A stretch of DNA of 63,979 nucleotides, filler included, from Stramenopiles sp. TOSAG23-2 (Eukaryota), in the NCBI GenBank assembly GCA_900128395.1. It is 7 parts of 7 records of this genome, joined end to end, with 100 filler letters (N's around TTAATTAATTAA, not from the genome) between each part and the next. Parts side by side here need not be neighbours in the genome. Positions count along the whole stretch, not along the records: positions 27,699 to 36,810 come from LT650125.1; 6 more parts are not named here. One strand, 5' to 3'. This document shows positions 1-63,979 of this stretch, piece by piece (within the stretch, counting starts at the first letter, position 1; the number at the start of each line of letters is the position of its first letter). The notes beneath the pieces are model-generated. The model saw only the letters and a list, made by a program, of their open reading frames with translations. It did not search any database and was not told the DNA's origin. A program made the position numbers and the translations under genes.

Positions 1-2
1 TA

Positions 3-3000
3 TTCTCTTGACCCGTCACTCATCCATGCTTTATTTTGCTCATCGTAATGAGCCATATCAAAACACGATTCCTGGTTTCTTATAGGCATGTTTACACAAA
101 ACCAATTCGGGTTGAAACCACCGTATGTTTCGCATTCGTCGATGCTATCCAGATTACAACTCTCGTATTCATCAGTTACATGGAGGTTATAGCCCTCAAC
201 CGTGTCATTGTACGACACGGTGCTAGCTGTTTTTACCAGCGTATCGGTTTCCGGTCCATCGCATACTATTGTTAGGTCTAATGTCCAAGCCGTACCTCTT
301 GTAACAGTAAGTACGAAGTCAGATATCGAAATACTGAATACATCACTAGCCGTGCTACTGCCTAACCAGTTGGTTTTGTCTACGGTAGAAGGACACACAA
401 TCCCTTTTGCCATTAACTGTATTGTTTTTGATGTTGCTGAAGGTGATGTGCCTACATTAATCGATATACGCGATGTCGATAGCTTGTAGTAGTAGAAAGA
501 TGGATTGTTTTCATGTTCAATGTTATTGATTGCCTCGTCGGATAATTTTGCAAACCCTGAATATTTTGGACGTCCATCGAGATGGATGTCATTCACACCT
601 TTCGTATTTATATTGTAAGTACCAGTGTCAGTTTGAAGAATAGGTATCCAACCTATTCTTTTAGGTTGATATTTACCTGCGAAACATAGCTTACAAGCTT
701 GCTTTCCTTCTTCATTTTGATACTGGCCATCTGGACAAACTTGGCAATCGTTAAATGCATCGGTTATAACACCAGTGATACCATTGGATGCATCATAAGA
801 CATTCCATCTGCATGAGGATCTTGTGCTCTATAACGCCCTTTTAAGCACCCATCGCAACGGTTGCTTGAAATGTGGAAGTTATACGTTATAATTTTTTCA
901 TGTCGAACATCAAACAAACGTGAGATTTCGTCAGCGTTCAAACATGTTTTGTGCCAAATGCGAAGAAACGCTATATTGCCATTGAAATACGTTGTATCTG
1001 CGCGGCCAATATGGTGATTGGTCCTTTGCGTTAAGAACGGCAAGACTCCAATCTCCAAATGTTTAAATAAATTTTTATCTTTGTATATTTTAATTGACGA
1101 ACCTTCAAATGTTATGACAACATGAATCCATTTGCTAGTCTCCCAAAATGAATCTGTTCGTACATTAACCTCTTTTAATATTCTTTCATAGCATGCTCTT
1201 GTCGGTGTTGCGGTAGAATCAATAGCTAAAGTATCCGCTTGAAACACGCATTCTCCAACATCAAACTCTGTTTCCACGTTATTAGGATCCTCCACTATTT
1301 GAAAGAATCCGACACAATCTGGTATAGAGGAGCATTTTTTCTTGCACATTTCAATTGTACCAAAAAAATCTTTAACAATATTTTCATTGCCTGCACCAGA
1401 ACCAGCACATGTGGTGTGTTTGTGTACATGATAGTCATTGCCACCAAACACATTTAGATGAGCTGTACTGTCCGTGTTGCCTACATAGGGAGCATTTGGG
1501 TCATTGCCAAAATTTAAAGTGCTTTTCTTGCTAGTGCCTTCGTCAAAACTGAAGACAGAAAATTTGCTCGATATGTCATTACATTTAACATACGTCTCAA
1601 TGCTCATTTTGCCACCCCATGTCCAATCACTTACGTCTACGTAAACATCCGAACCATCGAAAGTAGCACCACTTTCATATGTTAAAGCCGTTATATCACT
1701 GCCATGCGAAGTTGCTTGAATAGCAGCGTCGTATTCATCAAGTACCGTCCATGATGTAGCAGATGATATTCTCCTAAATTCCCATTCATGATCGGGTATT
1801 TTTGGAACGTTCCCTCGGCTTCCTACGTCTTTGGAATCGATTCCAAAAGTATTGACGTACAACGCGTTTGAACCGTCCAAGTTTTGGCTGACGCTAACTT
1901 TAGCACCATGGGACCAATGGTGATAGGAATCTTTCCTGATAATGACTTCAATTTTTGTTGGCATATTATTATAAGTAACTGTGGCATGTGGTTGCACAGT
2001 TGTTGACCCATAACCAGAAGTCCATACACTATTTTCATTTTGGTCAATTAAATTTGCAGATGAAGACGTTTGGGGTTTGATACGCGCATCGTTTTGATAG
2101 GCATATACTTCCGCAATAGACAGATCATACATTTGATTATTGGAAAGCGTATCTCGCCAGAATCGTATGTGAAAAGGCCCGGCTAAATTATGAAAATCAT
2201 AGGAATATTTCCCACTATTACAGACTAAGCAATTAGTTTTAGAGACATGATCAGCAACTATTGTAGCATCATTATCCAAGTGCAATCCTTGATCGCACAC
2301 AACACATTCTGTTGCCCCTGTATAATCCATATATTTGCCTTTTGAGCATATTGTGCAATCATTCAACGCATCAGCTGTCAATCCTGTAAAGCCATTCTCT
2401 CCATTATAATTTTCTCCGTCTGTATAGTGATAATGGCGATACCGCCCAATTTCACAATCTTTACACGAGGTACCACCAGGAATATCTTGGTATTTTCCAC
2501 TATTGCAAATAATACAGTCTGCAATAGAGTCTGCAATGAAATTATTGACCCACGGTGCAACCCATTTTGAATTATCGCCATTGCTACCGACGACGATTTC
2601 GCGAAAAGTACCTGCTGGACAAGCTTTGCATACCATTTCACCCATTTCATCTTGGTATCGACCAGAATTACAAACATTGCAATCAGCACGTTCATTTGAA
2701 ACATCCAGATTCGAATCCAGATCTGATGCACCATCAGCATTAACATCTAGCATTATATCTTCTTGCATACACGCATAATAGGTTGGGTATGTTTGTGTGC
2801 TGTCTCTAAAGTTGCCAATTGCAAAATCCTCTGGGTCTCCGTACGTGTCGTCGTCCACTTCCCAACCATTTTTATTCCAATAACCACACCAAATCTGCCC
2901 TGGATTTGTCTCATCGCAATGACCGCCCTTAGGATTCGATGGAAGAGTAACAGATTTGTCAAGATATAAAGATTCAAGTTTGTTAATAGGGCCGCTACTA

Positions 3001-6000
3001 TCGTACGTGTGCCATAATGGTAGAATTATGGATGCTTGATCATCTGGAAAATCTTCTATAAAGGGATGATGTGTGTCCCATAAATATCTTTTTACGACTA
3101 ACCAAGCCTCTTGCCGTTCAACACCCCGACCCGGTGCTGTAAACCCTCTTGATGTGCAAAAGTCAATCATTTTTTCTTTTGTATCAATTTCCGTCGCGAC
3201 GGTTGGATGAAACAATTTTACTCTCCAATAATGACCAGAATCTGTGGTTACGTCACAATATACATTGAATCCATTTATACTAATATCCTCATTTTTAGTT
3301 GCCTGTGCGCATGTTTGCAAGCGCTGGCAGTATTTTCCATAATATACTGCACCGTCTATTAACGTTTCTGTATCCGTTCCCGCGTTAGGGTTGAATTTTA
3401 ACCAATGCAAGCCATTTGCGTCAACGGCATCAAAGTTGTTTGTGTAGCAGCCACTTGGTCTAGTACTATCAGCAGATGGGAGAACTTGAATCCCCCAAGG
3501 TGCATGTGCACCATTATCCGGCGAATAATCTGATGAGTAAGTCAATTTGGAGGTATCCATACCCAATGCTACTGCAGCCTCCAGACATCTATTTGGGGAT
3601 TGAATATCCTCGTAACCGACTGTGTCTGAGCATTTTTGCCCTGCATTGGTGTTTAAAAATAGAAACTCTTGCCTTCCTCTTTCATCCCACCGCACTCCAT
3701 CTTTTCCGCTAGAAACAGGGCGTATGGAACCAGCAGGACAATTTTTACATTCTGTCATCCCATGTTCTTCTTGGTATTTACCAGATGCACACACGTAACA
3801 ATCTTTTTTTTCATTTGCAAAATCTTCCTCAACGTTGAGTACTCCATTCCATTTAACAAGGTCATTTGTATGAGACTGTCGTATTGTACCACTTGGACAG
3901 TCTTTACAATATGTCATTCCTTCCTCATCTTGGTATTTTCCGCTGTCACATACTATGCAATCTGTTGAATCGTCTGCAATAGCAATGAATTTATTTGTAT
4001 AAATCCAAAGTTCCACTTGGTTTTCCCCATCAGAAGTTGGCCCTAGAATTGGATATGAGCCGACCTCGTACGCACCAAGACAATAATACGAAGTACTGCT
4101 GTCACCAGGTGACCCATCTATCAAACAGTCATTAGTATTACCAGACAAGGCTAAGCCTGCCCAACCATTACCAGCGTAATCCTCATGGATAGCGCTGTAG
4201 CCAGTCACACTAGTAGATGTTGCAGGATTAGAGGTTTGTTTCCATTCATTGTAGCCAGTGTGAGTTGTGCTCATAGGCCATAAAATTTTCATATGATATG
4301 TCCCATCATCATTTTTGTAATCGTTTATGTTGCCCAAATTACTATAATCACTTTGAGTGGGATCATCTGGGTTTACAGATAATTGCCCATTGCCATATAA
4401 ATCATCCCATGGATTTTTATTCTCTAGCACTGTTTGACGAAATAATAATACCCATCTATAATTCCAATGTTGCTGATCTTGATTTTTATTTTGAACTCTT
4501 CTAGTCCCAGGTGGACATTGTTTACAAATGGTTTGCCCAATAACATTTTGATATTGACCAGAAGCACAACTTTGACAATCTCTTTCTTCATTTGCAACAC
4601 TGCGATAACCGTATGGTGAAGTTGTCGTGTAATGATCTGAGCATGGCGGGTCTGAACATGATGTATACATATCGTCTTGGCAACTTTCAGAACGTGTTCC
4701 TTTTAAATAATGCGCATTGATGCCAATATTACCATCCTTATCGTTCGCAGATGCGCAGCATCTGCTAAAGTTGTTGTTGGGGCTAAATACAAATGGAAAG
4801 TTGTGCGGACACCGGCTGTTATAAAGGTTGTTGTAAATAGGTGTATAAATTTCACCATATATTTCAATTTCGCATAATACAATCCAATCTTTGGATAAAA
4901 TTTGAACAAACTTACCAGTTGCTCCAGTGAAAAACAAACGTATTCCTGGATGGTCACTTGCGCTTTTCCAATATGCGGAAACATTCATAGCATGCGTCGT
5001 ATCAGTTTCATCCCCGTCATCACCTATTTTAATCATCCAACCTGATGATTGTTCGTAATGGCCAGGAACGCTTGGGTTATTTCTTCCGATCAAATAAATT
5101 TCTGTAATAATTTTGGTAGCAGTAAGTTCAATTTTTATCCAAGAATGTTTGTTTTGCGTATGTGCACATTTACCATTGGCTGCATTTTCATATACACCAT
5201 TATTATGATTGCCATCAATGGCTTTTGATGCATCACCGCTCCATTCAACCGAAGAGCTTGTAGCTTGAGGAGCGCATGAGCATGCATCACTTTGCCAAGT
5301 GCCACCAGGATTTGGGCATGATACTACGCCTAAATTTTCATATTTAGGGCTGTTTACCGTATATTTATTCACGCAATCAATATCAGTACTGCAGTCACTT
5401 GCACCGGTCAGGCAGCCATCATAGGAACCGTAACAATAAATTTTACTATCTTCTTCAAAACCAACACATATGTTATTCTTGCAATGGTGAGGACCAAAAC
5501 ATCTCTGCGACGTTGCTAGATTAAAACGATTGATACCATATCCATCCCATGGTTTCAGATCTGATTCTACTACTGCACGCATGGTACCGGCTGGGCAATC
5601 CTTGCATCCAGTTTGCATTTCTTCCGTTTGATATTTCCCTGATTCGCATACTAGGCAATCCGCTTTCGTAGCTGCGACCAATCGATCCCCAGTACCGCTC
5701 AGTGCTAGTTTTTCAAATGTAATCGGAAATCGATAATGTATTTTGCTAGAGGTTTTTTGAATGCAACTGTAAGCACTGTTAAAATAGCATTCGTTTGGGT
5801 TAATATTTTTGTTGTAATAATACGTATTGCTTGAATCTACGACGCAGCCAGACGGTCTGTCAACCCAATCATCAGAGCTACTAAATGTGTTACTAATGGC
5901 TTCGCATTCAGCTATTGAGACACTTAAATCTGGTACCCCTGATTGTTCGACGTAATACGTCCCAGTTGGTACAATATCGCCTCCCCAATAAGTAGTATTT

Positions 6001-9000
6001 AAATCTACAAAGCTCCCGCTCCAATATATGCTACTACCATCCATATTGGCACTATCGCATGATTTATACGTTTTGTAATTACCATTGTCCTGCAAGCTAA
6101 TGTAGTTACAATCACTATCAAGATCACATATCCCTTTAGTTAGTTCAAGCCAATCATGGAACTGATTGCTGAAGTAGGATGCAATAGCCACATCTGGGCT
6201 AAAAAGAACATTACCTGAATTTAATTCTTCAGCATGGCTATCGGAATGACAATTCCCAGTTGCGTAAAAATGATAAGCATGAACACCCACAGAAAATTCA
6301 TGGGAAAACATTTGGATCTCCGATATTTGAAGCTTCGAATCATCTGGCCCATTTAATTTCGTAAATTTAAATTTATAATGTACGTAAGAAACCACCGAAC
6401 CTATGCGGATTACATAAGATGCTTTTCTTCCTGGGAAGGCTGGTATGGTGTATTGACCTATAAAAGCCCATGTGCCATCTGCTGCTGGTTTCGATGAATC
6501 ACTAGATCCATATACTTCCATTTCTGTTGGATCTCTTTCTGGATAATTACTACCCGAGTACAGCCTTATTTTATTGCACGGATTTCCATTAGTTGTCAGA
6601 GTGAGACCACTATTTACTCCTCCGTTATTTACATATTGTTGATCAATGGAATTATCCATCGCGTTATGAGCTTCTTCCCCCGCATTGGACGCCCCACCGA
6701 AGGAGTCAATAGACCCAACAACAATGTGTGGCATTTGTTCCCTTCCATTAAAATAACCATTCAACCCATCCCAACGAGCACCATCATTGCCACTACTCAC
6801 CGTTCTACGCGTTCCAGATGGGCAGTTTATACAGGACATTTTTCCAATTTCATGTTGATACATGCCTGAAGGACACACTTTACAATCGGCTTTTTCATCT
6901 GCTACATTGCGATTGCCACTAGTCACTCCATCCCATGCTGTGCCATCATGGCCTTCTGAGGTATATCGCACCGTGCCCGCAGGACAATCCACACAAACGG
7001 TCCCTCTTTCATTATGTTGGTATTTTCCCGAAGGACAAACTGTACAAAATGAATATTCATCGGCAACATGCCTATCTCCTACACCATTGCCAGATACACC
7101 GCTGTCGTCACCATCCCAAAAATTATCATCATTTCCATAACTTATTTGACGCACTGTTCCAGCTGGACAATTTTTACATTCTAATTTACCAATTTCTTGT
7201 TGATACATACCTGATGGACATACTTTACAATCAGCTTTTGTATCTGCAACTAAGCGGTCACCGATACCTCTTCCAGTCCATCTATTGGAGTTTGTACTTA
7301 TCTGATCAAGGCCATTATTATTTAATACATGTAAACCACCAGACCATATCAAATCAGCTGTATCACCTTCAGATTTACCTAATGGATGTGTACCACTAAG
7401 TTGAATACATCGTACAGTTGTACTTGTAGTAAATGTTACTTTAAACCATGCTTCATCTACATAACATGGATCACAGCTTGGCTCCCAATATTGATTTGTA
7501 GTAGATAGTAATGCTGTTGCACAAGGTGTTGTACCACTTTTTGTTGTAGAGCAACTAATCATAGTACTTGTTAATACAATTTCATTAGAAACACTTGTTA
7601 ATGGTATTGAATCAGAACATGTATCATCTGTAAAAAATTGAACATTGTTTACTTTTGGTCTACCACCCATTTTATATACTATACTACCAGTCCAAGTATC
7701 TGTAGGTGTTACATCGCATAAAATACATGTATCAGTAGCATCATCAGGATGAAATGAAAAATATTTACAATTAGTATCTAATTTGCATTCATCAAGACAT
7801 GCATCAAATGACATTTTTCCACAAGTGTTTCCACTACCATCAACAGTACTACAGTCAGGTGGATTAGCAGTACCAGTAGCACATTTTTTATTTTGATCAG
7901 ATTCTACATAATATCCAGTTTGTCCAGCATTTTTGATTTCCCAAACTGTAGCTGTATATTGATCACCACTTAGTCCACTATCCCATCGTTTGCTATCTTC
8001 GTATTTATCGTAATACCGTATTGTACCTTCTGGACAATTTTTACATTCCATCAAGCCATCTTCTTCTTGGTATCGACCCGATGGACATACTTTGCAATCG
8101 GATTTTGTATTTGCAACTAAACGATCTCCTAACTCTCCACTCGTACCAGCTACGGGTAGAATTTTTTTATACGTAACTGGATACCAATATCCAACAATAC
8201 CATCCCATACAACATTTTGTTCATCTACTATGACATCAACTTCGTTATATACTTTGTTACTAAGGCCATTTTCAATACAAGTGTATGTTCCACCACAAGT
8301 AACACCAGTTGCTGCTTTATTGTAATAAATATTTGATGATCCATCTGTAAAACATCCTTTTGGATTATTAATATTTACATGATGATTACCCTGCCATGTT
8401 AAGCTATTATCAGTACCATATCGTTCACATTCAATTTCCGATACTGACATATCTGGTGGACTTGAATCTGTTTTCGTTACATATCCAGGTGTACATGCAT
8501 TTTTATATAGCCTATAATCACCATCATTCCATACACTTACATATTCACAATTTGAATCACTATTACATTTTGCTGTTGCTGTTAATACATATTGTTGAAA
8601 TGCATCACTAAAATACGAGCTTATTGGACCATTAATTGTGTGCGTTGATATTAAATTACCACCACTTTCTTCACAATGACCTATGGTAAATTCATGAAAT
8701 GTATCTAATACATTTGCACCATTCCATACATCATTATCCGATGTATCAACATATCGAACCGTACCTTCTGGACAATTTATACATTCTGTTTGTTTATTTT
8801 CATGCTGATATTGACCTGAATCACATACTTTACAATCTTCTTTTGTATCAGCTACATTACGATTACCACTTGAACTACCATCCCAATCGTGACCATCGGA
8901 TCCTGTAGTTGATGGTCGTCGTGTTCCAGCTGGACAATCAATACAATCAGTTTGTCTTTCATTATTTTGATATCTACCAGCTTCACATACTTTACAATCA

Positions 9001-9146
9001 GTTTCATCATCTGCTTTTGTACGGTCACCATCATTTCCACCACTATCACCATTCCAATGAATATCATCATCATTTGATGATATAGCACGTATGGTTCCAG
9101 CTGGACAATTTTTACATTCTAATTTACCAATTTCTTGTTGATACAT
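3..9146 (-). CDS. Giant (>3,040 aa, partial at both ends) cysteine-rich repeat protein (GCC2/GCC3 or ephrin-receptor-like CxxCxxGxYQ...CxxCPxGT repeats) with inserted LamG/ConA-like, fucolectin/F5-8C-like, fibrinogen-C-like and PAN/apple-like modules
   Basis: Manual translation from ATG 9146 gives MYQQEIGKLECKNCPAGTIRA...DCKVCEAGRYQ. The same frame is open at spot checks near 5600 (DCLVCESGKYQ...CKDCPAGT), 4450 (WVLLFRQT), 1130 (SKWIHVVITFEG...FNGNIAFLRIW) and 3-140. Its absence from the ORF track is consistent with no stop before the window edge. Confidence 0.85.
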   Translation of the reverse strand, partial: MYQQEIGKLECKNCPAGTIRAISSNDDDIHWNGDSGGNDGDRTKADDETDCKVCEAGRYQNNERQTDCIDCPAGTRRPSTTGSDGHDWDGSSSGNRNVADTKEDCKVCDSGQYQHENKQTECINCPEGTVRYVDTSDNDVWNGANVLDTFHEFTIGHCEESGGNLISTHTINGPISSYFSDAFQQYVLTATAKCNSDSNCEYVSVWNDGDYRLYKNACTPGYVTKTDSSPPDMSVSEIECERYGTDNSLTWQGNHHVNINNPKGCFTDGSSNIYYNKAATGVTCGGTYTCIENGLSNKVYNEVDVIVDEQNVVWDGIVGYWYPVTYKKILPVAGTSGELGDRLVANTKSDCKVCPSGRYQEEDGLMECKNCPEGTIRYYDKYEDSKRWDSGLSGDQYTATVWEIKNAGQTGYYVESDQNKKCATGTANPPDCSTVDGSGNTCGKMSFDACLDECKLDTNCKYFSFHPDDATDTCILCDVTPTDTWTGSIVYKMGGRPKVNNVQFFTDDTCSDSIPLTSVSNEIVLTSTMISCSTTKSGTTPCATALLSTTNQYWEPSCDPCYVDEAWFKVTFTTSTTVRCIQLSGTHPLGKSEGDTADLIWSGGLHVLNNNGLDQISTNSNRWTGRGIGDRLVADTKADCKVCPSGMYQQEIGKLECKNCPAGTVRQISYGNDDNFWDGDDSGVSGNGVGDRHVADEYSFCTVCPSGKYQHNERGTVCVDCPAGTVRYTSEGHDGTAWDGVTSGNRNVADEKADCKVCPSGMYQHEIGKMSCINCPSGTRRTVSSGNDGARWDGLNGYFNGREQMPHIVVGSIDSFGGASNAGEEAHNAMDNSIDQQYVNNGGVNSGLTLTTNGNPCNKIRLYSGSNYPERDPTEMEVYGSSDSSKPAADGTWAFIGQYTIPAFPGRKASYVIRIGSVVSYVHYKFKFTKLNGPDDSKLQISEIQMFSHEFSVGVHAYHFYATGNCHSDSHAEELNSGNVLFSPDVAIASYFSNQFHDWLELTKGICDLDSDCNYISLQDNGNYKTYKSCDSANMDGSSIYWSGSFVDLNTTYWGGDIVPTGTYYVEQSGVPDLSVSIAECEAISNTFSSSDDWVDRPSGCVVDSSNTYYYNKNINPNECYFNSAYSCIQKTSSKIHYRFPITFEKLALSGTGDRLVAATKADCLVCESGKYQTEEMQTGCKDCPAGTMRAVVESDLKPWDGYGINRFNLATSQRCFGPHHCKNNICVGFEEDSKIYCYGSYDGCLTGASDCSTDIDCVNKYTVNSPKYENLGVVSCPNPGGTWQSDACSCAPQATSSSVEWSGDASKAIDGNHNNGVYENAANGKCAHTQNKHSWIKIELTATKIITEIYLIGRNNPSVPGHYEQSSGWMIKIGDDGDETDTTHAMNVSAYWKSASDHPGIRLFFTGATGKFVQILSKDWIVLCEIEIYGEIYTPIYNNLYNSRCPHNFPFVFSPNNNFSRCCASANDKDGNIGINAHYLKGTRSESCQDDMYTSCSDPPCSDHYTTTSPYGYRSVANEERDCQSCASGQYQNVIGQTICKQCPPGTRRVQNKNQDQQHWNYRWVLLFRQTVLENKNPWDDLYGNGQLSVNPDDPTQSDYSNLGNINDYKNDDGTYHMKILWPMSTTHTGYNEWKQTSNPATSTSVTGYSAIHEDYAGNGWAGLALSGNTNDCLIDGSPGDSSTSYYCLGAYEVGSYPILGPTSDGENQVELWIYTNKFIAIADDSTDCIVCDSGKYQDEEGMTYCKDCPSGTIRQSHTNDLVKWNGVLNVEEDFANEKKDCYVCASGKYQEEHGMTECKNCPAGSIRPVSSGKDGVRWDERGRQEFLFLNTNAGQKCSDTVGYEDIQSPNRCLEAAVALGMDTSKLTYSSDYSPDNGAHAPWGIQVLPSADSTRPSGCYTNNFDAVDANGLHWLKFNPNAGTDTETLIDGAVYYGKYCQRLQTCAQATKNEDISINGFNVYCDVTTDSGHYWRVKLFHPTVATEIDTKEKMIDFCTSRGFTAPGRGVERQEAWLVVKRYLWDTHHPFIEDFPDDQASIILPLWHTYDSSGPINKLESLYLDKSVTLPSNPKGGHCDETNPGQIWCGYWNKNGWEVDDDTYGDPEDFAIGNFRDSTQTYPTYYACMQEDIMLDVNADGASDLDSNLDVSNERADCNVCNSGRYQDEMGEMVCKACPAGTFREIVVGSNGDNSKWVAPWVNNFIADSIADCIICNSGKYQDIPGGTSCKDCEIGRYRHYHYTDGENYNGENGFTGLTADALNDCTICSKGKYMDYTGATECVVCDQGLHLDNDATIVADHVSKTNCLVCNSGKYSYDFHNLAGPFHIRFWRDTLSNNQMYDLSIAEVYAYQNDARIKPQTSSSANLIDQNENSVWTSGYGSTTVQPHATVTYNNMPTKIEVIIRKDSYHHWSHGAKVSVSQNLDGSNALYVNTFGIDSKDVGSRGNVPKIPDHEWEFRRISSATSWTVLDEYDAAIQATSHGSDITALTYESGATFDGSDVYVDVSDWTWGGKMSIETYVKCNDISSKFSVFSFDEGTSKKSTLNFGNDPNAPYVGNTDSTAHLNVFGGNDYHVHKHTTCAGSGAGNENIVKDFFGTIEMCKKKCSSIPDCVGFFQIVEDPNNVETEFDVGECVFQADTLAIDSTATPTRACYERILKEVNVRTDSFWETSKWIHVVITFEGSSIKIYKDKNLFKHLEIGVLPFLTQRTNHHIGRADTTYFNGNIAFLRIWHKTCLNADEISRLFDVRHEKIITYNFHISSNRCDGCLKGRYRAQDPHADGMSYDASNGITGVITDAFNDCQVCPDGQYQNEEGKQACKLCFAGKYQPKRIGWIPILQTDTGTYNINTKGVNDIHLDGRPKYSGFAKLSDEAINNIEHENNPSFYYYKLSTSRISINVGTSPSATSKTIQLMAKGIVCPSTVDKTNWLGSSTASDVFSISISDFVLTVTRGTAWTLDLTIVCDGPETDTLVKTASTVSYNDTVEGYNLHVTDEYESCNLDSIDECETYGGFNPNWFCVNMPIRNQESCFDMAHYDEQNKAWMSDGSRE

Positions 9147-9148
9147 AC

Positions 9149-9248
9149 NNNNNNNNNNNNNNNNNNNNNNNNNNNNNNNNNNNNNNNNNNNNTTAATTAA
9201 TTAANNNNNNNNNNNNNNNNNNNNNNNNNNNNNNNNNNNNNNNNNNNN
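9149..9248. other. Artificial contig linker (N-TTAATTAATTAA-N, six-frame stop)
   Basis: The identical 100-nt spacer recurs six times, and the intervening contigs decrease in length (9137, 9113, 9112, 9087, 9071). Confidence 0.98.
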
Positions 9249-9650
9249 ATGGATTTCAAAATTTGCCGGATCGGGCTTTGCCGGCATGCCGTGGCCACCC
9301 CTGTTGATTGACGCACGCGAATCGAATTCCGATTTCTTTTTTTTTTTGGGAATTTCCAAAGGCCGGCCGGCGGCTCTAAAATAAGTATGAATATTACTAT
9401 ACCAAAACGTAAATAAACTATTTCGAATACGGAATTAGAATAGCATTATATATTCATTGTTAATTTTGATCTTTTTTGATAGGAAGGTTCTCTATCGAAT
9501 TCGCAGAAGAAGAAGACGACACAAGAATTCTTCTTAATAAATTCTAACAAATATATATTGTATTCAATGTTTTATGATACACAAGAGATGTACAACAAGT
9601 AACAACATTTATATAGCTAGTACGACGGAAAGAAACGTGATTGACATAGG

Positions 9651-9886
9651 TTTATATATATATATAATATATAGTTTGATCCATCTGCCGTGTGAAATTT
9701 ATAGATATATATATATAACATATAATATTCATATTTTAGATTATTATTATTAGTCATTCTTCATCTTCTTTATATATATATATAATATATAGTTTGATCC
9801 ATCTGCCGTGTGAAATTTATAGATATATATATATAACATATAATATTCATATTTTAGATTATTATTATTAGTCATTCTTCATCTTC
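9651..9886. repeat. Tandem duplication, 118-bp unit x2
   Basis: AGTTTGATCCATCTGCCGTG... occurs at 9673 and 9791. Confidence 0.9.
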
Positions 9887-10002
9887 AATATTATATTTAT
9901 TGTTATAAAAATATAGTTATCACTTTTTTTACAATATAATACATACGAAACGAAAATAGAATCATACGTATATATATATATATATAAACAAAAAAACAAA
10001 AT

Positions 10003-12246
10003 ATGTTATCTAATTTGTTAAAATTGAAAACCATTACATATGCAAAACAATTAGCACATCGCACATCTCGAAAATCTCGACCATTTATATTTCAACGACA
10101 TATAAGTCGTTTAAGAAATAGGCGTGTAGAAGAGTTGGAAAAAGAAGCAATACAAGATAAGTTAAATCCAGAAGCACAAGCAAAATTTTTAAAAGAGTTA
10201 AATAGAAGTGATCCTCATAGTGTTGTAAAAATTGTTGAAAGTGGGGAAATGCAAGTTGTCGATGAGCAAATTACTTCAGAATACATCAAAGCGCTTGCAC
10301 GAACTGGAAAAATGACACAATCAAATGGAAATAAAGTAGTCAATTTTTTGAAACAAGTCGAGAACGGAGGTGGTGGTGGTGGTGGCTATAATAGTAGTTA
10401 TTTTGGTAGAGGAGGTAGTAGAAGCCAATATGGACGTGCTGGTGGTAGTCGCGCTGCTGGTGCTGGTGGTATAGGTATGAGTCAAGATGCTCCGTTGATC
10501 GTGCAATTTGCTGAACGATCGTTTAAAGACAAGTTAAAAGGTATGTTACCAAATATTATATTAATTGGTGGTTTGATTTATCTTGTAACAAGCGTGATGC
10601 CTAGTCCAGGTAAAAATGGTTCAGGTGGTGGTGGTCCAATGTCATTGCTTAGTGGATCGAAAACATTTGCCCCTGAAATGAGCAATCGTACCTTTGATGA
10701 TGTACAAGGTTGCGAGGAAGCGAAAGATCAATTAGTGGAAATTGTAGAATACTTAAAAGATCCAAGTAAATTTACACGTTTAGGTGGGAAATTACCAAAA
10801 GGTGTATTATTAGCTGGACCGCCTGGAACAGGGAAAACATTATTAGCACGTGCTGTTGCTGGCGAGGCTGGCGTGCCATTTTTTTATGCCTCCGGTGCTG
10901 AATTTGATGAAATGTTTGTTGGTGTTGGTGCCCGTCGTATACGAGATTTGTTTAAAGCTGCAAATGCACAACGTCCAGCAATTATTTTCCTAGATGAAAT
11001 CGATGCAGTTGGACGTAAACGTAGTGGAAAAGTTCAACAACATTTAAATATGACATTGAATCAATTATTAGTGGAACTTGATGGATTTAAAGAAAACAAA
11101 GGGGTAATTGTGATTGCAGCGACAAATTTTGCTGATTCTTTAGATCCTGCATTGGTCCGACCAGGACGTTTCGATCGCCAAATTGCAGTTCCATTGCCAG
11201 ATATACGAGATCGTACGAAAATTATTCAACATTATTTAACCACGATAACGGCAGATCCAGGTATCGAAGCAAGTGTACTTGCAAGGGGAACTCCAGGATT
11301 TTCTGGTGCTGATTTAGCAAATGTATGTAACTTAGCCGCTATTCGTGCATCCGTGTTGGGGAAAAAATGGGTTGATATGAGTGAAATAGAATATGCTAAA
11401 GATAAAATATTAATGGGGGATGAGCGTAAATCTGCATTTATAAGTAAAGAAACGCAAGAGTGTACGGCATATCATGAGAGTGGACATGCCATCGTAGCAA
11501 TTCATACAAAAGGTGCACATCCTGTACATAAAGCTACTATTGTACCACGTGGTAGAGCACTTGGAATGGTGATGCAACTTCCAGAAGGCGATCAAACATC
11601 TGTAACTAAGGAACAATTGTTGGCTAAAATGGATGTTTGTATGGGTGGACGTGTTGCAGAGGAAATTATTTTTGGTGCAGATAAAGTGACTAGTGGTGCA
11701 TCTAGTGATTTTCAACAAGCAACTTCGATAGCACGAAATATGGTAATGGCATATGGTATGGTAGATGAAATTGGCATCATGCGTTATAGTGACCATGATT
11801 TAAAAGAATTAGCACCAGAAACAAGAAAATTAATTGATGATCAAATTAAACGTTTGTTAAATGAAAGTTATGCACGTGCGAAAAAATGTTTATTGAAACA
11901 TGCAAAAGATCATCATAAATTAGCAAAAGCATTGATTGATTATGAATCATTAACTGGTGATGAAATACGTGATTATTTAAAGGGTAAACCGCTGGTTCAA
12001 TTAACCAGAGAAGAGAAACGGAAAAAAGAATTAGCTGATTTAAAGGAACAATTGAAGAAAGAAAAAAAAGAAAAATTGTTACAGCAACAACAAGCAGCTG
12101 CGTTGGCAGCTAAAAATAAAGGTGGTGAAGAAGGTGGTGAAGGTGGTGATAATGGTAGTAATGATGGTGGTGGTGATACAAAGAATGATAAAACAAAAGA
12201 TGGATTGCCAATTAGTGGTGATGTTTCTCGTAATGAGAAACATTAA
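10003..12246 (+). CDS. YME1: Mitochondrial i-AAA protease (YME1/FtsH4-type ATP-dependent zinc metalloprotease)
   Basis: Walker A GPPGTGKT, Walker [29 protein letters not shown] zinc motif, TSGASSD, a single TM segment and a basic N-terminal presequence. Confidence 0.93.
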
Positions 12247-12408
12247 AAAAGAGCACACGTCTCGTGTCAAAAGAGGGAGTGTGTCGGTCAGTGTGTCCAC
12301 ATCAATTTTAAAAAGATATACGTATAATATTCATTAATATTATTATTATTGACTTTTCAGCTTTCATCTATATGCACATCATATATCTATATTTTCCACC
12401 TCCTTCTC

Positions 12409-12981
12409 TTAAATGAAATATTTCGTATGTTGACCACTGGCAATAGGTCTTTTCGTTGATTTTTCAAAAATTTCACACTTAATAAAGGCTAATTTCCTTC
12501 CCATTTTCAACAATGTACTATGGATTTCAAGAATGTCACCAAGTTTAGCACTACTGTAAAAGCTAGTTGAAATATCTGTGCTAATGTTCATTTCCCCGGG
12601 ACGTGTTAACATTATGACTAATGCACCAATAGAATCAATAATTTGCATACTTACAGAACCATGTAGTCCTCCCATCAAATTTAAATGACATTCTTCAATT
12701 GGCATTTCGCATATAAGATGACTATTATCTTTTATTTCAACAACTTTACAATTCTTCATTGGCCCTTCTGCTCCATCAAACCATTTATAATTTTTATTAG
12801 CAATTGGTGAAGGTAATTTTTCAAAACCATCTCCAAATTTAAAACCCACTTTTATTTCATCCATATAATCCAAGACATTATTCATATAATTTCCTCCTCC
12901 GCCATTTTTCTTTTTTTTGTCTTCGTTATCACTATTCTTATTGCCACTTGTGGTATTTATGTTTAAAATGACTCTACTCAT
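12409..12981 (-). CDS. Hotdog-fold acyl-CoA thioesterase (ACOT13/PaaI-like)
   Basis: LNLMGGLHG...IID motif, STDISTSFYSSAKLGD, GRKLAF, and IASGQHTKY C-terminus. Confidence 0.88.
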   Translation of the reverse strand: MSRVILNINTTSGNKNSDNEDKKKKNGGGGNYMNNVLDYMDEIKVGFKFGDGFEKLPSPIANKNYKWFDGAEGPMKNCKVVEIKDNSHLICEMPIEECHLNLMGGLHGSVSMQIIDSIGALVIMLTRPGEMNISTDISTSFYSSAKLGDILEIHSTLLKMGRKLAFIKCEIFEKSTKRPIASGQHTKYFI

Positions 12982-13288
12982 ATTGTCGTTTTATTGTGTT
13001 CAATTTTTCTATCGTTGAGTTGTGTATAGCGATTAGTATTTAAGAGTATAACAGATGTAATATATATTATATATATATTATACAAAAAAGCGCATGAAAA
13101 TGGTGGGACGAAAAGAAGGAAGAATTTATCATCAAAAATAATATAAAGAAGAAGAGGATAAAACATCATCAAGGTTGAAAAATACAAAAAAAAGTTAAAA
13201 GTGCGTGTGGAAAATATAAAAAATTGTGTGCAGCAGGTAAAATTAATTTCTATTACACACATCATGACACACTTGACAAACATCAGAA

Positions 13289-14440
13289 TTAAAGTTTAGA
13301 AATGGCACCATTACTTAATATTTTTGATGATGTACGATAACTTTGTTGATTTTCAATACGATCAATTGCTTCTGAAACACTATTGGATGTTTGTAATAAT
13401 TCAGCACCTAATGCCATATCAATCTCTTGTTTCAATTCATCTGTAATTAAATCAACGTATTCACACGCTTTGATATTTTCATCCACTTGATCAACATTAG
13501 TTGCACCTGTTAAAACAGTACTTACATCCGGATTTGACATACACCATGCCAATGCTAATTGTCCCATGGTACAACCTAATTTCTCAGCAATTGGTCGTAT
13601 ACGTTCCGCACCTAATGCTGGTTGTAAAAATCTTTCATTGTAATCCGGTCTTCGTTTAAATGCTGGTGATGCTAAACGTGATCCTTCTGGAATTCCATCT
13701 TTATATTTACCAGTCAATGCACCTGATGCAAGTGGTGACCAAATAGTTAATCCAAGTCCTAAACCATCATTGCGATATAATGCTTTATATTCCCTTTCAA
13801 CCCTACCACGTGCGAATAAATGATATTGTGGTTGTTCAACAACAGGTGGGATTAAATTTAAACGATCGGCAACTGCTTTTGCTTCCATTAACTCACTGGC
13901 AGACCATTCTGATGTACCCCAATAATAACAAAATCCACGATTGATCATATCTGTAAAAGCACGTACAACTTCTTCTACTGGTGTAATTGGATCTGGTCGA
14001 TGGCAAAAGCACACATCAACATAATCCAATTGCATACGTTCTAGACTTTGCATCAATCCTTCTGTAATATGTTTACGGGAGAGTCCACGTCGATTCATAG
14101 CCATAGATGTTTTTTTAATTCCAGCACCTGTAAAAATTTTTGTTGTCAATACAAGATCTGAGCGTTCCCATATATTACGTTCAATTCCAAGATGTACAGC
14201 ATCACCCATTAATCTTTCAGCATCACCATTTGCATATGCTTCTGCATTATCAAAGAAATTTACTCCACCTTCATATGCTCTTTTCATGATATTATAGCTA
14301 GCTTCCGCAGCTTGTTTTCTTGAAGCATTTTCTTTGGATACCACTTTCCCGTCACCGCCAGCGCTGTCAAAAGTCACCCATGAACCAAATGATAATTCAG
14401 ATACCAGTAATCCAGTATTTCCTAACCTGTTATATTTCAT
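13289..14440 (-). CDS. Aldo-keto reductase, Kv-beta/AKR6-like, with C-terminal SKL (PTS1)
   Basis: MKYNRLGNTGLLVSELSFGSW (likely start 14440), FFDNAEAY, TTKIF, GLSRKHI, HRPD, YWGTSEW, WSPLASG; the protein ends in SKL. Confidence 0.92.
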   Translation of the reverse strand: MKYNRLGNTGLLVSELSFGSWVTFDSAGGDGKVVSKENASRKQAAEASYNIMKRAYEGGVNFFDNAEAYANGDAERLMGDAVHLGIERNIWERSDLVLTTKIFTGAGIKKTSMAMNRRGLSRKHITEGLMQSLERMQLDYVDVCFCHRPDPITPVEEVVRAFTDMINRGFCYYWGTSEWSASELMEAKAVADRLNLIPPVVEQPQYHLFARGRVEREYKALYRNDGLGLGLTIWSPLASGALTGKYKDGIPEGSRLASPAFKRRPDYNERFLQPALGAERIRPIAEKLGCTMGQLALAWCMSNPDVSTVLTGATNVDQVDENIKACEYVDLITDELKQEIDMALGAELLQTSNSVSEAIDRIENQQSYRTSSKILSNGAISKL

Positions 14441-14456
14441 TATATATGTTATATAT

Positions 14457-16241
14457 CTATTTAATTTTCCTATAAGTTGAATCATAATTATTATTTGTAT
14501 GCATAACGTTATTATTATTAACATCATATTTCGTATGCGTAGTTTCCCATCTCATAGATCCATCTTTTGTTATTATATCCGATGCTTGATCTAATAATTC
14601 AGCATTATTGTCAAAACCAATCATATTATATTGTATAGCGTTTTTTGTAAATGTACCTTTTAATATAATTTTAGAAAAAGATTGTGTTGCGTTAAAATTG
14701 GCTTTACAAACAAGATTATTGTATTTCCTTTCATTATCACGTGTAGCTAACAATTGCTTGTTGTTATTACAATGAAATACAGCACATGTTTCTACTAAAA
14801 GGGTTATGTTTTTTCCACCAACATGTCTATTCTTGTATGTATATAATCCTTTGCTTCCAAACAATACATATGTTCCGTGATTATTATTATTATTATTATT
14901 ATTATTACGATATTTTTTATTCAGAAACATTCCTTCTATAGAACAAGTAAAATTTGTATTTGGGAGTGTCATTTTATAATTAATATCATAATTATCATTC
15001 AACTTGTTCTTATTATTACCATCATCATCAAGAAATGGAATACAATAACCCGATTTAATAAGACTGGTTGAATCATATTGGCATGGTATCATATTATTCA
15101 TTGTTGTCGTTTCTTGTAGAATATCAACGTTGTTATCAATCTTGCCAATACTATTGTTATTATTATTATTATTATTATTAATACGATTGACATCCTCATC
15201 ATCATCAACTTGTATATTTTTTGAAATATTTGCAACCATGTAAGTATCTTGATTAAATGTTGAACTATTATAATGTGATTTCAATACATTTCCATTTTCA
15301 TACATACCACTGCCAGAATTTAAATAACTTGCACCTGTGTTTGCAGCTAAAAGGACGCTTTTAAATTTGCGTGAAAATGCTTGTTGAAACATCGTTGCAG
15401 TAAATATAGGTTCAGAATTATACCACCATGTTGAAAATAGAAAATGTTGAATACCTTGATTTAATAAATTTTGAATTGGATGCATAAATGTTATATCGAA
15501 ACATATGAAAATACCAAATGCTACACCGAATGATGAATTAAATGAAACAACTTCTGGTTTTAATGGATAATTTAAAATTGGATAGGTTCCAAATAAATGA
15601 TATTTATGATATATAGCAGCAATTTTTCCACCATTTTGTCCATCAATGACAACATCTGTATTATATTGATAACGTCCATCTAATGGGCAATTGATATCAC
15701 CCGCTGTACGATTACATTTACGAATATCTATTGTATTTATAACAATTGTTATTTTATATTTAATTGACATACAGCTGATATGCTTGGAGATGGAAAATGT
15801 ACCATCTTGTGGTCTGGTATTATCATTGCATGGGATTGATTCAACTGGTGGCAAAGATTCGCCATATGATTGTATTAAATCTCTTGGAGTGATGGATGAA
15901 TTTGGTAATGAGATTAAACCATATGTCCATAATACTGCTTCTGGGAAAATAATAATATCAGCATTATCAATATTAGATGCACGTGCAACATATTCTTCAA
16001 TAGCTATCATACTTTGTTTTACATTTTTTGTTGGAGATGATGAAAATGATCCACGGGGATAAAATTCAACCACTGCTGCTGTATAATAAGTTTTATCATC
16101 TTGTTCCATTGAGTTTTCAATCTTATTGGTGGTTTTTTTATGGATGGTGGATAATACAACTTGAATATTATTAATATTTAATAATATCAATAATAATAAT
16201 ATAACAACATTTATTTTTGCAGGACATTTACAATAATACAT
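14457..16241 (-). CDS. Secreted vanin/biotinidase/pantetheinase-family nitrilase-superfamily hydrolase
   Basis: Hydrophobic signal after ATG 16241, YYTAAVVEF, catalytic triad contexts IIFPE / YHKYHLF / ICFDI, and YQYNTDVV. The longer ORF-track start runs through the upstream duplication. Confidence 0.88.
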   Translation of the reverse strand: MYYCKCPAKINVVILLLLILLNINNIQVVLSTIHKKTTNKIENSMEQDDKTYYTAAVVEFYPRGSFSSSPTKNVKQSMIAIEEYVARASNIDNADIIIFPEAVLWTYGLISLPNSSITPRDLIQSYGESLPPVESIPCNDNTRPQDGTFSISKHISCMSIKYKITIVINTIDIRKCNRTAGDINCPLDGRYQYNTDVVIDGQNGGKIAAIYHKYHLFGTYPILNYPLKPEVVSFNSSFGVAFGIFICFDITFMHPIQNLLNQGIQHFLFSTWWYNSEPIFTATMFQQAFSRKFKSVLLAANTGASYLNSGSGMYENGNVLKSHYNSSTFNQDTYMVANISKNIQVDDDEDVNRINNNNNNNNNSIGKIDNNVDILQETTTMNNMIPCQYDSTSLIKSGYCIPFLDDDGNNKNKLNDNYDINYKMTLPNTNFTCSIEGMFLNKKYRNNNNNNNNNHGTYVLFGSKGLYTYKNRHVGGKNITLLVETCAVFHCNNNKQLLATRDNERKYNNLVCKANFNATQSFSKIILKGTFTKNAIQYNMIGFDNNAELLDQASDIITKDGSMRWETTHTKYDVNNNNVMHTNNNYDSTYRKIK

Positions 16242-16431
16242 CGTTGATCTTTGTTGAATTATTGAATATTTGTTGCTATCATATATAATAATATATATAT
16301 ACATATCTTCCTCGTATATGTAATTTGCAGGACATTTACAATAATACATCGTTGATCTTTGTTGAATTATTGAATATTTGTTGCTATCATATATAATAAT
16401 ATATATATACATATCTTCCTCGTATATGTAA
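16216..16431. repeat. Perfect tandem duplication, 108-bp unit x2, covering the vanin start codon
   Basis: TTTGCAGGACATTTAC... occurs at 16216 and 16324. Confidence 0.9.
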
Positions 16432-16979
16432 AAGCATATCGATATGTGTATATGTGCATATATATTTTGTGATAGCTTTTGAGACTTTGTTGTTTTTTCG
16501 CAATTTATTATTATATTATATACCATACCAGCATACCAGCATACTTTGGTATACTAGTAACTATAATAAATTATTAGTCATTATTGGATTGGCGATTTGT
16601 GGCGATTGATTTTTTTTATTTTTTAAAGATTTTTCCATGAAGAGCACAAGATGTAAATTTTTTGGATCCAGATCTCCCAGATCTCCCAGATCTCCTGGAT
16701 CTTCCACATAGTACCTGCTATGTCGATGCTAATATAATATCAGAACAAGAAAATTTCAACAGGAGGACACAGTTTTTTTTCAAAAATAATAATGAAAATA
16801 TATATAAATAAATATATTTTTTAGTGTCTATATTGAAAGGGGGAATAATTGTACGAATGATGATAAATAGAAAACTCCTGTGTTATCATTTAGGATTCAG
16901 TTCAAATATTACATTTGGTAACTTTTTATCGTAGTGTTTTTCTTCTTTTTGCATTTTGTGTACATAATATATATAATTA

Positions 16980-17210
16980 AAGATTATAATTTTCAAAAAT
17001 GACATCATTGTTTTTAGAGGCACTAAAAAATAGTAATAATAATAATAATAATTCCTCCAACAACAATAATAATAATAATAATAATAACAATCCAAGATTA
17101 TAATTTTCAAAAATGACATCATTGTTTTTAGAGGCACTAAAAAATAGTAATAATAATAATAATAATTCCTCCAACAACAATAATAATAATAATAATAATA
17201 ATAACAATCC
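16980..17210. repeat. Tandem duplication, ~114-bp unit x2, covering the WD40 gene start
   Basis: AAGATTATAATTTTCAAAAATGACATC occurs at 16980 and 17094. The first copy gives a short MTSLFLEALK...PRL* ORF. Confidence 0.88.
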
Positions 17211-18385
17211 ATCACCACGAATAGAAAATTTATCATTAGGTCCGCCTACGTTTAAAAACAACACTTCTGTATATACAAATAATATTACACGTTTAATACA
17301 AGAACGATCTGGTTGCCATGGCCGTGTACGTCGAACAGTACAAATGTATGATAATGCTAGTGGTAAACCTATACATGGAAAAGCTTCTTCGTTTTTAACG
17401 ACATTACGGCCTTTAAAACAATGGGTGGAGGAACGAAGTGTTACATTATCGGCAACCGAATCAGATTATTGTGATCTACCAAATGATACAAAAAGTACTA
17501 TATCTATATCCTACCGATGCGACGGGAAAACATTTGCATCATCTCATGGAGATCATACCATCAAAGTGATTGATTCGGAATCGTTAAAAATTTTACATAC
17601 ATTAGAAGGTCATCCACGAACCCCGTGGACTGTTAAATATCATCCAAGTGATTTGAATATCATAGCAAGTGGTTGCTTGCAAGGACAAGTTCGTATTTGG
17701 GATGTAGAACATGAAACTACGATTTACCTAGTACATTTTGAAACGGCAATTATATCAATGTCGTTTCATCCAACATTAAATCTGCTTGCGTTAGTAGCAG
17801 CTAATAAATGCCATTTATGGAATTATCAAACAGATCATAAACATGATATTATAAAAATTGAAAATCCAGGACGTAGTTCTGTATATCGTGCCGTATTATT
17901 TGCAAAAGATGGAAAGCGTTTAATATTAGGAGAGACGAATGGTTCCGTTGCGGATTTTTTGCCACAAAGTAGTGTACATGGAGATAATTTAACTGCAATT
18001 AAATTAACATTGCATCAATTTGATCCAACCGTTCCACAAACATTGAAACCATCGTTATGGGGACAAGCAATTTCACAGGAAAGAGCAATTGTTGGCACTT
18101 CGTTGTTATATAATTGTGGTGGTGTTGATATTTCTCCATGTGGTACAAAATTAATTGCATGTTTTGTTGATTGTTCAAAAGGAAATAATAATAATGATAA
18201 CGATAATGAAATATTTTTAGGAAATGATAATGGTAGTATTAGTAGTGATAGTAGTAGTAATAATAAACGTAGTTTATCATCTACTAAAAGTACTAGTAGT
18301 AGTAATAGTAGTAGTAGTAGTAGTAATGATGATGATGATGATGATGGTGTTGTTATGAAAATGATGTCTAGTAGTAGTAATAATA
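17113..18385 (+). CDS. WD40-repeat protein, AMBRA1/DCAF3-like (3' truncated at contig end)
   Basis: DGKTFASSHGDHTIKV, LEGHPRTPWTVKYHP, IASGCLQGQVRIWD, and GVDISPCG. Confidence 0.8.
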
Positions 18386-18485
18386 NNNNNNNNNNNNNNN
18401 NNNNNNNNNNNNNNNNNNNNNNNNNNNNNTTAATTAATTAANNNNNNNNNNNNNNNNNNNNNNNNNNNNNNNNNNNNNNNNNNNN
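18386..18485. other. Artificial contig linker
   Basis: N-TTAATTAATTAA-N spacer. Confidence 0.98.
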
Positions 18486-19691
18486 AATTTTTCAAGTTAT
18501 TTGTCGTTTTCGTCATTTAAATAGTAATATCATCAAAAAACGTTTTTAAGGTTTGTTTGATGGAAAAAAGAAAATATGAAATTTATTATTAGAATTATAG
18601 GATTGAATAGCATCAACAATTGGATTTGATTTGGTATACCTACTGTAAGTACGATTATATTTATTAGTCGTCACGTGAGGAGAGTTTAAAAGCATAAATG
18701 TCACTGTTATATTTTATTAAAAAAAAGGGGGTCCATGTATATACATATTTATAACTTGAAAATACATTGTGTCAAAGTGTCAAGAGTGTGAAAAGTGTGA
18801 AAAAGTGTGAACAGTATCAAGAGTGAAAGTATCAACAGAAGCGTGTTGTGAAAGTGAATTCTGCGAAGCAACGGACATACGTCGGTCTGATGGTCTTATG
18901 TTTTGTAAGATAAACGTATATAACGTATATATAGGCAAGCAGTCGATGAATGCAGAGTAATTAACTTTCATGCATTGGTTATAAACATGTGTGGGTATGC
19001 ATTTTTTTATACCGAGATGTACGTATATTCGATGTGTATGTGCTTATATTACAGTACATGCAATAACATGTAACTGCACACACGTATTGATGCGTTTTAC
19101 ATATTATAATAAACAATAATAGTAACATTACTAATATATCTGCCCCCCATGCTCTTGCAGTGGCCCTGATGGGATCTATAGATAGTTGAGTGACCGAGAA
19201 GATTAAAAAAACAATTTTTGGCTCAAGTGCGCCTGGGATTTGTAATGCCGTCACCTTTTATATATAAATATGTTGTATTTTTCCCTTACATTTCCTGTGT
19301 TCAGTCGTTTCTTTCCAACACTTCATGACGACTGACATAATATTAAGTATCCCATCCTGCTTTGCCATACTATGGACACAGCACTAATATTAATGCTATT
19401 TCATGCTGTATTGCTCCATATTCCTTAGCAAATCTGGACCATTGATAAGTGCATACTGGTATACCTTCTGCCATATTTAACTGGGGACAACCACAAAAAT
19501 TAGATATAAGTACTATCACATTCTAATATAGATAGATAGATCGTATAACAGGAAATTAGTCCATTGCTATATTAACAACAACCATATTAAAAAAAAATTC
19601 AATTGTATTTATTAATTATATAATCACATATATACATATATATTTATATATAACAACATAAATTTCAAATCAACATATATATACATATAAG

Positions 19692-22600
19692 ATGACTGAT
19701 TTCATACGTGGGAAACCACAAAAACGTAAATCCATGTTTGATGGATTATCTGATCAAGTAGATTTAGCTGCACCACCAAAAGAAGGAAATGATTTTTTGT
19801 TTTCTATGCGTAATACAAAACGTTCAAGGCATACAAAGTTTGATGACGATAATCAAGGCACTGCAAATAAAAAAACATTGAAAAAAAAAGAAGCGAAGAA
19901 ACGAAAAAAAGAACGTGAAAGACAAGAATTATTAGAAGCACAAACGCAAAAGGCCTTTGGTAGTGCTCCAAGTAGCTTAATAGTTCCAAGACATATACAA
20001 TTATTATCATTTTCACGCCTAAGTGTTGGTGTAAAGTTATTAGCAATTGTCAGGCAAGTAAATACTAGAAACGCGGTTTTAAGTTTGCCAAATAGTTTAA
20101 CTGGTCATCTTGACTTAAGAGACGTGTCTGATTATATCAGTAAACTATCACCAGCAAATTTAAAGGAAGCAGCATATGATATGAAAAAAATGTTCACACC
20201 AGGTCAATTTGTTCTATGCGCAATTTCTAGTTTAGATAAATCTGACCGTAAGCGTATTGAGGTGACAACGAAAGGATCTACATTAAATGAAGGCTTGCGT
20301 TTGCAAGATTTAGGTGAAGATCTTGTCTCTCAAATTAATGGTCATGTAAACAGTATTGAAGATCATGGATATGTTATATCATTAGGAGTCAAATCTGTCA
20401 CTGCGTTTTTGCCTTTTACCAACATTTCATCATCAACAAATAGCAATAATAATAATAATAATAATAATAATAGTAAAAAGAAAAAGAAGAAAAAAAGGGC
20501 AGATGATGATAATAATTACGATCATACTGATGAAAACAATCAATTTATCATAGGACAAGCATTGACAGTAGCTGTAAAAAGCGTCAATGTAAAAGCAAGG
20601 TCAATTATTTGCCAATTGACGAACTGCACCAAAAGGAACCCTTCATCTTTTCCTACCAAACATATTGTGAACAAAGCTAGTATTGGTATGCAATCATTAA
20701 CACCAGGTATGTTGGTAAAAGCCACTGTGAAAAAAGTACTTAAATCAGGCTTATACTGTACATTTCTTACCTACTTTGGTGCATCTGTTGATGTATATCA
20801 TATGAAAAAACCAGCATCAAGTGGTTGGGTTGAACGAAATGTATATTCAGCCGGTGATACGATGGTAGCTAGAATTATTATGGTTGATAATGTTAGTAAA
20901 ACAGCATCGTTAAGTGCAGCCCCTCATGTAGTTAGTTTAAAAGCAAAACAATTTTCTTGCAACAGAGGGGACGTTTTTAACCGCGCAATTATCGCACGTG
21001 TTGATAAAGGAACGGGATTGTTGTTAAATTGTACTGATTATGCTGGTAATTCTAGCATTAAAAATGATTCCGACGATGACTCTGGTGATGATTCTGACGT
21101 TGAAATGGTCGATGAAGACAAGAAAAAAATTACTGAAGTAGCGTATACACATATATCACGAGTATCAGATAGTCGTACTGAAAATTTAGCAAAATATCGA
21201 GATAAAATTGTTAAATGTCGTATCATAGGGTTTTCCGAATTTGATGGTATGGCATTGGCATCATTGAAAGAATCTATTTTAACTGCAAAAGTACTTTCAA
21301 TAAACGATGTTAAACCTGGTGTCCGAATCACGGGTCGAATAGAAAAAGTTGATGAAAAGGCTGTCGTATGCTCTATAGGTGAAAATGTGCGTGGAATTAT
21401 CCTTCCATCACACTTAGCAGAAGTCAAACTTCAAAAATTTGATGATAAATTTAAAGTTGGTGGGCAAGTCAGTTGCCGAGTACTTCAAATAGATACAAAG
21501 CGAAAGAGGGTTTTGTTAACATGTAAAAGAATTTTGGTTACATCACCAAATGAAATTATCTCAAATTACTCTGAAGATTATGTTGGGACATTGGCACACG
21601 GTTTTGTGACTGCTATAAAAGAATATGGAGTCGTTGTCACTTTTTATAATAATGTACATGGATTAGTTTCAATAGAAGATATGGAACGCCATGGTATTCA
21701 TGAACCTGCATTAGCTTATAATCTTGGGCAATCTGTTCTTTGTAAAGTATTGTCTGTCCAAGTAGGAAATGGACGCATGCGTTTATCATTTCATACGAAG
21801 GAAGATGAGAGTGGGAAAGCAGGAGCAAAAGTTTTACCAACGAAATATACAGTTGGAAAAGTTTTAAAATCAGTTAAAATCGATGAAATTCGTGCCGATA
21901 GTGGTGAAATTATTTTGCAATTTTCGGATAATATCACTGGAATTTTGAATAAAGTTCATTTGTCCGATCATAAAGAAAATTGTGATAGCCTGTTTAATAT
22001 GTATTCTGTTGGTGATAAGTTGAAAGACTTGGTTGTTTTAGAAGCGCGCAAAATATTTCAACGAGATGGATTGCCTGGATGGAAAGTTATGTTAAGTAAG
22101 AAACCTGCGATATTAAGATCATTGTTGGAAGGTTTGTTGCCTTCAAAAGATGATGAAATGGTAGTTGATCGTCTCTTGTGCGGTTATGTACATAATACAA
22201 CTGCATTTGGGATTTTTGTACGTTTCCTTGGCAGGGCAACAGTTTATATCCCAAAATCAAATATATCTGAAAGTTTTGTGGAAAATACAAGCGATTTTTT
22301 CTCAGCAGGGCAAACCGTATGGACCAAAATTATACGTTCCGTACAAGCTCCCGGTGAAAGTGCAATTGGAACGCTAAAACCTCTACTTTGCAATCCATGG
22401 TCGTTATCAACTGACTATCACAGTATGTTTTTAGTGAGTTATCTTATCGAAATAGGTAACATCGCCAAGCATCAAAGTGATGAAGATGATAATGATACGT
22501 TGAAATCTATAGATTGGGAATCCTACCCTATTGGTTCAATCGTTGAAGCGGAGGTTATTGAAAATAAAAAAGAAGGTGTTTTACTAAGCATTGATGATAC

Positions 22601-25600
22601 GGGTGCATGGTGTCAACGTGCACATGCAACAAAAGCTAAATATAAGAAAGGCTCTGTTGTGAAATGTATGATCCTAGATGTAGATATGAAAAATGTAAGT
22701 CAATACACACACACATACACACACACACACACGCATATATATATATAGATACATAAATATATATATATATAGATACATAAATGTCAAAAAGAGAAAAGAA
22801 AAAAGCTGAAAAAATGACGACGAAAACACTATTTCCAAGAGCACTGGGATATGATTTATTATATGATTTTAAACATTGTCACTACTTCTGATTTTCAAGC
22901 ATCTATTTTTTTTAATGTTGGCAATACATACAGTTACTCCCTCAAAAATACTAAATTTTTCATGATATACAATTGCTTTTTACTAACATAAACTTATTAT
23001 TTATTATTGTAGAATATATTACATGTGACACTTGATTCAAAATCAATTACCGTGAGGAATAAAAAAACAACAAAACGATTTAAATTAGATCAAGAATTAG
23101 ATGCAACAGTATTATTAGTCAAAGAGAAATATTATGTTGTTGAATTGCCAAATAGTGCCCACAAGAATACCATTGGCTTTCTTGCAAAAGAAACTTATAA
23201 TGGAAATTACATAGCTGGCGATGAATTGGAACAAGGTGATAGTGTTGAAGTTAATGTATCAGTTACTGCTCGAGCAAATAATAAGCAATATCCTGGTCGT
23301 ACTACTTTATTGGTATTTCCTAGCGACGTAAATGAAAAAAGTGATGATGGCAACAGCAACAGTAAAAAATTGAAAAAAAAGAAGGAAATTGTACATAGAG
23401 GTGCCTTGCTTGATTGCGTTGTAAGAGACATAAAGAAAGATGCGATTGATGTAGAAATGAAGATTATTGAATCTGAACAAAAACGATTTAAAGCATCTAT
23501 TTTTTTAACAGACATTGTTGATTTAAATGATACTACTTCTGGAAACGAAAATGTTTTAATTAAAATGCGGTCATTTGAAGTTGGGTCCGAGATCCAAGCA
23601 AGGTGCTTATGGACAAATAGCGATAAATCAAAGGAAAATAAAACAGCCGTAAATGATGACGATGATGCAAAAGAGATTGTTGCACAACTAAGTTTAAGGG
23701 ATTCTGAAGTAAGTTCAGCAACTTCTGAAATAGAGAAACGCTTATCATGGAGAGATGCTGAAAATCTTGAGCATGTGAAAGATCTTTATGGTGTCGTCTT
23801 GGATATTGTTAAAGATGGTGCATGGATTGCAATTTCACCTATTTTAAAAGGTTTTGTTTATTGCACGAATTGTTCGTATGATGATGACATTGAAACACTA
23901 AATGAAGATGGTGTAAAAGGTGTTTTGCAAGTTGGGCAAATTGTTCCTGCGTGTGTTTTAAATGTAGATGAAGCAAACCATTCGCTAGAACTTAGTCTTC
24001 GCAAGATTGATATTGAAAATCCAGGTAAAATTGGAGGATATAAACGTAGAGTTGGGGATATCTTAATTGGTAGAACAATTTCAATTAAAAAAGGAGGGAA
24101 AGTTAAAGTGAATCAACCACCTGCAATCAATATCCAAGTTTCAAAAGGTGCCTATGGACGTGTATGTATTACACATCTAAAAGACAAACAGAACTGGGTT
24201 GATGTGCCATTTGGAAGAAAAAGTGGGAAAAAGGAAAAATTAGGAATGAGTAGCCTCTTGCCGGGAAAGTTTGTACGATCAGTTGTCGTGAAGAACGAGA
24301 ATGACCATTTAGATTTATCCATGCGAGGAACTATTCTTGCATTAGCAGCAAAGAAAACATATTCTACAGACACTAAATGGTTAACAAGTATGCTTACGGA
24401 AGATGATTCAATTGCAAATTTTGAAGCTGGGAACGTAGTCAAAGGTTACGTTGTTGAGACTGTCAAAGTTGGCTGCTTCATACGCCTTTCACCATCCGTG
24501 ATTGCGCGTGTTATGATAACAAATTTATCCGATTCATTTATTAAACATACTGATAAAGTCTTTTATCCAACAAAATTGGTAACAGGTAAAATTCTGACTA
24601 TCGATAGCAATACTGGTAGAGTCGAATTGTCCTTGAAAAATTCTGTCGTAAAAGAAGTTAAGAACAAAAGCTTAAATGATAGTATGGTTAATTTCAAAAA
24701 CGTGGAAGTTGGACAAGTTTTAGAAGGAACTGTTAGTAAAGTCGAATCATATGGAGTATTTATAAAGTTATTAAAAAGTGGAAATCCTGGTATAAGTGGC
24801 ATGTGTCATATATCAGAAGCAACTGATAAATATGTTAAAAACTTAAGCAAATTATTTAAAGCTGGGGATTTAGTTAAAACCAAAGTGATCAAAATTGATC
24901 GTAAGGAGAAAAAAATCTCATTAAGTTTGAAAGCATCAAACTTTAAAGATAGCAATGGAAATAAAAAAAAGAAAGATTTAAATAAAACGTTTGATAGTAG
25001 TAGTGATGAAGACAGTGGCAGTGATGATGGTGATGAAGATGTCGAAATGAATGGTAGTGGTTCAACAAAAGTAGGAAAAGTGAAATTATTAGGCGGTAGT
25101 AGTTCGTCGGAAGAAGATTCTGACGAGGATTCAGATGATGAAGCAGAACAATCTAAAAAAACTGTTGTGTCAAACAAGAGAATAGGTTCCGCAGACTATA
25201 TCTCTTCATCTAGTGATGAAGAAGAAGAATCCTCTTCTAGTGAGGACGACGAGGATGACAGCGATGATGATGACAGTACTGAAAAATCTAAGCCTATGTT
25301 TTCGTTTAAAGGCTTCGATCGCTTTACTAAAGCTGCTGACGATGACAGTGATAGTAGTAGTGATTCGGATGAAGATAGTTCTGATTCTGATGATGAGATG
25401 AATGGTGGCAAGAAGAAAAAATCAAGATCTCGTTCATCAAGGAAGAAAGCACGTGAAAGGCGTAGAGAAGAAGCTGCAATCGTTGCTGAAGAGGAAGCCT
25501 TGTTGCAAGGTAATTCTGTACCAACTTCTGTTAATGATTTTGAAAGAATGATTCTCTCATCACCAAATAGCTCGTTTGTCTGGATTAAATATATGGCATT

Positions 25601-26360
25601 CCAACTTTCTATGACTGAAATTGATTTAGCAAGAGCAATTGCAGAACGTGCACTAAAGCAAATTAATTATCGTGAAATAGAAGAAAAGTTAAATGTATGG
25701 ATGGCATATTTAAATTTAGAATATAAATATGGCAATGATAAAACATTTGAAGATTTGTTCAAAAGGGCCCTTGAGGTGAATGATGCTATCGTTATTCATC
25801 TCCGTATGGCAAATATATTTTATGAAGCAAACGACGAAGAAAAGGCAAATGAAATATATAAGCGAGCCATTAAAAAATATGGAAGCAAATCTGTTGCAAT
25901 TTGGACTGATTATGGTTTGTTTGCAATTAAGACTAATAGTAGACACGTACCATATAAAAATGTCCTTTCCCAAGCATTACAACGACTTCCATCGCGTGAA
26001 AGTGTTGCCTTAATTTCAAAATTCGCAATCATGGAGTTTAAATATGGAACACCTGAAAGAGGAAGGACTATATTTGAGGAAATATTAGCAAATTACCCAA
26101 AACGAGTTGATATCTGGAACATGTATCTTGATCAAGAAACCTCTATTTTCGCACAAAATTTTGACAGCATGTCACCAGCAGAGAAGAAAAAAGTAAATCG
26201 TGTCCAAAGATTGTTTAATCGTGTCATATCATTGAAATTTTCAAGTAAAAAAATGAAGTTTTTCTTCAAAAAATATTTACAATTTGAACAAAATCATGGA
26301 ACAAGTAATGGTGAGGAGCAAGTTAAAAAATTAGCAAGAGAATGGGTACAGTCTCAATAA
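19692..26360 (+). CDS. RRP5: rRNA biogenesis protein RRP5 (S1 repeats plus C-terminal HAT/TPR), two exons 19692-22694 and 23013-26360, ~2116 aa
   Basis: Many S1 domains, then PNSSFVWIKYMAF / EKLNVWMAYLNLE / PERGRTIFE / YPKRVDIW. The two ORF-track halves join in phase 0 across a GTAAGT...TACTAAC...TAG intron. Confidence 0.95.
22695..23012 (+). other. 318-nt U2-type spliceosomal intron of RRP5
   Basis: Donor GTAAGT at 22695, branch TACTAAC at 22981, acceptor TAG at 23010-23012. Splicing gives ...DVDMKN|NILHVTLD in frame. Confidence 0.92.
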
Positions 26361-26484
26361 AATATTTTTTCAAAAAAGTAAATTATCAAAAAATATATTT
26401 TTTATGCCATCATACTCGTATATTTTTTTATCCCTAATCGGGTCCATTATCCATAAAAGAAGAATCACAGAAAGTAGTCGGAAC

Positions 26485-26520
26485 ACACACGACGCTCAGT
26501 ACTTTCTGAGCGTCGTGTGT
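26485..26520. terminator. Perfect 15-bp GC-rich hairpin between convergent genes (putative 3'-end element)
   Basis: ACACACGACGCTCAG-tacttt-CTGAGCGTCGTGTGT. The structure is seen directly; the function is inferred. Confidence 0.45.
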
Positions 26521-26583
26521 TCCTTCAATCCTTTTTCTTGCAAACAACTCTTTCATTCTGGACGTCTTCCTCTGATTGTATTG

Positions 26584-27381
26584 TTAATCATTTAAATCAC
26601 CATTACCTTCTCCTACGCTTCTACCATTTTCATCATAATAGTTTGCTTTTCCACCTTTTAAACGTAAAAGTGCAATGATCTCTTGGCGAATTGGACTATC
26701 ATTACAATATGCATGGTCCAGGTTAGTGTATCCCAACCTGTTCTTCTTATTAATATTATCAAGAGACATATGAGTTAGTAACAATTGAATCAACTCAGTA
26801 TTTGTTCTGTTAAAACCTGCTGCAAAATGTAATGCATTCCATCCATAACTATCTGCAATATTAGGATCAGCTTCACCTTGCTCAATTAAATATTCAACTA
26901 CTTGGAAATGTTCGTTCCTTGCAGCTAACATTAAAGGTGTACGTTTATAACCACTACTGTCTTTACCGACTTGATTCACCATTTCTTTCACTGTCATATT
27001 ACCTTCTTTCACACCGTTCATTTCAATATATTTATGAAAATGATGTAAATTTACAAATGATAACACATCATTCATACGACCTTCTTCACATGCACATATC
27101 AATCCTATTCTCCCTTGAAACTCATTTCCATACCTTCGATATAGCTCATACAACTGTTTTGGTTTACTTATCGCTTCACTTACACACTCATTAAAACTTG
27201 CATGTCCTAAATTTTTCACTAAACAAGACTCACTCATTTTTAAAATAGATTTAACTTTTAAAAATTTTAAAATATTTTTAAACAAACCTGGTATACCACA
27301 TACATCGTATATGTTTTTAATTTCATCATCGTCGTCTTCATCCTTCACCTCCTTCCGTTGTTTTGTATTTCTTGACGCCAT
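26584..27381 (-). CDS. Ankyrin-repeat protein with possible F-box-like N-terminus
   Basis: KRTPLMLAARNEHFQVVEYLIEQGEADPN and YGWNALHFAA. The N-terminal IPGLFKNILKFLKVKSILKMSESC resembles an F-box. Confidence 0.85.
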   Translation of the reverse strand: MASRNTKQRKEVKDEDDDDEIKNIYDVCGIPGLFKNILKFLKVKSILKMSESCLVKNLGHASFNECVSEAISKPKQLYELYRRYGNEFQGRIGLICACEEGRMNDVLSFVNLHHFHKYIEMNGVKEGNMTVKEMVNQVGKDSSGYKRTPLMLAARNEHFQVVEYLIEQGEADPNIADSYGWNALHFAAGFNRTNTELIQLLLTHMSLDNINKKNRLGYTNLDHAYCNDSPIRQEIIALLRLKGGKANYYDENGRSVGEGNGDLND

Positions 27382-27598
27382 CTTGTATATATATATATAT
27401 ATATCTTGTGTTATCTACAGTTCAACATTATTCTATTTCATATATATATTCTTAGTTCAAATTCAAAGGAACGACTATAAATACCACTTTTATGGATAAT
27501 AATAATGGAACCGATTATAGGAGGATATCATATTAGCACATTATATCATAACTTTTTTTCAGAATATCATTAATATAAAAGTCAATTTATTCAAATAT

Positions 27599-27698
27599 NN
27601 NNNNNNNNNNNNNNNNNNNNNNNNNNNNNNNNNNNNNNNNNNTTAATTAATTAANNNNNNNNNNNNNNNNNNNNNNNNNNNNNNNNNNNNNNNNNNNN
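27599..27698. other. Artificial contig linker
   Basis: N-TTAATTAATTAA-N spacer. Confidence 0.98.
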
Positions 27699-28014
27699 AG
27701 TACTTAAAATTATAGTATGGAGATTTTTTGTTATTTTCTATAGTAATGATAATTGTCCCTATGAAGTTTTTTTAATATATGGAAATAGCATTATAAAAAT
27801 AGCATGGACAGACGCCTTTCAACATTTTACACTTGAAAAGTGTGTTTTTCTGCCATGTTTTCTGTTTTTCATTTCCTATCATATTTATACTTAATATAGT
27901 CCTTTTCATATACTCAGTAGATTTGTAGTGTTTGATATATTTGATAGGCTATATCAGGTGTTTTTTGTACTTGAGAGATTAGAATTAGGAAATATAATTA
28001 ATGAAATTAATAAA

Positions 28015-28263
28015 TTAATCAAATTCCAATGGTTTTAAAAAGCTTTCACTCAAAACGTCAGGTTCCTCAGTACTATTAAACTCTAAACTGCCATTTAATG
28101 CGTTATCATAAGTAATAGGTGGCGGTGGCGGCGGAGGTGGAACTTGTGACTGATGATATTGCTGACTTTGTTGAGATTGTTGTTGGTTGTAAAATTGTGG
28201 TTGCTGTTGTTGTGGATATTGTTGATAGCCAAACTGTTGTTGTTGCTGCTGTAAGCCACACAT
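28015..28263 (-). pseudogene. Gln/Pro-rich coding remnant (3' end of a degenerate or spliced gene)
   Basis: QQQQQQFGYQQYPQQQQPQ...PPPPPPPP followed by an acidic tail. There is no ATG start, and upstream frames contain stops. Confidence 0.4.
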
Positions 28264-28970
28264 GCCACAGTAAATACTACGAGTCCCGTGTATTGAAATA
28301 TGTACGAAGTACGTCGTACTTCGTAAGTAATACTACATAACACACACCACACAATTTCAATCTACCAAACCTGTATTCATTGATTTGACAAAATTGTTTA
28401 ACAAGGTTGGGTCTTTTGATTTATGGGGAGACTGAAACAGTTTGCGTTGCAACTACTAAATCATCATATCCACCATGGCCGTAAATTTATAGAAGAGGGA
28501 TATAAAATATAAAAAGTACAAAAATATACGATAAAAAAGAGTATAATTAAAATATTAAATGTGTCACGGTTTGGTACATCGTGTCATATTTTCTTTTTCG
28601 AGATATGCTCTCTCTCTTGCCAGCTTGCTGCTCCGATTTTTAAACAAAACTCTTTTCCTTTTGTGTGTCTTTTTTCAATTTTTATATGTATTTGAAGTAG
28701 AAATTTTTCATCTTTTTTGTGTATTTGGTAAAAAATCATCGTGTGAACGAATGATAGTTTAACACTGCACTGCTTTTGCACATGAAAATGATTTCACTAA
28801 TAATTTCTCTCTGTTACTTTTTGATGGGCTGCAAACATCAAGTTGGTTTGTTCATAATGTTCGAAACGAAAAAATTTGCAAAATGAATTTAATATTTGCA
28901 TTCGCAAATCAAAACACATTCTCAACGGGAAATCCTGATCAGCCCACCAGTTGATGCGTTTAGTGACGCA

Positions 28971-29216
28971 TCATGGAGTTGGCGCCGCACAAGGAATTGC
29001 GCAGATGGTAAACGCCACCTGAACTTCGCATTCCATCACGCAAAGCAGATATGCTGGCCCTGATATGGTACATCCTGCTATGCACGACGCAGAAGCTGCG
29101 GTTATGCAGGCAGCACAAGCAATGGGCCCGGCTTCGGCATGTTCGCAACACAAAATGCCGAGCAACAACATGATAACCATCATGGTAAATAATTGTTTTC
29201 TACAAAACGATTTCAT
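28971..29216 (-). CDS. Small secreted Cys/Ala-rich peptide (mature GPIAC...CAAPTP)
   Basis: Signal peptide ending AEA|GP, 8 Cys in a 52-aa mature part, elevated GC, and a long A-rich leader upstream of the ATG. Confidence 0.75.
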   Translation of the reverse strand: MKSFCRKQLFTMMVIMLLLGILCCEHAEAGPIACAACITAASASCIAGCTISGPAYLLCVMECEVQVAFTICAIPCAAPTP

Positions 29217-29515
29217 ATTTTATTTTTTTTTAACTGTTTTTGTTTTTTATATATAAACTTTGTTGCTCTTTTGTTTTTTTTGTCTTTTGTTTTTTTTTGT
29301 TTTTTGTTTTTTGTTTTTTTGTTTTATTTATTTTCTATTATACGTGTGTTTCTATTTACGAATGTTTTTTATGTTATTTTTTTTGTCAAGGTATATGTTC
29401 ATGCTATTAAGCTCTGTAAAAATAAAAAGCCACAAGCCACAGTAGCACAGTACGTAGTAATAATAAAATTGAAAAAAAGTAGAGCATAATTAGAAGTGAG
29501 GGTCAAAAAAATGAT

Positions 29516-29875
29516 GATATTTTTGAGATTAAATTTTCACATCAATATCGCGTTCCTAATGCTATTGCCTAGGTAGAGGATGCGAGATGCGAATTTTGCC
29601 ATCCGAACAACTTCATATAGGAGATATCATGGGTTTATGTACAATATACTCTTACACTAAAGTTATTATTGTAGATTTAGATTCCTCGCTAATCGCTTAG
29701 TATACTGTTGTAGCGGATTCGGATCCTTCTTTAGTGTAAGAGTATATTGTACATAAACCCATGATCTCTCCTATATGAAGTTGTTCGGATGGCAAAATTC
29801 GCATCTCGCATCCTTTACCAAGGCAATAGCATTAGGAACGCGATATTGATGTGTAAATTTAATCTCAAAAATATC
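29516..29875. repeat. Large inverted repeat: 147-bp arms (29516-29662 and 29729-29875), 66-bp spacer, 4 mismatches
   Basis: Direct base-by-base comparison of the arms. A weaker outer extension pairs AAGTGAGGGTCAAAAAAATGAT with ATCATTTTTGTGACCTACACTT. Confidence 0.97.
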
Positions 29876-30102
29876 CAAAGTATGGAATCATTTTTGTGAC
29901 CTACACTTTATACACATATAAATAACATTATTACTAATTGAGCCAAAATTACAAATAAAATATGCACATAAAAATTACCATAATACAAATAACAAATATA
30001 TAATAGATAATATTTAGTTGCAAAAAAGAAGAAGAAAAAAGAAAGAAGAAAAGAAAGAAATCTATATTGAAATGCATATAATCATTAACAAAACAAAACA
30101 AA

Positions 30103-32853
30103 ATGAATAAAAATCTTATAATTCTTATCACAATCATTGGTGTTATATGCCAATTTGGAGGCGAAGAAGTAAACGCTTTCAGTGTTACACGCAAAAATGT
30201 AACTCTAAAATTACGCGCCGTTGAAAGAACTCCGCTAGCACCAGTAAGTGATGTTGCATGCAACATCAGTGACCATGGAAAAGCCAAAGCGTTGGTCACT
30301 GTTAAACACAAAGCGTTATCGCCAGATATCTGTAGCGATATTGTCCTATCGAAGGGGAACGCAGTGCCTGGGTGTTGGAGCTATGTTGGATTGAGCGCTG
30401 AGCAATATTTGTATTGGAATTCTATTATGGGTATAAATGACCCTGATGTTGGCATAGTGGTTGATAGTATCAGTTTTGAATTCCTTCATCAATACTTAAC
30501 TTTTATGAAGGTCTGCATAGTTGGAGTTCTTCAAATATTTGTTGAACTGGCGTATCTTTTATATACAAGTTTCAAAATGCTCTGCATTATAGCTGGTTTG
30601 CATTACCTTGCAGAATTTTCGTTAAAGAAAAGGGAAAATAAAAATTTAAAGTCGTTGGTAAGATCTGTCGGAGTAAATACAATGACATGTGAAATGGTAC
30701 AGATTCATGACATTGAATCTCTATGTGCAAGCGACCAAACAATCACTAACGAAGAAAAAATGGGTTTCTTTGAAAAAGCAGCAAATGAAATGCCTAGATC
30801 TGTGAGGCACGACTTGGAATTAAATCCACAATTCGCACAATGTGTTGACAGCCATGGTTGGAGTGCATTGCATTATTGTGCAGCGTTCAATAATAAGCGC
30901 AATTTGGATACAATGAAAGTATTACTGGAATATATACCACCGGAGGAGATTAATCGTAAGACTACTGCAATATTGAGTCATGGTGAAACAGCAGTAGATG
31001 TAGCCTATCGGCTCAACAAGAGTAATATGCGTAATTCTATTATTAAATTATTACGTTGGAAAGGCGGGAAAGCAAATTGGCGCGATGAAAAGGGCAATAA
31101 TGTTGGTTTGTTTGGCACAGGTGAGCTTGGAAAATCCATGAAAACGGAACGCGGAAAATACGAGAATGAACATGGTTTGCAGATTTTTATACGAAGAGGG
31201 TCTGGAAAATCAAAGAGGATTGATGCAGCACCCACCGATATGGTACGCGATATAAAGGCTAAATATACTGCCGCAACAGATGCGCTTGGTAAACCAATAT
31301 TTCCAGTAACGGCCCAAAATGTGGAAGATAACACTGATAAATATACTGGTACTAATGATGGTAGTACGTCAATATTAACGGCAAAAACCGTAACTGTGGA
31401 AGACAATAAGGCGTGTTCAACTCCATCAGTTTCAGCCGTACCAATATCCGCAATCCGGTTATCATACAACGGCAAAGAATTGGATGATAATCGCACACTT
31501 AGTGATTACAACATCCAAAATTATTCAACACTGGAAGCAAGTTTTGGTGGTTTGAATGGTGGTATGAGCGTAACAAGAGCAGCATCAACAACTGTTGGTG
31601 CACTTTGTAGTAGTATTACTACGTTCTTGGAAGTAAATGCAAATTTTCTCTGGTCAAGTGCACCTAGTGTCCTTGCGTTCGTGGCCTCACCAGCAGGAAT
31701 GGTGATTATCCTGGCCCTTGTAACAGGTTCATGGTCTGGTTACATAATAGGAGTGCACCTTGATAACCTCATAGGTTACAACTGCCCATTGTTGATAAAG
31801 GTATTTATTGGTATATTAGGTGGTTTGATATGTGGCTTATCGAGCTCAATCATTTACGCCAATTACTTTTTCGGCATGGTGGTAGAAGCTACAAAATGGG
31901 GCGCTCTGAAATTTTGGTTTCATGCCATTTTCATCTATACAAGAAACAAGACTAACCAGGAGCCAGGCTCAGCCCCAAACAAGGCTTTAACTAAAGTTAC
32001 TGAAGCAGAAGTTGAGGGAATACTCCAGGATACATTTGTTGCGCAGGAAGGCGCCAAGAAGAAATTACGAGAAATTATAGCAGCTCCTTTTTTGGATAAA
32101 CTCCGGGGAAGTGGTACAGGAGGGTGTAAAACGTTCAAGCACTATGTCTTCCAAGGACCGCCAGGTACTGGAAAGACATCATTTGCTAAATTTCTTTGTG
32201 AAATTTTGTGGTCATTTGACTGCTTGGAATCCAACAGATTTCGGATAGTCAACCGAGAGAACCTAGTGGGAACACACGTTGGACATACAGAGGATATTAC
32301 AGGAAAAGTCCTTGACAGCGTTAGAGGTGGGGCACTTATAGTCGATGAAGCCCATAAACTGACCGATGTTGGTGGAATGGGAATTGATTTTGGCAGAATT
32401 GCACTAAGTGTCTTAATGAACGCCATGACACTGAATCAGTGCACAATAATTTTGGTAGGATATACTACTGAAATGCAGCGTTTGCTAAACGCTGATGATG
32501 GGTTGAAGCGCCGCATTAACAACATCATCACGTTTATCAATTACTCAGTTGAAGAACTTGTTGAAATTTTCCTCGTGAAAATCAAAACAATGAGAATCAA
32601 TGGTCATAGTTATAATCTTGGTTTCAACTCTCACGTGTTGAATCGCCATATTGAAAAAACTAGCGAAGTAGTACGTAACCTTTTCAATGGAGGTTTAGCA
32701 ACCAAAGTTTTGAAAAATGCTGTTTCAAAACTAAACATACGACTGAAAGAGGAGTTTAGTGACTCCATGCCCAGTCGTGAACAATTGCACACTATCACAG
32801 AAGATGATATTGGTGCTGCGTTCCAAGATCTTCGCACTCAGTATGAAAGGTAG
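30103..32853 (+). CDS. Multidomain protein: signal peptide, TM, ankyrin, ubiquitin-like (ending LNGG), multi-TM, SpoVK/CbxX(CfxQ)-type AAA+ ATPase
   Basis: GWSALHYCAA/GETAVDVA ankyrin; LQIFIRR...RLSYNGKELDDNRTLSDYNIQ...LNGG ubiquitin-like; [46 protein letters not shown] and YSVEELVEIF AAA motifs. Confidence 0.88.
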   Translation: MNKNLIILITIIGVICQFGGEEVNAFSVTRKNVTLKLRAVERTPLAPVSDVACNISDHGKAKALVTVKHKALSPDICSDIVLSKGNAVPGCWSYVGLSAEQYLYWNSIMGINDPDVGIVVDSISFEFLHQYLTFMKVCIVGVLQIFVELAYLLYTSFKMLCIIAGLHYLAEFSLKKRENKNLKSLVRSVGVNTMTCEMVQIHDIESLCASDQTITNEEKMGFFEKAANEMPRSVRHDLELNPQFAQCVDSHGWSALHYCAAFNNKRNLDTMKVLLEYIPPEEINRKTTAILSHGETAVDVAYRLNKSNMRNSIIKLLRWKGGKANWRDEKGNNVGLFGTGELGKSMKTERGKYENEHGLQIFIRRGSGKSKRIDAAPTDMVRDIKAKYTAATDALGKPIFPVTAQNVEDNTDKYTGTNDGSTSILTAKTVTVEDNKACSTPSVSAVPISAIRLSYNGKELDDNRTLSDYNIQNYSTLEASFGGLNGGMSVTRAASTTVGALCSSITTFLEVNANFLWSSAPSVLAFVASPAGMVIILALVTGSWSGYIIGVHLDNLIGYNCPLLIKVFIGILGGLICGLSSSIIYANYFFGMVVEATKWGALKFWFHAIFIYTRNKTNQEPGSAPNKALTKVTEAEVEGILQDTFVAQEGAKKKLREIIAAPFLDKLRGSGTGGCKTFKHYVFQGPPGTGKTSFAKFLCEILWSFDCLESNRFRIVNRENLVGTHVGHTEDITGKVLDSVRGGALIVDEAHKLTDVGGMGIDFGRIALSVLMNAMTLNQCTIILVGYTTEMQRLLNADDGLKRRINNIITFINYSVEELVEIFLVKIKTMRINGHSYNLGFNSHVLNRHIEKTSEVVRNLFNGGLATKVLKNAVSKLNIRLKEEFSDSMPSREQLHTITEDDIGAAFQDLRTQYER

Positions 32854-33182
32854 TGACGATGATTGCTTGATTTACCAAGAAATTTTACGGAACATGCAGT
32901 TATATTACGCAAACTATAACGCGGTTGCGAAAATGGAAGTTGAGCGCAACGAATATGTAAAATTATAAATTTTACACAAGACACCAAGCCTAATAATATC
33001 ATATATGTCAATTATCCCTGTGTCCAAATGACAATTGAATTATATATGGTTCCTGAAGTTACAAGTGAAATAATTTCATCACTATGATGAGTTCTACTGA
33101 AACCGATATGCGCAATAAATAAAATATTCCTACTTCAATTTTTTACAAAGAATATATATATTCGGTATAAAAATATTAAAAA

Positions 33183-33484
33183 AACACAAAAAATATAGAA
33201 AAAGTGTTGCAAAAAAAGCGCGTGTGTATTATATGTGTTTTTCTCTTACTCATATGTTATATAGAATTCTTTTACTCCCGTTTATTAACCTCTCAAATCA
33301 AAAATGATTTATAAATTTTAGTAAAAATTATTTAACACAAAAAATATAGAAAAAGTGTTGCAAAAAAAGCGCGTGTGTATTATATGTGTTTTTCTCTTAC
33401 TCATATGTTATATAGAATTCTTTTACTCCCGTTTATTAACCTCTCAAATCAAAAATGATTTATAAATTTTAGTAAAAATTATTT
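33183..33484. repeat. Perfect tandem duplication, 151-bp unit x2
   Basis: GTGTTGCAAAAAAAGCGCGTG occurs at 33204 and 33355. Confidence 0.9.
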
Positions 33485-33704
33485 GTGTATTATATATAAT
33501 ATTATATTTTAAAAAATAAATTTTTTACGAAGTACCTAGAAAAATAGTGTAACACAAATAAAATATTACACGTACATCAGTACATCATACAAACTTTCAA
33601 AAATATTATTTTTAATATGATCATAATATAATTTTGAAATTATTTAATCATATATTATTCTCCATAAATTTTTAAATCCTCTGTATTTCTTTTTTCTTTT
33701 TTTT

Positions 33705-33967
33705 AAATTTTACGCATAATTTATTTTTAATTTACTCATGATAATTCCTACTCTTCAAAAGAATAAAATAACTGAAATAATCTATCTCACACAAGTGTGT
33801 TGATATTCTCATAATCGAAAATACCAATGAAGGTATAAATTTTACGCATAATTTATTTTTAATTTACTCATGATAATTCCTACTCTTCAAAAGAATAAAA
33901 TAACTGAAATAATCTATCTCACACTAATGTGTTGATATTCTTACAATCGAGAACACCAATGAAGGTA
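33705..33967. repeat. Diverged tandem duplication, 132-bp unit x2
   Basis: TACGCATAATTTATTTTT occurs at 33711 and 33843. The 3' thirds differ by several substitutions. Confidence 0.88.
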
Positions 33968-34187
33968 AATAGATGGTATCAACTACTCATAATAGCTATT
34001 TTTTTTTTTTTTTACCTTTCTTTTTTTTACGAGGCATATCTGCATGTAAGGTACCTCTTGTTTTTTCTAGCCTTTCTCCTTTGTCCTTATCTTTATTAAA
34101 AAGTGTTTGCTTAGATTGGCCTAACATCATCCTTGTTGTCTCTTGAATACCATTTGTATCAAAAATTTGCTGTTTCACCTTCATTTT

Positions 34188-35612
34188 TTAAATTTTTTTT
34201 GTGGCTTTGAAGAAGTTGTGGCTTTGAAGAAGTTTATCTAGGTATGCTTCTTCTGCTTCTATCCAAGAAGCACCCATAGAATTATTATTTTCCGTTGATT
34301 CTGTCTTTGCAATTTTTCGTATTGATTTACTTTGCTTCTCATATTCATTTTTACGTATTTCTGAATCTTGTCTATGATTTTCATCAACACCGTACTCTGT
34401 ATCCGTCCATATACTATGATATAGCCCATCTTTTATTGGTTTATCTACTACCCCAACAAATAATTTTGCACGTGTAATAGCACGATATATAGATGCTTTA
34501 ATTTTGTCAAGTACAAGCTCGTCAATGTTAATAATATCTATTTCTTTATCAAAACCCACAACAATTGCTGCATCGTATTCTAAACCATCTTGATTCGAAA
34601 TTGTATCAACAACTAGTTGTACTGATGTATGTTTTAATTGTGGAAACATACCAAACATTGTTTCTGCATTTACAATCTTAAAACTGTGACGATAGTCTCT
34701 TTCATTTAAAATGCTGCCTATCTTTTCAGAAAATTGATCAATTTGCAAATTTTTACTATCATCAGGCAAAATAATCACAACACGACCATCACTTAAACCA
34801 TTCCATCCACCATCATAATTGTCGCCAGAGTTTTTAAAATGAATTAATGCATCAACCGTTTTCAAAGCATACTGTGTAATATCATCTATAGACGGTTTAA
34901 AAAAGATTCTGTTATATATAAAATCGAGAAACGAAATACTACTACTACTACTACTATCATCTATACCATTATCTTCATCAGAATTGATAATCAAAAATGG
35001 TTTAATGGGACTTCCAAATTTCTTCTTTTTGCATGCTGGTTTATCATCATTTTTTCTGAATAAATGAGATCCCAAGGCAATTACTTGTGTTGAACGCACT
35101 ACATCACGAAGTTCAATTAGAAAAACTTCTTCATCACTTTTCAATGCATCGTTTATTGCATTATTAATCTTTTGTATTGCAGATGGTCCTTGATTATCAT
35201 CAGAAAGTATTACACGTTGTTTTGCATCTTCAAAATGCCTTAATATTCGTCTCCATGTCTTATCATTTGCGTCTTCAAAATACTGTAATATTCGTCTCCA
35301 TGTCTTATCATTTTCACGAACAATATGATGCGCTTCATCAATTACGACTAAATCATAGTTATGGATGGTTTCATCAATAGGTACAAATTTTAAATATACA
35401 TTCCTCTGATCGTCGATTTGAAGTGTTGCTTTTTGTGGATGATCTCCTGTCTTTCTTGTACAAAAATGTATACGATTTAAAATCGATTCTGGATCATGTT
35501 GTATTTGAGGTGTGTCATTATTATTATCATTCTCTTCTCCTTTGGTCTCACCACTTAATAAACCTTGTATTTTTTTTACTCTTACATTTAATTTTTCAAT
35601 AATGATATCCAA
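34188..35612 (-). CDS. SF1 (UvrD/Schlafen-DUF2075-like) helicase C-terminal part lacking Walker A, possibly a pseudogene or chimera
   Basis: [11 protein letters not shown] (motif II), ILSDDNQ (III), LRDVVRST (IV), [18 protein letters not shown] (V), IYRAITRAK (VI). No GxxGxGKT upstream. Internal 45-bp duplication [15 protein letters not shown] x2. Confidence 0.7.
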
Positions 35613-36064
35613 TGAAGAAACTGTAGATTTATCACTTTTATATGTTTGTTTTAAATTAGACAGACCTTTTATACAATTATTTATTTCAGATGTATATGTT
35701 AATAATATTGTCGAATTTTCTTCCTTAAAGTTTTACTAACACTTACAATATCTGTGTAATATTCATTTTCTAAATTAGTTTCATTTTTATAAATACTATC
35801 AATAGATTTAAATACATTAGATACAAAATTCTCTAAATTCTTTATAGTAGAATTTCTAGATTCATTATTCCACCATCTGGCGCCACTGGTTACATATGAA
35901 GCTTCATCTATAAAAAATTTACCTTCTAAAAAACTTATTTTTTGTCCTATTTGTAATGCGGATAATATTTTTAAATTAGCTAAACAATTATCATTTAATT
36001 TTTCGAAACTACTATTATTTTCATTATTTTTGTTTTCATTAACTTTCCTCGATTCATGGTGCAA
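35550..36064 (-). pseudogene. Giant-virus (NCLDV)-like hypothetical protein gene, interrupted by a -1 frameshift near 35732
   Basis: NLKILSALQIGQKI...FFID...ARWWNNESRNSTIKNL, continuing in the -1 frame as EENSTILL...[31 protein letters not shown]. This matches a pattern I recall from Mimiviridae/phycodnavirus hypotheticals; not verified by search. Confidence 0.6.
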
Positions 36065-36359
36065 ATCATAATAATATTGTGAGTGTAGGAAAAAATGAAA
36101 TTATGAATCAGATGTGCAACATCATGCACACATGTGCACATGTTGGAGGAGTATTGAATTCTGGAATTCATTGAAGGAGGTGGGTTTAAAAATTAAAAAA
36201 GTCTAGGACCTAGATTATTAGCAGTGCGAGTCGTTTAATATGTAAAAAGACGTTTAATAATATGTAAAAACAGTGATATTCAATGCTATTTTTATATTTA
36301 TAATTGTTGTATTCTAATTACCCCTTTTAAGTATAATTATGAATATTTTGATAGGTATT

Positions 36360-36810
36360 TCAGTGATTTGCATTTTCCCATTTTCTTGCATATGTGCTAA
36401 GATATCTCCACCCTTCCACTTGTTGATACCCGTTTGATCCATCTCTTTTATATTGTTGTATAGCTTTTAATTGTGATTTCATATTATCACTAAGTGGATT
36501 ATTATCTAGGTACAATGTCTTTAATGTATTATTTGTTTTCAATGCATCAATAATACTTTGTATTCCACTATCATCAGTAATATTATTATTATTTAGTTCC
36601 AAGTGCTTTAATGTACTGTTTATTTTTAATGCTTCACCAATACTTTGTACATCAGTAATATTATTATTATCTAGGTGCAAGTACGTTAATGTATTGTTTA
36701 TTTTTAATCCTTCAACAATACTTTGTACATCAGTAATATTATTATTATTTAGGCTCAATGACGTTAATGTATTGTTTGTTTTTAATCCTTCACCAATACT
36801 TTGTACATCA
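36360..36810 (-). CDS. Leucine-rich-repeat protein (RI/NLRC3-like 26-aa repeats), 5' truncated at contig end
   Basis: Repeats of SIxExLKxNxTLxxLxLxNNNITDVQ with a 78-bp period run into the linker. Confidence 0.85.
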
Positions 36811-36910
36811 NNNNNNNNNNNNNNNNNNNNNNNNNNNNNNNNNNNNNNNNNNNNTTAATTAATTAANNNNNNNNNNNNNNNNNNNNNNNNNNNNNNNNNN
36901 NNNNNNNNNN
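36811..36910. other. Artificial contig linker
   Basis: N-TTAATTAATTAA-N spacer. Confidence 0.98.
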
Positions 36911-36921
36911 ATGTAGGCGTT

Positions 36922-37545
36922 ATGCGAGGTGCAACAGTTATTTTAGATGAATTACCACCTTTGATTGAATGGTTAGGTACAAATTTTCATCGTAATACTT
37001 TTTGTATTAAAACAGAGGATACATTAGATTCGATAAATGCTACCTCGATATTAGAAAGTGGCGAAACTGTTGAAGCAGCTGCACAAAATGCACCATTACC
37101 CTCTGATGCACCATATATAGATCGTCTACGGTGGGCGTCGTCTGTAATCTTAGCAGAAGAGTCGATGCGGGGACAATTTGTACCACAAATATCAGGATTG
37201 CATGAACAATCATCTATATTAAGTAATGGTGATTTCAGAGAAAAAGAAGCTAGTGGTTACGATAATATTGCTGCTAATAATAATAAGACAAAGAAAAAGA
37301 TAAAAATTATTGATGATATAGATGCGACATTAAATAGTGCAAAAAATAAAATGTTATTACAAGAAGTGGAAGCTAAAAAACGCGATGATGATACGACATA
37401 TAAAAATGAAATCACGAATATGAAAGAAGAAATAGAACGCAGAAGAAGACGCCGTGGAGAGAAAGTAGATTCATTATTTTATAAAGATAAAAGTGGTGGT
37501 GAGAATCCAAGTGGAGCACATCGATTAATGAAAATTTGTACCTAA
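36922..37545 (+). CDS. Inverted downstream segment of the hypothetical gene at 37525-38544
   Basis: It begins with LDELPPLIEWLGTNFH, the exact last residues of the minus-strand ORF. Confidence 0.6.
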   Translation: MRGATVILDELPPLIEWLGTNFHRNTFCIKTEDTLDSINATSILESGETVEAAAQNAPLPSDAPYIDRLRWASSVILAEESMRGQFVPQISGLHEQSSILSNGDFREKEASGYDNIAANNNKTKKKIKIIDDIDATLNSAKNKMLLQEVEAKKRDDDTTYKNEITNMKEEIERRRRRRGEKVDSLFYKDKSGGENPSGAHRLMKICT

Positions 37546-37577
37546 CCATTCAATCAAAGGTGGTAATTCATCTAAAA
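36941..37577. repeat. 50-bp perfect inverted repeat (36941-36990 and 37528-37577) bracketing a 537-bp segment
   Basis: TTTTAGATGAATTACCACC...AAATTTTCAT and its exact reverse complement. Confidence 0.95.
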
Positions 37578-38544
37578 ATGATATATCAAATGCCATTTTC
37601 AATAAATAATTATCACCATCGTATACAAATGGATACGGTTTATGATTTATACCAGGGGCTGGTAAACGTCGACGATGCAATAGACTAACAATACGTTTAT
37701 ATCTCCAATGCCATATACCTTCCACAATAATTAAAGATGCTGTACGCATACCTTCAATTATATCAATCATTTTTGCTAAAATTTGTGTTGACTTTGCATT
37801 AACTGCTGGATGTATTTTTATAAATGCTTTCGACAAATGCTTCAAATCAGCTAGACATTGTTCACGGTATAATACATGTTTTAAAAGTTCAACATCATCT
37901 TCACCATGATCATCATCTTGCATCGGTCCATCTTGATACGTAATATTATTAAATGAATCGAGTATTTCAGATTTATTATGATTACTATTACTACGAGTTG
38001 TTTTATTGCTTCGTGTGGATACGTATGATTTTGTATTTAATGAAGAAGTACTTGTTTTATTACTACGCGTGGATATGTATGACTTTGTATTTAATGAGGA
38101 GCTTGATAAAGTGGCACCAGCTGTTTTCGGCCTTGTATTTATTCTAGAACTGGATAATGTCCCACTAGCAGTTTTGGGTCTTTGTCTTCTATTATTTTTT
38201 TTATTATTATTTTTTGAACTGCTACTCATTCTAGTGCCTTGACTAGTATGACTAATTCTACTAGCACTAGCAAGACTGTCATTTGGCATATACGCCAATG
38301 ACTGTTCCAATAAATTGTCTATAATTTTCGCTTCTTCAGCTTCTTCTTTTTCATTTAATTTACTTCGTTTTGATTTTCGTTTAAAACGTATTGGACACAT
38401 TGGATCTTTTTTACTATTATATTTTGGTATTTTATTATCAACTAAACGTACACCTAATTGAAATTTTTTTTCCCGTTTATCATGTTTTGCTTTCATTTTC
38501 GCTGCTCTCCTTGCCCTCCGCCGAGCTTGTGGTGACATCATCAT
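37525..38544 (-). CDS. Hypothetical protein, N-terminal part (truncated by the inversion)
   Basis: 339-aa ORF with a low-complexity basic N-terminus followed by a structured region (LKHVLYREQCL...IVEGIWHWR...PFVYDGDNYLLKM). Confidence 0.7.
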   Translation of the reverse strand: MMMSPQARRRARRAAKMKAKHDKREKKFQLGVRLVDNKIPKYNSKKDPMCPIRFKRKSKRSKLNEKEEAEEAKIIDNLLEQSLAYMPNDSLASASRISHTSQGTRMSSSSKNNNKKNNRRQRPKTASGTLSSSRINTRPKTAGATLSSSSLNTKSYISTRSNKTSTSSLNTKSYVSTRSNKTTRSNSNHNKSEILDSFNNITYQDGPMQDDDHGEDDVELLKHVLYREQCLADLKHLSKAFIKIHPAVNAKSTQILAKMIDIIEGMRTASLIIVEGIWHWRYKRIVSLLHRRRLPAPGINHKPYPFVYDGDNYLLKMAFDISFLDELPPLIEWLGTNFH

Positions 38545-39368
38545 TTTTGTCTTTATTTAATTTATTTTTAATTCTTTTTTTGTGCTCATCTATGCTTTAC
38601 TTGTAATATTTACTGAGATTCTTCTTTTGTATAGCAACTGTATATACCAACATTATGTTTTTATTTTTTTTATTGATAATTGAAATAATACTAAGCTGCC
38701 AGCTGCCAACGGTTGTCCGCCGGGTTAGAGCCATCTGGAAAGCGTATTAATAGAATTAAGGGATTAGTACAATTTTTTAAATAGCAGATTAGCAAAATAG
38801 CTGTGATATGTACCACTAGACGACGAGCTATAGATGATAGCTCTAGCTGGCTGCCCAGAGATTTTCCCACTATCACTCACTAGCCGCCATAAGTACTATA
38901 CGCGTATTACACGTTTTTAACATAGCCACATCAGAACATATAATGCTCAAGGAAACAACCATTGTATAGTCGTTTACGAGCAAATCCGCTAGTCTATTAA
39001 TTAATATAGCTCGCTCCTTAAGCTTATAATCGTCGCTTCCACCACACCGTTACTCTTTAAAATAATTGTGCAAATCGATAAATTACACAAACAAAAAAAA
39101 AGAAATAGTGCAATAGATAAAACAAAGTGTATATAGATAGATATGGAATAATACAATATAATCATTCCTTTTACCCTACTTATCCATCACATGCATATAC
39201 TCTTTCCAGAGAATTTCTCTCTAGTCTTTGTCAAATATTAATGAGAGGTAAGCATTTTAATAAATAAAAATATTAGTAATACTACATTCATTAGAAAAAA
39301 TAATTCAATAATATTTCTAATATATCAGTACTTATTAGTGTTTGTGTGTGTGTATATATATATATGTA

Positions 39369-41559
39369 ATGGCTTCGTTTCATACGATCCGTAATCTACG
39401 CAATAACTATGGGGGAAAATACAACAATGATGATCAGAATAATTGTAAATCAGATTTTCAAAATCGTGATTTTTATGAAAACATTTGTAAACTGAAAAGA
39501 TATAAAACAGTGAAAGCATTGAAAAAATTAACCGCTCGAAAAAGTAGCTCTTCTAAGAAAATAAAAAAAGAAATAGATGCTGGGAAAAATGTATTGAAAA
39601 TAAAATATCCTGTACATATGGAAAGAACAAAATCAAATACTTTACGTTGGCAAATGAGAAGAAATGGATGGATTGCTGCAAAGAAACATAATTATTTAAA
39701 AAAATCAGTATCTGCAAATGCATTACCATCAGCTATAAAACGCAACGTATCTAATCAAGCTAGAAATATATGGTCACAACAACAAAATCATACCAAGAAG
39801 AGGAATAACAACTTCAATAATAGTAATAAAAAATATAATGATAAAAAGCATCTTACTCGTACAATGAGAAACAAAAATATATGTATTACTACATCAAAAA
39901 GAGATAAAAAAACGAAAGATGTATTGACAAAAGAAAGGATTCAAATATTAAGAAAGCCAAAGAAGTTTTATGAAAAACGTATGAAGAATAGCAATAGCTG
40001 CAATAATAATATTAATAATAAAAATCCTCCTACTTCAGTCGCTCCTCGTAAAAAAACGAAAAAATTATTTACACCAAAAAAAATCAGAACGAAGATTCCA
40101 TCTAATTTCATAGGGGACAGACAAGCAGTAGAAAATTCATTTGAATCTGAAATTGTAAAAAAAACTTCATCAAGAAAAGAACGATTAGAAATATTGACAA
40201 AAGCAAACAAGCCTCATGATAAATGTACCAAGAAACAGAACAACAACAATAATAAATATACCAATAATTATAAAATTGAAAGCCCCCCTCATATAACAAA
40301 AACAGTATTTTTTGCTACACCAGAAACGAATATAGAAAAGAAAATATTACGCAATACAATAGAAGAACGATTTGAAAGGTTAAGAAAACCAAACGAGTCA
40401 TATGAAAAATATGTGAAGAAAATAATTAAAGTCAATAATAATGATTTTATTATTAATAATACAAAGAGTCCTCCTCGAAAAATAAAAAAACTGGTGGTAT
40501 TTACTACTACACCAAATGCGTATATTACAAAAAAGAAAACATTATCAATGAAAGAACAACTTGAAATATTACGAAAACCAAACAAGTCATATGAGGAGGT
40601 TATGAAAGGCCTTAATGCAACGTTAAATTCATTGGAAAATACGAGAGTGATAGTGCAGAAAGCGATGGATGAAAACGATGCAGAGAATTCTAAAATTCGA
40701 ACAGATATTTTAAAGAAACAATTTAAAGACTTTAAAGAATCATATGCTCGAATTCAAAATAGAGTAGTAGAAGGTATTGCAAACTCTATTGGCGAATTAG
40801 ACCAACAATATGCAAATAGAGCTAAATATGAAAAACAAAAGAATTATCAGTCGCATTCAACAAATAGCAAAACATTAAAAATGCGAGGCGATGACGATTA
40901 TGATATCGATGAGAAAATAATATTACCACCAAAATTAAAACCCGGACAAAAATTGTGCATTATTAACATTTTACCAGTTCATGAAGGCCCTATGCGAGAA
41001 GAACGCCAGCAATTATTAAAACTAATATCAAAAGACCCTGCAATACTTCGATCATTCACAAGGATCGGGTTGAAAAAAATGATACTTTTCGAACTTGGAA
41101 AAAAAAACAAAATCAAAACAAAAATGTAAATGCTTTATTGACCAAGGACGACCGCCTTGTCCATGTACATTCAGTGACCGAGGTCCTTTTGGAAAAAATT
41201 TTAATTGTGGCAACCCTGCATTTGTTGGTATACGTTTGGTAAATGTTGCCGGTGATTTAAGACCCGTATTTTCTGCTTTGACAACTCTTATACATGAATG
41301 TGCTCATAGTGAACCAATGTTAAGAAAAGTCCCTGGCAAACCGTTAGGTAAGCATGGGCATGGTTCTAAATGGAAGGCATTATATCAAGAATTGTTGGAG
41401 ACATTCTTGGAAGAAGTAGTGGAATTAAACGAAAACGGTGGCGATGAAAAGAAAATTGCAATAGAAAATGTAATTGGGTTAGATGTTGCTGCTAGCGTGC
41501 AAGAATGTGCTATGTATGACATGATGAGTTATCGTGATGCGTGTAATCATGGATGTTAA
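39369..41559 (+). CDS. Lys/Asn-rich protein with C-terminal WLM (Wss1-like)/SprT zinc metalloprotease domain, split by a +1 frameshift in the A9 run 41099-41107
   Basis: The first frame ends INILP...LLKLISKDPAI...ILFELG. The second frame has FGKNFNCG...GIRL...LRPVFSALTTLIHECAH...HGHGSKWKALYQEL (HExxH). Confidence 0.7.
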
Positions 41560-41962
41560 AAATATTTAAAATACACGACAACACTCTTGTGGAAAAGGAC
41601 GAAAAATATTGTACGAAGTGTACACAAAGGTGTTTTGTACGATCGTTTTGCTTTTTACGAATAAAAGAGAAAATAGATATTAAAATATACGCGTATATTT
41701 TATTTTATTTATATACGACGCATCATATATATGCGCGAGTATATTAATAATATTAATAATTTACTCGGCTCACATGATAAAATTCCTCTACTCTATAAGA
41801 ATAGATACGTACAATAACTGAGGCAGTATCATATGATAATATGATATCTATCTCACATATCATATGATAGATATTAAAATAAATATTTATCCTATTTTAC
41901 AGATGTTCATATGGGTGTATAATATCAAGATATATATATATTTTACACAATCTAAACATAAA

Positions 41963-42967
41963 TTATAAATGGTGGCTACTATTTGGTGGTGTAGATGGTT
42001 TTGGTGGCATCATAACCCGTGGTTGTGGAGATGATACAACTGTATTTCTACTACTGGTTGATGATGATGTACGTAAATTCATTAATGTACGATTTTTCTT
42101 TTGATCATGTATTTTAAAATATATATTTTTTTTCTTTCTATTTAATTTATTAACAATCTTCTTTTTCTTTCTATTCAATATGTATGATTTATTGTATCTA
42201 TTATTACCATACTTATGTTCATTTTCAATCGATGATTTATATACAGTATCGCTGTTGGTATTATTATTGCTATCATTTGTTGTTGTGGATGGTGTTTTAT
42301 TTTTTAAATACATTTCTAAATAACCACCACGTTTTGGTGATTTTTTTATAGTTTGATGATGATTTACATAACTTTTCCATTGTTTAAATATATATGGTGC
42401 ATATTTCATTATGAAAAATTTATTTGCCAACTCGTGTTTATAATCTACACAACGTTTCCAACTACGTATGTATTTTCGTTTATAAATTTTATTCCATCTA
42501 TTTGTATATCTATCTATTTGAAAATGTCTCTTTAAATCTATTAGTGTCGAACGTTTATGTTTCCGACCTATTGTTAACATTTTCTCTTTCCGTTTTCGTT
42601 CTTCTTCATCTTTTATTTTTTGTATATTTTCCATGTTTTGTTGATCTTTCATACTATCCATGGTGCCATCTAATGGATTATTTACATCTAAATTTAAATC
42701 ATTTTCTTCTATTACATAATTAAAATATTGATCTGTTTTGTTTTCTACATGATCAAGTATATATTTCGCCGATTGTTGCAATGAGTATTTTAAGTTTAAT
42801 TCAATATTATTTTCAATCATTTCCTCTTCTTGAAATGATACATTTATTCTAATATTTGTTCGCACCACTTGTCGCCATTTTTTCAACACTTTCCCTTTCA
42901 ACGTATCATGATAAAAAAAGGTTGCTACATGTTCCAATCGATTCATTTCATTGATCTGATTAAACAT
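41963..42967 (-). CDS. Hypothetical protein with Sfi1-like (xxWK/WR) repeats
   Basis: 334-aa ORF with LKGKVLKKWR, KYIRSWKRCV and YIFKQWKSYV. Confidence 0.5.
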   Translation of the reverse strand: MFNQINEMNRLEHVATFFYHDTLKGKVLKKWRQVVRTNIRINVSFQEEEMIENNIELNLKYSLQQSAKYILDHVENKTDQYFNYVIEENDLNLDVNNPLDGTMDSMKDQQNMENIQKIKDEEERKRKEKMLTIGRKHKRSTLIDLKRHFQIDRYTNRWNKIYKRKYIRSWKRCVDYKHELANKFFIMKYAPYIFKQWKSYVNHHQTIKKSPKRGGYLEMYLKNKTPSTTTNDSNNNTNSDTVYKSSIENEHKYGNNRYNKSYILNRKKKKIVNKLNRKKKNIYFKIHDQKKNRTLMNLRTSSSTSSRNTVVSSPQPRVMMPPKPSTPPNSSHHL

Positions 42968-43553
42968 TTTTCTCTTTAAGTTTTTCTTTTCCTTTTCTTC
43001 CTCTTACTTGTGGTTACAATGTTTTGTTTTTATTCCGAGTACATTATTTCTTCTAGTAGTAAAAAAAAAAGCTTCCAGTTAGCACCTTAACCTTATGATA
43101 TTATTATTATTGCCAGATTTAAAATATTAGCATAGGAATAGCCTTAACATAGAGTTGTAGAGTACGCGGACAATTACACAGTGTAGTATAGCCTACGTCG
43201 TGTGTTCCTACTATAAAATATCGCCACTCTGATTTTGCTCGCCATTCATTCAATAATATCTATTCCTTATACTCTGGAATAGGAAATAGAGTACCATCAG
43301 GATTAATAAATGAATTGGCAGGCAGGGTGATACAATACTATAAACATGCTATTTACAATGAATATGTTTGGACCAGAATATATATATGTGTTATATAACA
43401 TCATCAGAGAGAGAGAGAGAGATACTAGTAGTAGTCATTATATAGTAGTATTTTAGAACAGGGGGGAAATAACGACGGATAATATATATATATATATTTA
43501 TATATACACACATACACACATACATTTATAAATAGTAATTAATAATAGCAATC

Positions 43554-45728
43554 ATGAGTACTAAAATGTCCATTGAGGAAATGGAAGAGGAAATGGCTAG
43601 CTTGGAAGAGAAATTAGGGGCAGAGGATAGTTATGCATCTGACGGCGATGATGCAGAGTTTGAAGTTACTGAAGATGAATTGCCGCAATTAGATGCATCA
43701 TTTGATACTGTAGTTGTCGTGATCGGCATACCAGTCATTCCATCCAGTAAAGTGGCAAAATTGAATAAATTGCTTTTGAAAATATTTAAACAGTTTGGTA
43801 AAACTCTTACTGATAAAAATATGTTTATGCCTTTTCAAAAAGATAAGGATAAAAGTTTAGGAAGTGTTTATATTGAATATGATACAGTAGCTGAAGCGAA
43901 AAAGTGCGTAGCAAATGCACAAAATTATAGGTTGGATAAAAAGCATACGTTTAAAATTTATATGTATAACGATATGCAAAAGTTATTAACTGTTCCAGAC
44001 AATTATACTGGATTGCCAGAAACTAAATATCAGGAACGAGATGATTTATATGAATGGTTAGTAGACGAGAATAGTCGTGATCAATTTGCTATTCGTCAAG
44101 GAAAAAATACAGAAATTTTTTGGATTTTCGGCCCTACAGCGCAGCCACCTGAAGTGGCATACGATGGCTCGCGGGAACGGGCGCAAAACAAGACGTGGTG
44201 CGAAAGGCAAGTTACATGGTCCCCAAATGGTACATATTTTGTGACGTTTCATCCACAAGGTATTGTTTTATGGGGTGGTGATACGTTTGAAAAAGTAAAT
44301 CGTTTTGTACATTTTGATGTCATGGAAATACAATTTTCACCAAATGAACAGTACATCATGACATGGAATGGAAATGAAAATAAAAATGATAAATCGATTT
44401 GTTTATGGGATCGTAGAAATGGAAAGTTATTAAAAGAATTTAAATACGACATAGCTGTGCAAGGGCCATGGCCATGTTTTTCATGGTCACATGATGACAA
44501 ATATTTTGCAAGAAAAGGGCGTGATTTAATCATGGTGTATGAATCTGAAACATGTTCCTTATTACGCGATGCGGAAGGCACGAAACGTTCCTTGAAAGCA
44601 CCTGGGGTGAAAGATTTCAAATGGTCTCCATGTGGTTACGATACTAAAAAGGGTGGAACAATGGCAACGGGTGGCGAGCCAGTATTGGCATATTGGTCAC
44701 CAGAAAATGAAGCAGATAGTACGCCAGCATCTGTTAAACTTCATTTATTACCATCTAGAAAAGTGTTGCGATATATTAGTCGTAGTATGGTAGATCATAT
44801 ACAATTGATTTGGCATCCACTTGGTGAATATTTATGTGTTCAAGTAAAACGACATAAGAAAAGCAAAAAGACATACTATACGAATTTTGAAATTTTCCGC
44901 ATGAAAGATGTGCACAAAGAAGTTGCCGTTGAACATTTCAAACAAGATGAAGATGTTGTCCAGTTTCAATGGGAACCGGTTGGGACAAGATTTGCATACA
45001 TATACGGCAATAGTGCGCAGCGGGGTAATATTGATATGTATACAATGGGTGAAGTTGGTAAAAAAGGCCAGTCACCAAAAATGGAAAAGATATATACAAT
45101 GGAAAACAGGCAAGCAAATCGCTTGTTTTGGTCTCCAATGGGAAATTTCTTGGTAATTGCTGGATTGGATAATATCAATGGGCAATTGGAATTTTGGGAT
45201 GCAGATAATGAATCAACGATGTGTACTCAAGAACATTTCATGTGCAATTTGATCGCATGGGATCCATCAGGCCGTGTATGTTGCACCGCCGTTTGCCAAC
45301 CAATGTTTGGCACAATGTCTATGCGTTATCAATTAGAAAATGGGTTTAAATTATGGACATTTCAAGGCGCTCCAATGTATGATACGCAAAGGCAGAATTT
45401 CTATAGTTTTGAATGGCGCCCACGCCCACGCATGTTACTATCATCTGAGCGACAATTGTACGTTAAACGTAATTTGAAAAAGAAGATTGAAGCATATGCA
45501 GAAGCGGATCGTCAAAGAGCTAAAGCAAAAGCGGACGAGAAATTCAAGAAGCAAAAAGCTCTTATCGATGCTTTCACTGCAGGTATGGAGCGTAGACATG
45601 CAAGATATCTTGAATTTGAAAATCAACGAAGAGCAGCAGGCATTGAAACTAAAGATGAAGATGATTATGAAACTGTGGTTACATATAATGAAGTCGTACT
45701 CAGTCGCGAAGAGACTGTTTACGAATAG
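43554..45728 (+). CDS. EIF3B: Translation initiation factor eIF3 subunit B
   Basis: N-terminal RRM (LDKKHTF), WSPNGTY, WEPVGTRF, FWSPMGNF, WDPSGR, ENGFKLWTFQG, and WRPRP. Confidence 0.95.
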   Translation: MSTKMSIEEMEEEMASLEEKLGAEDSYASDGDDAEFEVTEDELPQLDASFDTVVVVIGIPVIPSSKVAKLNKLLLKIFKQFGKTLTDKNMFMPFQKDKDKSLGSVYIEYDTVAEAKKCVANAQNYRLDKKHTFKIYMYNDMQKLLTVPDNYTGLPETKYQERDDLYEWLVDENSRDQFAIRQGKNTEIFWIFGPTAQPPEVAYDGSRERAQNKTWCERQVTWSPNGTYFVTFHPQGIVLWGGDTFEKVNRFVHFDVMEIQFSPNEQYIMTWNGNENKNDKSICLWDRRNGKLLKEFKYDIAVQGPWPCFSWSHDDKYFARKGRDLIMVYESETCSLLRDAEGTKRSLKAPGVKDFKWSPCGYDTKKGGTMATGGEPVLAYWSPENEADSTPASVKLHLLPSRKVLRYISRSMVDHIQLIWHPLGEYLCVQVKRHKKSKKTYYTNFEIFRMKDVHKEVAVEHFKQDEDVVQFQWEPVGTRFAYIYGNSAQRGNIDMYTMGEVGKKGQSPKMEKIYTMENRQANRLFWSPMGNFLVIAGLDNINGQLEFWDADNESTMCTQEHFMCNLIAWDPSGRVCCTAVCQPMFGTMSMRYQLENGFKLWTFQGAPMYDTQRQNFYSFEWRPRPRMLLSSERQLYVKRNLKKKIEAYAEADRQRAKAKADEKFKKQKALIDAFTAGMERRHARYLEFENQRRAAGIETKDEDDYETVVTYNEVVLSREETVYE

Positions 45729-45997
45729 ATTTTGGTGTTGCTCTCCCAAAGTGTATGATATTTTATGCACATATATAAAATTTTATTTTTATTTTTATGT
45801 ACGGAGTAATCATATTTTTATAATTTTAACACACTCTCTTTAAAAAAAATACGAGCGTACGATATAATATGCATATTACACCTTCGAAAACTGCATTATA
45901 TACGTATATACAAGAGAACATTTTATATATATATATACAATCCAATTTATTCTCCGCCTTCCTATGATGCCCATTTTCCATCAGCTATTATGAGTAG

Positions 45998-46097
45998 NNN
46001 NNNNNNNNNNNNNNNNNNNNNNNNNNNNNNNNNNNNNNNNNTTAATTAATTAANNNNNNNNNNNNNNNNNNNNNNNNNNNNNNNNNNNNNNNNNNNN
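45998..46097. other. Artificial contig linker
   Basis: N-TTAATTAATTAA-N spacer. Confidence 0.98.
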
Positions 46098-46350
46098 GCG
46101 CATATATGGTTCCCAATCAATATCATAATTTTAAATTTTAAAAATAATAACAAGCAGCGTCGACAATTTTTATCATATATATATATATATACATTTAAAT
46201 TTATCATAAAAAATTGTAATGAATGCGATATGCATGATGTATGCATTATATTATGCATACTTTTGCATACTTTAAATGATACTCGTATCATAATACGATT
46301 CGTACACCGAAGAGTATGCATACTGTGTACGATTTCGTATTATTTTTTAA

Positions 46351-48081
46351 TCAACCACATTTACCACCCCCACAGCCACCAACAGCAACATAATCTTCTT
46401 TGTTAATAATCTCACTACGTTTCACCTCCATTGTAGTAAATGCTTCAGCATCTGTTGGATGTATCCCAACTAATCTATCAAAATCAGATTTCAATGCACC
46501 TAAACGCAAAGCCAATGAAAATCCTTGTGTAACTTCCCCTGCATTAGGCCCGACAAAATGAAATCCAATCACACGCTCATCTTCACCAATGCAAACTAAT
46601 TTTGCAAAACAATTTGGAGGGATAACATCTAAAGTATCTATTGCATCATCCTTTAATCGCTTCGATGCTTCTATTTCTAAAGTTGTCCATGACCATAAAT
46701 ATGACTCTACAATGTCATCGTTACCATACTTTGCTATAGCATCTTTCTCACTTAACCCAACTGTACCATATTCAAATGGTGTAAATATTGTTGTTGGTAT
46801 GAAATCATAATCCATCATAAATCTATTATTATTGTTATTTGTTTTGTTAAACAAACGATTTGCTAAATATTCTCCTGCTTGTATTGCAACAGGTGTCAAT
46901 TCCGGTTTATTTTCCACTACATCACCAATTGCAAAAATATTTGCAATATTAGTTTGATCATATTCATTTGTAAGTATTTTTCCGTAATTATCATTATTAA
47001 CTTTTATATTTACATTTTCTAATCTTAAATTTTTCGTATCTGCTACTCTACCAGTTGCATATAATACAGTATCAAAAACATCTTCATCGCCATCATTAAA
47101 TATTACTTTTAATTTATGATTATCATCATTACCATCATGATTTTCCAATTTCATAATTTCTTTAGGTACTTTTTCAGATAAAAAATTCACACCCAACGAT
47201 TCCATTAATTCTTTAATTTTTTCCGCACAATCATCATCAAACGTACGTAAAACTTTAGATCGAATTGCAACTGATGTATCATATCCAAACTCATTTAAAA
47301 ACCCTGCACATTCTAATGAGATATAACCACCACCAACACAAAGTGTTTTACCCGGTGCTTTTTCTTTTCTCCAAAATATATCATCGCTTGATATACAATG
47401 TTCAACTGCACCTGGAACATCATCTGGTATATGTGGTCTGCCACCGACAGCAATAACAATATATTGTGCATTTATTTCAGCTACATTATTTTCCTCTTCT
47501 TTTTTTTTAGTATCATCATCATCATCATTGGTAGTAGTAGAAAATGATGAGAATAAATCCAATTTCTTTGGTGGATTATATACAATAGTATTTTCATCTT
47601 TAAACTTTGCCTCTGCATTTATATATTTAACATTGGCACTTCTTAATGACGTTCCATATGAAAAATTCAACGATTTGATATGATTTCCAACGTTATTTAC
47701 AAGTTTATCCCAATTGAATCCTGCTTTCAAACCGGTATTATCATCCCACCCAAAATATTCACCATCTTTTTTCATAGAACCAATAAGTGCTGTATAATGC
47801 ATTAATTTTTTTGGTACGCATCCAACATTTACACAAGTACCACCTAATCCCCATGTTGTATTTTGTGTAGATGGTTTCACATAATCAAACAATACAACCT
47901 TTGCACCATTTCTAGCAGCTTCCTTCGCACACGCCATACCTCCACTACCACCACCTATTACAGCTAAATCGTATTCATATTTATTTTGTAGTGTTGTGAT
48001 TGTTCTACTTGATTGTACACCAGCTGTAATATTTTTGATTTGTTTGGTGAACAATGACGTGATTAATTTGTTTTTATTCAT
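46351..48081 (-). CDS. TrxR: High-Mr thioredoxin reductase, non-selenium CGGGKCG C-terminus, likely mitochondrial presequence
   Basis: GGGSGG FAD motif, CVNVGC redox centre, GIHPTDAE, and C-terminal GCGGGKCG. Confidence 0.93.
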   Translation of the reverse strand: MNKNKLITSLFTKQIKNITAGVQSSRTITTLQNKYEYDLAVIGGGSGGMACAKEAARNGAKVVLFDYVKPSTQNTTWGLGGTCVNVGCVPKKLMHYTALIGSMKKDGEYFGWDDNTGLKAGFNWDKLVNNVGNHIKSLNFSYGTSLRSANVKYINAEAKFKDENTIVYNPPKKLDLFSSFSTTTNDDDDDTKKKEEENNVAEINAQYIVIAVGGRPHIPDDVPGAVEHCISSDDIFWRKEKAPGKTLCVGGGYISLECAGFLNEFGYDTSVAIRSKVLRTFDDDCAEKIKELMESLGVNFLSEKVPKEIMKLENHDGNDDNHKLKVIFNDGDEDVFDTVLYATGRVADTKNLRLENVNIKVNNDNYGKILTNEYDQTNIANIFAIGDVVENKPELTPVAIQAGEYLANRLFNKTNNNNNRFMMDYDFIPTTIFTPFEYGTVGLSEKDAIAKYGNDDIVESYLWSWTTLEIEASKRLKDDAIDTLDVIPPNCFAKLVCIGEDERVIGFHFVGPNAGEVTQGFSLALRLGALKSDFDRLVGIHPTDAEAFTTMEVKRSEIINKEDYVAVGGCGGGKCG

Positions 48082-48785
48082 GTTGTTGTGTTATTGTTGT
48101 TTTATTAATTGATATAAGATACTATTTCTCTCGTTCTCCTTCTCTACAACATTTCCTGCCATGTCATTATGTGTTCTATTTTAAAAAAGAAGTGCTTCAA
48201 TCAATATTTGATAATGCATCAATGGACCATTACATATAATATTGAAATTATTATTGGTGGTGGAATTGTGCAATTCTTCTTCCAGAATTCGCACATGCAA
48301 CACATGCAATGGTGCAATGTATGGAAAAAAACGTGCCGTACTACACTACCAGGTACAGCATTAAACGTGCCGTTCTTCGCACGTTCGGGCGAGAAAAAAT
48401 TTATCAAGTTGGCAAAACATACTTTGTCGTATGTCGTACTTTTTTTCTACAGTCTTCCTATTAAAATTTAGTAGTCTTTAAGCCAAGATACACAAAATGA
48501 AAAAACTCTTTTTGGCCTTTTACTGTACCAGGTACTTTGTTCAGCAGTTTTTTTTTTTTTTCGCTACTATTAGAACTATAGCACTTGCTTATTAAAAAAG
48601 AACTAAAAAATATATTGAAGTACTGTGTATACCACAGTGTCTGAAACTTTTCGTTTGTTCATATATATTATATGTTTATTAATAGTAAGCGCCAACGGGT
48701 ACCAGGTGACAAACCCACTCGTTTGAGTTATATCCATTGCCATTATTATTGCCATTATTATTTGAAAAATTAGAGAGAAAAAATA

Positions 48786-50177
48786 ATGGCATTGTGGAGT
48801 TGGTTCTTGTTGCATGTTCTTTTGTATCCTCTATGTGCTGGAGCAACTGGCTATAATGAAAATTGCATTTTTGAAGTATTTAGTGAGTGCAAACGCTGTA
48901 GTTTCGATTATGGTGCAGATCGATATTACTGTTTGAAAAAATGTTTAAATATATTAAATAAAGATATGGATGGACCTTGCAATAATTTTTACGAAAACAA
49001 ATATGTATATGATGCGTTTGATACATACAATTCCAATTTACAACAAGAGACGGCGTTAAGAACACTTGCAAAACATCGTGGATTATATTTTGGAATGGCG
49101 TTGAATTATGGAAAATTGCATGACCAAAAATACATGAATATTGCATCCAAGCAATTTTCATCCATTACAGCAGAGAATGCATGCAAATGGAGTTATTTAC
49201 AACCAAAAAAAGATTTTCGCAACTATGAAGCGTGTGATAAAATCATTCGCGAATCTGTTAAACACGATCAAGTTGTACGTGGCCATGCATTAAGTTGGGC
49301 TCGATCAACACAAAATCCTAAATGGTTTACTGAGGGTAATTTTACAAAAGAAGAAACAATCGGAATTTTAAAAGATCATATTGACGACGTTCTTCGTTAT
49401 TATGGAACAAATGTATATGTATGGGATGTTGTGAACGAGCCGATATCAGACACAAATAACAAAGTGTTGAAAGTGGGGCACTGGTATCCAAAAATTAAAA
49501 ATTATATTGATATTGCATTTATACAAGCAGCAAAATCAAGAAAACATCCAAATATCAAATTGTTTATCAACGACTACAATGTTGCTTCCTCGCGTGGTTA
49601 CACGGCAAAAAAAGCACAAAAATTATATGATCTAGTTGTTGATATGAAACAAAGGGGCATTCCAATAGATGGTGTTGGGTTTCAGTTACATGTAGATATA
49701 AATTATAGCCTGGTTGATGGGGTAAAGGCAAACATCGAACGGTTTGGAAATATAGGTGTGGATGTTCATATGACAGAAATTGATGTTGGATGCGCCCCCC
49801 GTGAAAGTAAATGTGCGTCAGGTTGGGGAGAAAAACAAGAGCAAATGCAAGCAGAAGTATACGCCGCGTTAATGCGGGTTTGTTTAGATACAGATGCATG
49901 TAAAAGTTATACTATATGGGGAGCAGTTGACAAATATACATGGATTCAAGCAGGGCATAACCCATTGTTATATGACAAAAAGTATCAACCAAAATTGGCT
50001 GTAAAAGCTTTAATGGATACTTTATCAGACAACAATGTATGGGTGAATCGATATTATCAACGTATTAATCGAAAGCCAGTTGCTGATGTGTTGGATGAGA
50101 TATCATCATCCCCATGGAATGATTTTCATGGTGTTGAACAACACGAAAACATATTTGGCATGGAAGACGAACTATGA
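48786..50177 (+). CDS. Glycoside hydrolase family 10 (endo-xylanase-like) with signal peptide and C-terminal EDEL
   Basis: TAENACKW, VRGHAL, WDVVNEP, LFINDYN, IDGVGFQLH, MTEIDV, and IWG..D..TW. Confidence 0.92.
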   Translation: MALWSWFLLHVLLYPLCAGATGYNENCIFEVFSECKRCSFDYGADRYYCLKKCLNILNKDMDGPCNNFYENKYVYDAFDTYNSNLQQETALRTLAKHRGLYFGMALNYGKLHDQKYMNIASKQFSSITAENACKWSYLQPKKDFRNYEACDKIIRESVKHDQVVRGHALSWARSTQNPKWFTEGNFTKEETIGILKDHIDDVLRYYGTNVYVWDVVNEPISDTNNKVLKVGHWYPKIKNYIDIAFIQAAKSRKHPNIKLFINDYNVASSRGYTAKKAQKLYDLVVDMKQRGIPIDGVGFQLHVDINYSLVDGVKANIERFGNIGVDVHMTEIDVGCAPRESKCASGWGEKQEQMQAEVYAALMRVCLDTDACKSYTIWGAVDKYTWIQAGHNPLLYDKKYQPKLAVKALMDTLSDNNVWVNRYYQRINRKPVADVLDEISSSPWNDFHGVEQHENIFGMEDEL

Positions 50178-50544
50178 ATATATATATTATTATATATGCA
50201 TGTACACATCAAATTATGCAAATGTGTTGGCTATCTGAGCAACATGGCTTGCTAAGAAGGCAAGAAGGCTTGCAAAACCTTGGTCGGATCCTCTCTGTGC
50301 TTGATCAAAATAAATGTGATATGAGTATCATAATGTGTAAAGCATTTGTTCAATCAAGTTTTTTAAATTGAAATTATATTTTACAGGGTATAGAATTAAC
50401 ATGTACAAATAATATTAAAAATTAAAGAAGTGCTATAATATTTAATTTAATTTTATACCTCGTAGATATTTAAAATACATTTTTTCATATTTTGACATAA
50501 AGAAGCTCTCTCTTAATTTATTAAACGCCACATTTCTATACTTT

Positions 50545-50820
50545 TTATAAAATGTTACACCCTCCGCTTCTTGATAAAGCCCGGTAATGAAAACATGTTG
50601 GACGATGATGATGATTACCACCACCCCGTCTGATAATTGGACCCCATGGAGCTAGACATCTCCAACAAAATTCATGCCCACATCCCCCAGCTTGACGTTT
50701 ACACGTCATATGGTCGCAACCATTATTTTTTTCAATTGGTGATTTGCATTTAGGACACTTTTTTGTATGCCGATTCAGCCATCGTGTATTTGCGTTAGAG
50801 TATATGTGTGTGTGTGGCAT
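50545..50820 (-). CDS. Isolated RBR E3 ligase RING2/Rcat domain (Ariadne-like), probably a gene fragment
   Basis: WLNRHTKKCPKCKSPIEKNNGCDHMTC...CGHEFCWRCLAPW. Confidence 0.7.
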   Translation of the reverse strand: MPHTHIYSNANTRWLNRHTKKCPKCKSPIEKNNGCDHMTCKRQAGGCGHEFCWRCLAPWGPIIRRGGGNHHHRPTCFHYRALSRSGGCNIL

Positions 50821-50832
50821 AATACATACAAC

Positions 50833-51765
50833 TTACAACCCACTTTTAGATAATTGTAAAATATCTTTTGGATATAAAATAGATGAATGATTGCCACCAC
50901 CAATTAAAGTAGTAAGAATACAATCAGCTACTTCTGTTACACGCAATGGTGGTGCTTGTAACATATCCTTTACATTGTGAATATTATTAATTTCTTTCAT
51001 AATTGCATTTGGCAATGGTGATTGTTTAATAAATGTATCTAAAAAAGTACTTGTTGAAGATGCAGTTTTCAATGCTGCTGCTATTCCCATCGATGCAGGT
51101 CGACTTTCATCATATAAAAAACCTGGGCGTAAAATAATTGGTTCTAATATATGTTGTTTTTCCATAATATATTCTTCTGCTTCACGTTTACTATTTATAT
51201 AATTTTTACTCACACCCGGTGGTGTTGTAAATGCAGAGATAAATACAAATGGTACACGATTATTATTATTTTTATTATTTTCATTACTATTATTTTCCAA
51301 TATACATGTTTCAACAGTATCCACAATTGATATACATACATCTCGATTAATTTGATCATACGTAGTTGTGTTATTATTATTATTATTACCAGCAAATGGA
51401 GATAAGTTTTCCGGTTTTTCTAAAAAAGATTTATATTTTTCATTTTCAAATAATGCACCGACTGAACAAAGCACCGCAAATTTTTCACCTTTAGCAACAC
51501 TTTCTTCTATTGCAGTTTTTAAATTGGAATTATCATGATTATCTTTAGTTACAGATAATGCGGTCCATTCCATACGTTCATTATTTAACCATATATTGTT
51601 GCTATTTTCCATTGTTGCACTTTCAGGCACACCACGTCTAGAAAATGATTGCACGGTACCAATAATTTCTTTCGGCATTTTTACTGCTCTTTCACATATT
51701 GCCCTTCCAACAAAACCACTTCCACCTATAACAAATAATTTCGATATAGTATTATTGGCTGCCAT
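50833..51765 (-). CDS. Atypical SDR/NAD(P)-binding protein, COQ11/NDUFA9-like
   Basis: GGSGFVGRAIC, SRRG, INRD, FVFISA, YINSKREAE, and LRPGFLY. Confidence 0.85.
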   Translation of the reverse strand: MAANNTISKLFVIGGSGFVGRAICERAVKMPKEIIGTVQSFSRRGVPESATMENSNNIWLNNERMEWTALSVTKDNHDNSNLKTAIEESVAKGEKFAVLCSVGALFENEKYKSFLEKPENLSPFAGNNNNNNTTTYDQINRDVCISIVDTVETCILENNSNENNKNNNNRVPFVFISAFTTPPGVSKNYINSKREAEEYIMEKQHILEPIILRPGFLYDESRPASMGIAAALKTASSTSTFLDTFIKQSPLPNAIMKEINNIHNVKDMLQAPPLRVTEVADCILTTLIGGGNHSSILYPKDILQLSKSGL

Positions 51766-52409
51766 GATTATTTTATATTCAATATATATATATATATATT
51801 CGATTATTTCGTAATATATATATATGTATTTATACGATATGATATCAATAATGTAATAGGTGTATACTTATATAAATCTTTTTCCATTTGTATATTCCTT
51901 ATCTTTTATAGTATAAATGCTACTGAAGTTTTAAAATCAATTTGATGATATACATTTTTCTTCAATCGCACCCCGTCACAATCGATGAATACTTATTATC
52001 AGCTATATTGGTGGAATTAATCTCAGTAGTAATCGAATTCCTTTTGAATCCACATACTGTAGCACCATAGTATAGATACAGTATATCTACTAATATTTTT
52101 TTTTTTTAGAATTTTCCTGAAGAACAATTTAAGGGATCCTCCATTTTTTTCTTCTTATCCCGCCCACAATCTAAATCTAAATCTATACAGTACCTGGTAA
52201 ATCTAAATCGCAACACCACAATAAATTAAAAAAATGGCTGTGTATAATTACAATAATACCAGGTATACGGTACATACATAATTAGCAATATTATTATATA
52301 TTATTGTGCATACACATATACATATAATACATAATACAGATAATAATATATAGCAGTTTGTATTTTATTATTCTCTACAGAAATAATTAATACCAACGAG
52401 ATTTTAAAA

Positions 52410-53126
52410 ATGAAGGATACACAAAATAAACATTGGGCGAATGATAAATCAAAATTTGGTTTAAAAATGTTGCAAAAAATGGGATGGAAAGGTGAAGGTT
52501 TAGGAAAAAATCAAGATGGTTTAAAAACACATGTTAAAGTAACTAAACGATCGAATCAATTAGGTTTAGGTACAGAGGATACTGGTAGTAACAACGATCG
52601 TATTGATGCATATGCGGGTCTTAAAAGCTGGCAACGTACAACTTCAAATTTTTCAGACGTACTTGCAAGTTTAAATCAAACACAAAGTGAAGAAGTGAAG
52701 AAAATGAAAAAACATAAAAAGAAAAAGAAGAAAAAAAGTAGTAAAAAAAGTGGTGATAATGATGTAGCTGCTGATAAAAGCACATCTGGTACTTCGTTTA
52801 GGAACATATTTCGCAAACGGGAATTAAAGAATAAAGATATAAGTAGCATGAATTCAAAAGATATTGCATTAATTTTAGGTACAGCCGCTAAAAGTAGTAC
52901 ATCTCCAAAGAAAAAAAAAAGAAAAAAAGAAGAAGTATTAAATAATGAAGAAGATGATAATAATAGTAGTAATAAAAGTAGTAGCAGTAGTAGTAGTGAT
53001 GATGATGATAGTAGTAATAATAATAGTAATGGAAAAAAAAGAAAGAAGAAAAAGCATAAAAAAGAAAAAAAAGCGAAGAAACAGAAAAAAGAAAAGAAGA
53101 GAAAAAAGAAGAAAAGTAAAGAGTGA
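52410..53126 (+). CDS. PINX1: G-patch protein PINX1/Pxr1
   Basis: WANDKSKFGLKMLQKMGWKGEGLGKNQDG...GLG, W...FSDVLASLN, KDIS, and a KKE-rich tail. Confidence 0.85.
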   Translation: MKDTQNKHWANDKSKFGLKMLQKMGWKGEGLGKNQDGLKTHVKVTKRSNQLGLGTEDTGSNNDRIDAYAGLKSWQRTTSNFSDVLASLNQTQSEEVKKMKKHKKKKKKKSSKKSGDNDVAADKSTSGTSFRNIFRKRELKNKDISSMNSKDIALILGTAAKSSTSPKKKKRKKEEVLNNEEDDNNSSNKSSSSSSSDDDDSSNNNSNGKKRKKKKHKKEKKAKKQKKEKKRKKKKSKE

Positions 53127-53503
53127 ACTATATGTGCATATATGTTTTTTTTCTCGGTAATTTCTGTTATCATGATGTACAGAAATTATCGACACATCTT
53201 GTGAAATAGATATTAATATTGGCTCAGTCACTGTATTCTTTTGAGAGTAGGAATTGTCATGAGTAGGAATAAAAAATTAAAAAATTACTCGTACACATTT
53301 ATACTTTTATACGAACCGTATATATTTTTATACGGCGCTTCGTATAATATATAAATATATATATATTTACGAATTCGTAATATATACTCCGTATATAATA
53401 ATATAAAACGTGCGTTTGAGCCATGCCACCCAGTATGATATTATACATATTTACACTGTCCAATTACACACACATCTCTCTCTCTCTCTCTTTCATCTCA
53501 TAA

Positions 53504-54766
53504 TTATTCTGATGCTTTTTCCTCATTAACATCACCATCTCCTACTTTTTCCTTTCCTTCTACTTCTTCCCCTGGTGGTGGCTGATTTAAAATACCATAA
53601 TATTCTTGATTGCTATCAATGCATTCTTTTAATTTAATAGTCTGATCACTACATTCATCAACAAAATCAGAGCTCACGTCGTTACATTTATCAACACAAT
53701 TTTCCCAGTTAATAAATACCTCTCTACACGGACCACCTTTCATAAATTCACAAAAACCACATGTTGGTTTATCACAATAATATGTATCTTCTTTGTCCTC
53801 CTCCATTACCACTGCTGCTTCATCACCATCATCTTCTACTGCTTGTTGTTCTATTTTTTTCCAATGACGATCTGTACACAATGTACCATCCAATAAATAA
53901 TTCATTTTGCTTTTTACACTTTCAACATTCACACGCGTTGCTGAATGTAATTTCCCTTTCTCATCTTTCCACACAGGCAATACACCATTCCATTTAAAAG
54001 TGCTTGATCCTGCAGCTACTTTCAATACACCACGTGCATCTGCACGTTGTAATAATAAATTAGATGCATTTGCATTTGTCGAATCTGAAAAAGATAATGT
54101 CACGTGTGGATATTTATTGCTTGATTGAATATTTCTACTACCATCCTCGTTTTTTACAATTTTACAATATAAAACTTGGGAAGATTCATTTGATACATGT
54201 GCTAATGGTTGCATTGAAAATTCATTGCCTAAAAGTTTATATACTGGTTTCAATTCACCATCACTTGGATTAAAATAAATGGTCAGATGATCGTATCTCT
54301 CATTTGAAAATAATGTTGGAAACTGTTCTTTCAATTTGCGTTTGGTTTCATTGTTTAGATATATTGACACAACGGTTCTTGGTCGATCTTCTGGAATAAC
54401 GGCTGCTGATGCTTCCTCCTCCTTATTATTCTTATCCACCTCCGTTGTTTTCTCACTAGTATCACTTTCAGCGAATACATTATTGTTGCTATTTTTATCA
54501 TAAGTATTGGTCAAAAGTGTTACACCAGTAATTCCACCAATCATTGTTGCTAACAGAATTGAACGATTCATACCAACATTTGTACTCGTAGAAGCAGAAT
54601 TTTGAGATAACATGGATGAAAAATTATACCGACTATGGCTGTTTGTAGGATACGTATTACAATTACCATTGCGTTGCATAACATGTTTTATATTATTACT
54701 TTTCACGTGATTATTACGTGGGAAAATTATTTTTTTTGTTATACGATATAAATTTCTACGCCACAT
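53504..54766 (-). CDS. Mitochondria-targeted protein: presequence, TM, 2H-phosphoesterase-like domain, C-terminal GCK (Mia40-like) domain
   Basis: MWRRNLYR presequence, ILLATMIGGITGVTLL TM, HLTI and HVTL motifs, and CGFCEFMKGGPC...WENC...C...LKEC...EYY. Confidence 0.7.
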   Translation of the reverse strand: MWRRNLYRITKKIIFPRNNHVKSNNIKHVMQRNGNCNTYPTNSHSRYNFSSMLSQNSASTSTNVGMNRSILLATMIGGITGVTLLTNTYDKNSNNNVFAESDTSEKTTEVDKNNKEEEASAAVIPEDRPRTVVSIYLNNETKRKLKEQFPTLFSNERYDHLTIYFNPSDGELKPVYKLLGNEFSMQPLAHVSNESSQVLYCKIVKNEDGSRNIQSSNKYPHVTLSFSDSTNANASNLLLQRADARGVLKVAAGSSTFKWNGVLPVWKDEKGKLHSATRVNVESVKSKMNYLLDGTLCTDRHWKKIEQQAVEDDGDEAAVVMEEDKEDTYYCDKPTCGFCEFMKGGPCREVFINWENCVDKCNDVSSDFVDECSDQTIKLKECIDSNQEYYGILNQPPPGEEVEGKEKVGDGDVNEEKASE

Positions 54767-55168
54767 GTTTTTCTTTTTTACTTCTGTTTAAATTATTATT
54801 ATTATTATTATTACTTGTATTAGCAATATTGATATTGATTTGATCAATTGAAATATGATCGAAACTATTCTATATTATATGTGTATTATCTTTCCTATAT
54901 GTCTATAATATATGACATCTTATTTTTTGTTTATTAAATAAAAATTGTTGTTCGTCGAAAATTACAATAGCAATACATACCAGGTATTCTTATTATTATG
55001 GTGGTAATATTTTTTTCTGGATGGAGCGAGAGCACCTGTTGTGAGATGGCCAGATGGCGGACTGTGCACAACCACAGCGGGAAACTTAAGAGAATATACA
55101 TATATCCCATGGACAGAGATGCCGCGACGTTCACGTTTTTGGTTGTTGTATGTTGCTTTTTCCACAGG

Positions 55169-55268
55169 NNNNNNNNNNNNNNNNNNNNNNNNNNNNNNNN
55201 NNNNNNNNNNNNTTAATTAATTAANNNNNNNNNNNNNNNNNNNNNNNNNNNNNNNNNNNNNNNNNNNN
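55169..55268. other. Artificial contig linker
   Basis: N-TTAATTAATTAA-N spacer. Confidence 0.98.
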
Positions 55269-55420
55269 TGTGTCCATACTACGACATAACATCGCACGAA
55301 ATCACCCCGGCGGCAGAGCTTATCTGTTATGCACTTATGGGTCATATGTATGATACCCGTACGACGTACGTACGAGTATATGATAGGCTCGTATGTAATG
55401 ATATGATATTAAAATGTATG

Positions 55421-55746
55421 ATACACACAAATAATTTAATTATATTAAACCCTCTTCATCATCATCATCTTCACTTGTCGATTGTTGAACAACATCGTTA
55501 AAGTCTTGTGGAGAAAACAATGCTTTCTCAGCTTGCTGTAATGCACGTTTTGAATATTCAGATAAAAAACTTAATGTTGCATTATACACACAAATAATTT
55601 AATTATATTAAACCCTCTTCATCATCATCATCTTCACTTGTCGATTGTTGAACAACATCGTTAAAGTCTTGTGGAGAAAACAATGCTTTCTCAGCTTGCT
55701 GTAATGCACGTTTTGAATATTCAGATAAAAAACTTAATGTTGCATT
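55421..55746. repeat. Perfect tandem duplication, 163-bp unit x2, copying the 3' end of the 792-aa gene
   Basis: ATACACACAAATAATTTAATTATATTAAACCC occurs at 55421 and 55584. Confidence 0.9.
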
Positions 55747-57981
55747 TTCCATTGGTTTTGGCGGTTCATAATTGTTATTATTACTACTAGTTAAAGTATT
55801 ATGTACATACGTCGTTTCTGGTTGTTTTGAATATAATGGCTTTGGTTCATTTGCAGTAGTGTTATTTACATGATTATTATTAATGATAATTTCCTGATTC
55901 CTACCTCCTATAAAGTTTTCTTCTTCTTCTTCCTCTTCTTCCTCTTCACTAGTTGTATCGACATCGGGTTCCACATTTGACAAGTCTAATTTTGGTACAT
56001 TACCTGCATTAACTTTTTTCTCTACGGTGGACACGTTATTATTAATATTGTTTGACATTAGTACACTATTTTCAATTACATCTTGATTGTCACCATCTTC
56101 ATTGCTGACATATTCACTATTATTATCATCATGTTCTACTGTATTTTTTCGAACTATGCCTACTGGTTTTGAAATTTCTGCTAATATTTGATTTGCTTCT
56201 TTCAATTCCGCAGTCGTATCATGTTTTTCTGGATTACTAGATGTTAACTTTTCATATTTTGATACTGATTTTTTATTCCAACTTTTATTATTATATTTAC
56301 TACTAAATTGAGGTCTATCTCGTTTCTTTAATTTTTTCCCATTAATATCATATTCATTCGGTGCAGTTTGCTTATTTTTTTCCCTCCATGCACGAGCTCT
56401 TGCTCTCGAATCTTGTTGTATCTTTTTTTTTATAGCATGTGCACGAGCTCGTTCTTCTCGTTTATGTGGATCAGCACAACCACCACCACGCCATTTATTG
56501 GATTTTTGTTTGTGGTTTTTTTTATTGTTTTTATGATCATTCATTGGTGGCACTGAGTTATTTCTTTTCATTTTTGCATTCATACGTCTTACACCATTAT
56601 TTTGCAAACGTGTTGGTGATGTGCGTGGTGGTTTTGGTAGCGGTTCTAAACGCCTTGACATTTCTTGAGATGATGTTACATTACTTGCAGTGTTTTGGCG
56701 GGGTAAATGATTTGATTCATTGGGATGAAATACATTCGCATTATTGTTTGTACTATAATCACTATTAGTAGAATCACGGCTTGGCAAGGACCCACGGCTT
56801 GGTAATGAACCACGACTTGGTAACGAACCACGACTTGGTAATGAGCCACGGCTACCAACGGTTGATCTACTAATGCCACGTGATAAAGGTTCAACTTGTG
56901 GAGGCAATCCTAACAATTCCCATTTAGCTTCCAATTGCTTTAAACTTACACCAGAACGTTTATTTATATTTTTCATAGCTTTGTCTAAATTAATACCTGT
57001 TGATAAAATAGACATTTTTTTCGGCGATGTAGGTGGTAATCCAGATGGTTTTGAATTTACTGCTGTTGGTATATTTTGTTTTCTTTTATTTGTGACAGTA
57101 AAATTTGGCATTAAACTTCCACTATCATTATTATTGTTATTATTATTATTGTTGTTGTTGCCATTACCATTTTTTGAATTACTACCCCATTTCAATATTG
57201 CACCAACATCTTCTGCTATGTATAATGGTTTTGCTACTTGAATATTATCTGTTGTAGCGGATTCACCTCGTATACGAATAGCACTTGATGCATCATCATG
57301 ATTTTTGCTCTCCTTGATCCTGACATCCTCACGATCGTCGTTTCCACTAAATTCAATATGACTAGTTTGTGTATTTATACCTAGCATATCATGCACATGA
57401 TGGTCATTGTTTAATTTTGGTGCTTGCATTGCATTAAATGCTCTTGTCATATTTTCAAGTATTGAAGAAGATTCATTTTGTGGAATATTTGCAAACTGAT
57501 TTGAATTTTGACTATTGAAATTTTTCTTACTAGTAGTACCATTATTGCCACCATGAATACGTCTGTTCTTCTGACTTTTGCTTTTCGTTCCTTTTTTTTG
57601 TTGGTGTTGTTGTCTTCGATTATTGTTATTCATATCAACATTTTCTGAATTATTATTATTACCACTATTATTATTATTATTATTGTTGCCATTATTGATA
57701 TTGTTCTCTGCTTGATATTCTTTATTTTCAATATTATTGTTGTTTATGTTAGAGCGTTTATTGTGAGAATGTTGACTACTATGACCATATTTAGTACGAC
57801 TATTAATATGTCTTAATTTTGCAGCGCTTTGTCTTGTAACTTTTTTTTGCTTTAATGCACTTTTAACAGATCGCAATCTTGCTAAACGTTTTTTTTCCAA
57901 TTTTTGTGCAAGTGTATCCGTTTTTTCCCATGCTCTTGATTTATTTTGTATATGCAACAGCTCTGTTGATAATCTAGGCAT
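55603..57981 (-). CDS. Hypothetical, largely disordered Asn-rich protein with SRGSLP x4 repeat
   Basis: 792-aa ORF with ATG and host-like codon use. No recognised domain. Confidence 0.7.
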   Translation of the reverse strand: MPRLSTELLHIQNKSRAWEKTDTLAQKLEKKRLARLRSVKSALKQKKVTRQSAAKLRHINSRTKYGHSSQHSHNKRSNINNNNIENKEYQAENNINNGNNNNNNNSGNNNNSENVDMNNNNRRQQHQQKKGTKSKSQKNRRIHGGNNGTTSKKNFNSQNSNQFANIPQNESSSILENMTRAFNAMQAPKLNNDHHVHDMLGINTQTSHIEFSGNDDREDVRIKESKNHDDASSAIRIRGESATTDNIQVAKPLYIAEDVGAILKWGSNSKNGNGNNNNNNNNNNNDSGSLMPNFTVTNKRKQNIPTAVNSKPSGLPPTSPKKMSILSTGINLDKAMKNINKRSGVSLKQLEAKWELLGLPPQVEPLSRGISRSTVGSRGSLPSRGSLPSRGSLPSRGSLPSRDSTNSDYSTNNNANVFHPNESNHLPRQNTASNVTSSQEMSRRLEPLPKPPRTSPTRLQNNGVRRMNAKMKRNNSVPPMNDHKNNKKNHKQKSNKWRGGGCADPHKREERARAHAIKKKIQQDSRARARAWREKNKQTAPNEYDINGKKLKKRDRPQFSSKYNNKSWNKKSVSKYEKLTSSNPEKHDTTAELKEANQILAEISKPVGIVRKNTVEHDDNNSEYVSNEDGDNQDVIENSVLMSNNINNNVSTVEKKVNAGNVPKLDLSNVEPDVDTTSEEEEEEEEEENFIGGRNQEIIINNNHVNNTTANEPKPLYSKQPETTYVHNTLTSSNNNNYEPPKPMENATLSFLSEYSKRALQQAEKALFSPQDFNDVVQQSTSEDDDDEEGLI

Positions 57982-58890
57982 GATATATATATATATATAT
58001 ATAAATTGGATGTTGATAATATATAATATTATATTATATTTTCTAAATTATATATAGTATGATGTATTATAGATGTATAGCGTTATTTAATATATGATAT
58101 TCTCTCCCCTTTTGTTTATATAAGAAAAAGAATATAATCTTTTTGATTAATATATTTGATGTTTTCTATCTTGACGATTATATGTTTATCTACCCATATA
58201 TCGTTTGTATATGCGTTGTTTTTTGGTATTATTTATGTTGTTGCAGTATGAAATTTCATCATCATCATTTTTTACACCACCACATCATCAAAAAAAAAAA
58301 AATAGCTAACGTCTCTCATTTTCAAAGACACCAAGAAAACCAGGATGACCTATCAAATATCGAATAATTTATACTTGAAAGGGAAATTAGAATAATAAAT
58401 ATTAGATTTATTTTGATTTTTGATCTAAAAACAAACGCTAAAATAATTTATACTTGATTTGGAAATTGTCCACAGTCCACAGTATTCACAGTGCTATTAT
58501 ATTTGATTACTGTTATTTAGTATAGGCATAAGTACGAGTTGGATCACGACGGCAAATAAATATGACAACATGATCATATCATTACCTAAACAAAAAAATA
58601 CGCTACGCTCCGATTGAGGTGCGTAGTCGATTTTGCTCGTTAAGGTTTCCTGAGTAATCATTACCATGCTATATTAATGTTAATGTTCCACTCTCACCAC
58701 CACCACCACATTTTTTTTCAATTATTAATAAATGTGCAAATAGAATAAATAATAAATAATAATCCAATAATATTGAATAGAAAGAATCACATTACTTGTC
58801 ATACATAGAATTGAAAGAAGAGAGGGACAAAGAGAACAACAAAACATAATACAAACAATAACACGAACAACCAAAATAAAGAAGAAAAAC

Positions 58891-59029
58891 ATGGCAGATT
58901 CATTACAGAATTTACAAACAAGGGATGCCTTCGACGAGGTGAATAAGGCGGAAGGTATGGGTACCGGTAATAAAGTACATATACGAATGCAAATGCGTAA
59001 TCGACGTAAATGTATATTGACTATTCAAG
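58891..59029 (+). CDS. EIF1: Translation initiation factor eIF1/SUI1 (5' part; remainder in the N gap)
   Basis: DAF...KVHIRMQMRNRRKCILTIQG matches the SUI1 HIRIQQRNGRKTLTTVQG pattern. Confidence 0.85.
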
Positions 59030-59728
59030 NNNNNNNNNNNNNNNNNNNNNNNNNNNNNNNNNNNNNNNNNNNNNNNNNNNNNNNNNNNNNNNNNNNNNNN
59101 NNNNNNNNNNNNNNNNNNNNNNNNNNNNNNNNNNNNNNNNNNNNNNNNNNNNNNNNNNNNNNNNNNNNNNNNNNNNNNNNNNNNNNNNNNNNNNNNNNNN
59201 NNNNNNNNNNNNNNNNNNNNNNNNNNNNNNNNNNNNNNNNNNNNNNNNNNNNNNNNNNNNNNNNNNNNNNNNNNNNNNNNNNNNNNNNNNNNNNNNNNNN
59301 NNNNNNNNNNNNNNNNNNNNNNNNNNNNNNNNNNNNNNNNNNNNNNNNNNNNNNNNNNNNNNNNNNNNNNNNNNNNNNNNNNNNNNNNNNNNNNNNNNNN
59401 NNNNNNNNNNNNNNNNNNNNNNNNNNNNNNNNNNNNNNNNNNNNNNNNNNNNNNNNNNNNNNNNNNNNNNNNNNNNNNNNNNNNNNNNNNNNNNNNNNNN
59501 NNNNNNNNNNNNNNNNNNNNNNNNNNNNNNNNNNNNNNNNNNNNNNNNNNNNNNNNNNNNNNNNNNNNNNNNNNNNNNNNNNNNNNNNNNNNNNNNNNNN
59601 NNNNNNNNNNNNNNNNNNNNNNNNNNNNNNNNNNNNNNNNNNNNNNNNNNNNNNNNNNNNNNNNNNNNNNNNNNNNNNNNNNNNNNNNNNNNNNNNNNNN
59701 NNNNNNNNNNNNNNNNNNNNNNNNNNNN
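59030..59728. other. Scaffold gap, 699 N
   Basis: N run without the linker sequence. Confidence 0.98.
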
Positions 59729-59883
59729 TATAATAAAACCCCCCATTTTATATTACGACGTATATCGGAAAAAGTACAAATTATATATATTAATATTATC
59801 TTTTTATTTTTAGTCTCTCTCCCCTCTCTAACATTGTACTCTCTCCACGCCCCACACCACACGCCAGCAACACCCTAAGTTGT

Positions 59884-61530
59884 TCACAATTTTTTAACAA
59901 TCAACGGAATTTCATTTATCATTTCTGGATAAAAATCTGGTTTTAACATAAATTTATATGTAGAAGGCACTTCAATTTCATAATTTAGTAATACCGAATT
60001 TAAAACAATAATAAATTCAAGTTCTGCTAAAAATCGGCCTTGACATTGCCTTTGTCCATCTAAAAATGGGACAAAAACATTTTTAAATTTCAAATCAGAT
60101 GCTGTACTACGTTGTGATGTATCATCTGCATCGATCCAACGATTTGGATTAAATTCTTCTGGTTTCTTCCAATATTTTGGATGAAAATGTAATGCTTGTA
60201 ATAAAATTTGTATTGGTGTACCTTTTGGTAATATAATAATTTTACCTTTATCTTCTTTATTATTATCGACAAAAACAGTTGTTTCAATATCTTTACCTGT
60301 TTCTCGTAATACACCAAGTGATATAGGATGCATACGTAATGTTTCTTTCCATATTGCCATTGTTATTGGTAAATTTTTTATAGATTCTTTATTTGGAAAT
60401 GTACCTTTAGTTGTACCAAAATTTGATTTTAATTCATTTCTTAATTTATCTTGCCATTTTTTATTTTTCGTTAAGCCTAATTCATACAATGCAAATGTTA
60501 TAATAATAGCAATTGCTTTATGTGCTGCATGTAAATGATTCACTTCATTAAATATATCTTTAATGGAAAATTTAAATTCTATCATACGATCAATCCAATT
60601 TAATGTTTTATTACTATTCCACGGTTTTTTATCACTAACATCGTCGTCGTTGTTACTTTTGGTGCTATCTACTTTGTTATTCTTCCTATTGTTTACAATC
60701 ATTTTCACTGCTTTTTTAATTCTTTGTGCATCCCACCATACCCATCCCAATGCAAATATTAATTTAAATGGATTTTTACCAGCCCAACGAAAACGTGCTT
60801 TTTCATCATATGAATTGATAGCAAAACGTAATTCTTGCCCTTCTTCCTCTAATGGATCGACACCATAACCAGCTGCAAGTACAATCGTCGTCGCTAATTG
60901 ACGAATACTTTTTAATAAATCTTTTTTCACTTCATTTGGCCAACTTTTATGCATAACATGGACAAACGCAGCTTCATTCATAAATGAAGAATATTGATTG
61001 AAATTACTTGCATGAAAAACTGGAATTAATGCACGAGAATGTGTCTTCCAACGTTCTCCATCTTGGAATAAAACTCCATCCAAACCAGGCAAAAATTGCG
61101 CTAAACGATAGCGTTCCGGTCGTTTTATTGTATGAATCTTGTTTAAAAATAATTCTTTTATTAGTGTTGGTTCACACGTTGCAATAATTTTATTAGAACC
61201 TAATGCATCTGCAACATATCCACGACAATGCATAGTAAATGTATTCCCATTTTTTACAGCCATGTTCACAATTGCTTTCTCGCGTATATGTGGCTTATCT
61301 TCAAAATCATCCCAATCAGATGGATCTCCTTTTAAGATATTGTCACATAAATAATCAATTTTAGAGTTTAATACAAGTTTCTCTTTTGTTTTTGCATCAG
61401 GAAATAATAGTTTATAGATAATAATAAGTAAAATTATACAAGTCAAGCAAAGCGAAATAAAACCAACATTTGATAAATTATGATAAAAATGTAATACACT
61501 TTCTTTCATCATGTTTATACCATCAGTCAT
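59884..61530 (-). CDS. Cytochrome P450 (membrane-anchored)
   Basis: N-terminal TM, GERWKTHSR, KETLRMHP (ExxR), PEEFNPNRW, and heme motif FLDGQRQCQG. Confidence 0.92.
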   Translation of the reverse strand: MTDGINMMKESVLHFYHNLSNVGFISLCLTCIILLIIIYKLLFPDAKTKEKLVLNSKIDYLCDNILKGDPSDWDDFEDKPHIREKAIVNMAVKNGNTFTMHCRGYVADALGSNKIIATCEPTLIKELFLNKIHTIKRPERYRLAQFLPGLDGVLFQDGERWKTHSRALIPVFHASNFNQYSSFMNEAAFVHVMHKSWPNEVKKDLLKSIRQLATTIVLAAGYGVDPLEEEGQELRFAINSYDEKARFRWAGKNPFKLIFALGWVWWDAQRIKKAVKMIVNNRKNNKVDSTKSNNDDDVSDKKPWNSNKTLNWIDRMIEFKFSIKDIFNEVNHLHAAHKAIAIIITFALYELGLTKNKKWQDKLRNELKSNFGTTKGTFPNKESIKNLPITMAIWKETLRMHPISLGVLRETGKDIETTVFVDNNKEDKGKIIILPKGTPIQILLQALHFHPKYWKKPEEFNPNRWIDADDTSQRSTASDLKFKNVFVPFLDGQRQCQGRFLAELEFIIVLNSVLLNYEIEVPSTYKFMLKPDFYPEMINEIPLIVKKL

Positions 61531-62050
61531 TGTTATTTTTTCTTCTCTCTTTCTCTCTTACACAGGGAAAAAAAAAACCCAGAGATACTACTACCTCAAT
61601 CTTGATATGTCGATGATGATAATATAATATAGTAATATTGATATTGGATACAATATATTTTGCACAACAACAACAACAACAACAACTTAAACTACTACTT
61701 CATTATAATTAATAATTGTTATTTTTACATCATACAGTAAATTTTAAATTTGTTAATAATAAAATAATAATAATAATATAATAATTTCAATAATAATACC
61801 TTAATCTAGGTCCTAGACTTTTCTAATAATACCTGGTGTAATAATGTGGATTATAATATTACATATTAGGATGGCCAGGATGGCTGATGATGAGAGATGA
61901 GAGGGTGCAAAAAAAAATGATACGGTTTTTGGAAGTTTTAAGTATAAATAATAGTAGTCTAAGATAAATCCAGGGAAGTTCAATTAAATCACTGGCCTTG
62001 GGGTAGTGCGGTAGTAAGGTGCTAAGTTATAAATAATTAATTTTACAATT

Positions 62051-63385
62051 TTAAATAAAATATTTAGCATCTTGATCTTCCTCTTTTGCAGCTTGTAAAC
62101 GTTTACGTAAACGACTCGATTTACTTTTACGCCGTGGTTTGTAATCATTTTCCATATTATTGTTGTTAATATCACCACCACCACCATCATCTTCGTATTC
62201 ATTGTTGTAATGATTGTTGTTGTTGTTATTATTATTATTATTACGATGATGATTATTCTTATTATTGCTCTTTTTTAATCGTAATGATGCTAATCTTGCT
62301 CGACCACTACTACCATTATGTCGACTAGATGGTTCTCGCATTTTAGAATTTTTTTCGTTATTATTACTACTATTTAAATATGTATCTTCTAACTTTGCAG
62401 ACATTTTTCTTAATTCATTTAATGTCGGTTCTTCTGTTTCATCATCTTCTCGTTGTTGTTTAAACATTTTAGAAGTTGCTTCAATTTTCATTGTATTTGT
62501 ATGTTCTTCTTCTAATTTTATATTTAAATAATCAATATCAGCTAATAAATCTTTATATTCATCTTCAAATAAAATTTTAATATCTGATATAACTTGATCG
62601 ATATCAAATACATTCAAAAATCCTTCCACTTTTTCTAATATACCTATAGGTACAGAACGCGAAGATTGAGCGGCTGTACTTGGACGTGATGAATTAATCA
62701 ATGTCGATGTTGATGATGTTGTAGACAAGGAATTGGTATTATTATTATTATCATTATCTTTTTTTGTCAAATTGGACATATCAATTTTGATTTTTGGTGA
62801 TGGATCTCGTTTTTTTTTACTACTATTTCTACTACTTTCTCCTCCTCCACTTCCGATGTCTTTACTGTAAGAAGATGGTGGAGTATTTGGTGGACGCGTT
62901 GGCATGCGAAATTTACTTGGTGAACTAGTTGGTCGTTTACGTGTAATATGCTCTGGTAATACACTTTTTAATATAGCACGTTCTCTTGGCGTACTTGCAA
63001 TTGTTTCTACGATATCATCTTCATCGTTTTTATTATTATTATCATTATTGACTTTCAATAAATTTAAATTACTAATAAAGAATTTAATTTGATCTTTCAC
63101 TATTTTTTTTTCTGGTGCTAATAAAGATGATTTTTCTTTTGCTCTTTTTTGTTGCTCATATATATGTTTTTCATTTAATTCATAACTATATTTTTCATTA
63201 TTTGTATTATGCAATTCATATATTATTGATAATAACGATTCGACTTCTTGATGTGCAATATCATTTCGTATTAACATATTTTCCCCTAATATAGTACGGA
63301 CTTCATTTTCCTCTTGTGGTTTTAAAAATTCTTTAATTTGTTTCCATATAGGATAACGTGGTTGAAATGAAAAAATGGACGTCAT
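62051..63385 (-). CDS. CCDC24-like coiled-coil protein
   Basis: IWKQIKEFLKPQEENEVRTILG...EVESLLSII, IVKDQIKFFISNL, and LNVFDIDQV...EYKDLLADIDYL. Confidence 0.6.
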   Translation of the reverse strand: MTSIFSFQPRYPIWKQIKEFLKPQEENEVRTILGENMLIRNDIAHQEVESLLSIIYELHNTNNEKYSYELNEKHIYEQQKRAKEKSSLLAPEKKIVKDQIKFFISNLNLLKVNNDNNNKNDEDDIVETIASTPRERAILKSVLPEHITRKRPTSSPSKFRMPTRPPNTPPSSYSKDIGSGGGESSRNSSKKKRDPSPKIKIDMSNLTKKDNDNNNNTNSLSTTSSTSTLINSSRPSTAAQSSRSVPIGILEKVEGFLNVFDIDQVISDIKILFEDEYKDLLADIDYLNIKLEEEHTNTMKIEATSKMFKQQREDDETEEPTLNELRKMSAKLEDTYLNSSNNNEKNSKMREPSSRHNGSSGRARLASLRLKKSNNKNNHHRNNNNNNNNNNHYNNEYEDDGGGGDINNNNMENDYKPRRKSKSSRLRKRLQAAKEEDQDAKYFI

Positions 63386-63979
63386 TCTTCTTCTGTTTTT
63401 GTTGTTGTTGTGAAAAAGTTTACTAAGTATTGACTATATTTAAAAAGGTTTTCCAAAAAATATAATTAATATTATATTAAATATATATATATATACAAAG
63501 AGAGAATGAATTGTATGTCGCTTTAAATATATAAAATATATATATAAACACACACACACACAAATATTAATATAACAATATTAACAATATATATATATAT
63601 ATATATTGTTCACATTATTGTTTTTCTGTTTGTACATTTGTTCTTTTTGTTGTTTTGTTTACTCTAAGTAATTAAAAAAACAGTTTTCGTGTAACAAACG
63701 GTCGACCCTTCGAAATCAGAGAGAATTCTCATTCTGTCGAAATCTCGAAATTGAAAATAACCTTAATATTCACCGATTTTATATCTTGAATCGAAATTCA
63801 CCTACAATCACCTATGGTCCACCCAGATGAAAATAGTAATGAAGGTATAAATACAAGTCAGTCGTTCACAGCCTTTTCTCTATGTCACACGATTACTGCA
63901 GCAAAGTATCTTTTGAAATTTAATCAATTTATATTATAAGACAAGTTGATATTCTTTACGGAGTTTATCAACTTAACCA

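Follow-up and report, generated by a model that had tools for sequence, protein, structure and literature searches.

The locus considered here raises the question of whether two divergent genes and the near-perfect palindrome between them work as one cassette or are unlinked neighbors. The window, i.e., the whole stretch of DNA that was analyzed (63,979 nucleotides, filler included, from Stramenopiles sp. TOSAG23-2), contains a gene for an 81-aa peptide (ORF 28971–29216, minus strand) and a large gene for a 916-aa protein (ORF 30103–32853, plus strand). These ORFs face outward and are separated by 886 bp between their ATGs, making them a divergent pair less than 1 kb apart. An imperfect inverted repeat (29494–29908) lies in this gap, its center 479.5 and 407.5 nt from the two ATGs and hence near the middle, with a GC content of 0.352 compared with 0.19–0.22 in both flanks. 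The arrangement agrees with that described in the first-pass annotation. The long A-rich leaders described there are also present: the AT-rich upstream region of the peptide gene (29217–29493, minus strand, GC 0.217) has 53% A overall and 75% A in 29217–29340, and that of the large gene (29909–30102, plus strand, GC 0.186) has 58% A overall and 61% A in 30000–30102, all on the sense strand of the respective gene. Both genes had been called more GC-rich than their neighbors, which holds at third codon positions (GC3 of 0.463 for the peptide gene and 0.347 for the large gene, compared with 0.172–0.297 for 13 other window ORFs). The copy of the large gene at a second locus, L001, also has a raised GC3 (0.389, compared with 0.227–0.309). 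A shared foreign source of the two genes, or strong expression of both, could account for their raised GC3. Among the 13 neighboring ORFs scanned, nine have Pfam families, every one of a cellular type (ankyrin, two Rrp5, ResIII, LRR, FtsH, aldo-keto reductase, CN hydrolase, and WD40), and no viral hallmark genes or viral neighbors were found.

The core arms of the repeat (29516–29662 and 29729–29875) are 147 nt long, 97% complementary, and 66 nt apart, with four mismatches (29537/29854, 29571/29820, 29576/29815, and 29625/29766). In a gapped alignment, the repeat grows to 415 bases through one 11-nt indel, giving a left arm at 29494–29662, a 66-nt spacer at 29663–29728, and a right arm at 29729–29908; the outer ~22 nt of the arms pair across this indel, which is located in the right arm. 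Each arm offers an identical sequence in identical orientation toward its own gene. Such a structure greatly exceeds what chance would yield. Exact inverted matches in 27000–35000 reach 48 nt, compared with a maximum of 12–18 nt in all 20 shuffles, and the fold energy of the repeat is −276.7 kcal/mol, compared with −90.4 ± 5.3 kcal/mol for shuffled sequences, none of which folds as well (0 of 100). Inverted pairs of at least 60 nt number three in the window, and the other two are only 60–62 nt long at 70–71%. The 147-bp inverted repeat with four mismatches is thus confirmed.

The palindrome was also rebuilt in contigs from X1 and X2, two sequencing runs on two samples of one study (~17–21 million letters of contigs). 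A 126-nt piece (29633–29758), consisting of the spacer and 30 nt of each arm, is found in contigs of both runs, and each run has one contig piece that joins the left arm to the unique sequence on its left. A further piece from X2 (29729–30018) leads from the right arm into the right flank. All of these pieces have no differences from the window, and none of the X1 and X2 contigs matched to the locus continues into unlike sequence or carries other flanks. The T/T mismatch at 29537/29854 is covered at both partners within X2; positions 29568–29632 are absent from the contigs of both runs, which leaves the left-arm letters 29571, 29576, and 29625 outside contig coverage. Because the repeat is rebuilt in two samples and one run covers both partners of a mismatch, the palindrome is genomic, as the earlier annotation had argued, and not a one-off assembly or amplification chimera.

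The peptide ORF is a real gene with an N-terminal signal-like segment. Its signal peptide (aa 1–29) is encoded at 29130–29216, the mature 52-aa part (aa 30–81) at 28974–29129, and the stop codon at 28971–28973, all on the minus strand. The gene is spanned by an X1 contig (28851–29432) with no differences and is unannotated, since the exact peptide sequence is missing from the predicted proteins. A phmmer search found five true relatives and a profile search found 22 clusters, which define an unnamed family of 23 small peptides; their signal peptide varies, and the 52 aa behind it, with eight cysteines, are conserved. In the alignment of these 23 sequences, the N-terminus is variable, conservation begins at "AGP", and nine residues are invariant (G30, C34, C49, C59, C63, C72, C76, P79, and P81). 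Every member ends at P-x-P, with 0–2 residues beyond it in three members. Five members (P0057, P0059, P0088, P0089, and P0093) are located on contigs of 10–26 kb.

No Pfam family was found in the window peptide, and Foldseek returned no matches at E ≤ 0.001 in PDB or BFVD. The AF2 model has helices at residues 29–46, 54–68, and 73–77, with block-mean pLDDT values of 85–90 for residues 31–70. The precursor would enter the ER and be cut before Gly30, and the hydrophobic 52-aa product may fold as a helical hairpin in which the CxxC/Cx3C pairs allow up to four disulfides; the mature peptide would then be secreted or stay on the membrane. It presumably resembles disulfide-stapled helical hairpins such as plant alpha-hairpinins and the twin-Cx3C small Tim proteins, with which it has in common a predicted helix-turn-helix and paired Cx3C motifs on facing helices (here C45x3C49, C59x3C63, and C72x3C76). 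However, it has no sequence or fold match to either group and differs from both in its eight cysteines, its signal peptide, and its very hydrophobic, Ala-rich mature part. The family is a candidate new membrane-active or signaling peptide.

The 916-aa ORF is likewise a real gene with an N-terminal signal-like segment. The two products had been noted for similar signal-peptide ends; the signal-like segments are present in both, but the likeness of their ends goes no further than the generic small-residue rule at −1/−3. The large protein consists, in order, of a signal peptide, a variable membrane module, an ankyrin module, a ubiquitin-derived domain with a GG-M end, hydrophobic segments, and an AAA+ ATPase. 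In the hydrophobicity scan, the variable N-terminal module (aa 1–212; 30103–30738, plus strand) has a signal-like segment (aa 5–23), a cysteine-bearing part of ~100 aa, and a long hydrophobic stretch (aa 131–164). The L001 locus holds the only close relative of the large gene, and the two are alike only from window position 30739 (codon ~213) through the 3′ flank; upstream of this breakpoint, aa 1–212 do not resemble the 202 aa with which the L001 relative begins. The breakpoint is crossed by an X2 contig (30599–31113), and contigs of X3, a run labeled as marine metagenome, extend over 30114–30660, with five of six pieces at ≥99%. This wholesale swap of the N-terminal module between two copies shows gene building by module exchange.

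For the ankyrin-type module (aa 226–342; 30778–31128, plus strand), both Pfam scores are under the cut-offs (Ank_2, 18.1 bits against 27.3; Ank, 17.6 bits against 21.1). The assignment is backed by a paralog, a stand-alone ankyrin gene outside the pair (26584–27414, minus strand), to which the module has 41% identity over 117 aa (E = 4e-19) and which scores 72 bits for Ank_2. This gene, 2.7 kb away, has a host-like GC3 of 0.224. The ubiquitin-derived domain (aa 359–487; 31177–31563, plus strand) scores 37.5 bits for PF00240 (cut-off 25.4), matching profile positions 33–66 only, and ends in Gly-Gly, which places it in the ubiquitin family. It is built from a start resembling ubiquitin residues 1–30 ("LQIF..."), three internal repeats of ~26 aa, and an end resembling residues 40–76 ("GKELDDNRTLSDYNIQNYSTLE...LNGG"), followed by Met488. 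Internal DNA repeats, D13 and D16, lie in the corresponding region. Polyubiquitin aligns in two pieces (ubiquitin residues 1–30 and 10–76), with G486-G487-M488 at the junction, and the domain is kept in L001. Natural ubiquitin fusions, such as polyubiquitin and ubiquitin-ribosomal protein fusions, share the ubiquitin-like unit, the Gly-Gly, and the Met of the next part, whereas the unit here is internal and has the three repeats. The conserved GG-Met junction may tentatively be regarded as a putative cleavage site like those of natural fusions, as the earlier label "polyprotein" would require. However, the surface and tail residues read by deubiquitinases are altered, including those that match I44, H68, V70, R72, and R74 of ubiquitin in the alignment.

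Behind this domain lies a hydrophobic and probably multi-pass membrane region (aa ~493–615; 31579–31947, plus strand; hydrophobicity scan) with hydrophobic segments at aa 518–553 and 556–586, which is nearly invariant between the window and L001. The helices of the full-length AF2 model are not trusted because of a pLDDT of 29.8. The C-terminal AAA+ ATPase module is of the SpoVK/EccA/CbbX type (aa 644–903; 32032–32811, plus strand). It scores 44.6 bits for Pfam AAA (PF00004; cut-off 21.2) and has both a Walker A motif (GPPGTGKT, 685–692) and a Walker B motif (LIVDE, 745–749), invariant in all three aligned sequences, which supports its membership in this family. AAA_lid_6 (PF17866; aa 845–903) scores 19.9 bits against a cut-off of 24.3, and in precomputed Pfam lists it is missing for the proteins P0001 and P0002 and present for most distant matches. 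The best solved relatives are EccA1 (8.4e-23) and CbbX (1.8e-20). The protein is not SpoVK, EccA, or CbbX proper, since its scores are far under the NCBIfam equivalog cut-offs (120.5 against 422.95 bits, 117 against 466.65, and 97.4 against 459.25, respectively), although the module type is alike. With these proteins it has in common a single AAA+ module, the SpoVK profile being matched in full length (7–261 of 261). In contrast to them, the module is here preceded, within one fusion protein, by a signal peptide, an ankyrin module, a ubiquitin-derived domain, and membrane segments.

The search with the large protein gave 56 matches, of which only two, its own model P0001 and P0002, have coverage above 32%. 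The AAA module is at most 38% identical to any other protein, longer or shorter, and its nearest relatives are mostly bacterial or environmental. For the ankyrin-ubiquitin-TM-AAA+ order that had been proposed, the ubiquitin and AAA parts pass the Pfam cut-offs and the ankyrin part is backed by its paralog, but Ank and AAA_lid_6 remain below the cut-offs. The domain order was met in one other protein only, so that a membrane SpoVK/EccA/CbbX-type ATPase with a captured and internally expanded ubiquitin unit is found in two proteins. The 916-aa protein may be a membrane-anchored AAA+ machine, whose intact ATPase would form a ring for remodeling a protein substrate.

The contexts in which relatives of the two genes occur bear on whether the pair is a unit. 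Two other contexts were inspected: L001, and the peptide homologs of L003 and L004, which are counted once, as two sightings of a single virus-like contig (100% identity across 20 kb). The 3 kb upstream of the large gene in L001, which may be a paralog rather than an orthologous locus, contain inverted repeats of at most 45 nt at 71% and lack a peptide homolog (best tblastn E = 0.43). At L003/L004, on virus-like contigs of 115 and 160 kb, the peptide homolog matches over its full length at 37% identity. Its neighbors are a ceramidase, Erv1/Alr (a Pox_E10 match), and Lon, and no Ub-TM-AAA gene is found within 10 kb on either side; the large protein matches only 60 aa there, in the Lon P-loop, and L004 and the window have no tblastx matches at 1e-6. 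The viral peptide gene, too, has a divergent partner, a GC3-rich 394-aa ORF without a known family. Relatives of both genes are therefore found where the partner gene and the repeat are missing. Peptide and Ub-TM-AAA homologs co-occur in neither context, and the idea of a conserved, co-functioning cassette is not upheld. The best account, to which we assign a probability of roughly 0.55, is that the two genes are unrelated, lineage-restricted divergent neighbors in a compact AT-rich genome, and that the palindrome is a young, apparently single-copy duplication around which no conserved cassette is organized. As a whole, the locus is probably no system, and its value lies in its parts.

The best reading of the palindrome is a young, apparently single-copy inverted duplication of an intergenic segment of ~35% GC. 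In keeping with a single copy, a 27-nt core of the arm has no exact matches in viral_contigs. Its youth follows from the arms, which differ at only 4 of 147 positions, while the intergenic DNA of the window and L001 is 80–83% alike. The same 64 kb hold six two-copy tandem duplications of 108–163 nt, four of them 100% identical. Local template switching is the most likely origin of the repeat, and tandem duplications of ~110–160 nt are likewise numerous in this genome. Alternatively, the repeat may be a foldback or MITE-like mobile element that was inserted by chance into the shared intergenic region, which concerns its origin only and is compatible with the absence of a cassette. Like such elements, it has long inverted arms around a short unique spacer at an intergenic site; a GC content unlike that of the flanks, low arm divergence, and absence from the L001 locus also fit. 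However, it differs from them in that neither boundary has a target-site duplication (the flanks ...CATAATTAG and TATACACAT... have no common direct repeat) and that L001 (6.8 kb), L004 (20 kb), and the 64-kb window contain no second copy. Furthermore, the X1 and X2 contigs pass from flank to arm with no graph break at the element edge. Although these arguments carry little weight, given that diverged copies have no 31-mers in common, this explanation is considered unlikely.

In a functional cassette, akin to what was proposed at first, the palindrome would serve as a symmetric bidirectional promoter or regulatory element for co-expression of the peptide and the membrane AAA+ protein, and the latter would export, process, sense, or confer immunity to the peptide. 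A promoter effect of the repeat on the two genes is possible. In favor of a cassette are the place of the repeat near the middle of an 886-bp divergent gap and the arms that face each gene identically. In addition, the repeat is GC-richer than its flanks, as a functional element would be, both genes have raised GC3, both products begin with signal-like segments, and the unique N-terminal module of the window's large gene makes a copy-specific partner conceivable. Outward-facing genes with a gap of <1 kb are common to bidirectional promoters, but a 415-bp near-perfect inverted repeat is no usual part of them. The missing pairing in both other contexts argues against a cassette, and the young repeat contrasts with gene families old enough to have 37–65% identical members. 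Moreover, the sole RNA contig, 245 nt from the oligo-dT run X12, is identical to 32268–32512 in the AAA part, and none covers the peptide gene or the gap. SpoVK/EccA/CbbX-type ATPases are also not known to export peptides. A functional cassette thus appears distinctly improbable, and the literature search found no description of this layout. A more elaborate version holds that the repeat is a duplicated mirror-image promoter, that it jointly controls the giant-virus-related, secreted peptide of eight cysteines and a membrane AAA+ protein specific to this copy, that the variable, outward-facing N-terminal module is matched to the peptide as signal and receptor or toxin and immunity, and that the GG-Met site frees the ATPase half on activation; it would be far-fetched. 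Should the repeat prove to control both genes, the locus would offer a clear natural example of a promoter born from an inverted duplication.

It is also very unlikely that both genes and the repeat arrived together, as an island, from a giant virus or other foreign donor. The peptide homolog on virus-like contigs that encode Erv1/Alr and Lon, the raised GC3 of both window genes, and the mainly bacterial or environmental relatives of the AAA module would fit such an origin. However, neither viral_contigs nor the 20 kb of the viral locus contain a close relative of the large protein, and the genes around the pair have cellular housekeeping roles (e.g., Rrp5, FtsH, aldo-keto reductase, and WD40). 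The peptide is found in one viral lineage only (two loci), so that host-to-virus transfer is equally possible. The stand-alone ankyrin paralog with host-like GC3, 2.7 kb away, argues that the large gene was assembled in the host lineage and not imported as a module. Of the mobile or virus-derived module that had been suggested, what stands is the giant-virus-like member of the peptide family; this unnamed and tightly conserved family of ~52-aa, 8-cysteine hydrophobic peptides, common to a eukaryotic microbe and a giant-virus-like contig, is a candidate for host–virus gene exchange. Finally, an assembly or whole-genome-amplification artifact is barely credible and already largely refuted: multiple-displacement amplification is known to generate inverted chimeras, and X1 and X2 are small and from one study, but such an artifact is contradicted by identical center and arm-flank pieces in two samples, by arms that differ by four substitutions and an 11-nt indel, and by the non-complementary T/T pair covered on both arms within X2. 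Together with the six tandem duplications of the same size, the palindrome suggests that this genome readily undergoes short local duplications.

The 81-aa peptide gene (28971-29216, minus strand) and the 916-aa large ORF (30103-32853, plus strand) face away from each other, with a long inverted repeat in the gap between them. In a repeat search, its core arms (29516-29662 and 29729-29875) are 147 nt each, 97% complementary, and separated by 66 nt, with four mismatched pairs (29537/29854, 29571/29820, 29576/29815, and 29625/29766). A gapped alignment extends the symmetry outward across one 11-nt indel, such that the repeat occupies 29494-29908. Within 27000-35000, the longest exact inverted match is 48 nt, whereas all 20 shuffled versions gave 12-18 nt. 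The fold energy of the repeat strand is -276.7 kcal/mol, a value not reached by any of 100 shuffled sequences (-90.4 ± 5.3 kcal/mol). The repeat is far above chance expectation, and these results bear out the near-perfect palindrome that the first-pass annotation had described between two divergent genes. Only two other inverted pairs of at least 60 nt are present in the whole window (60-62 nt, 70-71% complementary). A further apparent palindrome is spurious and arises from the pair of N runs at 27599-27698, 1.3 kb from the peptide gene, which looks like masking. The only Rfam match in 28500-30300 is to MIR475, which is below threshold (40.5 bits against 70) and explained by the hairpin shape. 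A scan for bacterial-type promoters returned five sites, with 6.7 ± 2.8 expected, a result without bearing on a eukaryotic host.

The most likely origin of this repeat is a young local inverted duplication. Six segments of the window (9651-9900, 16216-16431, 16980-17201, 33183-33484, 33704-33967, and 55421-55746) are tandem duplications of two copies each, with a period of 108-163 nt. Most lie in AT-rich DNA between genes; the copies are 100% identical in four of them and 95-96% identical in the others. The 132-nt unit at 33704-33967 is also present in two copies in L001, the contig that carries the only close relative of the large gene, which indicates that these duplications are natural features; a 151-nt unit is apparently single-copy there. 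The six duplications suggest that short local duplication is frequent in this genome, and where intergenic pieces of about 100-160 nt are often duplicated in tandem, an occasional inverted duplication is to be expected. Furthermore, the arms differ at only 4 of 147 nt, compared with 17-20% divergence between the window and L001 in intergenic DNA, suggesting that the event is young. A foldback element is a less probable alternative. Neither the rest of the window nor L001 nor the virus-like locus L004 contains another copy of the repeat, no target-site duplication was seen beside it, and an exact search of viral_contigs with a 27-nt arm core gave no matches. Contigs from sequencing runs X1 and X2 continue across its outer edge, and none passes into unlike sequence.

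The arms were also recovered in contigs of two sequencing runs, with the limitation that one of them, X1, may be the source of the assembly. X1 and X2, two samples of one organism from one study, contain 0.92 and 0.72 of the sampled words of the stretch, respectively. The comparison was made by contigs, and because de Bruijn contigs necessarily end within a near-perfect inverted repeat, no spanning contig is possible. Nevertheless, both runs have a contig covering the spacer with 30 nt of each arm (29633-29758). Each also has one that enters the left arm from unique sequence on its left (X1, 29428-29567; X2, 29390-29562) and one in the right arm (X1, 29729-29853; X2, 29729-30018, which extends into the right flank). 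None of these contigs shows a difference from the window. Positions 29568-29632 are without contig cover in all runs, as is the repeat in X3 (labelled marine metagenome) and X12 (oligo-dT RNA), and as is the peptide gene in these two runs and in X2; such gaps carry no weight either way. X12 also has T-rich matches at 29211-29252, which are noise from low complexity. X2 by itself covers both 29537 and 29854, which are not complementary, and this means that the arms genuinely differ inside one sample. Neither this difference nor the recurrence in a second sample would be expected of a fresh amplification chimera, whose arms would be identical, so the earlier view of the palindrome as genomic is upheld.

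The peptide gene belongs to a family without a name. The 81-aa ORF has no Pfam or NCBIfam match, and its exact sequence is absent from predicted proteins, indicating that the gene was never annotated. A phmmer search of 1.84 billion representatives gave six matches at E <= 0.001, five of which are proteins of 77-109 aa with 40-64% identity. P0060, a 293-aa repeat protein matched six times over query residues 54-78, was left out of the family because its match is compositional. A profile search recovered 22 clusters at E <= 0.01; all of them are environmental, and no functional name is attached to any. Five members lie on contigs of known length: P0057 (14.7 kb), P0059 (10.4 kb), P0088 (23.5 kb), P0089 (26.3 kb), and P0093 (11.5 kb). 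On this sequence evidence, the ORF is a real gene. In an alignment of 23 sequences, the first ~29 residues are variable and hydrophobic, and conservation sets in abruptly at 'AGP', as expected if a signal peptide is cleaved off to leave a mature product of 52 aa. Nine positions are invariant (G30, C34, C49, C59, C63, C72, C76, P79, and P81) and eight nearly so (P31, A35, C37, T39, A43, C45, L57, and E64); all members end in P-x-P, three of them with 0-2 further residues. The AF2 model, built from eight sequences, has helices at 29-46, 54-68, and 73-77, with block-mean pLDDT of 85-90 over residues 31-70, and Cx3C pairs face each other in it, suggestive of a hairpin stapled by disulfides. This hairpin may resemble alpha-hairpinins or twin-Cx3C proteins, a likeness with no fold match behind it. 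Foldseek found no matches to the model in PDB or BFVD at E <= 0.001, and the best ESM Atlas score was 0.80, a level that shuffled proteins attain one third of the time. Pfam searches across all 23 members gave cysteine-pattern noise only (Prok-RING_2 in 3 of 23, best E 2.3e-4).

One homologue of the peptide (83 aa, 37% identity over the full length) is encoded by two contigs in IMG/VR, 115 and 160 kb long. The two 20-kb loci around it, L003 and L004, are 100% identical and thus count as one context. Among 16 ORFs scanned at this locus, six have Pfam families, namely DUF72, DUF1647, ceramidase, Erv1/Alr with a Pox_E10 match, Lon protease, and a dihydroorotate-dehydrogenase fragment, a gene content that fits a giant virus. 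No Ub-TM-AAA gene was found within the 20 kb, the only match of the large protein there being 60 residues of the Lon P-loop. In L004, the peptide homologue (9995-10246, plus strand) lies 171 bp from a divergent 394-aa ORF (8639-9823, minus strand) that has no Pfam family and a GC3 of 0.489, compared with 0.19-0.25 in four other ORFs there.

The large ORF combines several modules. The public model P0001 (876 aa) differs from it at 30103-30250, using a different ATG and a predicted intron and losing the signal-like N-terminus; the 916-aa form is favored because the L001 relative likewise begins with a signal-like segment. Hydrophobicity scans place such a segment at aa 5-23, a long hydrophobic stretch at aa 131-164, and further hydrophobic segments within about aa 493-615. 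The ankyrin-type module (aa 226-342) scores under the Pfam cut-offs and is 41% identical (E 4e-19) to an ankyrin ORF at 26584-27414 (minus strand). As seen from the large gene, this stand-alone ORF of 276 aa is encoded on the other strand and beyond the palindrome, and it is its C-terminal 110 aa that match, including the non-repeat tail 'LLR.KGGKAN..DE.G..VG'. The AAA+ module (aa 644-903) has intact Walker A and B motifs and spans the SpoVK, EccA, and CbbX profiles at full length with scores far under their equivalog cut-offs; among solved structures, EccA1 and CbbX are closest. The ubiquitin-derived domain (aa 359-487) aligns with polyubiquitin as two pieces (ubiquitin 1-30 and 10-76) and contains three internal repeats of ~26 aa. 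It ends in 'LNGG' followed by Met, as at a polyubiquitin unit junction, which makes the cleavage implied by the earlier term "polyprotein" conceivable. However, the tail and surface residues used by deubiquitinases are changed relative to ubiquitin, and cleavage at GG-Met would for this reason be unlikely. A full-length AF2 model of the 916 aa (three-sequence alignment) was unusable, with a mean pLDDT of 29.8.

Among 56 matches of the large protein, coverage exceeds 32% only in its own model P0001 and in P0002; the remainder cover the AAA module alone at 24-38% identity. No closer relative was found among shorter proteins, which gave three matches at 29-38%. P0002 comes from L001, a contig of 6777 nt on which the complete ORF encodes 907 aa, and P0063 is the same 907-aa protein from an independent contig. 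DNA similarity between L001 and the window begins within the coding region, at L001 3690 (window 30739), at 92% and continues past the stop codon for 1.1 kb or more of the 3' flank (80-93%). Upstream of this point no DNA is shared, and the N-terminal ~200-212 aa of the two copies are unrelated. An X2 contig (30599-31113) bridges 30739 and P0063 confirms the L001 form; with both junctions confirmed, the family keeps an Ank-Ub-TM-AAA body and swaps its N-terminal signal/membrane module. In L001, inverted repeats reach no more than 45 nt at 71%, and there is no peptide homologue (best tblastn E 0.43). In addition, L001 1-78 matches window 36413-36490, part of a leucine-rich-repeat ORF, at 98.7% in inverted orientation. 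L001 may be an allele that has been rearranged, or else a paralogous locus with another member of an LRR family.

The observation that both genes are GC-richer than their neighbors holds: GC3 is 0.463 in the peptide gene and 0.347 in the large gene, compared with 0.172-0.297 in 13 other window ORFs. Similarly, the L001 copy has a GC3 of 0.389 (0.227-0.309 in its neighbors), and the GC content of the repeat is 0.352 against 0.19-0.22 in both flanks. Raised GC3 is compatible alike with foreign origin and with the codon bias of well-expressed genes, and import of the whole large gene is disfavored by the host-like GC3 (0.224) of its ankyrin paralogue. A 245-nt contig of the X12 RNA run is identical to 32268-32512, a hint of natural transcription of the AAA gene; its source could also be carried-over DNA. 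This RNA evidence is confined to the AAA part of the large gene, the peptide gene and the gap being uncovered. X3 contigs match 30114-30660 and 32670-32882, with five of six pieces at >=99%, indicating that the organism or a near twin was present in that sample.

The first-pass annotation had proposed that the two genes function together as a palindrome-centred cassette. Their adjacency is seen in one genome only, and peptide and Ub-TM-AAA homologues co-occur in neither of the two other contexts inspected (L001, and L003/L004 counted once). This comparison is weak (n = 2) and points one way, and the gene neighborhoods do not support a co-functioning cassette, which is possible but unlikely. 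A complex prediction for aa 26-130 of the large protein with the mature peptide scored 0.00, a result without control runs that counts neither way. In the parts of the literature consulted (AAA_lid_6 with ubiquitin and transmembrane segments; CbbX with ubiquitin-like, ankyrin, and AAA+ domains; small secreted cysteine-rich peptides of giant viruses; palindromes in bidirectional promoters of protists), no description was found of this architecture, of the peptide family, or of such a palindrome between divergent genes. The individual parts are variations on known types, namely a secreted Cys-peptide family without a name, a new domain order around a SpoVK-type ATPase, and an intergenic inverted duplication; the peptide family and the ATPase with its exchanged N-terminal module are of more interest than the palindrome.

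Two further features of the window were observed. Paired 44-nt N runs recur about every 9.2 kb (9149-9248, 18386-18485, 27599-27698, 36811-36910, 45998-46097, and 55169-55268), and a single 699-nt N run is located at 59030-59728; all of these resemble masking more than a biological feature. Finally, an open frame of at least 3066 aa at 3-9200 (minus strand) runs off the window and contains about nine diverged copies of a cysteine-coding unit of ~113 nt.

Follow-up and report, generated by a model that had tools for sequence, protein, structure and literature searches.

A protist gene joins a ubiquitin-derived domain with a candidate LxGG processing site to a SpoVK/CbbX/EccA-clade AAA+ module

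Pestivirus polyproteins carry an inserted cellular ubiquitin at which host enzymes cut and NS3 is released, and in the integral membrane protein Herp the ubiquitin-like (UBL) domain is cytosolic. TMUB1 and TMUB2 are likewise membrane UBL proteins, found in ERAD complexes of the ER (PMC7482433). Divergent UBLs also precede cellular partners, with FUBI-eS30 being processed by USP36 (PMC8354635) and SDE2 by USP5, and in the SDE2 study an Arg near the tail was required for cleavage and a UBL sharing less than 20% of its residues with ubiquitin could still be cut by a deubiquitinase (DUB) (PMC13572447). Closest to the gene described here are the ubiquitin fusions of protists such as Bigelowiella natans and Guillardia theta, in which the ubiquitin unit occupies N-terminal, C-terminal or internal positions and the partners include integral membrane proteins; some of these units are partial or split, and automated gene models of them are easily wrong (Sibbald et al. 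2019, PMC6332867).

Our gene lies in the window, the whole stretch of 63,979 nucleotides from Stramenopiles sp. TOSAG23-2 that was analysed, and was first annotated as one gene for a putative ubiquitin-linked polyprotein. The one-gene part of that reading held: the frame is continuous, dN/dS against its relative is 0.29 over residues 213-916, and a contig from an oligo-dT RNA library crosses the GG-Met junction. We explain it best as one apparently transcribed, lineage-restricted gene of an AT-rich marine protist, with a multi-pass membrane protein as its product. It consists of one open frame of 916 codons plus stop in a eukaryotic, AT-rich and intron-poor locus, and a frame of this length at a GC content near 40%, taken with the profile E-values given below, far exceeds what could originate by chance. 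The product has, in order, a signal-like start with a hydrophobic anchor, ankyrin-like repeats, a UBL with a disordered insert, LNGG, Met, a two-helix hairpin and an AAA+ domain (Table 1).

Table 1. Features of the gene, with positions along the window
Feature	Residues	Position	Strand	Basis
Whole ORF	1-916	30103..32853	+	916 codons plus stop; relative (L001:2567-5290) is a 907-aa ORF of matching layout
Variable N-terminal module	1-212	30103..30738	+	hydropathy, sequons; blastn homology to relative begins at 30739
Hydrophobic anchor region	127-170	30481..30612	+	hydropathy; TM-grade peak 135-153, possibly a second helix
Ankyrin-like repeats	245-307	30835..31023	+	Pfam, sub-threshold
Ubiquitin-derived beta-grasp domain (predicted fold)	357-487	31171..31563	+	PF00240 match; two-half alignment to polyubiquitin chains; model
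Insert of about 54 residues, about Ub 34/35	391-444	31273..31434	+	model, dN/dS, GC, RNA contig
Candidate LxGG processing site, L484-N485-G486-G487, then M488	484-488	31552..31566	+	read from sequence, alignment, relative, RNA contig
Post-GG linker	488-518	31564..31656	+	composition
Membrane hairpin, two TM-grade helices		31657..31857	+	hydropathy; peaks shared with relative
SpoVK/CbbX/EccA-clade AAA+ module	641-916	32023..32850	+	Pfam, NCBIfam, alignment to solved chains
Walker A, GPPGTGKT	685-692	32155..32178	+	aligned to EccA1 and CbbX chains
Pore-loop-1 position, LVGTHVGHT	721-729	32263..32289	+	alignment; His725 at Tyr of CbbX/EccA1
Walker B, ALIVDEAH (core IVDEA 746-750)	744-751	32332..32355	+	aligned to EccA1 and CbbX chains
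Arg-finger motif, GLKRRI	800-805	32500..32517	+	aligned to EccA1 and CbbX chains and relatives

Only one other sequence with this architecture was present in the searched collections, about 90% identical from residue 213 on and reading LDGG-Met at the junction. The two architecture-bearing sequences are distinct, with 92% nucleotide identity, and their N-terminal modules are unrelated; residues 1-212 show no nucleotide homology to the relative in blastn and are barely alignable as protein. Relative to this second variant dN/dS is 0.23 for the ankyrin region, 0.12 and 0.17 for the N- and C-halves of the ubiquitin unit and 0.21 for the AAA+ module, values that indicate purifying selection on the reading frame both before and after GG-Met. 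When words from residues 1-500 were used to search proteins, three of the 7999 scored reached E<=1e-3, namely the gene model of the window itself, the relative just described and a protein resembling polyubiquitin, and searches with region 488-916 at near and shorter lengths returned 14 and 11 matches that, apart from self and the relative, were limited to the AAA+ part (at most 63% coverage). Exhaustive HMMER searching gave 17021 matches at E<=1e-3, and among the best 150, dominated by tandem multi-AAA proteins, only P0003 matches anything beyond the AAA+ part; because the best 150 of 17021 were covered, single-AAA relatives that carry a UBL but are more distant could have been missed. Scanning metagenome DNA with residues 488-686 found two loci, the real relative (L001) and a bacterial ligase contig (L002) that was discarded as a false positive. 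The architecture was not found in the literature searched, and the supplements of PMC6332867 might list further partners. The domain order, proposed at the outset as novel, is new to the searched collections, but for protists that source already describes ubiquitin fusions of non-canonical and of internal type.

The N-terminal module combines a signal-like hydrophobic start (residues 5-23), N-x-S/T sequons at N32 and N54, and eight Cys, and the flank that follows its anchor holds six K/R within 20 residues. The ankyrin-like repeats fall below the Pfam cut-offs, both for Ank_2 (PF12796, E 0.004, 18.1 bits against 27.3) and for Ank (PF00023, 17.6 bits against 21.1), and the same region of the relative gives a similar sub-threshold match (E 0.0016). 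Beyond GG a Ser/Thr/Ala-rich linker with one K/R and one D/E leads to the membrane hairpin. About three hydrophobic segments had been counted here; Kyte-Doolittle hydropathy instead shows two peaks of TM grade (523-541 and 561-579), the same two in the relative, and a further stretch (596-612) that peaks only near 0.6. The hairpin loop has 19 residues and no K/R, with K/R present after TM2. Topology was read from hydropathy alone, the full-length AF2 model (two alignment rows, pLDDT 30.9) being unusable, and hydropathy supports a two-helix hairpin that would bring the UBL and the AAA+ module to the same side of the membrane. Since an AAA+ module requires ATP, the shared side is expected to be the cytosol, with the ankyrin repeats, UBL and AAA+ module all facing it. 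As judged by hydropathy and K/R counts, the UBL may be flanked by membrane segments and cytosolic in the manner of TMUB and Herp.

That the internal domain is derived from ubiquitin is seen from its match to PF00240, which covers the C-half only (residues 445-478, E 2e-9, 37.5 bits, above the gathering score of 25.4), and from phmmer against polyubiquitin chains, where two matching halves (357-388 and 445-487) are separated by the insert. Counted manually on the alignment, 10/30 and 22/42 positions are identical to ubiquitin, and the alignment extends through GG-Met, resembling a polyubiquitin repeat boundary. In an AF2 model of residues 350-495 the ordered parts lie at pLDDT 62-91 and the tail (483-495) is disordered; the mean of 53.8 is low because of the disordered insert. 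Foldseek searches with the UBL model gave a TM-score on target of 0.89 and an rmsd of 2.0 for 1ubq, and at least 455 matches at E<=1e-3. We therefore predict that the UBL adopts the ubiquitin beta-grasp fold, with a confidence that is moderate because the AF2 alignment held three rows. In this domain ubiquitin L8, I44, H68, V70, R72 and R74 have become G366, S454, E478, S480, G483 and N485, while L484 (Ub L73) and G486-G487 (Ub G75-G76) are kept, all three also in the relative, as are in the window the lysines equivalent to Ub K48, K11, K27 and K29.

The partner module matches Pfam AAA at residues 682-808 (E 2.6e-11, its 44.6 bits exceeding the required 21.2) and the NCBIfam models for SpoVK, EccA and CbbX with E-values of 6.1e-35, 8.5e-34 and 8.3e-28, its bit scores staying well below the respective equivalog cut-offs (120.5/422.95, 117/466.65 and 97.4/459.25). 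Against solved chains of this clade (PDB 9lur, 3zuh, 3syk) E ranges from 1.5e-23 to 3e-21, and AAA_lid_6 (PF17866) remains sub-threshold at 19.9 bits against 24.3. The domain had been described as intact, and Walker A, Walker B and the Arg finger are indeed in place, aligning to EccA1 and CbbX chains and to relatives, but His725 occupies the pore loop and E855 aligns to the GN[AG]R arginine that is found in 7/8 other rows. Because of these two replacements the activity of the module is uncertain. His is a minority pore-loop residue among relatives, with 26 of 340 motif instances, where Tyr accounts for 250 and Phe for 36.

A giant-virus source was also considered, the first-pass annotation having asked for an AAA phylogeny that included NCLDV, and no sign of one was found. 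In the ESM Atlas, AAA clusters of Nucleocytoviricota appear at 0.90, a borderline value, but no close viral locus was found; 46 viral AAA loci show best-segment identities of 24-65%, highest on very short matches, and 0/46 match the UBL, hairpin or N-terminal module. In a FastTree tree of 205 rows, to be read with its long branch and lack of bootstrap in mind, the window's AAA+ module stands isolated on that branch with no viral row in the smallest supported sets.

At the junction itself the first reading was exact, G487 ending at 31563 and M488 occupying 31564-31566 (GGT GGT ATG). The partner begins directly after GG in both variants, as MSVTR in the window and MSATR in the relative, and the two tails differ in a single residue, N or D at the x position of LxGG. 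The GG is thus conserved in the only homolog found, although this says little because there are only two sequences at the identity given above. Judged from sequence features, cleavage after GG is plausible. Our best joint explanation, held tentatively and at somewhat less than even odds, is a ubiquitin unit that, without its former recognition surfaces, would now act as a built-in LxGG hinge, behind whose G487 a deubiquitinase or Ubl protease would cut, as in the Ub-ribosomal protein, FUBI-eS30 and SDE2 precursors. The products would be a membrane-anchored ankyrin-UBL piece and, in 1:1 ratio, an AAA+ ATPase that is anchored by the hairpin and has Met/Ser as its defined N-terminus; the ATPase may form a ring at the membrane and remodel or extract some client. 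We do not expect the released UBL end to be conjugated. Support comes from the survival of L73, G75 and G76 in a domain where R72, R74 and four residues of the surface have been replaced. Counting against a cut hinge are the internal, rather than N-terminal, position of the ubiquitin unit and the replacement of all six residues from L8 to R74, given that SDE2 cleavage needed Arg.

Nearly as likely is that the protein stays uncleaved as an integral UBL membrane protein similar to TMUB1/2, in which the UBL docks partners for the fused AAA+ motor and GG-Met is a relic. Such a protein would work as a self-contained unit for extraction or remodelling at the membrane, its cytosolic UBL lying between membrane anchors. 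It would account for the loss of the surfaces that general DUBs use, and the two sequences are too similar for GG conservation to prove selection. However, integral UBLs normally dock through an Ile44-type patch, which is likewise gone, and decay has taken six recognition residues, tail arginines among them, but spared L73, G75, G76 and the next Met.

We consider it unlikely that the UBL insert is an in-frame intron left unspliced (147 nt, from GT at 31289 to AG at 31435), without which the UBL would mature to nearly the size of ubiquitin, a reading that would alter the anatomy of the domain and leave the GG-Met junction as it is. By manual reading GGTAAAC and TTTCAG are spaced in frame, removal would leave a loop just three residues longer than that of ubiquitin (manual count), and the insert, predicted to be disordered (pLDDT below 50), evolves near-neutrally, with a dN/dS of 1.17 from 4 synonymous and 14 non-synonymous changes. 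On the other hand, the insert is open in frame in both variants, which differ there by a 6-nt in-frame indel, and the GC of 31289-31435 is a coding-like 0.381 against 0.258 in the clear RRP5 intron of the same window. GTAAGT and, close to the 3' end, a TACTAAC box are present in that intron, and nothing comparably placed occurs in the insert. An RNA-library contig at 31223-31471 moreover runs through the insert collinear, unspliced and without a gap, and no splice joint was seen in 4/4 RNA-library runs aligned to the locus, on evidence consisting of few short metatranscriptome contigs for which DNA carry-over is possible and which cover 7-8/30 bins per run; neither the flanks nor the parts without coverage are informative. 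Contigs at 31474-31520 with less than 90% likeness were set aside as ubiquitin transcripts of other organisms.

It was also proposed that cleavage would give an SP-TM-ankyrin-Ub product able to conjugate to targets through its free GG, and this we regard as very improbable. The GG does stand exactly at Ub 75-76, and the K48, K11, K27 and K29 equivalents are kept. Yet E1 depends on ubiquitin R72, which is Gly here; Asn or Asp stands in place of R74, G/S/E/S has replaced the L8/I44/H68/V70 patch, and no precedent for a membrane-anchored modifier was found in the literature searched. Least credible is that two products arise without proteolysis, from an internal promoter or start at M488 or from two genes that assembly or annotation has joined: Met immediately follows GG and the public gene models of the two variants disagree at the 5' end (P0002, 876 aa; P0003, 804 aa), but the frame runs unbroken through each of two independent loci, and likewise where the second variant recurs in a third assembly, the junction has no stop or AT-rich spacer and a coding-like GC, and the oligo-dT contig at 31471-31621 (0 mismatches, 93 and 58 nt on the two sides) bridges it, whereas the first-pass annotation had allowed that transcripts might show separate genes.

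If the junction is cut, a cellular ubiquitin unit would have been retained solely as an internal self-processing hinge within a membrane protein, freeing a membrane-anchored AAA+ motor from a clade that is mainly soluble (the Rubisco activase CbbX, SpoVK, EccA); the list of ubiquitin-fusion partners would grow, and the case would reveal which ubiquitin features may decay while processing persists. If it is not cut, the gene would encode a TMUB-like membrane UBL protein carrying its own motor, a layout still undescribed. The reach of either reading is narrow for now because only two near-identical sequences from uncultured or obscure marine protists are available. We can also speculate, at long odds, that the conserved ankyrin/UBL-LxGG/hairpin/AAA+ body is a cassette with swappable N-terminal ecto/TM heads, from which a dedicated LxGG protease would release a head-specific membrane receptor and a motor 1:1, with the Ser/Thr/Ala-rich N-terminus setting the location of the motor or the GG end of the receptor attaching to a target; the cell would then be using a ubiquitin-derived hinge for a modular receptor-motor system.

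Compared with known systems, the AAA+ module shares with SpoVK, CbbX and EccA (TIGR02881, TIGR02880, TIGR03922) its Walker A, Walker B and Arg finger, a clade-type N-terminal helix and, at a sub-threshold score, the lid, but differs in being anchored by an N-terminal hairpin and in two residues, His725 instead of the pore-loop Tyr and E855 instead of the GN[AG]R arginine. Similar to pestivirus polyproteins, an internal ubiquitin would act as a cis cleavage module in a longer membrane-associated precursor; there, however, the setting is viral and the ubiquitin a recent, unaltered capture, whereas here a cellular gene holds a decayed one. As in FUBI-eS30 and SDE2, where DUBs cut after GG, a divergent UBL ending in GG immediately precedes a functional partner, but according to the sources cited above those UBLs are N-terminal, their partners soluble and their cleavage proven, while here cleavage is putative and the tail arginines are gone. 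With TMUB1 and TMUB2 the protein would have in common a cytosolic UBL between N-proximal and C-proximal TM segments and a functional link to an AAA+ motor, theirs being p97; the passages of PMC7482433 on the TMUBs describe no fused ATPase and no cleavage, and here the UBL comes from ubiquitin proper. Similar to the fusions known from B. natans and from G. theta, a ubiquitin unit stands in frame with an unrelated partner, but unlike the entries in the tables of PMC6332867 this partner is a TM hairpin with a SpoVK-like AAA+ module, and unlike the fusions described there the ubiquitin is strongly diverged, carries an insert of about 54 residues and has an ankyrin and membrane module upstream. Taken together, the gene is a real, unusual and lineage-restricted variant of the non-canonical ubiquitin fusions of protists.

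We found that the single open frame of 916 codons at 30103-32853 (+) carries a ubiquitin-like domain (UBL) ending in LNGG with Met directly after it, as the first-pass annotation had described, and that this GG-Met junction (G487 and M488) copies the boundary between polyubiquitin repeats. In phmmer alignments to PDB chains, residues 357-388 pair with ubiquitin ...GG-M1..I30, and 445-487(-490) with G35..G76 and then the next repeat's Met, at identities by manual count of 10/30 (N-half) and 22/42 (C-half, with R54-Q62 unbroken); ~54 residues, the insert, separate the halves. An AF2 model of residues 350-495, built on a 3-row alignment with a mean pLDDT of 53.8, places beta1 at 360-365, beta2 at 370-374, a helix at 381-389, beta3 at 451-455, a short helix at 466-469 and beta5 at 475-481, with 391-444 and the tail 483-495 disordered. 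Searched by Foldseek, this model matched ubiquitin-type chains only, among them 1ubq (TM-score on target 0.89, rmsd 2.0) and 2gbr, a ubiquitin engineered to carry an insertion at 35-36. Moreover, ubiquitin-gene contigs of other organisms from metatranscriptomes align at 31474-31520 with 85-90% nucleotide likeness, and therefore this part of the UBL is still near ubiquitin at the DNA level. On the phmmer alignment ubiquitin L8, I44, H68, V70, R72 and R74 are replaced by G, S, E, S, G and N, while L73, G75, G76 and K48 are retained; the ubiquitin surface has decayed.

Kyte-Doolittle analysis (19-residue windows, TM grade >=1.6) gives TM-grade peaks at 5-23, 135-153, 523-541 and 561-579, so that two clear helices follow the GG and not about three hydrophobic segments as first annotated. 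The flank behind the first anchor holds 6 K/R per 20 residues, the loop between the post-GG helices 0 and the flank after TM2 4. Because this two-helix hairpin lies between them, hydropathy suggests that the UBL and the AAA+ module share one membrane side, which we infer to be the cytosol, since the AAA+ needs ATP and the cytosol is where folds of the ankyrin and ubiquitin type belong. By NCBIfam profile the ATPase falls within the SpoVK/EccA/CbbX group (E 6e-35, 8.5e-34 and 8.3e-28, respectively), with scores far under each equivalog cut-off, and its top solved-chain matches are EccA1 (1.5e-23) and CbbX (~3e-21). The annotated Walker A, Walker B and arginine motif (GLKRRI) all align to these chains, but two positions depart from the canon: His725 occupies the pore-loop position, where CbbX and EccA1 have Tyr, and E855 the lid-motif (N[AG]R) column that is arginine in 7/8 other rows. 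His725 is a recurrent minority state and not an obvious defect, because among 172 relatives, 158 of which supply 340 motif instances, His stands there in 26 (Y in 250, F in 36).

Viral origin of the gene was rejected. In the ESM Atlas the gene's neighbours are AAA clusters of giant viruses (borderline, 0.90); we found no close viral locus, and none of 46 viral AAA loci gave a UBL, hairpin or N-terminal match. In a FastTree phylogeny of 205 rows, to be read with a long-branch caveat as this gene's sequence sits on a long branch, its smallest supported sets contain no viral row, and NCLDV affinity, one of the options that the first-pass annotation had listed for an AAA-domain phylogeny, was not recovered.

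That the junction is a cleaved hinge, with a cut that would fall between the GG and M488, is a reading we tentatively hold to be quite possible. L-x-G-G has persisted while adjacent residues decayed, the tail and the ~30 linker residues behind it are flexible by prediction, and cytosol on both sides of the junction would favour cleavage; LxGG is also all that several viral papain-like proteases need as a cleavage site. In the main rival reading, which we consider only slightly less likely, the product stays uncleaved, as a TMUB-like membrane protein that carries both a UBL and its own motor. Against cleavage stand the loss of both tail arginines and of the Ile44 patch, and the internal position of the ubiquitin unit in the ORF. 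The ~30 residues past the GG (31564-31656) are rich in Ser, Thr and Ala, with one Arg and the first acidic residue at position 23; if the GG were cut, the product would have an N-terminus resembling an organelle-targeting peptide.

It is improbable that the in-frame GT..AG pair at 31289-31435 within the insert marks a spliced intron: its GC is 0.381 versus 0.258 in the RRP5 intron, our intron template for this organism (GTAAGT...TACTAAC...TAG, with (CA)n and (TA)n microsatellites), and the insert is spanned from end to end by a 249-nt RNA-library contig (31223-31471; 4 mismatches, no gap). That the released end is conjugated, through the free conjugatable GG of the first-pass annotation, is at best very unlikely with the Ile44 patch, R72 and R74 lost. 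Separate products without proteolysis are likewise very unlikely, and the ORF holds as one gene: an oligo-dT RNA-library contig (31471-31621, run X2, 151 nt, 0 mismatches) spans the junction by 93 and 58 nt to either side, another RNA run collinearly covers 30114-30505, and 0/4 RNA runs compared show joints in the gene, all RNA evidence being short metatranscriptome contigs in which DNA carry-over is possible.

Word-based searches, and the best 150 of 17021 matches from exhaustive HMMER, revealed exactly one further sequence with this layout, a 907-aa ORF at 2567-5290 of JGI contig L001, which a Logan assembly carries identically (907/907). From residue 213 on, the two share ~90% amino acid and 92.3% nucleotide identity, and their 3' flanks are also homologous (81-93%). 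Over the first 212 residues the two can barely be aligned, although each N-terminus begins with a signal-like segment, and no nucleotide homology to the relative was found upstream of the sharp break at 30739 (30103-30738 against L001:2567-3172). Unrelated heads before such similar DNA suggest that the N-terminal module was swapped, via recombination or as a cassette family. Between these two sequences Nei-Gojobori dN/dS is 0.29 over residues 213-916, 0.23 in the ankyrin region, 0.21 in the AAA+, 0.12 and 0.17 in the ubiquitin N- and C-halves, 1.17 in the insert (4 synonymous, 14 non-synonymous changes) and 0.81 in the hairpin region (7 and 19). The tail reads LNGG then MSV in the window and LDGG then MSA in the relative; the GG is kept, which is weak evidence because there are just two sequences, this close. 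The sole identical public protein, EukProt gene model P0002, starts from an internal, out-of-frame ATG (region 30148-30245) and excises there a 76-nt GT..AG stretch of coding-like GC (0.42) across which a sequencing contig is collinear; the 5' end of this model is probably mispredicted. The relative's JGI model (P0003) is N-terminally short (804 vs 907 aa).

Domains of the 916-aa product and neighbouring features of the locus
Feature	Position	Remarks
Ankyrin	residues 245-307	Pfam, under cut-off
Ubiquitin	residues 445-478	Pfam E 2e-9, over cut-off
AAA	residues 682-808	Pfam E 2.6e-11, over cut-off
AAA_lid_6	residues 845-903	Pfam, under cut-off
RRP5	19692-26360	one clear intron, 22695-23012, ~318 nt
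FtsH		
eIF2A		
GH10 hydrolase		
P450		
Protein with ephrin-receptor-like repeats		
Open-ended ORF	3-9146 (-)	>3048 aa
Palindromic element	29516-29875	360 bp, ~230 bp upstream of the gene's ATG
Tandem duplication	33702-33971	~130 nt, 3' intergenic
474-aa ORF	34188-35612 (-)	helicase-like ...VVIDEAHH... motif

The window represents nuclear DNA of a eukaryote (GC ~30% overall, ~40% in coding parts), in which no tRNA genes were found. The open-ended ORF encodes a giant extracellular or adhesion-type protein, in which many Cys repeats of ephrin-receptor-like and TNFR-like type occur along with laminin-G and F5/8 type C domains. The palindromic element (147-nt arms, 97% complementary, 66-nt spacer; no further copies within the window) could represent either a MITE-like insertion or a promoter element that forms a hairpin. 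Both 33710-33832 and 33841-33971 are matched by one and the same L001 segment. The 474-aa ORF has a tandemly duplicated internal segment of ~15 residues and no Pfam match at 1e-5.

Apart from the helix count, the original observation is confirmed, and its interpretation as a ubiquitin-linked polyprotein releasing a multi-TM SpoVK/CbxX AAA+ ATPase is partly supported. Judged from its sequence, the gene is a real, rare and lineage-restricted non-canonical ubiquitin fusion with putative processing, a variation on a type already known: one survey describes many odd ubiquitin fusions in protists, some to membrane proteins (PMC6332867). Cleavage after G487 would be favoured because divergent UBLs elsewhere are cut by DUBs, as described for SDE2, whose UBL is <20% identical to ubiquitin and still processed by USP5 (PMC13572447), and for FUBI-eS30, processed by USP36 (PMC8354635). 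However, in SDE2 a tail-proximal Arg is reported to be required for the cut, whereas the window UBL has lost both tail arginines, and for the uncleaved reading the model is the TMUB proteins, as portrayed in PMC7482433.
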